Part shown: piece after piece, positions 1-64,000 of the stretch
Position numbering within the stretch: position 1 is the stretch's first letter
Layout of the letters: every line of letters starts with the position of its first letter
Origin: Setoptus koraiensis
Taxonomy: Eukaryota > Animalia > Arthropoda
Direction of reading: 5' to 3'
Assembly (NCBI GenBank): GCA_048013815.1
Contig: CM106586.1
Coordinates: forward strand, 8,432,001-8,496,000
Length of the DNA: 64,000 nt
The notes under the pieces: model-generated
What the model saw: only the letters and a program-made list of their open reading frames with translations
What the model was told of the DNA's origin: nothing
Database searches by the model: none
Translations under genes and position numbers: made by a program

Positions 1-2040
1 CCTCTCTGTTTTGTTGTGCGAATTGGCGATAATAAGCGACGGAATGTTGCGCAAAGTTGGCTTCGTTTTGTGCGTTCTCTGGCCGCTCGCGAGCGCCAAC
101 AAACGACTTGGCTCTCTGGCCAATGTCGTGGCCACCGACACGATGGCTCGGAGGCCCGTCGCCGGCCGTCGTGTAACTGTTGCTGTTGCCGTTATGTAAC
201 TGTTGCTGTTGCCGTCATAACGGCATAATCCCTCGAGCTAATGCTCGTTGGCTCGTCGCATGCACAGCTAGCTGTTTTTGTTGGAATCCGGCGAGAAGAA
301 AAGGCTTAACGGCGGCCGTCACTGGCCGGCTATTTGCTGGTCTTGGTCAGTTGCTGGCCAGTTGCGCGCAAGCCCGAGAAACAAAGCAACGCACTAGCCA
401 TGACCATCAAATCTGGCCACCACTTTCGCTTTCGCTCGCCTTCCTCTCGCTCGCTTTATTATTTCGCCTGACAATTGGCAACTAACAGCCAGCAGCCAGC
501 AGCCCACGGCCGGCAACTGCGACCAACAACCACCACAACAGCTTGCAACAAATTGCCACAGCCAAGCCGGCGAGCGCGCAACAAAACGCCAAGCCAAACA
601 ACCGCCGGCACAACAAGCGCCAACTGGACAGGTGAGTAGCGGCCATCCAACGCTTGACCGGCGCCAGCGTACCCGCCAGCGATCAGCTGTGACTGCAAGC
701 CAGCGCAGCGACAGTTGATCGTATAGCATAATATTATATAACATAACATATATTATATAACGTAATATCATGATATAATATAATGAATCTCGATTGACCA
801 TCGACACACACACTAATGCGAGCTGACCAGTGGCTTGCTTCTCGGGATCAGTGGAAACGGACACAGCTGACTGCCGACATTGGCGGCTACGGCCGGCCGT
901 ACAGCCAGAACAGGTTTGGCCGGGCTCGGCGCTGGTCATCGTGGTCCGTTTCAAGTTTGGCTGCCGCTGACCAGTGACAGTTATGCGAACCACATGTGTG
1001 TGTATATGTGGATGGCCAATTATTGAGCGTGATACAAACAGTCGTCGTCCAGTTTTGCTTGCATGCCAAACAGGCAGCGGGCACATTACACACATGGATA
1101 CACCTTGGCATCGCTGGCTTGATAATTCCAATGACGCTTATGGACGAGCCTGTATTTTGCAATGCACACTGGCTTGGCGCGTATGTCAAGCTCGAGAAGG
1201 ACAATGTTATAAATGGCACTATCGCTGGCGGGCTAAAAATAAAGAGAACGGCTGACAAAAATTGCCAGCCACTTGTTGTTTGATGCTTATTGTCGCTTGT
1301 TATTATTACCATTACTATTATTGTTGTTATTATTGCCTATTGGGCAATAATAAATAATTTTTAGGCCTGGCCGGCGCTCACTTGCACTTGTTGGGCGCGC
1401 CTTGCGGTGTATAAATAAATGATTGCGCTCGCCAGACCAACAACGCCTTGCAACAACCACAGCAGCCACAGCAACCACAGCAACCGCAACAACGACAGCA
1501 ACGACAGCAGCCACAGCAACCGCAACAACCACAACAACGACAGCATCGACGGCAGCGAGTTTGTGTCATGTACTTGATGTCAATGATACTCGATGTGCAC
1601 AATCAATGTCGCAATGCCAAACGAAGCCAGCGACAAGTGACAGCGAGACAGACAGCCTGCCAAAGTCAATGGCAAACCGATGGCCACTTGTGGCTGCCAG
1701 TGGCTGCCAGCGGCTCAAAGTGGCTCAAAGTGGCTCAAAGTGGCGCCCCTGTGCAAGTTGCTAAAAAAAGGCTCGCTCGCCAAGGTGTCGCAAGTGTCAG
1801 TGTGGCACTGACAGCGGCACAACTCAGCTGAGTTGGTCGCGAGTTGCCGCAACAGAGTGGCTACAACAACCCGACAAACAATCATAAGTCACACATGTGG
1901 CCAGGTAATGCGCCATTGGGACAGTTATGGCGTGCATGATGTATGTGTCGATATATTGTCGTGTTGCCGGTGCCGTTATCATCATCACAGTCGCTTATTA
2001 ATAGCTGTTCAGTGTGTGAGTCGCCGGCTGTGCAAATTCG

Positions 2041-2133
2041 CTGGCTAGACCGAGTCGCTGACTAGACAAAGTCGCTGGCTGAACAGAGTCGCTGGCTGAA
2101 CAGAGTCGCTGGCTAGACAAATATCGCTGGCTG
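2041..2133. repeat. 17-bp minisatellite, about 5.5 imperfect copies
   Basis: Units such as CTGGCTAGACCGAGTCG / CTGGCTGAACAGAGTCG repeated head-to-tail. Confidence 0.85.
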
Positions 2134-4403
2134 GCATCGCGCGGCCATCACGACACTGAAATGCAGGGGCGAGCAGTGGCTACAAAGTCGTTGTTTTGAT
2201 TCGTTGCCGTCATTAAATCTCACACAAACAGATAATAACATGTCCATATATCCATGCCCGTCAGTACGGACAGGTATACAGCACCCGGCCATGATATACG
2301 TAATACAACCTGAGAGACATAACGGCAACCTATCGAGCCGACGCCGACAATTGATGGCTCTGTGTGTGTTTCAAAGGTAGTGTGTGTGTGTGCGTGTGTG
2401 TGTAGCCAGACGGCGGGCCGTTATCAAAAAGTGAAAGTTTCAAAGTTAACAACCTTAACTGCTCACAAGCAGCCCTCTATTGAACAGCATAACTGTCTAG
2501 CGACTCGCTAGCAGTGCGACTGCGCACAGGTGAGCAGCACCGCATGAACAGGTGAGCAGCACGGCATGCAACAGGTGAGCTCGATATTGATAATGGCAAT
2601 AGATCAATCACTCAATGAATGGACATTGAGAGCTGTGTGTGTGTGTGTCGGCCCAAATCGGCAACGTTCGACCTTGACATGCAACTTATCTGTGTATAAT
2701 CTGAATGGCGAGCTCGCTTGCTGGCGGCCCGAGCCCGTCTAGCTTGCCAGTGCGAGCGTGTGTCGGCCAAGCCAGGAGGAAGTTGCCGCTTCTTCTTCTT
2801 GTGTCTTTTGGTCCGTTCAATGTTTTCATCATTTCCATCACTCTTCTCAGCGCCGTGCCTTGCCAACGCAAAACGAGTTACCTGTTGAGTGGTTGCCACA
2901 CTTTTGTTGCAAATAATAGCGAGCGCGATGGAAACGAGCACGAAAATATCAATTAATTAATTGGCCGGAGCGCCAGCTTGTTTGGCCGGCCGGCCGGCCG
3001 CTCGCCAACAACATCGGCCCGTCAGCAACGTCGGCCCGCCAACAACAATGGGCTAATAATCATTCAACTGGCCACAACGGCAGCTATTCACAGCGGCTAT
3101 TTGCAACAACGGCAGCCGGCCCGGTGAGCGTTGGCCCGCGGCCGGCGGCCCGTTTAGGTCAGCAATTGTTACAGTGGCCACCACCTTTGGCGCCACCGTA
3201 ACCGTCGCTGGTAGCAACCGTCGCTGGTAGCTCGCCGTGTGCGAGATTAACGGTGCGCGATTAACGGCGTGCCAGCTTGCCAGCCCGGCTAGCTTGCCAT
3301 TTTGGCTGCCACTGGGCCAGTCAAAATGGCGCTAGGGTCAGCGCAAAGATGAGTTGAGTCGGGCGAGCAAAGTCGAGCTGAGCCGAGCCGGTTGTAATCA
3401 ATTAACGTTATTAGTAGTCACAGTTTAGTGAGTGCCAGAAGTCGTTGTGCGGCCTGATATTTTAGTTGGTCGCTTTATTTGTTGGCCGGCCCGAGTGTGT
3501 TGTTAATGTCCATTAATATCACACACTCACAGTCCATGATTCATTTCATGGGCAGCGATATAGGTGGCGAGAATGAGAGATTGCCGTTGTTGTTGCCGTT
3601 GTTGTTGCTGCTGTTGCCGCTGCCGTTAGTGCCATGTCCATGTTGGACATGTGTTAACAAAAAACAAACAGCAACAACAAACAAAAAGCGGCCACTCGCA
3701 ACCAATTTACCCTTGTCCAATAAATAACTAAAGTTCATTAGAGTAATGGAGGTGAAATAGAGAGAGAGAGAGAGACGCAGTCAAGTTTAACAAGCAGCCG
3801 CATCTACCTGTGCGGCTATAACCTGCCGTAGTTGCCATAGTATATAAATACGGTATAAAATACAGGCAAAAAGAGCTTATTTATTTCTCCGCTTATTATG
3901 CAATCCATTGTGTGTGTGCGTGTGTGTGTGTGTGTGTGTATTCCCCGTTAACAGGCCAGCCAGGCCCCTGTAGCTAGTTTGAGTGCTGTCATAATTATAC
4001 TGTTTGTACTGCACTTGCACTTGTTGCTGTTGCCAATTTTGTTCGAATTAAAATTACTCTCGCTGAACCCGCGACAGAGCCGACATTAAACAGCGAGACA
4101 GATATTGTAGAGGTTGTTGAACTTGAATCGACGGTGTGATATCGATGAATATTGCACTGTCTATTTCTCAAAGTTTGCTTATTCATTATCTCGAGTGCAA
4201 CAACGACAGCAGCAGCAACAACAACAACAACAACAGCAGCAAGCCGCAACTGACAGTTGCGAATGGTGCACGCATATTCTAATTACGGCGTGTCCATCGA
4301 TCAGCGCTCATTTGAGCCAATCCCAATCAAACAGCTGACGCAAGCTGACCATTTGACAAGCCGCGTCGTTGGGCCATCGATGAATGTTTGTCCATCCGTT
4401 CCG

Positions 4404-4468
4404 TTCGAAGGCTGTGAGCAAATTCGAAGGCGATAGCGCAATTCGAAGGCGATAACGCAATTCGAAGG
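4404..4468. repeat. 19-bp-period repeat with constant TTCGAAGG core, 4 copies
   Basis: TTCGAAGG at 4404, 4423, 4442 and 4461. Confidence 0.85.
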
Positions 4469-7400
4469 CAAAGACACTGGCGAGCCAATCACTTATTGAA
4501 ATGATTACCGTTCCATCCAATGGCGCCTTCTTTCCGAAACAAATTCGCCCGACGAGAAGCACAAGAGAAGCGAGATAAAGAGAAAAAGATAAAAGCGAAA
4601 GGGAAAGGCAAAGGCAAAAATGTACCTGTGACACTCACTGGCTAATGTGAGTGCTCTTAGCTTGATGTGTCGATCAATCAATCGTTACATTTGATTTCCT
4701 GCTAGGCTGGACATGAATGATTATCATTCATAGTTGACCTCTAAGTCGATAATAATTCAATGGGCTGCTTGCTTGGCTGCCCAAAACACAACAGGCAAAC
4801 ATCGCACGGGCAATCTCGATCTGATTGCAGTGACACGAAAGAGTTATTGACATTAGCAGCAGTATGCACCCTGCTATCTAATTAATCTAATTATCGCTGC
4901 TTGAACCAAAGATTTTTTCTCCTACTTTTGCTCTTGTTATTATTATTATCATTATTTGCCTACATAGCTTGACACAGCATTCCCCATCAACAATTACAAG
5001 ATAAGCTCAAGATTAACGAGTGCCGGTCAAAGAGCTTTGACTGCGCGCCAATCTTGGCGTCAACGTGATTCACTGAAGTTTATTATTATTCGACCGGCTA
5101 ATCGTTTAAACGAAGGTGTGTGTAAGCTAATCCATTTAATGAAAATAGATGGATAAACACGGAATCATTGTTATCATTATCTCATCGTTCATCACATATG
5201 CCACATCACGTATATATTGTTGTCTATTCTTACGTAATATGTTCTGCTGCTACATGCTCTTTTTGCCTTTACCAACGTGCCCAACTTGAGCACTTACGAC
5301 TCACAACTTACACACAACTAATTAATTGTTGTTATCGGTAAGTCGATCTCAATATAAATATAAACACATCTTACCAATATTGCCAATGCGACAATAAATT
5401 CAGTTCAGGTCGCGCGCTTGTTTTGTTGTTGATCAACTTTGATCTCGCTCGCTCGCTTTCTTGCTTTCTCGCGCCAATCTCGTTACAAAAGACAGAGAGA
5501 GAGAGAGAGAGAGTCTCGTACTTATTTCAAAAAAGTTATTTGTTGTCGAACGAATTCTTTATTATTATTCGTTATTACATAATAGTATTAGTTATCGGCG
5601 ACAAACAATAGACCCAGTAGCGCGTCATTAAATGATCAATGGCCTTGTCAATACTAAATACTCACACTCATCTTTGCTGTTGCGAGCGACCCCTGACGCT
5701 CTCTCAATCGCTAATTACACAAAACTCACTCCCTCTCTCTAATTAATTAACTATTAATATTAATGGCGCGATGAGTACCAAGCATGTGACACGACAAAAG
5801 TAGCGACTAGTAAGTCTGTTGTCAAGGATGTTGACCAGATAATGGCGGAGAAAGTTAAATGGTGAAAAATCTAGATCTATCGAGAGAGAATGTTGTTGTT
5901 GTTGTCGACGACGACGATGTCTGGCATCAATTGTGTCAGTCTGATCTGTTACATCAATGATCGAGGATAAATCAGCAAACCGGTATCAGCCAGAAAGGAA
6001 CTAGATCTCTCTCTTGGAGCGATATCTGTACATCAGAGCTAACACGAGTAGTATGACCATAATGATGATATTGCCTGATCGGATTGAGATAAACATGAAA
6101 CTGTATCACTGTATTCAACATTTTGTATAATATGTATATTATTACTACAATCAGTGAAACAACAATTGTTATTAGTCGAATTGGAAATTGGTAGAAATTT
6201 CTCGCTACAGTCCTACTTTGCCAGCTATTAATAATACATATCATCATTTTATATGTATATAAAATAGATTATTTTTATATATATGTGTCGTCATTGTCAT
6301 TGGCTAAATATATAATTATAGTAATAATAAATGATGATGGTATTAGCATCAACAATAATAGTAACAGGATGAAAACCCACGTATATAAAAATCTAGTCTA
6401 TACTGTTTAGAGAGAAGTTCATTATTACAGAGACTTTCTATTTACTACTATCATCGCTATAGTATTAACAACAAGAGCAAATCTTGATTTGGCGATCATT
6501 ATCGACTGTGGCAATGCCTACGAATCTCTATACTAAACAAGACTGGTAGTAGTAACAGAGAATGTAGTATTGTTTATAAACAATAAACTTTTGATATAAT
6601 TGATAGATAACATAGGCAACCTATGTGTGACATCAGTGTCACCCTCTCGAAACTATTTCAATACGATCAAAATGTGTAAGTTATTGTCAACATAACGATC
6701 AAATTGTATCCATGTTGATCCATTTGATCACATGCCTAGTAATTCGATACTATCGATTCGATAGACACAACAACAACAATACAATTTAATAGTAATAATA
6801 ATATAAAATAACAAATAAACAGATACGGTAGTGAGTGAGTGCAATCTCTGCTAGTGTCGATTGATGGATCCGCTCATCATTAGTTGGCAGTTAATTAGAT
6901 CAACTACCAACGAAGTCCATCAAGATCGAAATCGTTTTTGAGGCCGGCTCTTTGGATTAGCGCCTTCCCGTGTGTGATTCTTCACTTTGATATCGTCTAG
7001 TTTTGGTTATATTCAATTATCTGCTTTCTACCGATCAATACAATGTATTTCAATCAGTCTCAAGCCACTCATTGTCTAAAACCAATCAGCCAATCGATAC
7101 CGGTCTCGGCGTGATGATCTGAAGCAAAACAAGTATATATTGTCGTGAATTGTTTGTTGTCTACCAATTGGCTATAGTATGCAGGTTGTTCCGGCAAAAA
7201 TGACTAAACCGATAGTTGGAGTTGGCGGGCAAGATGACGACAAGGAACTCAGTTGTTTCTATTTCTTCACCTGCCTGTTGCTCTACTGATATGGTATTAA
7301 TAGGAGGAGTATGAGTAATCAATGTCTAATGATGGCTCATCTACCGCAGGCGCTGAACTTGTATATTTCGCATTGAGCGACAAATTTCATCTACAGGCCT

Positions 7401-8487
7401 GATCAATTGATATTTTTTGTATGCCTATACGAATGCGAGTGTGTATATTCAAGTTATTTTGAGTATCCCTAAATAAAGTCTCGTCAATTAGGTTGGGCAT
7501 TTTTGGCGCATTGTGCTTTGATTTCTGTCCATGACTGATTTTTCTGGCTAGACTCCAGTGACAGGCACTGATTGATCGAGCTAGCCCAGGCAGCACAAGC
7601 ACTGTCACGGGCAAATGACAGTTGACAAATTAGGTATACAATCAGTGCTCAGCATGCTAGACGGTATAAAATCCAGCGACGTGTAGCGATGTGGCTGTCA
7701 GATGAACCATGTTTTAATAGCGGCCAAGTCGACGCCAGCACTAGTCACTCGTGGTAATTTAGCCAAATTTATAATTAAGGGCTCACATGTTGTTAGTTAT
7801 AATTTCACAATGACCCATTGATATCCCAAGAGGCATCGTCGTTCAAGCCGTCGATTCACGCGACACCGACACCCACCGGCCCATGATGGTCCCCAACTAT
7901 TGATCAAAATAAGTAGACTACTATTTTGATTAGTCCGACAGGCACCAAAATAAAAGAAGAATCCTCTTCTAGAAGAATAACCCAACAAAAAGAGTTATAT
8001 GAATCAAACAATGGCAAACAACAGTTGTTAGAGCAACTTGTATTGAGTAGCACTATTATAGTATAGAGCCGCCGCCGCCGCCGCTTATCTCAATATATCG
8101 AGTCACTTTTGGAAGGTTGCTCTAGCGCCAATATTGTTGTACATTATATTGTATATCTCGCTTATCTAACAAACGATGACACCATCATACAACAGCATGA
8201 AATGAATATGTATAGAGCGGCAATCTAACTTAGTTGTTCAGTCTCACCACTGCGAGTACCGACAGACATTAGTATAGTTAGTATAGTGTGCAATAACAAT
8301 TGTTGTTGTTACAACTAAACTGCCTATATTACACAAGCCGCAAACACACTAAGGCTACATATACTCCAGTTTGGTCGACCTCGAACATTGAAACACAAAA
8401 AGTGTTTGTGCTCGTCATTACTGTTGTTATTATTAATATATCACCACGTTGGATCATCATCAAACGGTGCCAAACACCAGCCACAAC

Positions 8488-10014
8488 ATGATTCGAACCC
8501 ACCTTGATATGATTCCTCACTATGATCAGAATCAGCAGCAGCACCAATTAGATCAGCAACAGATACCAGCCGATTGTCCATGTCCCAAACGGATGCGACG
8601 ACAGCACCGCCAGCAAGCAACGGTGGCCTTCGGCAGTCACAATAGTAATCAATCGTCTAATCTAAATGTGTACAATTGTGTTCAACAACAACAACACCAA
8701 CTAACTGATTGTGTCAATTTGAAATCAGAGCAATTAAAATCTCTACGCGAACTCGAAGATCTCTATGTAAAAGAAAGTAGATGGCACCCCAAACTGAGTT
8801 GGAGTTATCAACCTTGTAGGAGAGCGGCATCGTTGTACTCAACAGCGAGCGACGAATCCATCCAAGCCCAAAATCAAATACACTTAGACGAGGACCAAGA
8901 GGACGACAAGGAATTCTCAAGCAAATTAAATAATGCCAATAATAATGGTCAGTTGATATCCACGTCAACCACTTCCACCACTGACAATTCAACACAACGA
9001 CAGAACAGAAATATTAATAATAACAGAATACAACTCAGAGGAACATCGATTAAGAGTTACCACCAGGAAGTTACAAGTGATAGCTGTATCTCCCTGGATA
9101 GTGATAATGCTATTGATGGAATGCCTCAGCAACAATTGTTGAATTACAATACAAATCTCAGAAATTGTCCAATTGTTGCTGCTAACAATGACGCTGCTAC
9201 TGCCCATCTGTTGTCAGACAAACAATCACAATATAGCTCAATCAATATTAGGCGCGCTTATTCATCAAGCGGACGTGGCAATAGTGATAGTATAGAATTT
9301 GTCAAATGGCCATATCACTTCAATTTGTCCCAAAACAAGGTGCCCAAAGATGACAACACAGATAAAAACAACGCGCCCCCAGTCAACAGTCTACAGAAGA
9401 ACAACAATGATCAACAACAGTGCCATTTGTCGGCTGCCACGGCCTGTCAGCAAGCTACAACAACCATCAACACACACAAATTAGATAATCAAATACAAGC
9501 TAGCGCGGGTGTCTCAACTTGGCAAAGGCTAACCGATAAAATTTACCCTCTAATAACGGCAGGTAACGGCAACAGCTTTTTGGGCGGTCCGGGAATGCCC
9601 AGTAATAGCTCGGATCAACACGAAAAAATCCCGTTGATGAACGGTGACGACCAGATCAACATGTGCAATCCTGTGGTCACAGTAAAAAATAATAACGGTA
9701 ATGAGGCCAAATTCAACTATGATACTGGCGTGAGGGTTAGTTCCAAGAATGTAACCAGTTATGGATCGTCGAGCGTCATCACACAAACAAATGAAAAAAA
9801 AGCAGCCATTCATAACAGGCCAGATTGTTCTATTTTGATTGACATGAAAGCCACTGATCAGCAAGTAGCTCAAATCAAACATGAACAGTCTCCGTTAAAT
9901 AGTAGATTGTTTGGTGATATAGAGGAACAAAAACGCTTCAAGAGATCACTGGCGATCCTCTTTTTTCTCTCCATCATTTTGATTACAGGTTTGGCATCGT
10001 TCATAATTCGATAA
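8488..10014 (+). CDS. Hypothetical Q/N/S-rich protein (about 508 aa from first ATG) with a C-terminal hydrophobic, probably transmembrane, segment; may have further exons
   Basis: 1.5-kb open frame in AT-rich DNA; ends KRFKRSLAILFFLSIILITGLASFIIR (basic residues then about 20 hydrophobic residues). No family motif recognised. The ORF track starts at TTG 8449; first ATG is 8488. Confidence 0.55.
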   Translation: MIRTHLDMIPHYDQNQQQHQLDQQQIPADCPCPKRMRRQHRQQATVAFGSHNSNQSSNLNVYNCVQQQQHQLTDCVNLKSEQLKSLRELEDLYVKESRWHPKLSWSYQPCRRAASLYSTASDESIQAQNQIHLDEDQEDDKEFSSKLNNANNNGQLISTSTTSTTDNSTQRQNRNINNNRIQLRGTSIKSYHQEVTSDSCISLDSDNAIDGMPQQQLLNYNTNLRNCPIVAANNDAATAHLLSDKQSQYSSINIRRAYSSSGRGNSDSIEFVKWPYHFNLSQNKVPKDDNTDKNNAPPVNSLQKNNNDQQQCHLSAATACQQATTTINTHKLDNQIQASAGVSTWQRLTDKIYPLITAGNGNSFLGGPGMPSNSSDQHEKIPLMNGDDQINMCNPVVTVKNNNGNEAKFNYDTGVRVSSKNVTSYGSSSVITQTNEKKAAIHNRPDCSILIDMKATDQQVAQIKHEQSPLNSRLFGDIEEQKRFKRSLAILFFLSIILITGLASFIIR

Positions 10015-11747
10015 TAATCATGTTTAAATATATATATATACGCAGTAAATAGACGTCATGACAATATGTATATATATATATATATAACTGGAGGATATGT
10101 TATGCGTGTTTGACTATGTGTATGACCAAGGAACAATATGTTTGCTTGGATTACCTTTAACGCCAGCAATGTTTTACATTCGCAATGTTGATACTAATGC
10201 GTAATAATAATAATAGTAATAATAATGATTACTTCTGACACACAACTTCACCACCATCGAATTCAAAATACAGTTTCTGAATAACAGGCGAAACAAGTTT
10301 GAAACATTTTGATTCTCTCGCATTCCATATGTATGATCGAATAAAATAAACAAAACTTTGCCGCATCAACAATAGAGTCACTCTGTTTGACTTATTTAGA
10401 TCCAAACAGGATATATTTTGTGCCTTCCAGTCTCTTCTATTTGTTGGTAACAAGACTTAGACGCTTTCTGTATTCTTGGAAATACTCAGATAGGAATGCT
10501 CAACGTAGCAATCAATTCAATCGAAAAATTAATAATGCAACATTAGAGCAGTTAGAAATAAATCGTCGCAGTGATAATCGGTTTGCCAGGCTACGAACAC
10601 ATGGTAGTACATGAAATCAATAAGTGCACGAGGGCATGAATAATGAATGCTCCCGTTCTACATCCCAGTTCGACTCGAATGGATATTATCAAATGATCGG
10701 CAATAAATTCTCGTGATCCGTTTCTTTGGCCTTATAAATGTTAGAACAATTAGATAAAATAAATATCTACATGTATTATAAATAATAATAATAACAACAA
10801 GTATCCCTAAATCGCATGGCTTCACGAATGGTCAGTCTGTCGTCTGGACTTGGTCATTAGTTGACAGATGAGAGCAGCTGATTAGTGGACACTGAATGAA
10901 TTGTGCAGTATTGTGTTTGGCGCAGTGCGTGCGAAGGAATTTGTGTGCGCCTGCTCACAAATCCACACTGTCAACTGTAATCAGATTGTGTCTGCGTGCC
11001 GCGCTCTGCGTCAGTCAGTGCATACAATACATTGCTTACATAACTCATACATATAAATTATTGTATGATGTATGATGTAAGTGTACAATCGTATTGTATT
11101 AACACAATTGTTTTTATTATCCCTCTACCACCAGTGGTGTTATGCAAGCACCACAACAAGGCGGTTAGACGAGAGAATTTTCGATGGCATCCGTCGGAAT
11201 TGCCGTGAAGCCAGTGCGGGCGATTGGCTTCCATGGGTCTATCTGCACTACTGTAGCTCTCCAGCGGGATCCAACTTGCCGAGCCAGTGTGAGCCTGTGA
11301 ATCTGTTGTTGTTGTTGTCATCTCATCATCATGATAGCTAGACAGTAGGGTATATTTGACAACAATAACAACGAGCGCAATCGATGATTTCTCGTCGATT
11401 GCGTGTGTGCTCGCATTGAGTCATGTTGGTTTTAGTGAGGGAATTTGCGATGATGAGCGAGCGAAATAAATGTGCATTGTTTAGGGTGCACAGAAAAATT
11501 GAACAATTACACGTTACAAGTATACAAGCAGAAACATGATTGTGTGTGTGTGTGTGTGTTGAACAACAGAAAACAAAAAACAAATTGAGCGATAGGGAGA
11601 AAAAAAAAAGAAATCAAGATAATCATCATTACATTGACATTAGCTAATCAATTATCGGGATATTGTAAAATACATTCTCGTCTGGGATGAATACAAATCT
11701 ATACAGCATTAAATCACTCTTTGTTAGACATTTGCACAAACACAAAT

Positions 11748-11758
11748 ACACACACTCT

Positions 11759-11827
<69 letters not shown>
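11748..11827. repeat. (CA)n microsatellite, interrupted
   Basis: Direct reading of the sequence. Confidence 0.95.
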
Positions 11828-11832
<5 letters not shown>

Positions 11833-12188
11833 AACAAACAAAGCATTAAACTATCAATTGCTTATATAGCTGACGGGAAATCCTACTCCTCCAATATATA
11901 TCAATATATAGCCAGTTACCTAATTACTCCAAATATAAGTAATACAACACACACTAGCATCAACATATGCACATACTGTTAATATTATCACAACATTCGA
12001 GTAGCATCCATCTATTATCATTCGTGCTACCATTCGGCTATCAAGCATCACCAATTCGATCATTATTAGAATCGTACATATTGAAACAAAATCATAATAG
12101 TTACTACTAATACCATTATTTGCTCCACATACTCCTCCACACCTCATGAACAGTATCAACAGCATCAATAATCATAACAACAACAACA

Positions 12189-15100
12189 ATGGACAACAAT
12201 AAATACAGATCCTACACACAGCAAATGGATAAGGCCCTCAAGGCTTTTGAATATACTACAGAATGGGCAGATTTGGTCAATGCTCTTGGTAAGGTCAACA
12301 AAGTTTTAGCCAATTATTCACAATTTCCAGTTATTCCACGCCGCTTTGTAGTTGGACAACGATTGGCACAATGTATGCACCCAGGACTACCCAATGGCGT
12401 CCAATTGAAGGCATTAGAAACTTATGATTTATTATTCAAGGCTATAGGAACAGATAGATTAATGCAGGAACTCAGCATATACTCTAATGGATTATTTCCG
12501 TTATTAAGTCACGCCGATTTAAATGTCAAGCCGGCCCTATTAGATTTATACGAATCACATTTTCTTCCATTGAATGAACGCCTCAGACCAGCATTGGATG
12601 GCTTCCTCATTGCCACATTGCATGGTCTTGAAGAGAACACCGATTTCTACAAAAGAACAAATGATTTGTTGTTACGAGTTTGCTCTGGTGTTGGTTCAGA
12701 TTATTTCTATGGCTCATTATGGAGATGTATATTAAATGATCCATCTGTTAGGTTGCACGGCATGAATTTTCTCATATCACATTTCAACAAGAAGCGGCCT
12801 CTTGAAAATCAAATGCACATCTTAGGTACATCCATTGAAACTCTTATTAATGCCATGTGTGTTTCATTGCTAGATACACGAAACGTTCTTGTTCAAAGAG
12901 CTGCCTTAGACTTATTATTATGTTGCTTTCCATTGCATAATCAGCAAATTGGACAAAATGATATGATAACGGTAGTCACTGCTTCCGTAACCGTTCTACT
13001 CAGGCGTGATACATCATTAAATAGGAGACTGCACGATTGGCTATTTAATAAGGATTTCAAAAAATCTGCCGATCTACCAATATATAACTCTAGCCAATCT
13101 AACACAAAAACATCCAGGGAGCAAAGAGAAAAAGAACGCAGGACATTATATTTTGAGACGTATGCTAAACAACTTGTGATAGAAGCATACAAAAATTGTC
13201 TTTCAAATCCATCAAGTATGATTAATATACCGAGCAGTTGGTCTAGTCTAGGTGATTTCTGGTGTTATCGACTTCTCATCTGCCAATTAGATCATAATGA
13301 AATATGCGAGTTAATAATTGATGAATTAAGCATCGAAATACTACGTGCAATGCGCATTGATTTCTATAATCAATCAGTAACCAAGCCTCAGCTTATCGGA
13401 ATTATGCAGAGACTTCTAGAGAGAATGGATATATGCTACATCTGGAGAAGGATTTCCATCTTGTTAAATAAATGCAAAGAAAAAGAAACTGAGACATCAG
13501 AAGGGCAGTCCGATGACAATATCAATGAGATGGGCGATAAAACTGTTGGTGCAGGGCCGACCAATATCTTGGAATTATGCGCCTTGTCTGACTTCATAAT
13601 GGATTCTATTCCCGTTCAAAACTATCTCAAGGAAGCCAAATCGCATCTCACGCTGACATTAAATGACATTCTTAAGCTTATGGATGAACAATGTGATAAA
13701 TTTATGGTTAACGAGTTTTTAGCCCTACTAAGAATCGTCAGACGTTTATTTCAAAATATAGATTTACATCCCAATGAAGATATATATGTTCAGGACTCGG
13801 GCTATCGTTATACATCCGACACTCCGATAAATTCAAATAGTATGACTTTAACTAATGAAAAAGTCATCGAGGATGATGAGTATGCAGAGGAGGTGGCCGA
13901 GCAATCAAGTGCCGAAAGTAGTAACCACAGTCACGCAAACAACGCCAATACTACCTTAGTACCACCGAGCATTTGTACACTAGTGGAGAATTATCAAAGT
14001 CTTTTCCACACGATTGTCATGCGACGACTTGTTTGCTCTCAACCTGGACTTCCGGATCATGTTAATATGAACACCAGGATAAACGAGTTGTATGTTGTGT
14101 GTAGTAACTATCTCCTTAGAAAATTGCCAGTTACAGGCTTAGAGCTCAAGATGCCGGTTATCTTCGTGGATAAAGATCTTGGTCGTGTTTACGAGAAGAT
14201 GTGCGAATTACTGCTGGACATATCCCACCTACCCATTGAGACATGCATTTCTGGCATCACATCGTCCGACGCTGCAACAACTAGTCAAAGTATTCGAGAC
14301 ACTCAGAGCCAAACATTCAACCTCGATTATTGTAAACCTTGGGTTAAAGATGTTATAATTCTGTCGGGATTCGCTGAAGATGCTGTATCGATCAACTACT
14401 CCTCAATCAAAGTTATACTTAATCTTCTCAGCGTTTTCAAATTGACCTTAGATTCTTCATTCGCGACATCCAATATGGTGGGGCAAGCGACAATGTTAAC
14501 CGAGGGAGAATATGCATACATATCGGATAAAACGTGTTGGTTTCAAATGGTGATGAAGAAACTGTGGGAGAATCTAAGATTTGGGCCAAAATGGATCTTG
14601 TATTTGGATACTGTAAATCTTATACAGCACCTACACAATCTCACCTTTCAGATGTCTGTCTGTGAAGATATCATATGTTGTAATATGAACTCGCCCGATG
14701 AGGCAATCGCCTACGAATCACGTAAAAGATTTGAGGAATTAATGTTTTCGATGCCCAGAGATATGAAATCTTTTTCGATGTTGAAGCATCGTGAATTGGA
14801 GCGACCTCTCTTCTTCATGCTAGACAGTCTGTCGCATAAAATGGACCCTTTTAATTGTTCTGGTGGGCATTGGTTATCTAGAGTATTCAAGTCCAACTTG
14901 ATATCGAGGGTATTAGAGCCGTCATTGCTCATTCTCTTGCACGTAGATACGGCAAGGATTCCAAGTTCCTGCACTGAAATAATTCTAAAGAATCAGCTCC
15001 ATTCGCATCTGTTATTCTATCCGCAAGTATATGACTCTCATCGGATTGCCTATGCCTTAAATACTTTATGGAACATAATTTCGGCTGAACCTCATAGAGG

Positions 15101-18100
15101 TCTCCTGAGCATGGCAAAATCTACTATAGGTACATCCTATGATCTACAAGTTCTGTATGGTCGTCACAGGAATTCTGTAGCTGGAAAAGACTTCCACGCC
15201 GATATAGTTATTGAAGGCCAATTTAGAAATATTTCGCTTCTAGAGGTTATAATAACTATCTGTCTGGACTACTTATGCGGTTATTATCTCAATTTGTCAC
15301 CAGCAAAACTAACGCAAGCAGAGATATTAGGCAATCAGCGAGTTCGTATACTCGCTTGCGAAATACTTAGAGGAATAATGAGCAACTTTATAGAAGCCAT
15401 CAAGAGTCGTCCTACATTTCTACCGTTGATTCATGACATGCTCAACAGATGTCAAGTTCAAAAAATAATCCTCCATTGCATCATAACTTCGGTTTATTGT
15501 GCTCAACAAGAGCAAAAAGAGCACTCTGATGAAGTTACATCGAGCGAGCTTATCGATCTTAATGATGGCGTAAGCGACAAGTCCTTCCGTGAAAATTTTC
15601 AGAAAACTTTGTTGCGTCTCTTGGAGGAAGTTCTCAAGTTGGAGTATAGAGTAGCACCAATCAATGTAATAACCGAGACTGAGTGTCCCAACGGAAGAAG
15701 AGAAAGTGATTCGAGATCAGCTAGAATCAGATATCAGCCAGATATTAACTCTAGTTCGCTGAAGTACTATCAAAATATATTGATATCGTCTCAATCGATG
15801 TTTTTGACGTCCATTCAGACTGCTCTTCAACAAGTGAATCAAGCAGGCCTTCACATGAACTGGCTGTCGATGATTGAAGCCACTCTTCCCATAGCTGGAA
15901 GATCTCTCACTCGACTGACAGTCTGTGTGATCACTCAACTCTGCCACAACCTCGAGGCCATATCGCAAATGATCATCGATGGAAAGGAGACGCAAGACCT
16001 CAAGCTAACTATGACTCCAAACTACTTATCTATACTGATAAAGAGCCTATCCACACTGGCGCACTATTGTCTTATAGATTCTTCGTCGAGTGGTTACGGT
16101 CATCAAGCATCGATGTCTTCGAACTTGACACAACGATCTGAGTCGTTGTCGACTCTGGCATCAAGCGCGGCGGTTGGACAATCACCAAATATAGCAAGTC
16201 TTTCACAAGGATGTGTATCTTCTGCAAGTTCTGTCACATTAACTAGTGCTGGAACCAACGGCCCTAGTAGCCTAGGTCCTCTTCATGCAATCTCCAACTT
16301 ATGGCATGTGTTTTCGCAGGATCAGAGTCAGGATAGTATGACCTCTTTCTCTTTGAATCAGGGGTCCACTCAAGGTGATCCATTGATCAATGCAAGAAAG
16401 ACAATACTGAGTAGACTGTCCAGAATCATTTCAGCCCTACTGCAAGTATGGAAAGCAATGGTGATTATAGAAAATTATTCAGACAGTGTTCCATGGCGAG
16501 TGTTAGGTTCACCCAGTGACGTCAAGAAGCAAATATTGAATTTTCTGTCGCCTATATCAGTGATACATGGAACGCACTTCATGAGCGCTATATCTGTTGT
16601 TTGGTATGATCTCAGAACGATTTCAACTGTAAGATCTAATGGTTTATCCAAGCGAGTAGTCATACCGACTTGCTCGGCCGACCAGAGTCTTCTCGTTCAA
16701 ATAATTGCAGCGATTCGTGTCCTACCTATGGAATCGGTGCTTCAAACCACTCGTCAAGTGATGCGCAGTCCCCCTCAAGCCCAAGATACACGAAACAAAC
16801 GCCGGATACCCATTGAGGTAGGCTTGCTTCAGTTCTTTTTGGCCTATATCAAAGAATATCCGGTATCTCAGCTACTGGAATGCTGGAAGTCATTGTTGCA
16901 GTTATTGAGGGAAGGAGTTCAGCTAGGTCCACCTGCGATGCCTTTGGCACAATTTCATCTACTAGCGATACTACATGAATTTGTGCAAACAGCCCCTCTC
17001 ATAGAAGACAGAAAAGACCAGAAAGACCTACAAGATGTTACTCAAAAATTGATTGATTCATTCACAAATGTAGTTGGAGCTCGCTTGGCTCAAACAAGAT
17101 GGCTAAGAAGTGGCCTCGAAGTTGAGCCAGGTCCTCAAAATGACGCTCTAGATGAGGAGAGTGCACTTGCTCTATTTGAGAAAAATTTTGGAACAGAAGT
17201 TCATGATGGTATATTCAGCGGCGAATCAAAACTTAGCGAACATTTCACAGATACTGATAGTATAATATCGACAACAACAAATAATACAAACACAAATACT
17301 GATGGCGACGATAGTTCATATCTCGCAAAATTCAGTGTTCAAGCGCTTAGTGCTTTGGCCGAATTCGTTGCTCCAGTGCTAGATGTTGTTTATGTCAGTG
17401 ATGAAAAGGAGAAAGTTGTCTCTTTGATAAACAGTATCATGTACTATGTGACACCATACTTGAAGAATCATCATCAGCACAACTCACCTAGCTTTCTCGC
17501 TTGCTCGCACCTGTTGTCTAGCATCTCCGGCTATCAGTATACGCGAAAGGCCTGGAGAAAGGATGCGCTAGAATTGTTGTTGGACTCTCAATTCTTTCAA
17601 ATGGACTCTTCGTGTATGGAACATTGGAAAGTTATTGTTGATCATCTTATGACACATGATAAAACAACTTTTCGCGATTTCCTATCTAGGATGTCGATCA
17701 ATCAAACCGGTGGAGCCTTGAAATTATTCGCAAGTCGCGATCAGGAGTTCGAGCAAAGAGCTTCACTCATTAAACGAATGGCATTTATTTTATTTTGTAG
17801 TGAGCGCGATCAATATCAAAAGTACATACCAGAAATTCAGGAAAAATTAATAGAATCATTGCGCGTCAGTCAGTCAGATATAGTGCAAGCGCAAATTATG
17901 TTATGTTTCAGGGTGCTTGTTATTCGTTCTTCAGCGCACCATTTAACATCATTGTGGCCTTTTGTATATACAGAGATGTTTCAAGTTTTACTAGAGATAG
18001 AGTCACAGTTTGAATCGGACAGCGAGAAACAGGAAGTCACCAACAACAGCAGTCGTTGTCAATTGTTTTTATATACATGCAAATTATTAGATATTGTTCT

Positions 18101-18467
18101 AGCCTTGCCTGCGGACTCCTTGCCACAGTTTCAAATGTATCGTTGGTCTTTCGTAAGTGGTTGCGATGATCCGCCGACTGATACTAGCAGCTCTACTCCA
18201 CCTTATGAGCCCCACTTAGTGCGCATTGAACGTCGACTCCGGAGTCGTAACCTCAATCCAACCCTTTTACCATGGAGGACTCACTTTCCTATATTGACAT
18301 TAAATAGAATTAGTGACCCAATGGAGCTCCATCCATTTTTCTATACACTAGTGAAGATGAATGAACGTGAAGAGCCCTGCAACAGCTCTAGTAGCGCATC
18401 AGGTGCAGATTTAGCCTTTATAGATTCAATCATAGAGAGTGATTTTCTCGAACCTTACGTCCAATAA
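12189..18467 (+). CDS. DOP1: Protein dopey-1 homolog (DOP1/pad-1 family, Golgi-endosome trafficking), 2092 aa, uninterrupted ORF
   Basis: N-terminal Dopey_N signature ([52 protein letters not shown]); C-terminal Dopey motifs ([30 protein letters not shown]-like, [34 protein letters not shown], ending DFLE). Confidence 0.97.
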   Translation: [2092 protein letters not shown]

Positions 18468-18551
18468 TATTTAAATCAATGCAATAAATTATACAATAAA
18501 TTTTTGAGCAACAGCACCATTACCCATAGTGGCATTAAGAGTCAACAGACA

Positions 18552-19990
18552 CTAAGAGTGCTAGTCAATGGTTGCATAGTTGAAACATGATCGAGATATC
18601 ATTATTAGATTTGCATTATTTCAATCATCGTCTTCGCCTAATATATTCTACTGTCTGCAGTTGCCTCAGTATATAGGCCCTCTCATTGCTCCGTCTCGGA
18701 TAGCTTATGATCTGTATTACTAAGAGTGCCAGTCAATGGTTGCATAGTTGAATTTTGATCGAGATATCATAATCAGATTGCCATTATTTCAATCATCATC
18801 TTCACCTAATATTTTCCATTATCTGCAGTTGCCTCGGTATGAAGGTCCTCTCATTGCTCTGTCTCAGATACTTTGTGATCTGTATTACTAAGAGTGCCAG
18901 TCAATGGTTGCATAGTTGAATTGTGATCGAGATATCATTAATAGATTAGCATTATTTCAATCAAATTGCATAGATAGATTTGTATACCACTGTCAGGCAC
19001 TCACCTATAGATTTGACTCGTTCGTTGGCATCCCCGCCTCATATTTGTGCTACCTGCAATTGCCTCAGAGTGGAGGCTTTCTCATTGCTCCCCCTCGGCT
19101 GTCTTAGGATCTGTATTACTAAGAGTGCCAGTCAATGGTTGCATTTATGTTTAGGTATATTAAACGATATGATATCAAGATATTACTATAAATAAATTTT
19201 CAATCAAGATACCTTTTAAGGCACTATTATTCTGCAAACCAATGACATGCACTCACCTAACAGTCACTGTTGCAAAATACAATCACCCTACGAGGGGCAC
19301 CTAAAGTGGATTAATTTCACATCGTCCTAAGAGTGCCAGTCAATGGTTGCATAGTGGAAGTATGATCGAGATATCATTATTAGATTAGCATTACTTCAAT
19401 AAATTTGCATAGATAGTTTTGTATACCATTGTCAGGCACTCACCTATAGATTTGACTTGTTAGTTGGTCCCTTCGCCTCATATCTTTGCTATCTGGAGTT
19501 GTCTCAGAATGGAGGCGCTCTCATAGCTCCTTCTTGGCTGTCCTATGATTTGTACAACTAAGAGTGCCAGTCAATGGTTGCATTAATATTTGGGTATATC
19601 AAATGAAATGATATCAAGATATTACTATACATAAATTTTCAATCAAGATACCTCTTAAGGCACTATTATTCTGCAAACCAATGACATGCACTCACCTAAC
19701 AGTCACTGTTGCAAAATACAATCACTCAACGAGAGGCACCTAAAATTGGATTGATCTCATATAGTCCTAAGAGTGCCAGTCAATGGTTGCATAGTGGAAG
19801 TATGATCGAGATATCATTATTAGATTAGCATTACTTCAATAAATTTGCATAGATAGTTTTGTATACCATTGTCAGGCACTCACCTATAGATTTGACTTGT
19901 TAGTTGGTCCCTTCGCCTCATATTTTTGCTATCCGAAGTTGTCTCAGAATGGAGTGCCTCTCATTGCTCCTTCTTGGCTGTCCCATGATT
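18552..19990 (-). repeat. Tandem array of 7 units (168,168,231,208,231,209,~225 nt) sharing a 26-nt core CTAAGAGTGCCAGTCAATGGTTGCAT (+ strand)
   Basis: Core starts at 18552 (one C>T variant), 18720, 18888, 19119, 19327, 19558, 19767; spacers fall into two alternating sequence types. Confidence 0.95.
18888..19883 (-). ncRNA. Putative spliced non-coding transcript with five hairpin introns (19883-19767, 19695-19558, 19443-19327, 19256-19119, 19004-18888)
   Basis: Each intron starts AG|GTGAGTGC and ends CATTGACTGGCACTCTTAG|; lengths 117 or 138 nt; exons of 114 and 70-71 nt that were checked have stops in all three frames. Confidence 0.55.
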
Positions 19991-20011
19991 TAAGACTGAT
20001 GCTGATCGCAC

Positions 20012-20021
20012 ATCTATATAC

Positions 20022-20052
<31 letters not shown>

Positions 20053-20420
20053 AATATATATTAATATATATACATATAGTGATACATCTCGGAATTTTAG
20101 CCTGCTTGTGTGTGTGTATGTGTGTGTGTGTGTTTGCGTGTTCGTTCGTCGCCGTCTCTGTCTGTCTGTCTCTTTCTCTCGTTCTACCTCGTACGCATTA
20201 GCAACGGCCGCAGTCATAGCGTTGATAGTGCTGCAGAACACAAAATGGCCGACCCAGCATGCTTGCGATTTGGTGCTCTGTACCTATAACACACATACAT
20301 ACAAATCCATACATACAAATACGTACATACGAATACATACATACAAATACATACATGCCACGAATATAGGTATAGCCATTGCCGTTGTTTGTGTACAATA
20401 CAATAACTAACTAGCATACT
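20012..20420. repeat. Simple-repeat spacer ((TA)n, (TG)n, (TACA)n) at the centre of the large inverted duplication
   Basis: Direct reading; lies between the two oppositely oriented repeat arrays. Confidence 0.85.
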
Positions 20421-20455
20421 AATATCTATATTCATCCAATATACCGGAAAATAAA

Positions 20456-21487
20456 TGCAAACATTGACCGGCACTCTTAGTTGTACAAATCATGGGACAG
20501 CCAAGACGGAGCTATGAGAGCGCCTCCATTCTGGGACAACTTCAGATAGCAAAGATATGAGGCGAAGGGGCCAACTAACAAGTCAAATCTATAGGTGAGT
20601 GCCTGACAATGGTATACAAAACTATCTATGCAAATTTATTGAAGTAATGCTAATCTAATAATGATATCTCGATCATACTTCCACTATGCAACCATTGACT
20701 GGCACTCTTAGGACGATGTGAAATTAATCCACTTTAGGTGCCCCTCGTAGGGTGATTGTATTTTGCAACAATGACTGTTAGGTGAGTGCATGTCATTGGT
20801 TTGCAGAATAATAGTGCCTTAAGAGGTATCTTGATTGGAAATTTATTTATATATATTTATATCTTGATATCATTTCATTTAATATACCCAAATATAAATG
20901 CAACCATTGACTGGCACTCTTAGTAATACAGATCATAGGACAGCCAAGAAGGAGCGATGGGAGAGCCTCCGTTCCGAGGCAACTCCAGATAGCGGAAAAT
21001 ATTAGGCGAAGATGCAAACAAGAAAAACATATAGGTGAGTGCCTGACAATGGTATACAAATCTATCTATGCAAATTTATTGAAGTAATGCTTATCTAATA
21101 ATGATATCTCGATCATACTTCCACTATGCAACCATTGACTGGCACTCTTAGTAATACAGATCACAAAGTATCTGAGACAGAGCAATGAGAGGACCTTCAT
21201 ACCGAGGCAACTGCAGATAATGGAAAATATTAGGTGAAGATGATGATTGAAATAATGGCAATCTGATTATGATATCTCGATCAAAATTCAACTATGCAAC
21301 CATTGACTGGCACTCTTAGTAATACAGATCATAAGCTATCCGAGACGGAGCAATGAGAGGGCCTATATACTGAGGCAACTGCAGACAGTAGAATATATTA
21401 GGCGAAGACGATGATTGAAATAATGCAAATCTAATAATGATATCTCGATCATGTTTCAACTATGCAACCATTGACTAGCACTCTTAG
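20456..21487 (+). repeat. Inverted copy of the hairpin-intron array: 6 cores, 3 complete introns (20595-20711, 20782-20923, 21035-21151)
   Basis: ATGCAACCATTGACTGGCACTCTTAG ends at 20711, 20923, 21151, 21319; variants end at 20480 and 21487; donors AG|GTGAGTGC at 20595, 20782, 21035. Confidence 0.92.
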
Positions 21488-21571
21488 TGTCTGTTGACTC
21501 TTAATGCCACTATGGGTAATGGTGCTGTTGCTCAAAAATTTATTGTATAATTTATTGCATTGATTTAAATA

Positions 21572-23358
21572 TTATTGGACGTAAGGTTCGAGAAAATCAC
21601 TCTCTATGATTGAATCTATAAAGGCTAAATCTGCACCTGATGCGCTACTAGAGCTGTTGCAGGGCTCTTCACGTTCATTCATCTTCACTAGTGTATAGAA
21701 AAATGGATGGAGCTCCATTGGGTCACTAATTCTATTTAATGTCAATATAGGAAAGTGAGTCCTCCATGGTAAAAGGGTTGGATTGAGGTTACGACTCCGG
21801 AGTCGACGTTCAATGCGCACTAAGTGGGGCTCATAAGGTGGAGTAGAGCTGCTAGTATCAGTCGGCGGATCATCGCAACCACTTACGAAAGACCAACGAT
21901 ACATTTGAAACTGTGGCAAGGAGTCCGCAGGCAAGGCTAGAACAATATCTAATAATTTGCATGTATATAAAAACAATTGACAACGACTGCTGTTGTTGGT
22001 GACTTCCTGTTTCTCGCTGTCCGATTCAAACTGTGACTCTATCTCTAGTAAAACTTGAAACATCTCTGTATATACAAAAGGCCACAATGATGTTAAATGG
22101 TGCGCTGAAGAACGAATAACAAGCACCCTGAAACATAACATAATTTGCGCTTGCACTATATCTGACTGACTGACGCGCAATGATTCTATTAATTTTTCCT
22201 GAATTTCTGGTATGTACTTTTGATATTGATCGCGCTCACTACAAAATAAAATAAATGCCATTCGTTTAATGAGTGAAGCTCTTTGCTCGAACTCCTGATC
22301 GCGACTTGCGAATAATTTCAAGGCTCCACCGGTTTGATTGATCGACATCCTAGATAGGAAATCGCGAAAAGTTGTTTTATCATGTGTCATAAGATGATCA
22401 ACAATAACTTTCCAATGTTCCATACACGAAGAGTCCATTTGAAAGAATTGAGAGTCCAACAACAATTCTAGCGCATCCTTTCTCCAGGCCTTTCGCGTAT
22501 ACTGATAGCCAGAGATGCTAGACAACAGGTGCGAGCAAGCGAGAAAGCTAGGTGAGTTGTGCTGATGATGATTCTTCAAGTATGGTGTCACATAGTACAT
22601 GATACTGTTTATCAAAGAGACAACTTTCTCCTTTTCATCACTGACATAAACAACATCTAGCACTGGAGCAACGATTCGGCCAAAGCACGAAGCGCTTGAA
22701 CACTGAATTTTGCGAGATATGAACTATCGTCGCCATCAGTATTTGTGTTTGTATTATTTGTTGTTGTCGATATTATACTATCAGTATCTGTGAAATGTTC
22801 GCTAAGTTTTGATTCGCCGCTGAATATACCATCATGAACTTCTGTTCCAAAATTTTTCTCAAATAGAGCAAGTGCACTCTCCTCATCGAGAGCGTCATTT
22901 TGAGGACCTGGCTCAACTTCGAGGCCACTTCTTAGCCACTTGTTGAGCAAGCGAGCTCCAACTAATTGGGAATGAATCCATCAATTTTTGAGTAACATCT
23001 TGTAGGTCTCTTTTATGGTCTTTTCTGTCTTCTATGAGAGGGCATGTTTGCACAAAATTCATGTAGTATGCAGTAGATGAATTGTGCCAAAGGCATCGCA
23101 GGTGGAACCTAGCTGAATCCTTCCCTCAATTAATGCAACATGACTTCAGCATTCCAGTAGCTGTGATACCGGATATTCTTTGATATAGGCCAAAAAGAAC
23201 TGAAGCAAGCCTACCTCAATGGGTAATCGGCGTTGTTTCGTGTATCTTGGGCTTGAGGGGGACTGCGCATCATTGGACGAGTGGTTTGAAGGATGGATTG
23301 CACGGAAAGTACGCGAATCGCTGCAATTATTTGAACAAGAAGTACTCTGGTCGGCCGA
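21572..23358 (-). pseudogene. Inverted partial Dopey duplicate, copy 1 (matches Dopey 16674-18467)
   Basis: 363-aa ORF 21572-22663 is identical to the Dopey C-terminus; a 1-nt deletion near 22676 and further indels toward 23300; no Dopey start codon or N-terminus. Confidence 0.85.
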
Positions 23359-23374
23359 CTGACACTATGACGAT

Positions 23375-25190
23375 GCTGTTGCTCGGAGATTCATTGTATA
23401 TTTATTGCATTGATTTAAATATTATTGGACGTAGGTTCAGAAAATCTACTCTCTATGATTGAATCTATAAAGGCTAAATCTGCACCTGATGCGCTACTAG
23501 AGCTGTTGCAGGGCTCTTCACTTCATTCATCTTCACTAGTGTATAGAAAAATGGATGGAGCTCCATTGGGTCACATCTAATTCAATATAGGAAAGTGATC
23601 ACTCCATGTAAAAAGGGTTGATGAGGTTACGACTCCGGATCGACGTTCAATGCGCACGATGGGTCATAGGTTGAGTGCTGCTAGTATCAGCGGCGATCGT
23701 CGCAAATCACCTATGAAAGACCAACGATACATTTGAACTGAAGGTCCGCAGGCAAGGTAGAACATATCTAATAATTTGCATGTATACTAAAAACAATTGA
23801 CAACGACTGCTGTGTTGTGTGACTTCTGTTTCTCGCTGTCCGATTCAAACTGTGACTCTATATCTGACCGATGCGCGCATGATCCTGATTTCCGGGTAAG
23901 TACTTTTGATATTGATCGCGTCACTACAAATAAATAAAGCCATCGTTTGATAGTGAAGCTCTTTGCTCTGATCGCGACTTGCGAATAATTTCAAGGCTCC
24001 ACCGGTTTGATTGATCGACATCCTAGATAGGAAATCGCGAAAAGTTGTTTGTCTTTATGTGTCATAAAGATGATTCAACAATAACTTTCCATATGTTCCA
24101 TACAGAAGAGTCCATTTGAAAGAATTGAGAGGTCCAGCAACAATTGTCTAGTGCATCCTTTCTCCAGGCCTTTCGCGTATACTGGATAGCCAGAGATGCT
24201 AGAAACAGGTGCGAGCAAGCGAGTGTGTAAAGTAATGGTGAGTTTGTGCTGATGATGACATTCTTCCCTACATTAGTCCACATAGACTGATACTGTTTAT
24301 CACCCCCATCGACACACCATTCTCTTTCATCCCTGACATAAGACTGAATCATCTGTGACACTGGCGCAACGAATTTCGGCCCGACAGTCACTAAGCCCCT
24401 TGATGTCTAGTTGAACGTGTGTTGCGTAGCTGTGAGTTATCGTCACCCTCGTTATTTGTGTTGTGTTTATTTTGTTGTGTTGTCGTTAAGTAGTTATGTG
24501 TGCAGTCTCTCGTGAATGCTCGCTAAGTGTTTAGATTTCGCGCGCAGTTTATGTCGCAACATGTGAACTTCTGTTCCAAAATTCTTCTCATGAATAGAGC
24601 AAGTGCTGTTACTACTGTCATGTGTCTAGAGCGTCATTTGGGGACTTCTGGTTCGAACTTCGAGGCCACTTCCTAGCCATCTTGTTTGAGCCAAGCGAGT
24701 CGTTCACCTGTCATATATGTGAATGATATCAATCAAATTGTGTGAGGAAACTATCATTGTCGGTTTTTTGGTCTTATGTTGCTTTATGAGATGAGCTGTG
24801 TTTGCACCAATTGTGGTGCTAGTTATTGCCAGTAGATGAACTGTGCAGCTCGCAAAGGCTCATCGCAGTGTGGTGTCTAGCTGAACCTTGCCTTGTGGGC
24901 AAGTAACGCTGTGGTGACATATGACTTCCAAGCATGTCCAGTGCTGAGATACACGTGTTCGTTATTGTCTGTGTGGATATGTGCTGGATAAAAGCCACTG
25001 ACACGCTGTGTGCTACTCCATGGGTGATCCGGCGTGTGTTTTACTGTTGTTTTTCTTTGGTGCGGTGATGGTGTGTGGCTCCGCATTGACTTGACGAGTT
25101 GTGGTGTTTGAAGACGGATTGCCCGGGCGTACGCGAATGTGTGTGTCAAGTTAGTTTTGTAGTGCACGCGAAGATTTTGGTCGGCTCGAG
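23375..25190 (-). pseudogene. Partial Dopey duplicate, copy 2, heavily indel-ridden (possibly unpolished sequence)
   Basis: Colinear with Dopey C-terminus; carries the 117-nt and about 12-nt deletions also seen in copy 4; many single-base indels, G/T-biased after about 24200. Confidence 0.7.
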
Positions 25191-25254
25191 TGTTTGACCT
25201 CGCATGTGTGTTTGAGTCGCGTGTGTGCTGTGTGGTCTGTGTGTTATCATTGTG

Positions 25255-27176
25255 GTATTTTTAATTGCATTGATTTCTAATTTATTATTGGGACGTAAGG
25301 TTCAACGTGTAAATCACTCCCAATGATTGAATCAACTAACTGGATAAATCTGCACCGATTTGTACTAGAGCTGTTGCAGGGCTCATCAATTTCATTCATC
25401 TCCACCAGATTAATAGACTAACAAATTGTCTGGAAATCCAAATAGACATACACCGAGTCCTACCACTCACCAATCTGTCAATCATAGGCTCTCGGGAGTA
25501 CTCCATGAGTAAAAGGGCTTGGATTTGAGGTTAGCCTCCGGATCCCTCGACGTTCAATGCGCGCATGAGCCTGGGGCCTCCATATCGCGTCGTCGCCAGG
25601 GCTGCAATCAGTATTCAGTCGCACGCATCCTTCAGTTCAGCACTCACTACCCCCGCGTGTAGCATATATCCACATAGACCCTCACGTATCTCTACTTCAC
25701 CTTCAGAATAACTCATGCCATGGACCATCAAGCGTCCCCAGCCCAGCAAGCGCACTTAGAAACCAACATCTCCACTCACACAACAATCATTGCTTCGATT
25801 ATCTCTCTGCATCTGCTGTTATATATTAATATAACAAATTGGATCAACTATATTCGACTACTGCTGCTTGAGCTCCAATCATTACATGCGTTACTCGCAC
25901 ACCGCGCTCTATCTAAGGTTTGTCACAAAACCTGGGCATCTCCTACTTTGTGTACATGTATACAAGAATCGCTAGCCTCACCTATACCCGCGATTTGATA
26001 TAGAAGAGAGAGAGCATACGGTAAGTACTTCTTGATATTGATCGCGCTCACTACAGAATAAAATAAATGCCATTCGTATGATAAGCGAAGCTCTTTGCTC
26101 GAACTCCTGATCGCGACTGCGAATAATTTCAAGGCTCCACCGGTTTGATGATCGACATCCTAGATAGGAAATCGCGAAAAGTGTTTTATCATGTGTTCAT
26201 AAGATGATCAACAATAACTTTCCAATGTTCCATACACGAAGAGTCATTTGAAAGAATTGAGAGTCCAACAACAATTCTAGTCGCATCCTTTCTCCAGGCT
26301 TTCGCGTATACTGATAGCATGAGATGCTAGACAACAGGTCGAGCAAGCGAGAAAGCTAGGTGAGTTGTTGCTGATGATGATTCTTCGAGTATGGTGTCAC
26401 ATAGTACATGATACTGTTTATCAAAGAGACAACTTTCTCCTTTACATCACTGACATAAACAACATCTAGCACTGGAGCTACGAATTCGGCCAAAGCACTA
26501 AAGCGCTTGAATACTGAATTTTGCGAGATATGAACTATACGTCGCCATCAGTATTGTGTTTGTATTATTTGTTGTTGTCGATATTATTACTATCAGTATC
26601 TGTGAAATGTTCGCTAAGTTTTGATTCGCCGCTGAATATACCATCATGAACTTCTGTTCCAAAATTTTTCTCAAATAGAGCAAGTGCACTCTCCTCATCG
26701 AGAGCGTCATTTTGAGGACCTGGCTCAACTTCGAGGCCACTTCTTAGCCATCTTGTTTGAGCCAAGCGAGCTCCAACTACATTTGCGAATGAATCAATCA
26801 ATTTTTGAGTAACATCTTGTAGGCCTTTCTGGTCTTTTCTGTCTTCTATGAGAGGGGCTGTTTGCACAAATTCATGTAGTATCGCTAGTAGATGAAATTG
26901 TGCCAAAGGCATCGCAGGTGGACCTAGCTGAACTCCTTCCCTCAATTAATGCAACAATGACTTCCAGCATTCCAGTAGCTGTGATACCGGATATTCTTTG
27001 ATATGGGCCAAAAAGAACTGAAGCGAGCCTACCTCAAAGGGTATCCTGCGTTTGTTTCTTTTATCTTGGGCTTGAGGGGGACTGCGCATCACTTGACGAG
27101 TGGTTTGAATAACGGATTGCACGGGAAGTACGCGAATCGCTGCAATTATTTGAACAAGAAGACTCTGATCGGCCGA
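25255..27176 (-). pseudogene. Partial Dopey duplicate, copy 3, noisy at 25255-26000 and cleaner beyond
   Basis: ORF 26565-26945 gives REGVQLGPPAMPLAQFHLLAILHEFVQTAP; shares KGL, FAN and FSI variants with copy 4. Confidence 0.75.
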
Positions 27177-27194
27177 CTGACACTTTCTGACGAT

Positions 27195-28720
27195 GCTGTT
27201 GCTCGGAAATTCCTTGTATATTTTATTGCATTGATTTAAATATTATTGGACGTGAGGTTCGAGAAAATCACTCTCTATGATTGAATCTATAAAGGCTAAA
27301 TCTGCACCTGATGCGCTACTAGAGCTGTTGCAGGGCTCTTCACGTTCATTCATCTTCACTAGTGTATAGAAAAATGGATGGAGCTCCATTGGGTCACTAA
27401 TTCTATTTAATGTCAATATAGGAAAGTGAGTCCTCCATGGTAAAAGGGTTGGATTGAGGTTACGACTCCGGAGTCGACGTTCAATGCGCACTAAGTGAGC
27501 CTCATAAGGTGGTGTAGAGCTGCTAGTATCAGTCGGCGGATCATCGCAACCACTTACGAAAGACCAACGATACATTTGAAACTGTGGCAAGGAATCCGCA
27601 GGCAAGGCTAGAACAATATCTAATAATTTGCATGTATATAAAAACAATTGACAACGACTGCTGTTGTTGGTGACTTCCTGTTTCTCGCTGTCCGATTCAA
27701 ACTGTGACTCTATATCTGACCGACTGACGCGCAATGACTCCTGAATTTCCGGTATGTACTTTTGATATTGATCGCGCTCACTACAAAATAAAATAAATGC
27801 CATTCGTATGATAAGTGAAGCTCTTTGCTCGAACTCCTGATCGCGACTTGCGAATAATTTCAAGGCTCCACCGGTTTGATTGATCGACATCCTAGATAGG
27901 AAATCGCGAAAAATTGTTTTATCATGTGTCATAAGTATGGTGTCACATAGTACATGATACTGTTTATCAAAGAGACAACTTTCTCCTTTTCATCACTGAC
28001 ATAAACAACATCTAGCACTGGAGCAACGAATTCGGCCAAAGCACTAAGCGCTTGAATACTGAATTTTGCGAGATATGAACTATCGTCGCCATCAGTATTT
28101 GTGTTTGTATTATTTGTTGTTGTCGATATTATACTATCAGTATCTGTGAAATGTTCGCTAAGTTTTGATTCGCCGCTGAATATACCATCATGAACTTCTG
28201 TTCCAAAATTTTTCTCAAATAGAGCAAGTGCACTCTCCTCATCGAGAGCGTCATTTTGAGGACCTGGCTCAACTTCGAGGCCACTTCTTAGCCATCTTGT
28301 TTGAGCCAAGCGAGCTCCAACTACATTTGCGAATGAATCAATCAATTTTTGAGTAACATCTTGTAGGCCTTTCTGGTCTTTTCTGTCTTCTATGAGAGGG
28401 GCTGTTTGCACAAATTCATGTAGTATCGCTAGTAGATGAAATTGTGCCAAAGGCATCGCAGGTGGACCTAGCTGAACTCCTTCCCTCAATAACTGCAACA
28501 ATGACTTCCAGCATTCCAGTAGCTGAGATACCGGATATTCTTTGATATAGGCCAAAAAGAACTGAAGCAAGCCTATCTCAATGGGTATCCGGCGTTTGTT
28601 TCGTGTATCTTGGGCTTGAGGGGGACTGCGCATCATTGGACGAGTGGTTTTAAGAATGGATTGCACGGGAAGTACGCGAATTGCTGCAATTATTTGAACA
28701 AGAAGACTCTGGTCGGCCGA
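27195..28720 (-). pseudogene. Partial Dopey duplicate, copy 4, clean sequence with three internal deletions (187, 117, 12 nt)
   Basis: ORFs 27929-28666 and 27243-27932 match the Dopey C-terminus with substitutions (IEI, KGL, FAN, FSI, KTI, IIRM, SRS, YEA, PHVQ); unit length 1544 = 1860 - 316. Confidence 0.9.
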
Positions 28721-28736
28721 CTGACACTCCCTGACG

Positions 28737-29665
28737 ATGCTGTTGCTCGGAGATTCATTGTATATTCTATTGCATTGATTTAAATATTATTGGACGTAAG
28801 GTTCGAGAAAATCACTCTCTATGATTGAATCTATAAAGGCTAAATCTGCACCTGATGCGCTACTAGAGCTGTTGCAGGGCTCTTCACGTTCATTCATCTT
28901 CACTAGTGTATAGAAAAATGGATGGAGCTCCATTGGGTCACTAATTCTATTTAATGTCAATATAGGAAAGTGAGTCCTCCATGGTAAAAGGGTTGGATTG
29001 AGGTTACGACTCCGGAGTCGACGTTCAATGCGCACTAAGTGGGGCTCATAAGGTGGAGTAGAGCTGCTAGTATCAGTCGGCGGATCATCGCAACCACTTA
29101 CGAAAGACCAACGATACATTTGAAACTGTGGCAAGGAGTCCGCAGGCAAGGCTAGAACAATATCTAATAATTTGCATGTATATAAAAACAATTGACAACG
29201 ACTGCTGTTGTTGGTGACTTCCTGTTTCTCGCTGTCCGATTCAAACTGTGACTCTATCTCTAGTAAAACTTGAAACATCTCTGTATATACAAAAGGCCAC
29301 AATGATGTTAAATGGTGCGCTGAAGAACGAATAACAAGCACCCTGAAACATAACATAATTTGCGCTTGCACTATATCTGACTGACTGACGCGCAATGATT
29401 CTATTAATTTTTCCTGAATTTCTGGTATGTACTTTTGATATTGATCGCGCTCACTACAAAATAAAATAAATGCCATTCGTTTTATGAGTGAGGCCTCTCG
29501 TTCGAAGAGTTCATACTGTCTTGGCTCTTATCCTACAACACATGCCATAAGTTGGAGATCGCGCGAAGAGGACCTATGGCTACTAGGGCCGTTGGTTCCA
29601 ACACTAGTTAATGTAACAGAACTTGCAGAAGATACACATCATTGTAAAAGACTTGCTATTGACTA
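28737..29665 (-). pseudogene. Partial Dopey duplicate, copy 5, truncated and fused to a diverged fragment of Dopey about 16190-16345
   Basis: ORF 28787-29476 is identical to the last 229 aa of Dopey; 29500-29660 reverse complement matches GTATCTTCTGCAAGTTCTG...GGAACCAACGGCCCTAGTAGCC...CTCCAACTTATGGCATGTG with substitutions and a +1 indel. Confidence 0.85.
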
Positions 29666-29813
29666 GAATGAAGCTAAGCAAGCTTGCTTCAAGAGATGCT
29701 CGTCTCAATCAATTTCCGAGCACGAAGATGAGCGCTTCTGAAAAATAGATTTACCAACAAAATTATCGACAAATTGATATAGAATTATTTTATTTACACA
29801 CTACTTTTTTGTT

Positions 29814-30995
29814 CTACCTCTTCAAAGCAGTTTTTCCTAATTTGCCCTTCAACGCTAACGCTGTGGCTCTCTTTTCTTCCTCTGTCTCTTCGAAAATTAA
29901 AGTTGGATCATCTTGTTTATGCAACTGTTCATCAAATAATTCCTCGGGAAGGCCTGAATTTTCTTCTGTAGTTGTTGTGGGAAACGGTGGAGGATTAGCT
30001 GTTGTCAGCCTCTTCTCACGGATCCTTGTATCCATAACTTTCAAATAGGAGCCGATTTCGCCCATTACTGCTGGGCCATGGACCCACAGTACATTATTTC
30101 TTGTGTCCACTCTCCAAACCTTCAAGCCATGCAGAATCCTTCTTTCTGCTCCATGGTGACCAGGCATTCTCTTACCCTTCAGAGGACCGCAATGTTTGCG
30201 TCCGCGACCAATTGATCCGATTCTGTTGTGAGCTTTTGTGACACCATGACTTTTGCGACCAAGTTTCATCTTGTAACGAAATCGAACACCTTTTAACCCG
30301 TGATCAACAGTCTTTCCATAAACATCGACAGACATACCAGGACGGAAGTGTGAGGCTAATAATGGAGTCCCCGGCTGAATACGTGCGTTGTGAGTGACGA
30401 AAAATCTAACAAGTTTTCGCTTCGGCATAATGCCACTCTCTTTGAACAATCCATTATATTCGGCAGTAAATTGTCTAGGATCTTGTGAGTCGGCTCCTAC
30501 GACGATGCAGCCTTTTCCTTTGCTTTTTTCGCGATCGAACGGTCTACAAATCTTTTGCCAAACCTCTGGAGCATGATATTTGATAACATGGTTGTCGGAT
30601 GCTTGCAATAGCGTTGTTAGTATTCGTTTACCAGTTTTTGTCCACATGGGATAAACACCAATCTTTCGGCAAAGTAAGCCACATCTCGTTGTGTCATCAT
30701 CAAACGCTTCATCGTTTGCCCATCCTTCAACCTTCAGCGGTGTCTCATTGTTCTCCAAAGAATATTTGTTCTTAATGAAGTCCTTGATAAATTGCTCATT
30801 CGCACGACTAATGTTCTCGTTATTATAGACACGATACTGGTCTGGCAACCAGAAGAAGGGATACGTCTTCCTTCTCTTGGTGCTCCTTTGGTTTCCTAGG
30901 TTCACTGAGCTAGTTGTTATGGGCCTGATGAAAGAACACGAGAGACAATTCCGGTTCCATCCTATCATAGATATGGTTTTTATCACTGATGACAT
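29814..30995 (-). CDS. MRPL3: 39S ribosomal protein L3, mitochondrial (about 393 aa from first in-frame ATG)
   Basis: uL3 motifs RCGLLCRKIGVYPMW, HFRPGMSVDVYGKTVDHGLKGV, SHGVTKAHNRIGSIG, GKRMPGHHG; long N-terminal extension typical of the mitochondrial paralog. Confidence 0.95.
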   Translation of the reverse strand: MSSVIKTISMIGWNRNCLSCSFIRPITTSSVNLGNQRSTKRRKTYPFFWLPDQYRVYNNENISRANEQFIKDFIKNKYSLENNETPLKVEGWANDEAFDDDTTRCGLLCRKIGVYPMWTKTGKRILTTLLQASDNHVIKYHAPEVWQKICRPFDREKSKGKGCIVVGADSQDPRQFTAEYNGLFKESGIMPKRKLVRFFVTHNARIQPGTPLLASHFRPGMSVDVYGKTVDHGLKGVRFRYKMKLGRKSHGVTKAHNRIGSIGRGRKHCGPLKGKRMPGHHGAERRILHGLKVWRVDTRNNVLWVHGPAVMGEIGSYLKVMDTRIREKRLTTANPPPFPTTTTEENSGLPEELFDEQLHKQDDPTLIFEETEEEKRATALALKGKLGKTALKR

Positions 30996-31374
30996 CACGG
31001 TCCCTTTTAATTATCTAACGGATGAGAAATTTTTAATCTGTAAGCATCTCACGAATGATTCTTTCCTTCTTGATCAAAACTTTGCATGGTCAAAAACAAA
31101 ACTCACATGTTCGCTGGGCCGGCGCCATTTTCAAAGTATTCAACTTTTTTTCATGGTTCATACTCGAACGTTCTGTGTTGATTTCATTGTGAGAGACGAA
31201 GTTCAGGTCATAAACAGCTGTTTCGATTTGCGCGTAATGCAATTCTACACGATACACTGTATCAAATATATTTATGTTCACTAATCAAATTCTGTACAAT
31301 ATCATAGAACAAATTGCATTATTTACTTTCCATCATTTTTCCTAACAATTATACCACAAGAGACCTAAATCACA
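30996..31374. promoter_or_regulatory. Probable bidirectional promoter region between head-to-head MRPL3 and WAC
   Basis: 379-nt gap between divergent start codons; YY1/Pho-type AAAATGGCG on the minus strand at 31123-31131. Confidence 0.55.
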
Positions 31375-32064
31375 ATGTCGAATCACCATGGTCATCATCA
31401 TAGGTCTTCTCACCATCGTAAAAATCATTATCCCTCATCCATTAACAAACAAGGCGGATCTAGTAGCAGAACTCCAAAATTACAGAATCCATCTGTAGAT
31501 ACAAGGCCGTCGTCCAGTGGCCGACTTTCGCAGGATATTAACAACGACAAGTTAGCTCCAACTAACGAATGGACTGAACATAGAAGTTCCTCTGGAAAAA
31601 TTTATTATTATAATGTTAATACAGGTGTCTCACAATGGGAAATTCCTCAAGAATTAAAGCTACTCCAACAACGTTCGTCTTCACCTCTAAGCGATGTGAG
31701 CGAAACCTCCTCAATCAGACAAAAGGGAAGTCCTCACTCCAGTTTGACTAGTGCCTGTAGTGCACAGAATGACTCAAGCCAAGATGAGAAGCCTTTGATC
31801 ACGCCATCTTTGTCCCTATATTTCAAACCAGAATTGGTAACTCAACTGGGATCAAGCCAGACCGATAACATTGAACAACAAGCTAATAACCTCGCCAAAG
31901 AAGCGTCTACATTTGGGGACTTAATCATTAAAGAGTCCGTTGGATTGAAAATAGCTAAATCTCATGGACGATTCGCGGAAATCAGACAAGCAGCTCAAGA
32001 GCAGAGATGTTACGGGACACAGCGCACAATAGAAGACATAATAGGCCCAACAACGACTTCGTAA
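31375..32064 (+). CDS. WAC: WW-domain-containing adapter with coiled-coil (WAC/wacky)-like protein, 229 aa
   Basis: WW domain [27 protein letters not shown] resembles the WAC WW domain as I recall it (WSEHISSSGKKYYYN..TEVSQWEKP); C-terminal [19 protein letters not shown] resembles the WAC coiled coil. Confidence 0.82.
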
Positions 32065-32124
32065 GATTACTACTTTTTAAATTTATATGACCTACTATTT
32101 ATTATAACAAACATTCTTCATGTG

Positions 32125-35100
32125 TCACGTTGTAGGATTCTGTTCCAGCCACCTTTGGTTCCATTTGGCAAATTTATTTCTCTTCAGTTCGTTTACTTTA
32201 GATTGCATAGCTTTGGACAGTCTGACACGTTTGTAGAATGTAACATGCTCGCCAGCATTGAATATAAGAAGTCGTCGATAATCGTTCGGATTGAATTTGC
32301 ACTGACCTTCATCATTCCTGCCAACTACCTTCTTGCTCACTTTTAAGCGTCTTTCTCTTGCCATATACCTACGAACATTCCTGCTGAGGAACCTCCTACT
32401 TGCTATTTTGGCATTATCGGTGTCGATTTCTTGATCTTCATCTTCTGACAGCGTTTCAGTGTCCAGCAACTCTATAGTTAATTTAGCTTCTGGTCTGTAC
32501 ATTATCACTTTGAAGCAGTTTTCATCCTCTAATACTTGTTCAATCTTCTTTTGGTAGCTCGGTTCGTCAAGAGATCTAGATTCTTTTAAATACAAGTTTG
32601 TACATTGCTGACATACCTCATCAGCAACTATGTGCTGCAATTGTCTGACAATGTTTTGAACGACTTTATCCAGTGTAAATGCCACATAAGCATGTATACC
32701 GAACATATCTCTGAGCATATCTTCATACTGAAAACCATCTAGGTTCCCGTCAAGCAATTGCTTAATCATATCTAAAAAAACCGAGAAAAAGTCCTCTACC
32801 TCGATATCATCTAGATAAATGGAAACAGAGAAGATAAAAGCAGAAAATGGTTAGACTATGATAAGCTAATCTGAATAAAAGAAAGAGATACAATAACGAT
32901 CTATACTTACTCTTTGGTTTAAGCCTCAATGCTATGGCGGTGGATTCCCTTCTATCCTTGCGCTCTTTTTCTTCTTCAGCTATTAAAACACGTGCTTTCT
33001 CATATATAGTCCCTAGTCGTTGACATAGAATATGATGTAACCTGAAGAAGCAATACCATTTGTTATCAACGTAGAACAAGGTGCTAACGTCTCCTAATTC
33101 AGTACTTTGAGTAAGGTGTAGGGTTGTTTTTGAAGGTGCAAGTTCTTTAGAAGGCGCTTTAACTGATACCGATATCTCAGGTGTTTCAAGACCTTCGAGG
33201 GGGGGTTCATCACACTTGATTCTGAAGAGGTCTCTGGAAGTAGTTTTTTTCGTGCGAGGGGCAGATTGATCATTTGTTTCATCTTCCATAGGTTCATCAT
33301 TATCCATCTCGTCATCACTCAAATCTCCACGAGGTGAGGAGAAAAAATCTGGTATAAAGTGTCTCATAAGTTGCTTAATCTTCTGTTTCTCTTCTTTGTG
33401 TATGGAGGTTTGTCTTTTAACATGGTGTATGATGAGATTGCAAGCTTCATCTAGCATGTCTTTGTCTTTGTACACCAAAGTGATGTGTGGTGAACTTGGT
33501 GCACTAGCTGGTTGATCACCACCAACCAGAATATTCAGGTCTTCCTCCTTCCTTAGATCTTCAATCTCTTTTATGAGAGATTTACTGCGTAAGAATTTTA
33601 TATCATTCTGTTTGAAGGTTATCCCTTGATGGTCCAGTGATTTCATATAATACTTTTCATTCTGATCCCTCCATATTTTATTGAACTGTTTTTGAGCATC
33701 GCGCCATTCTTCATCTTTGGCTTTAAGTCTCCTTAGTATAAGAGGTACGGCAACAACGGGATTTTTCTTCGAACCCTCGATGATCTCGGGTGCTTTATCA
33801 CCGTATATTCTTTTTATTGCCCTTTGATGAATGACATTTGATGTTCCTCCAAGGGTGTCGTCTAGTTTGAACTTGCACCTGTCTTCATATGGCAATCTTT
33901 CCATTTTTCTTTTAACAGCTTCCAGAACTCGTATAGTTAACAAATTAGACTCAATAACTACGTCAAGTTCGAATCGTTCATCCTCACATCGATATATATA
34001 CTCTTCATACTGAGTTTTGCGTGAGCTAACAAAAGTCGAATCCTCTGACCACGATGGAAATGATACTAACGTGTCATTCAACACTTCTTTACACAGTTGA
34101 GTCCTGCCTGTGCATTTGGGTTGTACGAAATTCTTGGGGAGTCCTCGATATGATGCACCATGACGTTTGCAGGACGAGTAATCGATCTCAACACCCGCTT
34201 CAGATGCGAGCCTTTCTCTTTCACGTTGACGAACTTGGCTCGACAAACTTTCATAAGTTGAAGGCTCGTTAGACAAAGAAGGGGTCGATCCAACAGCTGA
34301 TGGCCCCTCTTTGTAACCTAGGAAGTCCTTGAACCACTTCAGTAACTCCGGGAAACGCCCGAGAAAAGTTGTAACTAGCTGAATCAATTCTGCCCGAGAT
34401 AAAATTTCATGATTGTACAATACCAAGCATCGTAGAAAATTTTCGTATACTTCTTGACTCCTGAGAGCTTTACGAACTTTGTCAAAGAAAGCATATTCAG
34501 TCAGTGATCCATGTTTTCCAGCTTCAGCCAAAGAGACGTCTCTGAGTGAGGTCATACGGGGCCGCTTCAACGACCCATACGTAATATTTGCATTGGCATT
34601 CGGGTTCTGTCTCTTCAATGGAGTAGAATCTCTCTTGTTTGCAGAAGGGCTGTTTCTCGGTGTGGCCAGTACTCTTGAACTCTCAGGAGTAACATGTCTA
34701 ATAGTAACACCAAGATTGGAGCCTGTATTCTGCGTTGGAGAATGTTGATGAACGTACGCTAATGAATTGATTGTTCCTCCAACAGTTGAATTTGTACCAT
34801 TAGCATCTGGCAGGAATTGGCCAAACTCTTCAAGTAAATCCTGTTGGTTATGAAAGAGTCTGGCAACCTGGGTGTATACTTCATTTTCAAGCAACATCTT
34901 TGATCGCGGAACTTTAGTATGCTGATCTCTTTGGTAAGCGTGTAGAATTTCAAGGAATTGTTGATATATCTCTGGATTTGCCGAGAATCTATGCTTGATT
35001 TTGTTAACATAGTTGAGCGCATGATTGAACCCGCATTCTGCTCCTGGTTGCCTGGAGGCCCTGGCTGCTTGTTGGGGCGAACCCTGGAGCTGGTTCTGGA

Positions 35101-36058
35101 TCATATTCTGCTGTTGTTGAGGTAAATTCTGAGGAATTTGTTGGGGTGGTGGAGTCTGATGAGTGGCCGTAGACAACGCTTGTTGTTGAGCAAGCTGAAT
35201 CGGTTGCTGTTGATGACTTAAAGGTTGAAATATTTGTTGTTGATTTGCCAAAACATGCTGATTTGATGTTGTAGGGGCCCGAGCGAGCTGTATTTGTTGA
35301 AGCTGCTGCGCCTGGTATCTTGGTTGTAGTCTCTGCTGGGATATAGTTTGGTGTGTCTGCATGGATGGCGTTGAGGCTTGCTGTGACAATGATTGGTGAA
35401 CCTGAAGTTGCGGTTGTCCTTGTCTAGATGCCTGTAATACTTGTTGTTGTGTTTGCTGTTGGTTTTGTTGCGGTGGTTGCGACGTTTGAACCGGCTGGAG
35501 CGTAAGAGACTGGTGCATGCCTGTATTTTGTTGCTGACTTGCTGTCCTAATCTGATTAGAGGCTTGTAATATTTGTGTTTGTTGAGCTTGGCCCACTGGC
35601 GGTTGAATCATTTGCGGTGTTGGTAATTGATGTGCTTGCTGTTGAATTATGAGAGGCTGAGGAGTGGTTGTTTGGGATAAATTTTGTTGTTGTTGGCTGT
35701 TTATGGAGAACCTGAGTTGTTGTTGCTCGTGTTGTTGAAGTTGTTGTATGGTTCTAACGCGCGTGGAAGCTGGAGTGGTCACTCCAATTTCATTATTGTG
35801 AGTCATTTGCTCAATTCTATAACCCTGTGGTAAGAAGGTATTAAAACCAACAATCAGATCTGGATGTCCCTGAAACAATCCTGAAACTCTTGTTATAACG
35901 CCTGGTGTATTTAATGATTGTGATTTGAATTCTTTCATTATGTCTAAAAATGAATTATAAACTGCTGGGCGATCAGAGAATTTCAATTTTACCTGATCTA
36001 GATAGGTTAAAGCATCTGCGACCTTTAACGGCTGCTGATTTTGATCTTCACCAGACAT
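32125..36058 (-). CDS. SIN3A: Paired amphipathic helix corepressor Sin3, join(36058-32911, 32810-32125), about 1277 aa
   Basis: PAH1 (LKVADALTYLDQVK...GHPDLIVGFNTFLP), PAH2 (FNHALNYVNKIKHRF), PAH3 ([22 protein letters not shown]), HDAC-interaction domain ([21 protein letters not shown]), Sin3 C-terminus ([25 protein letters not shown]). Splicing A|GTAAGT...TCTAG|AT restores LKPKNDIEVEDFFSVFLDMIK in frame. Confidence 0.96.
32811..32910 (-). other. 100-nt GT-AG intron in Sin3
   Basis: Donor AAGA|GTAAGT; CTAAC branch-like motif; pyrimidine tract TTTTCTGCTTTTATCTTCTCTGTTTCC; TAG acceptor; frame-preserving. Confidence 0.9.
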
Positions 36059-36761
36059 GTTTGCAGAGTAATAATATTTTTCTGTTAGTCTTATTATTGT
36101 TATTATTACTACTATTATTGATTGTTCTCGATTTTATGATTTGATTCTGGTCTCTATCGATTTATTATTGTTCATATTATGTTTATGGCGCTAGTGGCTG
36201 TTAGGTGGGTATGATCTTAATATCGATTGTTATAATCATATTGTTGTTATTAATAGTAATAATAATTATTTATAATAATAATAATAAGAGAAATGATATT
36301 GGTGATAGATTGGCAAAGTCCTGCATAAAGAATTTATCAATATTATAAGAGTTCCTACAATGGATAACATAAACATCAGACCAGGAGGGAAGAACTTGTG
36401 CTTTTCCCCTTAGCGCGACTTTCAAACCACTGAAGATTCTTCATGTGAAACTCACACCACGGATGTGCGGCACATGCGCAATGGATGCCTCTTGGTCTAA
36501 TCTTTTCTGAGAAAACTGAGACTTTCTGTTTGAGCGATTTTATCTGGTGGCTACGGCTAGGTTCGTGTACGAGCATCAAAAAGAAGCGGCTGCAAAATAA
36601 GCGGCCGAATATAAAAAGCTCCTTGTGAGCATGCGCCAATCTTTGAAAGGCGCCATGTTCAATTGTCTAAAAAAGCTGCGTTTCAAACGCACAGGCTACT
36701 AATGTATTGTGTGGTTATCACTGTGGTATGCGTGCTTGACAGTGTTGTTGGACAATCCAGC

Positions 36762-36766
36762 AAAAA
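36762..36766 (-). terminator. RNA polymerase III terminator (T5) of the tRNA gene
   Basis: TTTTT on the minus strand 6 nt after the discriminator base. Confidence 0.75.
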
Positions 36767-36772
36767 GTCAAT

Positions 36773-36843
36773 TGCATCGGCCGGGAATCGAACCCGGACC
36801 ACTTCATTGGAAGTGAAGTATTGTACCATTCAACTACCGATGC
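36773..36843 (-). tRNA. tRNA-Gly, anticodon TCC, 71 nt, no intron
   Basis: Full cloverleaf: acceptor GCATCGG/CCGATGC + A, D stem GTTG/CAAT, anticodon stem CTTCA/TGAAG with loop CTTCCAA, T arm CCGGG-TTCGATT-CCCGG. Confidence 0.93.
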
Positions 36844-39012
36844 TTGATCTGTCTGTGGTGTGTTGGTAAGCGAAACCATTAACGGTCACTTGGCCACATC
36901 TTTAATGTCCAAATCAGCTGGTCGGGCAAGGCAAACAGTTTCACTGGTTAGAAGATGTTTTTGGATGATGTTTTTTTCTTGATTAGATTTAATTAAGACT
37001 TGTGGTTATCAACTCAACCTTTTTTTGACTCGGAAGAAAATATCAGTCACTCTTAGGACAGTGCAGCTGCAGTTTATTGTAATATTTTTTATGAGATAAA
37101 GCAGCACTTATTCAACCTCTGCACAATTTCCGCTCGCCGGCTGACAAAGGCCAAACAATTGGTCTGAACGAACCACCTCAACATGTAGCTAGGGCCTCCA
37201 GGTAATCAAGACTAGAATGCGCGTTTAATTAACAAGATTTACCTGGGGAGTTTGGCCAATTTAAGCCAGACGCTAGTGGTACAAATTCAACTGTTGTAGA
37301 ACTAGTTGGACAAATTCATATCGGGCATAATTGATTTTGATATAAGTCAGAGGAAATTTAATATGTACAAATATGAACTTTTTATGTCAGGTTACCACAA
37401 ACATACTGGAACGGTTTTTAATTTGTTACGACATTTCAGTCTTAATCTTAACAAAAATCACTCAACACAATGCTTAACTGGTGAGATAAACTCAATAGAT
37501 TAATGGTCTTAGGTATGGCCACAAATCCTCTTATCGATGCGATGCCCGAGATGGGTGGTTACTCATGAGTATCTATGTACAATATATCCTATTCGATTAA
37601 TACATATATACATCCGTATATATTTCTAAACTCAATGAGACGTCTGTAGTCGCCTAAAGGACATGATGACCACTATTACAAACTCTCGAATATATATTAC
37701 AAAATATTTTTACTTTGCCACCGGCTTTGTATCACGTTTTGCAGTATTAAAATAGCCGGTAATCTTTGATCGTTATGTTCTAGACAGTATGAAATTGATA
37801 GTATCATCCCACATGTGAGAATGCCAAAAGTTATGAGGATTCTTGTACTTGGTTGTATATATATGTATATATTGAAAGTCAACTTAGGCTTCAGTTTCCT
37901 AATTATTGGTCAACGTTCAGCAACATCCGGTTGCTTAAGTTTTTTATAACTATGCAACATGGGATGAGATAATAACTGGCTCAAACCTTGATGAATTAGT
38001 TTCATCAAGGTAGGCTAGGTAGACTGTAAGAGATATTCCTATCCATGTTGTATTTGTATCAATGGTAAAGGTAAATAGTTATTGCAGTAAGTAGTACATC
38101 CGTCATTCGTGTAATACGTCGCATCCTACGATTGTAACATCACCTCTTCTGTATCAACAAATGTTATTGAAAAACAATTGTTTAGCTATCATTTTACTCA
38201 AACGAGATTGGCCATTAGTATTCACGATGGTTGTCGAGAACTTGTAAAGAGTTTTGATGGTACATTTTGATTTATAGGCTCCATCCGATCAATCTCTAGT
38301 GGTTTTTAGTAGCAATAGTAAACAAAATGTTCTTGCAAGAAGATAATAGGGTCACTTTAGTTGGTCCACTGGTAGATGCTAGATATACTCAGAAATTGGG
38401 GCGTAGAGCAATTTGAAAATACAAATTAGATATCTTTAAAATGGAATTTAGAATTAGTTTAGCACCGGATTGGTTAAAAATATGTTAGGCTTAAGCTTGA
38501 GACGTTTCGAATACCGAGAAAGAAATTTCGCTTCGAAGTAATTAAGCTAGCAACAGGCAAGAAAGGGTTTTGTCAAGTTTGGTATAGTATTCAATTTTTA
38601 TGATGATAGTTATACATTGATTGATTCGATAGCAATGATGTGACTGACATTCCATAGTTATTGATGATCCTACTTAGTTTTAAGAGTAGAAGACTAAGAT
38701 ATCGCAGAGTTTACAGTTTTTCTAAGTAGGTTAAGATAGGTACAATGAAAAAAATATAGTACTCATTGGGATGCTGGGGTTGATCTAGAGACAATTATTT
38801 GGGCATGATGAAAGAAGTTTAGAACTGTGAACTACAATTTTGTGATATTTCTGTTTACTTTTCTCTTGAATTGCACGACTTTTTGTCTTGATCAAAAACT
38901 ATTTGAATGATCTTCTCTTTGCAACCCGAAAATCGGGAACTAGTTCTATTTCTCCTTACAGAACACCGGAAGACTATTGCGGAATTACACCACTCACTCG
39001 AATCATTATCTC

Positions 39013-39150
39013 AATATATATATATATATATGTATATATACATGTAGATCTATAAATTTCATATGTGCACAAGTACACATATCGTTAATATATATATAAA
39101 TGTATATATACAATATATATATATATGTATATATACATCTATGTATATAA
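39013..39150. repeat. (TA)n-rich low-complexity tract
   Basis: Direct reading; downstream of the PCBP stop codon, possibly in its 3' UTR. Confidence 0.8.
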
Positions 39151-39490
39151 GTGTATGTTTATAGACTCACGGCGATATGTAACTGTATCTAATAAATGAT
39201 AAAGATTGCTACTCTATTCTGATACATCGTTGTGAATATTTTTGATATACCATGTTATTCTTATAAATTACTCTCACAAGTATCTTGAGATTTTTGCACT
39301 CAATTTGGAGTTGGTCCACAGAGGCAATCTAGTCATAATCTAACGTTAGTGAGACTATATTTGTAGCCATAGTCTTATATATTTTTTAAATTTGTGTTGA
39401 TAGTGAATCCATAACGATCACAACTGCAAATTGTTAGAACAAATAATATTTGCTGAAGCCAATAATTTGCATCACGTCACAAGGGCGGCT

Positions 39491-39581
39491 TTAGTATGGA
39501 GCAAACTTTCTAGCTGTCTTATTAGCTATGGCGGCCTTCGCGCCATTCTCTGCATACAAAGAGGCCTGGCCACCAGTTGCG
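39491..39581 (-). CDS. PCBP3: Terminal coding exon of the PCBP/mub-like gene (…SATGGQASLYAENGAKAAIANKTARKFAPY*)
   Basis: Phase-2 donor at 40861/40860 joins the acceptor TATATCAG|C in frame (91 nt = 1 + 30 codons); KFAPY end resembles the KFNPY end of Drosophila Mub as I recall it. Confidence 0.72.
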
Positions 39582-40860
39582 CTGATATAGTTTAGTTTTT
39601 GTTTGTTTTTACAATTGAAATTGTAGGTATTGTAGTAGTAGGGACGTTTTGGGAAGCATTCGGAGATTGTAAGTGTGAAGAACGAGTATTCGAGGCGATC
39701 ATTTAGGCGAGGATATGCAATTTGTTCAGTCAGCGTTGGATTACGTGTGGTGGTGGTAGTAGCGTTTGTGGGTATCATGATAGAAGACGGGTCGTATTTG
39801 GAGGTAGTCGAATTTTCAGCAATTAGTGCGATCGAGTGAAATCATCATTTGTTTTTTTTTAGTTGGATTCAATGATTAATGTGAATGGATTCAGTTCATG
39901 ATGATGATGGCGGTGAATGTGGTGTGATATAGAATAATTAAAGGTTCAATAATGGCGGAATAATATGTGTATGTTCGTATCGTTATTGTTGATTGAGATG
40001 TCGGAGGGTGAATTAGATGTGTATGGACGAATGAAGATATACATATATGTACAGAAATACATGAGTGTATATCAACATGTTATCAAGTTTAATGTTATAA
40101 ATCCGGATGTTGTTGTGTATGTCAGGGTTTATCGGCCATGTTGATACATGAGGATATAGTAGTTGCGTCAGAATTGATACATATCGGTGTGAGTGCGTTT
40201 AAGTATATTTGGTTCATGGTACAAATATATATATTTAGATATATATCGTGTTTGTTATATATAGCGAGCAGCAAGGGTGGCCATCAGTTGTGATTGTAGT
40301 CATTGAGAGTGGTGGTGGTGGTGATTGTGGTGGTAATGGTGGTGGTGGTATTTTTGTGGTGGTGGTGGTATTGTGGTAGCAGTGTGATAGTAGTGGTGGT
40401 CATCATTGTTTTTTTTTTGTTTGTTTGTAATAAAATAATAAATGATATACGTGAGTTGTATTAAAGAGAGACACACAAAAAGAAGGGATGTGATCAGGAG
40501 TAGAGGGTGATAAAAGTCAGGTAGTTAGGATATTGATGTTCTATAGGCTGATTAGATCTGAGAGGGTGATTGTTTGTTGTTTAGTTGTTTGCACAATATT
40601 GTCTGTTATGGAAAACAAGCCTTTGCCATACATTAGAGATGTATGAGATCGCAACAGCATAGTAATGAGCAGACAGATTATGAAGATCTTATGAATTTAT
40701 AATCTGTTCGATAAACAAATATAGATGTATTCTTTTAGAGATAAAAGCGAGATAGCGCAACTGAATTGTTTATGCCCTAGACAAAACTGTACTTAACAGT
40801 CAATTGTTGTGATATATGGTGTGCGTTTGTTGATGTGGCTGATATGAATAATGAACTTAC
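39582..40860 (-). other. 1279-nt last intron of the PCBP-like gene containing a 957-nt AG-free zone
   Basis: Donor GCTAG|GTAAGT; no CT dinucleotide on the + strand from 39584 to 40540; CTAAC/CTGAC plus pyrimidine tract at 40530-40463. Confidence 0.7.
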
Positions 40861-42362
40861 CTAGCGGTGATAAGATATTGAGCTAAGTTGATTGCTTCAG
40901 GTGTTCCATTAATTGTTACATTACGGTTTTTCGTGCCTTCTTCTGAATTTGAGATTTTTATAGTTGCACCTGATAATTGCCTAATTTCATTGATCTTAGA
41001 GCCTCCTTTGCCAATAACACAACCTATTAAGCCATTTGGAATGATCATCTCAGTGGTACTAAGCGCCTGGCTAGTTGCAACGGCTGCTGCTGCTGTTAGT
41101 GCCGCCGCTTGACCTGTTGTCGCATTGGCTGCCGCGGCCGCCCTGAGATTGGCCGCTGCCGGATTAAAAGCGACAGCAAGTGGATTGTTAGCTACAAATA
41201 CTCTATTAACCTCCGGATGGGGTTGCAATGTATATTGTCCAGGGATTTGGTAGGCTGCCGCTGCTGCGGCCGCTTGTCCAGCACTGGCGGCGGTAAATAT
41301 ATGTGTCATGACCGACTTGGGACGGTACGGTATGGTATATCCTTTTGGTGGCGATTCAACCATGATACTACATATTTGATAGGCGCATTTAGTTAATGAT
41401 TCAACATTTCCAGCAATAGTGACCGCCCTTTCCGTTGAGCCAGGTAACATCTCCGATGCAACCTGAATAGTGGCACCTGTGATTTCTCTGATCTCTTTAA
41501 TTTTAGCCCCTCCTCTTCCTATAAGTGAACCGCATTGGCTAGCTGGTATAATCAATCTTAACGTAACCAATGGCTTATTGTTGTTGTTGTTGTTATTATT
41601 ATTTATACTATTGATATTGTTGTTGTTTATTGTAGTTCCATTAGTAGTGATTAGAGTAGTAGGATGATTGTTGTTGCTGATTATCGTTGTTGAATTGTTG
41701 ATGTTATTATTATTGGATGATGTAATAATGCCTGTTGTGTGACTTTGTTGTGACGAGGCTATATTAGATAACAATCCAGAATTTGTATGATGCTGTTGTC
41801 CGACCAATTGTTGTTGCGTTGTGGCTGTCGTAATGGTGGCCGTTACGGAACTATTGTTAGAGACTAATATACTGTTGTTGTTGTTGTTGCCGATAATATT
41901 GTTATTATTTGTTTGTTGTTGTAGGCCCTCCTCGAATTTTCTGCATATCATTGAGAATGCCTTGAAGACCTCGTGCGCAGATCCCGTCAACGTTACTATT
42001 CGTTCTGGTACAGATCCGTCTGAAATGTTTATTTTAGCGCCGCTTTCCTCTCTGAATCTCTTGATATTATCACCCTTTTTGCCGATAATACTACCGACCT
42101 CTTTGCCCTGCATAAGTAGTCTAATGTTGAGAGAAAGTTGTTGATCATCCACAACCTTGTGCGTTGGCTGTTGCTGCAATATATTGTTGGTGGTGCTGTT
42201 GTTGTTGTTGTTGTTGTTGGTCTGGATGGCGGTTTGTTGGTTGGCGCCTAGGCTGTTGATGTTGTTGATGTTATTGTTGATGTTGTTGCTGATGTTGTTG
42301 TTGTTGGCCTGCTGCTGGCTGGCGGGTTGCAATTGAACTGCCGTTGCAGTTGTGGTGGCCAT
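40861..42362 (-). CDS. PCBP3: Poly(rC)-binding protein (PCBP/hnRNP E, Drosophila mub type), main coding exon with three KH domains
   Basis: KH1 LNIRLLMQGKEVGSIIGKKGDNIKRFREESGAKINIS; KH2 VTLRLIIPASQCGSLIGRGGAKIKEIRE; KH3 EMIIPNGLIGCVIGKGGSKINEIRQLSGATIKI; poly-N/Q inserts between domains. One-to-one paralog assignment is not possible from sequence alone. Confidence 0.95.
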
Positions 42363-42854
42363 TTTTGCACATTGAACAACACCAGCGCCAATGATGAGTG
42401 AGAGCGATTGCGATACGACAAATATTGTTCAATTGGCCGAATGCCTCAATGGGTCTCGACAGTGGTTATTGTATCGATCGTTGTGGGCCGTCTAAGGGAG
42501 CAAATCCTGTGGAATCGAGTCGTGTATCAAATCGGGTGTTGCGACGATTCTGTGATCAGATGTTTTGAGAGCGAGACGGTCGGCTAGCAGGGCGCCCCGA
42601 GCACACTGTTAATTGCACACAAGGCGACGCAACACAGCACGGCACACGCAATTAATTGGTGTTGACATGGATGACGATAATTATTATTATTGGTTGTTAT
42701 TATTATTATTATTTCTAGTTGTTGTTCAATCAGACGACAACGCTCGGCGTGTAAGTTGCTTGCTGTTGCTCTTGAGAGTGCTTACTAGTGCTGATAGTGT
42801 TAGTGCAGTGGGCAAAATAGCTAGACACATCGCTTTTCGTCCTCTCTCGCGCTG

Positions 42855-42861
<7 letters not shown>

Positions 42862-42894
<33 letters not shown>
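42862..42894. repeat. (CT)n microsatellite
   Basis: Direct reading. Confidence 0.9.
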
Positions 42895-42897
<3 letters not shown>

Positions 42898-43444
42898 CTC
42901 AGTCTATCTATCTCGCCAGATAGTTGTGTCTCTCTGAATATCTGGCTGCGTCTGGCTAATGTGTGTGTGCGTGTGTGTGTGTGTGTGTGTGTGCCGTGTC
43001 TAACAAGCTCGTCGTGTAAATGCAACAGTACAGCTGATGACTCTCTAATAGGGCGACAGAATTAAGTATGCGGACAAAAATATAAATACAAATATAAATA
43101 AGTGTGATGTGATAATAGTGATAATAATAGTAGCACGGCTAAGAATAATGGCGAATAGTAATAGCGATGATAATAACGTAATAGCAGCAGCAATATATCT
43201 GTTTGACAAGCGATCGAGCGTTTTGCTACCACTGCTATCCACTGTCTGTCTTCTTATCCTGCTTTTGCACTCACTCAGAGTGCACTTTGTCAGCCAGCCA
43301 GCCCAGCTTTCAATGGCCAACACTACTCAGGCCCGTCTCTGTGCCCGCTGTCTCACTGTGTGTGCGTTCCTGCTCCGAATAGCCGATGTTGGCCGCCGCG
43401 CGTCTTGCGCCGCCTCAAATCGGTCGTCGTCGCGCACAGAAATC

Positions 43445-43620
43445 TCTGTGCTGCCGCTGCTGCTGCTGTCGTTGTTGTTGTTGTTGCTGTTGCTGTTGTT
43501 GCTGTCGGTGTTGTTGTTGCTGTTGTTGCTGTCGGTGTTGTTGCTGTTGTGTTGCTCTTGCCGTTGTTGCCACTGCCACTGCCGCTGCTGCAGTTGTTGC
43601 TGCTGTTGTTGTTGTTGCGA
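43445..43620. repeat. Compound (GTT/GCT/GTC)n trinucleotide tract
   Basis: Direct reading; accounts for stop-free low-complexity ORFs in several frames. Confidence 0.9.
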
Positions 43621-46600
43621 TGGCACACAGCAGGACCGAACCGACAGTCAGCAGAGTGTGCGCAATTGAGGCAATTCGATGGCATTGACAACGTCGTCGC
43701 CTTGCACTTTGCAAACTCGATGCCCGTTGCTGTAACGCTGACTGGTCGCGCCCGGAGTGTGCGCACGCAAATCAACTGACAGCGCCATTACCTAACATCA
43801 TGCTAGTAACATCATGTTAGGCACTGGCCAACATGGGGCGCGTTTCGTCCGTCAGGGGCTCGCGCCGCTTTCAACATGTTACACGGCAGTTGTTGCACGC
43901 AGCAGTTGTTTAGTGTGTGTGTGCTATTCAGTAGTGTATCGACGACAGGCTTGGGCCAGTCTCATTGGGGCCTGCGGCCAACGGACAGCGCCTTGGTCGG
44001 GCGCAGGTGAGGTGCGATACTCGCTCGTCAGTTCACTGGCTCATTCGCAGCGACTGGCTGGCGACTGGCTGGCAGCTAGTTGCGCCTACACACTGTGTAG
44101 GCTCTACACTGCAGAGTGCGCTGGCCAGTGAATTAGCGAGAGCGCCCCCGAGCGTGGAAAGCGCGCACCTACTAGCAGTAGACTTACAAGTTAGTGGCGT
44201 GAGAGTCTCACGGTGAGACACGATGCAGCCCACGGGCCGCACTTGTCGCGGCACAATGTTCCCGCTGTGCCGCGCGCATGCACAAGCGGCGCACGGGAGT
44301 GGAGCTGGCCAGCGAGTCAGTCAACCAGCGAGCCAACGAGCCAACGAGCCAGTCAGCCCGTCAGCCCGTCAGCCAGCGAGCCAGCGATCCAACGAGAGCA
44401 TAGACTTACAGTGGCGGTTACATAACGAAGCAGGATGCTGGCAACGGCGCTCGTCACGGCCACGTTTGATGATGTGGCCAGCCGAGGCAACAGCAGCAGC
44501 AGCAGTGCATGTTGTTACGCAACTAGCGCCGGCACCCAACTGGCAACTGGCCGCCGCCGCCGCCGCCGCCGCAAGCGACCGGCTACCGGCGAGACTCGGG
44601 CTCGCAACTTGCGAGTCACAAGTGTAACAAGCGACTCTCACCCGATTATCCGGTCCGGCCGGCCGGCCGGCGAGCTGTGCGCAGCGTCGAGCCGGAGTGC
44701 AGTTTCCGTTTTAAAATAACTATGCCAATATCAGCGTCAGTTGGCCGGCCGTCTGGTCGCAAACTGTCTGACCGGCCGGACTAGTGGCGCTTGCAGTGGC
44801 GCTTGCAGTTGGCGCGGCATGCAACTGCAACTACAACTGCAAGTGCGTTTCCTTTCACCTTCTTCCTCGTTGATACGATTACATGCGCGCCGACGATCGC
44901 ATGACGATGATTCGTGGCCAAACCTGCCGCGCCATGTGTTACCCGCTCACCTGCCTTACCTGTGCTGCTCACCTGTGTTACCTATGCCGCTCGCCTGTGC
45001 TGCTTACCTGTGTTGCTGCTTGCCAACAGCTCGCCAGCTCGGCGGCTTGGCTTGGCGCCCGCGAGCCGCCGAGCCAAGCGAGCGAGCTAGCCTGCAGTGG
45101 GCTTATAAGTGGCGAGCCCGCTGTCTGCAGCTATTACGCACTTCAATAGACAACTTTTTGCTGGCTGGCTCGCCAATCAGCTCGCCGCCTCACCTGGCCG
45201 GCCCGAATCTCATGGTAATGGCCAGACACGGCATTATGTAGCAGCGCATTATGTAATGTATGTGTGCCAGTGCCAATGCTGCTGCCAGCACACATACATT
45301 ACATAACGCGCCACCATTACTGGCTGTCGTCGTCGGCGGCGGCGGCGCGATGCCTCGGCGGCTGCCACAATAGTCGCACTAATAGTCGTGTTGTCGGCTG
45401 GCAGCCTCTGCCGACATGTCATTGTGTGTGTGTGTGTGTGTGTGCGCTCATTGTTGTCGGTAATAATTGACAAGTGCACCACCGACAGCAACAACTTGGA
45501 CAGCATCGGCGCCGCCAACAACGACAACAACAACATCGACAGCGCCAGCAGCATCGATAGCGCCAGCAGCATCGACACCGACAACAACAGCGACAGCGAC
45601 AACAACAGCGATAGCGACAGCAACATCGACGCCGACAACCACCGCGCCAACGCGAATAAAAGTCACTGATTCATCAATTAGCGCCACCCAGTATCACGTA
45701 ATAATGTCGGCTCGGCCGCTAATAAGCAGCGCTGCTCGCAGCGCGGCCCCCATGCGCAACACACGGGCCCGATATACACTAATCCGATACAAACTTATCC
45801 GATATGAACTTATCCGCAGCGAGCTGCACCTCAACATGCAGCTCATAAACATACGGCACCGATGCGCAATTAATGGCCGCAACCAGCCAGCCAGTGGCTC
45901 GATGATGGGCCGGCCTCGGCGCCGGTGCGCCTGTCGGCACGGGCTAGCTTGGCCGGGATGCCAATACGACGCACACAAGTCGTTCAAATTATCCAATTAG
46001 CGCCCAGTCGCGCCCAGCGCCAAACTAGGGCCAACTTGCCAGAGGCAAACACATTGGCACCTCGGGCCGCCCGTGAGCCGACAGTGTCGGGCCGCCCGTG
46101 GCCGACAGCGTCGGGCCCTTCCGGCTGGCTGCTCGAGTGGGCGCCCGCACTCGCTCGCGGCGCCCAGCCCGACGGGCCGACCGACAGATAAGATCGAATG
46201 GGATCACGTTGGCCCGATCGTTGGCTTTATCTGGCTGGCAGCGGCCAGATATCGGGCGCCGGATAAATGGCGCGCGCGCGCCGGGCCACAAAGCCGCCAT
46301 TGTGGCGCTTGTTAGCCGGCTCTCGCTGGCGCTGCCGGCCGCCAGGCGAGCCGGCCAAAAGTGGGCCAGCGCTCTCAAGGTTAAGCGGCGTGTATTGGCA
46401 CGGTGACAACGGCGCAATTCGCTGGCAAGCTAGCTGGCTGGCTGGCTCACTAGAGCGCTCTTATCGCGCATCAGCGGCCGACCTGCTATTGAAATTTGCA
46501 ACTCGCTCTCGTATATCTGGCCGTGTGTGTGTGTGCAATAGATTAATAGACGGCTGCGAGCACCATCCATTATACGCAACAACAGCAACAACGACGCCAA

Positions 46601-49600
46601 CAGCAACAACGCCAACAACGACGGCAACAACAACGCCAACAGGGACGACAACGGCGGCTCCCATGCCTCGGTTGCGTTGTTTATCATGCGAACAGCATGC
46701 AAGCCGACGGGCGACTTGATGTGCGAGTTGATTAAGCGCGGCGCCCCAGCCGCCGAGCCGGCTCGCCAGCGACGGTGCCGTCGCCGGGCCGCCGCAATCG
46801 GAGCCGGAATATATATCGAATATTAGCGCCGGCAGCGGCCGATACCGATCGGATACCGGCACCGGCCCGAGCCCGCGGACAGGCTCGCCCGACGGGCCGC
46901 CAGCGGGGCTGGCGGGGTTGCGCGGCTCAGCTGGGTGAGCCAGCCCGATGCGGCGAGCCGGCTCCTGGGCGGCTGACGCAAATTATATTACCATTAGGCG
47001 GCGATATCGGCAGTGTCAGCGGTATCGGCGCCACTGGCGGCAATAGTGTGCCGCAATGGTGCGGCAGTCGCGGCGCGCCACAACACGGCCGAACCGGGCA
47101 CAGCCGCGCCCGTCCCGTCCAACGGGTTCGCGCTGCGCGGCCCCGTGGGTGGCGCAGGCGGCTCGTTAGCGGGCTGCCGAGCTCAGGCCCGAGCTCAGGC
47201 CGAGCTGTCGGGCATTTCGGTGTGTTGCGTTTGCGAGCTCGCCACCAGAGCTGCATTCGGGTGCGGCGAGTCGCCGCCACTTGCCACCGGCCGGCCCGCC
47301 GCATCGCAGCCGGCCGGCCCGCCGCATCGCAACCGGCATGTCGGATGTGCCGTCGTCTCATCCACTTGTCAACTCGGCCGTCCGTCTCGGCGTCCGTTTG
47401 GCCGTCTCTCTGGCCATCGGCGGCTGAATGGCGAGCCAGCTCGCTCGCCATTCGGCTGCCATTTTGTCTTTGTCGCTCAAAGTCGTCGACGCACCATGCG
47501 AAACACTGCTCGCCGCGGCTGGCAAGCTGTCGCTGTTTATCATGCGAGTCACTCATTATGCAAGTCATGGACGGCAGCATCATTTTAAACTGGCTTCGCA
47601 TCAATCCGCACTGCAGCAGCGCCAACAACACCGACAACAACGCCGACAACGTCGACAGCAGCGCCGACAACACCCACGGCCGGACCCCTCGGCCGCTCGG
47701 GCCGGCAACGGCGCGCCCGTTTGTGGCGCGGGCTAGCCGGGCCGCCCTTGTCGAGAGTGATTCCACTTGATTGGTCGCCACTCAATTTGCCCCCGCTCGC
47801 CCTTACACCGGCACGGGACGGGGCGGCCTAGGTCGTTGTTTGTTTGCTGTTCGGCGCCGGCAGCGGCGGCGGACATTATGCAATCATCGTGATGCAACCG
47901 GCATTGGCGCGCTGATTGAACTAGTAAACAACTGGCCGTGCCCGTGAACTGTCAGCGACTCTCGTTATTCTCGTCAGTGTGATTACAACTGCGCCGTCAC
48001 ACGACAGTTGTCAATATTATTGCCGCTCGCATGCGCCCGCCATTATGGGCCATTTCACCCATGGGGGCCAGTCGGGCCGGTCCGCAAACCGTTCGGGCAC
48101 CCGCAAACTGTATACGTCAGTTTGCGGGCCGGCGTCACTCGACGACCGCGGGTACTCCGGTGCGGGCCGTCGGGACATGCCGCCGCCGCCGCCACCGTAG
48201 TAAACTGTGGGCCGGTATGCGCATAATGTGTACACTGACCACACATTATATGCTCATGTCAGTTGTATATTATATGCTCAGGTGCATATTATATGCCCAG
48301 GTATATATTGTATGGTGCATATTTCGCAATAATATATACAAAACGCCGGATATCATATTTCAGCGGGGCTTGCTCAGCTGGCGCCCGGCAAGACGGGCCA
48401 ATCATTCTGACGAGTGCGCTGGCTTGACGATCGCAATGGCTCGTTTTGGCCGAAATGAGTGCGGCCGAAACGAGCCTCGAGACCGTCGAGTTGACAGAGC
48501 GAGCTAAACAGGTTATACAAGGTACGGTATCCGTTTGCTTTCGGGCCACTTCACTCAGCGGGATCGCCCGAGGGCGTGCCTGTGCGAGGGTCAATTCGGC
48601 GGTCGGCGGTGCAGTTGAAGCAGTCGTTTCGTCGAAGTCGGTGCTGGCTCGCCCAATTGAGCCCAGAGGAAAACCCGCTCGCCGGCCACCAAATATACAG
48701 CTGATCGCGCCAACTTACCGTAAGGTAGTCACTGACGATGGTCAGCATCATGCCAACAGTATCGAGTGGTCAAGTGGCCGAAATCTATCCAATCGGTCCA
48801 ATTGGTCAATCGGATCGCCGGCGTGACGCAAAACACGGGGCCATAAATAGGAACGAGGCTGGCTTTTTTCGCTTTCGAGCATGCAAGCGCTCGCCAGATC
48901 TGTAAATGGATAATTGTACAATTGGCGCGAGTGGCGCTACTGGCCGCCGACGGGCGACAAGCCAAACATTGCGACATTTTAGAACAGTTCGAGCGCGCAA
49001 TATCGCGAGCCTCTCGGACCTCAAGTCGGATTCTCACGTATGTCACATACGGCGTGTAGCAGTTACAGTTGGCGCTAATGGGTGATTACCAGCAAAAGCG
49101 ATTCGCTTCAAATCGGCTCAAATGTCCGCCACAACAAATCGTGTGTCGCAAAATCATCGCTCCACGACAAGTGCAACTCGCTATGACCAGTGCAAATCAC
49201 TGCGCAATTGCCACAATTTCGGGCCCATTGCTGCACGCTGAAACCCTGCTCCTGGTCTGTTGTTCGGACGGGTGATAAATACACTTTTTTCTGCGCGACT
49301 CGCCGTTGTTTTGCGCCGCGAAATTCGCGGTCGTTCGCTACCCGCCGGCCGTCGGGTCAACACGCAACGCGCCATTGCAGAGCCACATCGGTTGCGGATC
49401 CGGTCTTTTTGTTCGCCGTAGCGGTACGGACACGGACCGTGGCCGCTTATGCCGTCTCATATCTGGCCAGTCCATTGAGCGGGACAGCGCCCATTGGACG
49501 GGGCAGCGGCCGTTGAGCGGGACAGCGGCCATTGGGCGGCTGGCTCGCGCGACTCAATGGCCGCTCCCCTCAATGGTTCTGATTAGATTACGCGGGCCGG

Positions 49601-50922
49601 GATTAGATTAAATTGGATGGCGCCGGCGCCTCGGCCAATCCGAACGGGATCCGGGCGCCGACGGCCCGCAACGAGCGTCCGCACGGGCCCACTGGCCCGG
49701 CTCGCTTGCCCGAATGGCCGGCCATGGATGAGGCCAGCTGAAGATGCGGCCAGCTGAAGATGCGGCCATCGGTCGGCCAGTGTGCCTTTTCCAGGTTGTT
49801 CGTTAATTGCATTGGTGCCATTGTTCAGTGGTGCCGCTGACCAGCAGCGGCCGATCGCGCTGGCGCGCCAACTCAGCATGTCGGCTCGCCGCTTGTCAAG
49901 TCGGTCTCGTCGGTCTTGTCGGTCAAGTCGCTCGAGTCGGCCTCGCCGGTCTGGTCGGTCTCGCCGGGTCCCGCCGGGCCGGCAGCACTGACAGCGCTGG
50001 GTCTCATCGCGGACTTATTATTATGGACCGGCGGCCCAAGTAACAGGCCGCAAATAACTGGCTCGAAATATCGGGCCGGCTGACAATGAGCGCGAATGGT
50101 CTTGGCATGCAGGCGCTCGCGGCTCTCGCTGGTGGCCGGCCGGAGATTATGCAAGCGCCAGCACTGTTGGCCGCTCGCCAGCTTGCCAGTCTGGCCCCAA
50201 CTAGCGGCCCCAACTGAGCGCACTGGCTGCCCCCCCCCACCCCGTTAGTCGCTCTGGAAAGAACGACAAGCAAAGTCTGACAACGCTCAGTGTAGGTGTG
50301 CGAGTGTGTGCGCGCGCCTAAGCTCCAATAACGGGCTATATATAGATTGTTGTTGCGCGCCGCTGTGAATTGGCAAATTGGGGCCCCGGCCGAAGGAGCG
50401 AGCGCCAAAAAAGCGGCCCGAGCGGGCCAACTCAGCTTCACTCAGCGCCCTTTTTGCAGCCCCTATGCGGCCACTATGCGGCCACCATGCGCTGCCAGCG
50501 CGCTGCCATAGGCACACAAGCGGGCGGACACAACCAGCAACTTGCCGCAGAGGCCCCCCGGTTTGGCCCCAATAGCCGCCCGGCGCGCTCGAACCGTTGG
50601 CCGTATGCGGCAGTCAGTTAAATAACGCAATAGCGGCCGGCCGGCCGGATTATCTGGGGCTCGCTGGATTCTCTCTATTTTCGAGCGCCGTCGGCGCTGC
50701 GTCGGGCCAGCCAGCTGAAACGCGCGTCAGCTCCACACGGCCCCAAACCGACGTCGGCTCGACACAGCTACGATAGCTGGCTCGGGGGCCCGCCCACGCA
50801 ATTTCGCGGCCGCCCGATAACTGGCTGGCTGCGAGTCGCACCTGTGCGCTGTTTGGCGTTAGTGGCGCTGCCAACGCTGAATAAATAACTAGCTGAATAT
50901 TGTCACCTATGTCTATACCTCG

Positions 50923-50924
<2 letters not shown>

Positions 50925-50962
<38 letters not shown>
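50925..50962. repeat. (GT)n microsatellite
   Basis: Direct reading. Confidence 0.95.
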
Positions 50963-50964
<2 letters not shown>

Positions 50965-53900
50965 CAAGCTCGCTCGGATAATTTCGTGCCATTTGATTGT
51001 GCATAATGCAAAAACAACGGCGCGCACACGCACAGTGGGCGCAAAAAACGAGACTGCATTTTAATTTGGGCCCCGGCGCAACTGCAATCTGTGTGCGCCG
51101 TTTGGCCCCCTGTTACGGCTCGCAACGGCCGCCGCATAACGATAACGGACGCGCGCATGGGGCCCGTGGGGCCGCGCACAGCGGGCCCATTAGGCCGGCG
51201 GTCAGCGCGAGTCGCGCTTTTAGTGGTCGGCTGGTGCGACGCACGCAAATGGGGCCACTCGACCGCTGTCGCCGGCGCTGGCCCCGTGTCCGCTGGCAAC
51301 AATATCCGCTCGGCGTGCACGTTGTCGCATTATGCTCGCATATTGCCGTGCACATTGTGTGCTGCTGCCATTTATCTCGCCATTGTTCGTGCCGGGCTAA
51401 ATGCGCGATTGCCAGCTTGCTCGCGAGCTGGCGAGCCCGCGAACTGGCAGGCGGCCCCGCAAATTCGCGATTTGTGACTGACACAAATCTCACAAATGGC
51501 ACCGTTCGCAAAGGGGGCCCCAGTTGACACTGCATGCAGGCCCCGTTAACGGGCAGCCCCGGCGACTTGCAGCCCCAGCGACGGGCGGATCCCGGTGACG
51601 GGCGGCTCCCGGCGACGGTGACGGGCAGCTCCCGGCGACGGCGTCGGGCAGCTCAGAGCGCGTCAAGCGGGCCCCGATTGAGATTTATCTCTCAGCGTGT
51701 GTCAACGGGCACAAATGGGGCCCCGTGGCCGATTCGTCGATTCGTTGGCCGGTTGGCGCATTCGTCAAGTCGCTCGTTATTTGCAACTTGTCACCTGTCT
51801 GACAACTGGCAGCGAGTGGCCATCGGCTCGATCGACGCGCCATCTTGGCCATGGCCGCCGTCCACGCCAAACTAGTGCCAAAATGGTTGGTGCCGTCCGC
51901 GCCACGATATGCGTGCCGCGCGTCCCGCGTGACACGGGCCGCGTCGCTCGAGCTGCATCGCTCAGGCCGCGTCGGACGTTGCTCGGGCACGTCGCACGGG
52001 CACTCAAGAGCCGGGCCGGCAAGAGACAGCGAGCGGGCCGGCAAGAGACAGCAATCCGCCAGAGACGGCGATTTGTTGCTCGCCGTCCCGTGGCTGCAAC
52101 AAATCGGCGTATGTGTGCCAATTTCAAGCGCAAAAAACCCGACCGCTCGTCGTTACGTAAGTCGTTATGTGTGCGAGCACGGGCCTCGCTGGGGCCTCCG
52201 CCAGATCGCTGGCCAGTGCACGGCCAGCGATCACGACCGTATCTGGCCGCAACGAAACATTTATGTGTGTCTAGCGGGCGCCCAGTGTGTAGCCGAGTGT
52301 ATCCATTGTTGCATAGTTGGCCCCATATAATATAATGTAATGCGTGTAACGGGCCATTGTTTGTATTTCCTAATCAGCTCATTACGCGTATCATCAGCCG
52401 GCTCGTGGCAAACATCCAACGCGCACACGAACGTGTTTATGCTCGTGGTGGTCGTAATGGCTGGCAGCGTGCATAATGCATAAATAAGCGACTGCCGCAA
52501 TGGCACAACACAAAATGACGCAATAAATTAAATTGTCGTTTTTCGCCAGGCGTCGCCGCTGAGGCGCCTGGCCAGATGAGTGCGTTCGCCGCTGCCCGCT
52601 TGCCTTGCACGTCCGCGCCAGCGGGCCACCATTTCGGTCCCGCACGAGCACGGGCTAGCGAGGGGCCCGCACAAGCACGGGCTGGCGGGCCAGCATTTCG
52701 GGCCAGGGGCCCCGCGCGCCGCGCAAACAAACTGTTTGTGCGGCGCAAGCCCGCTAACGAACAACAAGACAAACAAGCGGCCAGAGGCGATCAATCAAAT
52801 TCGCGCGCGAATCATTCTTGATCACAGTCTCGCGCTCGGCGCTGTGCCGGCCCGGCATGCCCACGACTCTTGGCCCCCCGAAAATGCGCCCCACTCTGCA
52901 CCGGCAACTTGCACAGTTTTGCGCATAGTTAATTGTTTCAATTATACCAGCACACTGTACACAATTGAGCACAATCGACCGTCGCCGGGGCCCGCGCCGC
53001 TGCACGCCAACTGTTAACGTGTGGCCGGCCAACGTGTCGGGCCGGCCCATTGTCGCTGGGGCCCCGCCGCCGCCGCTCGCTAATTACAACGCACTCCACA
53101 CAATGGCCGTTATATTTATTGTGGCGCGGCATGCCCATCGAGTGGGGCCCCCGCACAAGACCATTCACGTGTCGGCGGTATGTATGTGATTGTTGTAGCA
53201 AGTGCGTAAGTGCATTAGAGATGATTTATTGCCGTTATCGGGCGCGGGTTGTGGGTTTGCGCGCGGCCCGCGGACGCCACTCCGCGGCCCAGTTGGCTCA
53301 ATTACTCTCCTCCACGCGCGGGTGCGCCCGCAGCGGCCCCGCAGCGGCCCGCGCCGGCCGTATAGCCGGCCAACGTGTCGGGCCGGCGCCCGAGGAGCTG
53401 TGGTCGCGAAAGTCGCTATATTCACCAATAATTACCAGTATTTCATTGCGCATTGTGTCTAACGGTGGCCGGCTCGCGCGTTTGCCACCCATGTCGGCAT
53501 ATTAGTAACATTGGTAACATTTGTAATATGTGACAAGTGCAACACGACAACAGCGCCGCCGTGCAATTGCTCTGCTCGTGGCCAGAAACAGCCACCGCGA
53601 CCACACAAATACCATTGCTCACCTTGATTCGGCAGCCATTATCGCCGCATTGTATCGCCGTTATCGGGCGCCATGTTGCGCACTGTGGCACTTCATAACG
53701 TTGAATGGCATTAGTGTCACCCGACCCAGCGGCCGGTCGGACGATCAGGGTATTGCCGAAGCGGGCACCGGCCTCATCGGGCCGGCGTGTTGTGCCGTTG
53801 CTTTCGTTTGGCTGTGGCACATGTGAAAAATAAACAAATCGCCCGCGTGCAACGGACCCGCAACCGGACGATTAGCTGTGTCCGGCGACTTTGTGTACGA

Positions 53901-55759
53901 TTGTGGTGATCGCGCCGAACCGGCGGGTCCCGCAAGAGCGCGGCGGCCAGCCGCCAGTCCGCTGACCGGTTCGGTGTCGTCGGTGTCCAGGCTGCCACGT
54001 CCGTCTGGCTGCCACGTCCGTGCTGCTGCCATGTCGGCCTTGCCAGGCCGGTCTTGCCATGTTTGTCTTACATTGGCGAGCGACAACTAGCTCGTGCACA
54101 ATGCAAACACTAACAAGCGCTAGTTACTAGCAAAACAACGCTAATACACACACACACACACACACACAAAACACAATTGATTCGTCAACATTTGCATATT
54201 AAATCAGATTCAATTAAGTCGCCAGTGTGCGCGCAAACTGTCACTCTAACCATTATGCAAATCGCTGGCCGCCATTGTGTTGTGGGCCGCCGAAAACAGC
54301 TATCACTGGCGCCCGTTGTGCCCGCCGCCCACGCAAACGCGACGCGATTTTTATCAAGTTTACAATTGTTTGCAATTTGGGCGCATTCGCATCCCACTGC
54401 TTGTTTGTTTTCTAACAAGATGCAGCGACGTCTCGAGAAATCAATCGTTCAACGGAGCCCAGTGACGCGGCGGCAACGGCACTCTGGCGCGTCGGCAACG
54501 AGACTCTGGCTCGGCGAGCGCCGACCGAGTTCGCCGGTCCGCGGCGCCTCCTTCTCATTCGCTCCAAAATTGCCAGTCACAATTGGTTCGTCGGCGAACA
54601 AAATACATGTATCTTTGACATTTTCGAAAAGTCTGATCGGTTACGGCAACAGAGTCACCTGTTCGATGCCGACCACAATGTCGATTCGCTGACACCTTTT
54701 CGGCCCATTGCACAACTCGTCAGCCGCTAGCTCACGCTCGCAGCTCTTGTTGGCTTGAGAATAGCCAGAAAGAAAATTTGCCAGAAAATTGTTGAGGCTT
54801 CGCCGGTGTCGTTCGCGAGCCACCCTGCTGTTGACGATTCCGCTGTTATGTTATTGTCACGAAAACTGGCCAGCGCAAACGAACATGCCAAAACTAAAAC
54901 CTTTGCCCACACAATAATGGCGTGCAGAGAGGAGAGGCCCCAGCGCTGCAAATGACCGAAATGAGACGAGCGAGACAAAATCGGAGACAGAGAAGCGACC
55001 GAAGTCCCAGATCGAGCGGCCCCTGCTCATTCGTCCAGTTGGGGCCCGTTCGAACACAGTTCGTTTGGCCCGAACACACTGTCAATGCTCGCAGCTCGCT
55101 CGTGCTGACGCCGCTCCAGTGCGACCAGTGTCAGCGAGCCAAGGCCCATTGAGGCTCCCCGGCGACCATTGAACTGGCCAGCTCAGTGGCCGGCTCAATG
55201 ATGGCGAGCGAATTTCGTGTTCATGCGAGAGTCACGATTGCAATTGCAGCGACTGGTGACGCAAGCTAGCTTGACAGTTGGCAGAAACGGCTGGCGCTTA
55301 GCGGAAACGGACAGGCCGAGAGAAAACGCTTAGCGGGTTTAATTGTGTGTTGCTACATGGTAAATCTGAACAATCGTTTGCTTTTTTTTTGTCGCCTAGT
55401 CGCACTGGACAATGTTACATAACAATGGCATGAGTGTGTTACATAACATTGGCTGTTACATAACCTAATGTTTGCTTTTTGGGCTGGCTGTAGCGAGCCC
55501 TGGTGACAGCCACTGGCAACATTGGCACTCGAGCAACACGAAGCTCGATTGTCACTTGTTCAGTCGGCCAAGTGGGCGCCCCTTGTCCCGTTATGCCGTC
55601 TCATTGGCGCCACCATTGGACCATTTATGTGGCGGATGTTGGCCGAAAATTTGCTCTCGTGTGAGGGTGTCAGCTGGCGAACAGCAGATTAACTGACAAT
55701 TGAAATTGCGCCCGGCCGGCCCGACGACGAGCGGTCAGCCATACAAAGCGCTACATTTA

Positions 55760-55833
55760 TACCCGTCATGATACCCGTCATGATACCCGTCATGATACCC
55801 GTCATGATACACCGCCATGATAGCCCGTTATGA
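55760..55833. repeat. 12-bp tandem repeat TACCCGTCATGA x4 plus 2 degenerate copies
   Basis: Direct reading. Confidence 0.9.
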
Positions 55834-55962
55834 TACCATACCATTGCGCTGCAATTGTTTGCAATATATCCATGTAATATATATATATACATTATTTGCT
55901 GCTTACAATAACTTTCGGCCGAACCTAACGGTTATATAACGAGCTCGGCGCGTTGCGCAACA

Positions 55963-56010
55963 ACGTCCAGCTATGCAAGGCGGTGCGAGGGGCCTTACAT
56001 AGCTGGACGT
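55963..56010 (-). ncRNA. Candidate pre-miRNA-like hairpin (19-bp stem, 10-nt loop)
   Basis: Minus strand ACGTCCAGCTATGTAAGGC-CCCTCGCACC-GCCTTGCATAGCTGGACGT; fully paired with one G-U. Confidence 0.4.
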
Positions 56011-57067
56011 AGCTTATCTCTTCGCTGCGTGTAGCGACCCGTGCCGTACCTATTTATCGCTCGTCTTGGACCAGTAAACTGGCCGCATAAGACCGTGTGA
56101 CTGCATAGATATATCTTTGTATACGTATTTGTTATATCCATGTATATACACGCGATGTAATAACGTCTCTATGTGGCTCGGTGTAATGATTGTTGCGCGC
56201 CCCTTCGTTGTAGTCGTATTCCGCCAAGCGTAAGAGAGAGAGAGATAGCCATTTATCTGGCTATCCCTGTTACAAGTGGAGCAGCACGCTCAGCCGAGTA
56301 CCATTTGAATTTCAATCTATCCAGCCTTAATTATTATCTAATAACCTCGCACACAATTCATCTATCTCTCGTGCACTTGCAACCGACCGCCGAGAGTGCA
56401 AATTAGCTTGCCGTATTACGTAACGTAACACGGCGCTTGCAATGCAACTTGGCTGTTTTTGTTTTTCGGGCTAGTTGCTTACGTAACAAGTCGTCGTCCC
56501 TGTCCAATGCGGAAGAGATTTTTTGCTCGGGCCCCCAAAACGCAAATTCGGGCAGCCAACAACAATTTATATTCAGACCTTGAGCTTGGCTGCGCCATTG
56601 TGCACACATGCACGATGTTATTATTATTATATATCGCGAAATGGTGCGATCCGCTGGTTGGTTGCAACACTCGAACTTGGTTGCTAGAAACTTTTATTAC
56701 ACACTGTTGGCGCGGTCATTGTTGATGTAACATTGTAACAATGTCATGTTGCAGCTCTCGCCAGATAATGGGCCGCTCGCTGGCATCGTCAGCTCGTGGG
56801 ACACATTCGAGGCTGGCCAGCTCCTTCGAAGCGTCAAGTGTCGCTGGAAAAAAACTCGCCGTTGCAGCTACTTTGGTCATAGCTACTATGGCCGGGCTAC
56901 AGCGCCAACTAATTAGCCGACACTGTGGACGACTATTAGTTGTCCCATATGTCACGCTCGCTTCGTCGCTCAAAGTCGGCCTGTACAGGTGAGGGCGCTT
57001 CCAGTTTGGGCTTTGGGGGCACCATTGAGTCAGCCAGTTCACTATATCAGCATATATATTATATATA

Positions 57068-57104
57068 TTCAGCGTAACCGTTATAATATAACGGTTACGC
57101 TGAA
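57068..57104. repeat. Perfect palindrome, 18-bp arms, 1-nt spacer
   Basis: TTCAGCGTAACCGTTATA-A-TATAACGGTTACGCTGAA. Confidence 0.95.
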
Positions 57105-59006
57105 ATGCATGCCAGTGTAACGGTTATATTTAGTTTGTTGGCTTGTATGAACTAGGTCAGTTTAGATGGCAGCAATTGAGCTTTTTGCTGAATTCAGCTG
57201 CTGAAAATTTGCCACTGTCACTAGCGCACCGGCGCCACTTGTGATATGAGGCTGCGGCCTCAAACAAGCGGCCCAAAATCAGAATCAATCGACTTTAGAC
57301 TGAATTTCACCTCTGGGGCCCACCCGACAAAAACATGGCCGCCAGTGGCGACAATCATTAAGCGATCGGCTCATTAGGCGCGCCCAGAGTTCGCCGAAAT
57401 TGAGATTTTGCGCTGATTTTGATCGCTCTATTTCAGCCGGCCCGGCCCCAAGCCGAAGCCAATGTTGCCCTGCGCACTTAACTAACCGTTACAAACGGTT
57501 ACCAGCAACCGTTACACCAGCGAGCTAACCAACTCAATGACGCAACCTATAGCCTACTTGTACAACAAGCTGGCTATCAATTAAACGTACCACCCGAAAT
57601 GTTGTTGTCTACACCTACGTGTTGTCGACATTAATCGCGTTAGCTTGTGTGTAATTCACAACTTGTGAAACTATTCGGAAATCGTTTTTCATGATTGGCC
57701 TTTTTGGCACACGCACACGCACAACCCATATCCCGCGAGCCCGTCGTGATTGGTACTAGATTGCCTGCTCGTGTGAGTTTGGCTCGAACCGATTGAGCGC
57801 GAACAACTCGAGAGGAAGCAGCCAGAAAAAAGCGACGAAAAAGTTTTCGGAAAAACGGAAGAGGCCAGACGGGCCAGAGTGAGCCGGCAAGGGCCGAAAA
57901 AAGCCAGCAAAAGCCGGAAAAAGGCACAAGAAGGGGCGCCCAGTGACAAGAACAAGCGCCCAGACCAAATTGTAGTTTTATAATCCGACTGGTCGCGTCA
58001 AAAGTGGCAGCGATCGCGACGTCATCAGCAGCGCCAGCGGCGAAAAACAAATTATGTCACGAATGACGTTGGCACAATACGCGCCGATATTATCGCGTAT
58101 CGCCGCGAACCTATCGGTCTATCCAGCGCTGCCGATTCGCGCTGTCCAACGCGGCCGGGCGCCCAAAGAAGCGGGATAAAGCGGGTTTTTGTCGTCACAA
58201 TCAACTGATCACTTGGCTGGTTTCCTCGCTGCAGTGTCTGGCACGCGTTGCAGCGCAAATCTGGCCCCAATGGGCCCGCGTCGTGCTCTGAACACTGCAG
58301 TGCGTGCCAGAAATTGCCCCGTTCGCGATTCAGTCTAGACATCGCGATAGACAAGCCAGACAAAAGTGGAGACAAAAGAGCCAGCGGCCGCTTTCAAACG
58401 GTCCCATTCGCCTATCCGTCTGACCTCGCAAATGAAGTCCGTAATAAAGTTTCCAGCATCGCGCTGGCAAGAGAAGACAATATCCGTGAATTAATTACCG
58501 ATCGGTTTGTCTGATTTGGCGATTTTTCCCGGTGCCTTGCTCGAGCATAAATCAGCAGTCAGGTGATTTATGTTTTGGTTGTGTGAGATCTTTTCACCGA
58601 GCCAGAAATAAATAATTTAGATGAGAAAAAGAGTGGCCACTCTTTTCCGCCTGATTTCTCCAACTATTGAATTGCTCGAATGATGGGAGCTCGATGCGGA
58701 TGCTCGGCGCGATTGCGTCAGCATTTGAAGACTCAATTTCAAATTTTGAACCCATGCAAGTGTCAACTTTTAATGTTTAACTCATCGGCAACGCGGCTGT
58801 CGATTTCGGCGAGCCACCGGCGGCCGAAATTGCAAGCGTATCGTCATCGCACAGAAGCCATTGTAGCCGGCCATTTCATATTGGGCCACTCTTCGGATCG
58901 TTTGTTTTGGCGATGCGGCCTCACGCCGACTACCAACGGCCGCACACGGTATTACGCAACAACTGCGCGATACTGTCGAGTTAGCATGCGAAAATGCAAA
59001 TGCGCC

Positions 59007-59086
59007 CAAATATCACACATTTCAGGCAAATATCATGCATTTCGGGCAAATATCATACATTTCGGGAAAGTATTGGATATTTCGGG
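59007..59086. repeat. 20-bp tandem repeat, 4 imperfect copies
   Basis: CAAATATCA(C/T)(A/G)CATTTC(A/G)GG units. Confidence 0.85.
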
Positions 59087-60347
59087 CGCGAAAATGTCAG
59101 CGCCGGGGCCATCGATCAAATCGCTTTTCAGCAGAGAAATTGCGGCAGATTTTCGAAAGGTCGCTGCGGTTTGCTCAGGTACTTTGGGCGAATTTGCGTC
59201 ATCGTAGGCACACAAAAAAAAACAGAAGAGCCGAAAATTGTCTGCCCCAAAAAAAGATTCGAGGCTTCGTGGCTTCGCGAATCGCGAACGCAGGGCACAT
59301 TCGGATGGAAATGCAGAATGGGCCCTGCATGGGCACAGTTGTGCCTCATTCGTCAGAAAAAGCGATTCTCGCTAATCTTGGGCCCCAATTTGCCTGGCCC
59401 CAGTCGTCGCAGCGCGTCCCGGCGAAGAACGTTCCGGGCGTTATGCGTTCGGGCTGCGCAATGGGCACCCAGTGCGGAGAGTATTAGTTAATAAACACGT
59501 CACTACTTACCGCTAATAGTGCCATGCGCCGATGCGCCAAGTAACGTCTCAATTCGGAGCGTCACCTTGAAACGAACGCTTCCAGGGATCGGGGCCCCAT
59601 TGTCGCTATGTCCGCAGCAGTGAATCACATGCTGCCAGTTTGCCGTGACAGGCAACGCATTTCGGGCGCTTCGAAAATCGCACTTTAGCCCTCGAACGTC
59701 CTCTAGGTCTGGATATCCGAAAGCCCCGACTTGGAACGGGCAAATGGGCCCCTTTTCGTGTCGTTTTGTTTTGCGCGAATCAAATAAAACAGCCAGCGAC
59801 GCACTAAGTGGCTAAGCTGTCCCTAGTCACCGATGAATGGCCGGCGGTAAGTCAATGGCTAGTCGCTTGTATCATGCAGCAACTTGTGTGAGTATATAAC
59901 GGTTTTGGTATGCGCATTGAGCAACGACCGACGACGGAAATTACAGATTTAGAGACAAACTGACGCAACGTGACATTTGCACATTGCGATTTTGCGCGAA
60001 ATTGAATTACTTTGGCCTGGCCCGGCTCGGCTCGGCACGGCCCGGCTGACTTGTGTGTATTTTCGCTGGATACGCTTGCATACTGTCTATTGTCTGCTGG
60101 CGGCTATGAAGATTATCGTCGAGATTATTTGACGCCTAGGCCGCTGGCTGGCAAAGATGCGCGGCCGCTTTCGGGGCCCCGGCCAGCATTGATAGCGGGG
60201 GCCACACAGCGGCGGCACAAGCGACCGGCCGGCCGGGTGCTTTTTATGCCCCCACCCAGCCCCCGCTCTGGGTCGCGAGCGTTCGCCGGCCACTTCGCAG
60301 CGAAAGAGAATTGATTGCGTTCCTTCGCTCCGTTCATTTTCAAGGCT

Positions 60348-60458
60348 TCGAGGCTCCCAAGTTGAGGGGCCCGAAGTTGAGAGGCCCCCAAGTTGTGATG
60401 ATCCCGAGTTCGAAGGCCCAGAGTTGCGAGGCCCGAAGCTGTGAGGCCCGAAGTTGCG
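60348..60458. repeat. About 15-bp degenerate tandem repeat (GAGGCCCGAAGTTG-like), about 7 copies
   Basis: Direct reading. Confidence 0.75.
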
Positions 60459-62122
60459 ATTGCACGCCGCGAACTGGGAATTCGCTCGCGGATCGGCTTG
60501 CCAGATTGGGACAACAATTATGGCTCACAGCAAACCAGCCAGCAGAGCGGATAATGCCCGCCCCCGTTCGCCCGTAACGTAGCCAACGTAGCTAATGCGC
60601 AGTTTGCCGCGCGTCTTACTCAATTGCTCAGGTCGAGCCGGCGGGCCCGTGGGGCCCCCGTGTCAAGGCTAAAAGAACAATGAAGACGTCCGAGAAGCGG
60701 GCAAGTAATGCGCACACGAGTTATTAGCTCGTCAAGCGGGCGAGTCGGCGGGCGGCGGCCCCGTCGAAGAAACGCACCGTATGCACGTAGCTCGACGTCT
60801 TGTTACCTCTGAAATTCTGAGTCAGAATGAGAGCGAGACACAAAAAGAATCCGCTCGGATCTCTCGTGCAGTTCGGACCATTTAGCTCGGCTCAAATTTG
60901 CTTCGATGGTTTGCTCTGCGAACCGCAGATTGTTCGCGGGCCGGGCTTACGTAATAATAGCGGCGGCGGCGGCGGCGGCAGCGACTTAATAAGATCATAG
61001 CTCAACTTGTGTCTGTAACTCACAGACTGTAAGTGTATCACTGGCAATTTGGCGTTTGTTTGTATTCGAGCTCTGGCCTCACACACACACACCGCTGGAA
61101 TGCGAAGTAACTCGCTGACGAACTGAACAGATAATACGGCTGACACGCCGAAGCGCCCCAAACGCAGTTCGTGACTTTTACTCCGATTTCGGCTGCCCCT
61201 TTCGTCGGCGTGATCGCGGCGCGGCGCAGCGCGACGCACGTTCGCCCGTCGAAGCGGCTCGCCAGGGCCCCAACGGCACTCAATCTATCCATGGGGAATC
61301 CATGCTCCATTTATCTTATTGTTTTTATCATTACGCGCGGTGCCGTGTTGTTGCAAACATGGCCAATGCCACACGATTGATTTATATTTTAAGTATGAGT
61401 TAGCGAGCGGGTGAAATGAACGCGCCAAACAGCCCAATGCAGTCCGACGAGTTGACATCATTCGCTCACTTTGGCCGATCGTCACTAGAAAATAATTGCG
61501 CCTATAATTGGCGATATGGGCCGGCGATTTCGGGTGAAAAGGGGCGAAAAAGGGCGAAAACGGGCCAACGAGAGCGAAAAACTGGCGACAAGCGGCCAGC
61601 CAAAACGCGCGCTTGTTCGCTTGTAAAAACACGACTTTTTCGCTTGTTGCAAAGTTGTTGCAAAGGTCTCATAAAGGATTTCACTTGCAATCAAACTGTC
61701 CTGGACGTCGCTGTTGTCAAAAAAAAAATGCATCCATGTTCCGCCGGCTCTTGTTGCTCGATTAATAATTTCCCGATAATTGGCTTCAACTTTTTCCCAC
61801 TGTTCGGCGGTCTGGCCGGCGTCCTCTGAACGGGCGAACACGGGCCCCATATTATGGGGACACCGAAATTTTCCCATGGCCAGGCGTTGTTTTCGCGCTG
61901 GACGGCCGATGGTACTAACGCTATTTAACGCCGTATAAGCTTTCTCGTTCGCCAGCGCCAGCACAAGCCGGGCCCCGTGCGACTGGGCCAATCAGAGGCT
62001 ATGTTGCGGATGGATCAACAGTCGGGATGCGCATCGATTCTCTTCATCTTCGAAAGATAATTCGACCGACCACGAATATCGGGGCTTGCGAATATGGAGG
62101 CGAATCGCGCCATCCTCGGCTC

Positions 62123-62340
62123 CCGAAAAAGCCGAAAAATCCGAAAACATCCGAAAACATCCGAAGAAGCCGAAAACATCCAAAAAGGCCGAAAAGGTCG
62201 AAAAGGCCGAAAAAGCAGAAAAATCCGAAAAAGCCGAAAAGGTCGAAAAGGTCGAAAAGGTCGAAAAGGCCGAAAAAGCCGAAAAATCCGAAAAAGCCGA
62301 AAACATCCGAAAAAGCCGAAAAGGCCGAAAGGCCGGAAAA
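62123..62340. repeat. 9-bp satellite (CCGAAAAAG / TCGAAAAGG variants), about 24 copies
   Basis: Direct reading; stop-free in several frames on both strands. Confidence 0.92.
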
Positions 62341-63792
62341 AGATTTCGAAAGCGGAAGCGACTTTTCTGGCCCGTTTCTTTCTTGGTTCTAGGCCTAGAG
62401 CAGGTACTCATCGCTGAACTGCGTTGATTTAGGTGCAAAGTCGTGTGCGTCGTCTTGTCACCACTGGCCCGGCGCGTGTGAATTACACTGACTGAGAGTT
62501 TTCAAGTTGCGATTCGCCACGCAAAATCGCTCGCGCGTTCGGGGCCCGAACTTCGAGCTCGAACAGAGATAATTGCTTATTCTCGGTTCTCATTATTGCC
62601 AACTGGGGCACTAATGGAGATTGTTGCGCCCGAGTTCTCGTCACAACGGGGGCCATATGCTGACACGGTGAGTGCAAGCTCATCATTGGCCCCTGTTTGT
62701 CGGAAGATGCTGCAGCCATCGTCGCATAGACTGCTGCTCATCCATCCGGGCAAGCTGCTGCCGACTTGAGGATGCTCAACTCACTCATGTCGGCGAAAGT
62801 TCAATTCTTGATTATTTGGTTTGCATTTTGACAGCAGACAGTACGAGCGCGATAGAGTGCGACTCAACACAGGGCCCCAGTTGGAAAGGGCCGCCAGAGC
62901 ACACTAGACTCTAGTGACTAGAGCCTCCGATCTAGAGGTGAGTTTATTTTCGGCACCAGGCAGTGGAGCGAGCGAGCGAGCCTGCGAGTCAGAGGTGAAT
63001 GAATGAATGATGAAAATTCGGCTCGTTGCTGGTGGGCGCCAGTGCAAAAAACCACGGGCCCCAGTGATGGATCTGGCGGCTCGCTGGCAGATTTGCGCTG
63101 CTTGCTGTGCATCGAGTCGCTGTTTGTGACTCGCTGTGCCAAGAAATAGGTGCAAATTGCAGATTGTCCCCCGCTCTTTCATAAACTGCTTTCACGCGCG
63201 GCCACTTGGAACTTGCAAGTTGCTCTTTGGGACTATTTCGGGTGCAACGTTCATTCGGGTGCGAGTGCCCCATTGCAGCGGCTCGCCGGCCCGTATAAGC
63301 GGCTGGCACCAAGCTGGCAGATTGCTGGCGGCAATGAATGATTGATGGGGGCGCCAGCCAACGCAAATTAGCGTTGGCGAGGCTCTTTTTCATTTGAAAG
63401 AAAATTTTCACACCAAAAATACACCGTGTAATTCACGCTGGCCGCATGCCGGGCCGCATGCCGGGTCGCATCGCGACTCGCGAGGCCACCCCCGAGGAGA
63501 CTCTCCATTGGAGAGACCAAGGCTTGGTCACCAAGCGGCGCTGTCGATGTTTGCCGGCATTTGATTTCTTGCGTCACACTTACCAACAGGCGGATCTTTC
63601 GCACAAAATTACACACATGATTTTGTGCTGGCAGCAGGCGCGACCTTTGCCATATTTGCCAGAATAATTGAGTATGCAAATGAGCGCGTTACTGGGGCCA
63701 CCGGCGCGTTCATTACACGCGTATCACAGGCCGGCGCGGGGCCGTTTTCGGAGCCATCAGCATAAATTAATCAGCACAAATTGGTCGGCACG

Positions 63793-63848
63793 AATTGATG
63801 GGCACAAATTGATGGGCACAAATTGATGGGCACAAATTGATGGGCACA
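63793..63848. repeat. 14-bp perfect tandem repeat AATTGATGGGCACA x4
   Basis: Direct reading. Confidence 0.95.
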
Positions 63849-64000
63849 AAATGGTTGGCGGATCTCGGGGGCGAAATTCGCGAGCAAAGAAGTGGCCGCT
63901 GTATTGGCCACTATTACTTTACGTTATATTATTGTATCGTGGCGCCTCGCAATTTCGCGCGAGTAACCAATAGCCACGATACCACGATACAACAATATAA

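Follow-up and report, generated by a model that had tools for sequence, protein, structure and literature searches.

A tandem array of spliced, self-complementary introns beside DOP1 in the mite Setoptus koraiensis, with a candidate mirtron-like precursor as its product

Layout of the array and its surroundings

The stretch of DNA analysed here (the window) comprises 64,000 nt of contig CM106586.1 in the Setoptus koraiensis assembly GCA_048013815.1, the genome being that of a tiny plant-feeding acariform, and probably eriophyoid, mite. Approximately 85 nt past the stop codon of a DOP1 gene, relatives of which are at most 65% identical, there begins a real and unusual array of repeated units organised around a 26-nt motif (ATGCAACCATTGACTGGCACTCTTAG; hereafter the 26-mer). 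The 26-mer occurs 13 times at up to 3 mismatches in the 64-kb window, compared to 0 times in 100 shuffles, with 7 copies on the minus strand (18552-19792) and 6 on the plus strand (20455-21487). Exact copies account for 10 of the 13, while the substituted copies (at 18552, 21462 and 20455) all lie in units that lack a 5' arm, as the initial annotation had claimed. Eight GT..AG units were found where they had been proposed, each ending in the 26-mer, and these fall into two types, of 117 nt (type A) and 138-142 nt (type B). The motif is additionally carried by four 168-bp units without a 5' arm (hereafter short units) and by one degenerate 3' arm. Tandem Repeats Finder (TRF) reports two periods, 168 bp with 2.4-2.5 copies and 439 bp with 2.5 copies, at 86-91% matches, and BLAST of the array against the remainder of the window gave no match beyond 18400-21600. 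The array is thus a head-to-tail tandem repeat, and in that sense a satellite.

The left and right arrays (Table 1) are the arms of one palindromic duplication, the outer part of which is 100% identical over 17529-18916 (1388 nt), suggesting that the duplication is very recent. Duplication is nested at several scales, from a 69-nt foldback through the 168- and 439-bp tandems to a palindrome of 1.7-3 kb, and the DOP1 3' end is present in at least five inverted copies. Type-A units differ from short units by an indel of 61-65 nt that spans ~22 nt of exon together with the 5' splice site, the 5' arm and a further ~20 nt; the intron-less short units already possess the intron's 3' half.

Table 1 Features of the palindromic array and its neighbourhood (positions within the window; X5 and X10 are RNA-like runs described in the text)
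Feature	Position	Strand	Remarks
DOP1/Dopey gene	12189..18467	+	Single 2092-aa ORF, convergent with left array
Left array	18552..19997	-	Exon+intron units A, B, A, B, A, then two 168-bp short units (minus-strand order)
Short units L6, L5 (168 bp each)	18552..18887	-	3' arm without 5' splice site or 5' arm; unspliced in X5 contig
Type-A intron L4 (117 nt)	18888..19004	-	Exact skip in X5 and X10; joints 18887>19005 and 19005<>21152, the latter representing one and the same skip mapped to the identical arm
Type-B intron L3 (138 nt)	19119..19256	-	Skipped in X5, joint 19118>19257
Type-A intron L2 (117 nt)	19327..19443	-	Sequence identical to L0 and R1
Type-B intron L1 (138 nt)	19558..19695	-	Fold and alignment
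Type-A intron L0 (117 nt)	19767..19883	-	X5 contig 19883-19980 extends 5 letters past donor
Palindrome spacer	19998..20430		Unique; TA, GT and CATA microsatellites
Right array	20431..21487	+	Partial type-B intron 3' end, exon+intron units A, B, A, two 168-bp short units
Degenerate 3' arm	20455..20480	+	2 mismatches; inner edge of right array, without partner 5' arm
Type-A intron R1 (117 nt)	20595..20711	+	Skipped in X5, joint 20591>20709 (cut +3)
Type-B intron R2 (142 nt)	20782..20923	+	Skipped in X5, joint 20777>20920 (cut +4)
Type-A intron R3 (117 nt)	21035..21151	+	Fold and alignment
Short units R4, R5 (168 bp each)	21152..21487	+	100% identical mirror images of L5, L6
Inverted copy of DOP1 3' end	21523..23358	-	Outer right palindrome arm; right-array transcript would enter it antisense

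Splicing and coding capacity of the transcript

The reads examined were contigs of long-RNA and DNA runs (X5, X10, X1 and X2), with RNA-like contigs contributed by two organisms; X10, from the second organism, is labelled RNA and is ~95% identical to the locus. Depth in X5 is 0.1-1.9 over introns versus about 10 over exons, and the spacer is uncovered in X5 though covered by the DNA-like X1 and X2, on which grounds X5 behaves as RNA. X1 depth over the identical outer arms of the palindrome is ~1x rather than 2x. Contigs of X5 skip introns exactly at the predicted sites in 4 of the 8 units, including both types (L4, L3, R1 and R2), and the skip of a 117-nt intron is seen again in an X10 contig, confirming that the proposed GT and AG splice sites are used. 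Given that exact skips occur in contigs from two organisms, we regard these as real spliceosomal introns. Every join in the spliced contigs is between neighbouring sites, and an X10 contig passes unspliced through R4 into R5. We also considered whether the X5 skips could represent element-free DNA of a relative, yet this is unlikely, given that the introns are present at low depth, the spacer is absent, and X10 displays the same skip.

The suggestion that every exon frame contains stops was borne out, and the joined exons are without coding capacity, as expected of the non-coding host RNA previously proposed. Coding exons were rejected, the longest ORF of the spliced models being no more than 31 aa. 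The short units contain antisense ORFs of 47 aa, in which 12 of 47 residues have changed against 23 of 168 nt, and which so display no sign of purifying selection, while an exact-protein look-up for the unit ORF and for DOP1 returned no record. What emerges is a non-coding, spliced transcription unit that is repeated in tandem and present in two mirrored copies. Both are transcribed from the middle of the palindrome towards its flanks, with start sites predicted near 19997 on the minus strand and near 20480 on the plus strand. On the minus strand at 19994-20030, immediately upstream of the first exon covered by X5, a TATA-rich run and a TCAGTC word may represent a promoter. One X5 contig is unbroken from the array into DOP1 3' coding sequence, and the spliced RNA probably continues antisense into the 3' sequence of this gene.

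Folding and conservation of the introns

Folding of the array introns yields z-scores of -2.8 to -4.0, compared to +0.9 for a control intron in the window (Sin3, 32811-32910), the ends of which are unpaired. The claimed pairing of two types of 5' arm with a single 3' arm was recovered as terminal stems of 15 bp in type A and of 18 bp within 21-22 nt in type B, which leave GU and UUAG unpaired at the splice ends, such that the stem starts 2 nt past the donor and ends 4 nt before the acceptor. Pairing in this register is found in 83% of cells, versus 30-42% after shifting the partner by 1-3 columns. The type-A stem is followed by a large branched loop, whereas the type-B stem is duplex-like and the type-B intron forms an imperfect palindrome across its full length. 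No compensatory double changes were seen in the stems of the eight introns, and indeed none are possible, since the 3' arm never varies; the sole substitution in a 5' arm converts A-U to G-U.

Introns and arms are more conserved than exons. The type-A introns L0, L2 and R1 are identical (0/117 differences), whereas 5-15 of 114 positions (up to 13%) differ in their exons, and the probability that 0 of 30 differences would land in the type-A intron is P ~9e-5. Type-B arms contain 0/50 variable columns versus 11/88 in the interior (p = 0.007), and in type B the exons and introns have diverged at much the same pace. The 26-mer, which is identical across unit types whose interiors align poorly, contains 1/26 variable columns versus 51/90 in exons (p = 7e-7). 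However, it includes a branch-point-like TTGAC, a pyrimidine run and AG, and thus part of its constancy may reflect splicing constraint; it is also as constant in the short units, which lack a 5' arm and were seen unspliced.

Searches of Rfam at the gathering threshold (whole window) and at E up to 10 (18400-21600) gave no match to the introns, with chance-level matches only in the microsatellite spacer. A snoRNA host gene was rejected on the same absence of matches at E up to 10, and no correctly placed C/D or H/ACA boxes were found by eye. Metagenome contigs scanned for exact occurrences of the 23-nt core gave 0 matches.

Possible product and origin of the hairpin introns

Our best explanation, advanced tentatively and held as somewhat less than probable, is that this is a spliced array whose functional product would be the excised intron hairpin, a candidate mirtron-like precursor, such that the hairpin would be the constrained part and the exons would merely act as host. 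Once debranched, the hairpin would possess GU and UUAG ends with a net 2-nt 3' overhang, and may be diced to give one small RNA from the common 3' arm, with its 3' end at the AG. This reading is consistent with the anatomy of the locus. Mirtrons are pre-miRNA introns of flies, worms and mammals that are defined by splicing and independent of Drosha; they fold from their very ends with a stem of about 20 bp and a 2-nt 3' overhang, and their 20-24-nt products depend on Dicer and debranching and have ends at the splice sites. As in mirtrons, the ends of the array hairpins are splice sites, the introns start with GU, the 3' arm ends in AG with the net 2-nt overhang, and the 3p arm is invariant while its partner varies; moreover, four introns in X5 and one in X10 are complete and truly spliced. 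Unlike mirtrons, the array introns are 117-142 nt long, with a 70-95-nt excised region and a type-A stem of 15 bp, and they are tandemly amplified to eight copies sharing one common arm, the product of which is only a candidate. Literature searches turned up no precedent for clustered or tandem mirtrons, and we know of no tandem mirtron cluster.

Tandem non-coding hosts with intron-borne small RNAs include the SNORD115/116 arrays, the C19MC miRNA cluster and the Drosophila Uhg snoRNA hosts. The array resembles these in its repeated non-coding exon and conserved intron, in the faster drift of its exons, and in a host RNA without an ORF, but differs in that it lacks C/D or H/ACA boxes or an Rfam match, and in that its hairpin is splice-delimited rather than intron-internal. 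In Drosophila hp-CG4068/esi-2, the tandem hairpins are long perfect duplexes that are cut by Dicer-2 and are not splice-delimited. Here too, one small RNA could come from many tandem hairpins, in a fast-evolving duplicated locus with inverted gene fragments, yet the array hairpins are splice-delimited and are not long perfect duplexes. Large Dicer-excised regions are tolerated in invertebrates (180 nt in spider-mite mir-375 and 99 nt in fly mir-989; PMC12553114).

Several observations speak against a hairpin product, namely the large branched loop of type A, the absence of a match to any Rfam miRNA family, and the equal constancy of the 26-mer in unspliced short units together with its content of splice signals; gene conversion in a young array could, in addition, mimic constraint on the 117-nt intron. 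With respect to the two-way reading of the initial annotation, splicing, the non-coding host and the conservation of introns and arms all stand and the introner alternative finds no support (see below), while the small-RNA side is weakened by the 15-bp type-A stem and the lack of compensatory changes.

A neutral by-product is possible without being probable. Here, a young, satellite-like segmental duplication, in a region given to duplicating in direct and inverted orientation, would be incidentally transcribed, inverted acceptor-bearing segments would have made the GT donors, and the stems would be relics, with uniformity arising from recent duplication, gene conversion and splice-signal constraint, and any role of the RNA being that of an antisense partner of DOP1. 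The nesting of duplications at every scale (from the 69-nt foldback to the palindrome, together with the inverted DOP1 3' copies), the very recent, identical outer arms, the absence of covariation, the similar divergence of type-B exons and introns, and the contig continuous from the array into DOP1 3' coding sequence are all in keeping with this possibility. However, the 26-nt block common to A, B and short units is sharply bounded within poorly aligning flanks, being too short and sharp for conversion alone, within each type the 5' arms do not vary, in contrast to the type-B interiors, and the exons beside identical type-A introns differ nonetheless. Alternatively, pairing of the intron ends might aid splicing in cis, by picking the correct neighbouring sites among identical ones, ordering removal and preventing exon skipping, such that the arms are kept for fidelity rather than for a product. 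We consider this unlikely: positions +3 to +9 of the 5' splice site are tied up in the stem, which would be expected to impede U1 binding, not to promote it, the arm is kept in short units that lack its partner, and the nearby ordinary Sin3 intron is without such a stem, even though the close placement of the stems to donor and acceptor, the conservation of both arms and the exclusive joining of neighbouring sites in the spliced contigs seen would suit it. Far less plausible still is a circular-RNA factory, in which pairing of the arms on either side of an exon could promote back-splicing to give small circles, for while the 3' arm upstream of an exon is complementary to the 5' arm downstream, at distances like those within introns, backward joints are absent from the contigs examined, linear spliced contigs exist, and exons of 70-114 nt are very small.

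The introner alternative, under which TIR transposon copies would carry their own donor and a TAG/TTAG target duplication, the array being two insertions amplified and more copies lying in genes elsewhere, we judge improbable. Similarities with introners and MITE-derived introns (PMC9860276, PMC12130899) are the inverted-repeat ends, a 3-4-nt direct repeat flanking both ends, and a donor inside the element, and at 138-142 nt the type-B element, a foldback, has a size typical of MITEs. Yet, unlike in those systems, the array copies are tandem and local, and the element edges mismatch the indel relative to the intron-less units, which does not equal the intron, and the 3' arm and intron 3' half exist without the element. 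Furthermore, neither the 26-mer nor any other copy of array sequence recurs elsewhere in the 64-kb window, the type-A intron has an X1 depth of ~3x single-copy (matching three identical local copies), and the TAG/TTAG repeat is largely given by the MAG|GT and YAG| splice consensus alone. Two X1 DNA contigs do join an intron end to off-window sequence (after 20711 and before 20780), and at the 20780 junction this sequence is 57% GC and coding-like, but both junctions are consistent with being the ends of a single variant 'exon B' in another array copy, and hint that at least one more variant unit lies elsewhere in the genome.

Returning to the candidate mirtron-like precursor, its history may have begun with a ~170-bp unit that already carried the 3' arm and multiplied by local direct and inverted duplication rather than by transposition. 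The type-B intron would then be a 69+69-nt foldback, and the 3' end of exon B may hold a decayed forward copy of the arm. One mismatch to the 3' arm is common to both 5' arms, which suggests that these have a single origin. A more specific form of this reading, which we regard as doubtful, is that of an amplified mirtron: a lncRNA, in an intron-poor mite with a streamlined genome, of which only the eight tandem hairpin introns are conserved, yielding one 3p small RNA (~ACCAUUGACUGGCACUCUUAG), with introns born in place by inverted duplication of a 3'-splice-site segment. Were both the birth in place and the 3p RNA true, the locus would represent a new route of intron birth and a new route of dosage for a splicing-dependent small RNA.

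Most introns and repeats have been lost in eriophyoid-type mites (PMC7738191, PMC11879100), and consequently a locus that multiplies introns, and in which introns are steadier than exons, stands out. If the hairpins are diced, the array would be a tandem mirtron cluster, in which a splicing-dependent small RNA is dosed up by amplification of its unit. Even if they are not, the array would record the origin of GT-AG introns from local inverted duplication of an acceptor-bearing segment, with the precursor state, in the form of intron-less short units, still lying alongside the intron-bearing units.

Transcription and splicing of the array introns

The array introns are transcribed and accurately spliced. 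We placed contigs from four public sequencing runs (X1, X2, X5 and X10) on positions 18300-21700, and those of X5 precisely omit four introns (see table), confirming the suspicion of the initial annotation that these GT and AG sites belong to real introns. An X5 contig of 766 nt runs unbroken over 18265-18887 through both short units (which lack a donor), jumps to 19005-19118, and then jumps over the type-B intron. L4 is skipped again in X10, a run labelled RNA from another organism (~95% identical), where a 255-nt contig was reported as an 'opposite strands' joint of 19005 to 21152; since 21152-21364 mirrors 18675-18887 without a difference, this joint represents the skip of L4 already found in X5, beyond which the contig continues, without splicing, through one short unit and half of the next. 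X5, whose run type is not on record, behaves as RNA, given depths of 8-12 on exons and 0.1-1.9 on introns, the loss of the unique spacer, and a longest contig of 9 kb. The alternative that X5 is DNA of a relative without the elements is disfavoured by its depth pattern, the missing spacer, and the identical skip in X10.

X1 and X2, in which introns, exons and spacer are covered alike and skips are absent, we read as DNA. X1 depth tracks copy number: it is ~98 on the unique spacer, ~289 on a contig made mostly of the three-copy type-A intron, and ~385 where the DOP1 3' end occurs in four copies. One X1 contig (18459-18735) has a depth of 111, approximately single-copy, versus two identical arms in the assembly (part of it also occurs in two further DOP1 copies); either the sampled population differs, or contig depth is unreliable at this place, or the assembly contains too many copies of the perfectly identical outer arms.

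In X5, coverage of the left array begins by 19980, near a TATA-rich run, and that of the right array by 20489, just past a degenerate acceptor. The host RNA is non-coding: stops in all frames, already recorded for individual exons, persist once exons are joined, and neither spliced model contains an ORF >31 aa. Opposite the intron strand, each short unit carries an ORF of 47 aa, with no matching product on record. Its two versions differ at 12/47 residues for 23/168 nt, giving no hint of coding constraint, and the ORF is probably due to chance.

Features of the array and its surroundings (window positions)
Feature	Position	Strand	Remarks
Type-A intron L4	18888-19004	-	omitted in X5 (CT..AC on plus, GT..AG on minus)
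Type-A intron L2	19327-19443	-	
Type-A intron L0	19767-19883	-	
Type-A intron R1	20595-20711	+	omitted in X5 (GT..AG)
Type-A intron R3	21035-21151	+	
Type-B intron L3	19119-19256	-	omitted in X5 (CT..AC on plus, GT..AG on minus)
Type-B intron L1	19558-19695	-	
Type-B intron R2	20782-20923	+	omitted in X5 (GT..AG)
26-mer, 7 copies	18552-19792	-	
26-mer, 6 copies	20455-21487	+	
TATA-rich run, TCAGTC word	19994-20030	-	
Unique spacer	20010-20465		
Degenerate acceptor	20480		right array
47-aa ORFs, short units	18580-18891	+	
47-aa ORFs, short units	21148-21459	-	
Outer palindrome arms	17529-18916, 21123-22510		100% identity, 1388 nt
First AATAAA 3' of right array	22245		within inverted DOP1 copy
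DOP1/Dopey gene	12189-18467	+	single ORF, 2092 aa
Inverted DOP1 copies	21523-29506		at least five, partly tandem, of last ~1.85 kb (16674-18516), 79-99% identity; at least four beyond right-arm copy
Sin3 control intron	32811-32910	-	100 nt, GTAAGT...CTAG
tRNA gene	36773-36843	-	between Sin3 gene and KH-domain gene (Rfam, 72 bits)
GC-rich block	44000-54000		58-65% GC, adjoining 34-45% GC region (4-42 kb); overlapping ORFs dense on both strands

Unit types, conservation and folding

With up to three mismatches allowed, the whole window holds 13 matches to the 26-mer that ends the array introns (the 3' arm), and shuffled sequence none. Ten are exact, and all three substituted copies lack a 5' arm (the intron-start segment pairing with the 3' arm), so the claim that core substitutions are confined to such units holds. 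Array repeat periods are 168 bp and 439 bp (Tandem Repeats Finder). Cutting each unit directly 3' of its TTAG yields three kinds in the unit alignment: type A (exon 110-114 nt, intron 117 nt), type B (exon 70-71 nt, intron 138-142 nt) and a short unit of 168 bp in which donor and 5' arm are both missing. In intron orientation the left array reads A-B-A-B-A-short-short, and the right array opens with the partial 3' end of a B unit, followed by A-B-A-short-short. What the initial annotation observed is confirmed and extended.

Across type-A and short units, variable columns number 51/90 in the exon part, 11/48 in the intron 3' interior and 1/26 in the 26-mer (26-mer versus exon, Fisher p = 7e-7). 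The type-A introns L0, L2 and R1 show 0/117 differences, whereas comparison of their exons gives 5, 14 and 15 differences in 114 positions. L0-L1 and L2-L3, each a 439-bp unit, differ at 30 positions, none of which lies within the 117-nt type-A intron (P ~9e-5). Among the three type-B introns, the arms have 0/50 variable columns and the interior 11/88 (p = 0.007), and outside the arms type-B exons and introns diverge at similar rates. Stronger constraint than on the exons is strongly suggested both for the arms and for the type-A intron in its entirety. Interiors of the two types align poorly, yet their last 26 nt are identical, bearing out between types the description of an invariant 26 nt amid diverging interiors. 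The two 5' arms deviate from the perfect 3'-arm complement at different places, with one common deviation (position 10), which suggests a single origin and later divergence with the 3' arm fixed.

Folding each intron recovered the proposed terminal stems in all eight, nt 3 onward pairing with the 3' arm and GU and UUAG remaining unpaired. The type-A stem (7+1+7 bp) is followed by a large branched loop; the type-B stem is 6+4+5+3 bp, and its interior forms a second long imperfect helix, making the whole intron a foldback. Folding z-scores range from -2.8 to -4.0, and 83% of cells are paired in this register versus 30-42% with the partner slid. No two-sided (compensatory) pair changes occur in the intron stems, nor could they, because the 3' arm never varies; the sole substitution in a 5' arm (L4, A to G) retains its pair as G-U. 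The structure is really present in the sequence, and covariation is uninformative on selection.

Origin of the units and the palindrome

The left and right arrays form the two arms of one palindrome, beyond whose identical outer arms identity drops abruptly to 85-96%. Approximately 85 nt, including two AATAAA words, separate the DOP1 stop codon from the array, and the DOP1 3' end recurs, inverted, in the right palindrome arm. Several of the inverted copies retain DOP1_C ORFs (229-363 aa). The closest DOP1 relatives are mite proteins (Logan proteins up to 65% identity, Aceria tosichella 60%), with oribatid, trombidiform and spider mites ranking next. A mitochondrial uL3 gene in the vicinity is indicative of arthropods. 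The source is read as an acariform and probably eriophyoid mite.

Short units already contain the last ~72 nt of the type-A intron, 26-mer included, and are separated from type-A units by an indel of 61-65 nt that takes in the donor and 5' arm together with ~22 nt of exon and another ~20 nt; consequently, the intron is no insertion in its own right. In type B, the intron consists of a foldback of a ~69-nt segment that ends in the arm; a degraded copy of the arm, in forward orientation, makes up the last ~20 nt of exon B; and the 5' arms are diverged inverted arm copies (6-7 mismatches to the 21-nt core), such inverted copies lying close in sequence to a donor. In the simplest history, a single acceptor-bearing unit would have been duplicated locally again and again, in direct and in inverted orientation.

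The suggestion that an introner or MITE generated the introns fares poorly: the indel is not the intron, the rest of the 64-kb window is without array copies, X1 DNA depth is consistent with local copy number, and flanking TAG/TTAG is already expected from the exon-end and intron-end consensus. In its favour, one X1 contig exits the array directly after intron end 20711, and another enters directly before the type-B donor (20780) from 106 unlike letters of 57% GC. Both stray sequences are missing from the window and, read jointly across the putative splice, leave an open frame. With a type-A intron before one stray sequence and a type-B intron after the other, the pair would suit a single variant 'exon B', seen from both ends, in another array copy; alternatively, they could be part of a gene elsewhere. 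We regard an introner as very doubtful. A third stray junction, present in X1, X2 and X5, joins the array exon at 20578 to an internal DOP1 segment at 15384, antisense, with an exact match; it lacks splice consensus and is missing from the window, which places a further rearranged copy, itself transcribed, outside the window.

Candidate functions of the array RNA

The most likely reading, which we favour tentatively, is a candidate intron-derived hairpin RNA of mirtron type, its putative retained strand being the shared 3' arm; an actual Dicer product from this arm would be unlikely on present analysis. Spider-mite mir-375 and fly mir-989, with Dicer-excised regions of 180 nt and 99 nt, are both processed by the miRNA pathway (PMC12553114), so the size of the excised region has lost much of its force as a counter-argument. 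However, the type-A stem is short, the array matches no Rfam family, and the 26-mer includes a branch-point-like TTGAC, a pyrimidine run and AG, and shows equal constancy in introns and in the unspliced short units.

The AATAAA following the right array and the continuous X5 contig to 18265 suggest that array RNA carries a few hundred nt antisense to the DOP1 3' coding end, although strand-blind assembly merging two convergent transcripts could also explain this contig. A neutral reading, in which a region prone to duplication gave rise to the array as a by-product and DOP1 is transcribed in antisense, we consider somewhat unlikely. A cis-acting aid to ordered splicing appears improbable; the Sin3 control intron, which splits the Sin3a_C domain and does not resemble the 26-mer, folds at -5.1 kcal/mol (z +0.9) without terminal pairing, and, on this one control, splicing in this genome does not generally require such arms. 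Exon circularisation, a further potential role for the paired arms, is scarcely to be expected.

A small RNA is a plausible candidate product, and the array may be likened to mirtron or host-gene architecture, of which it would be a variant in an unusual genome. Eriophyoid genomes comprise two chromosomes totalling ~32-35 Mb, poor in introns and repeats (PMC11879100, PMC7738191). If transcribed from the array side, the inverted DOP1 copies would yield a long RNA antisense to DOP1.
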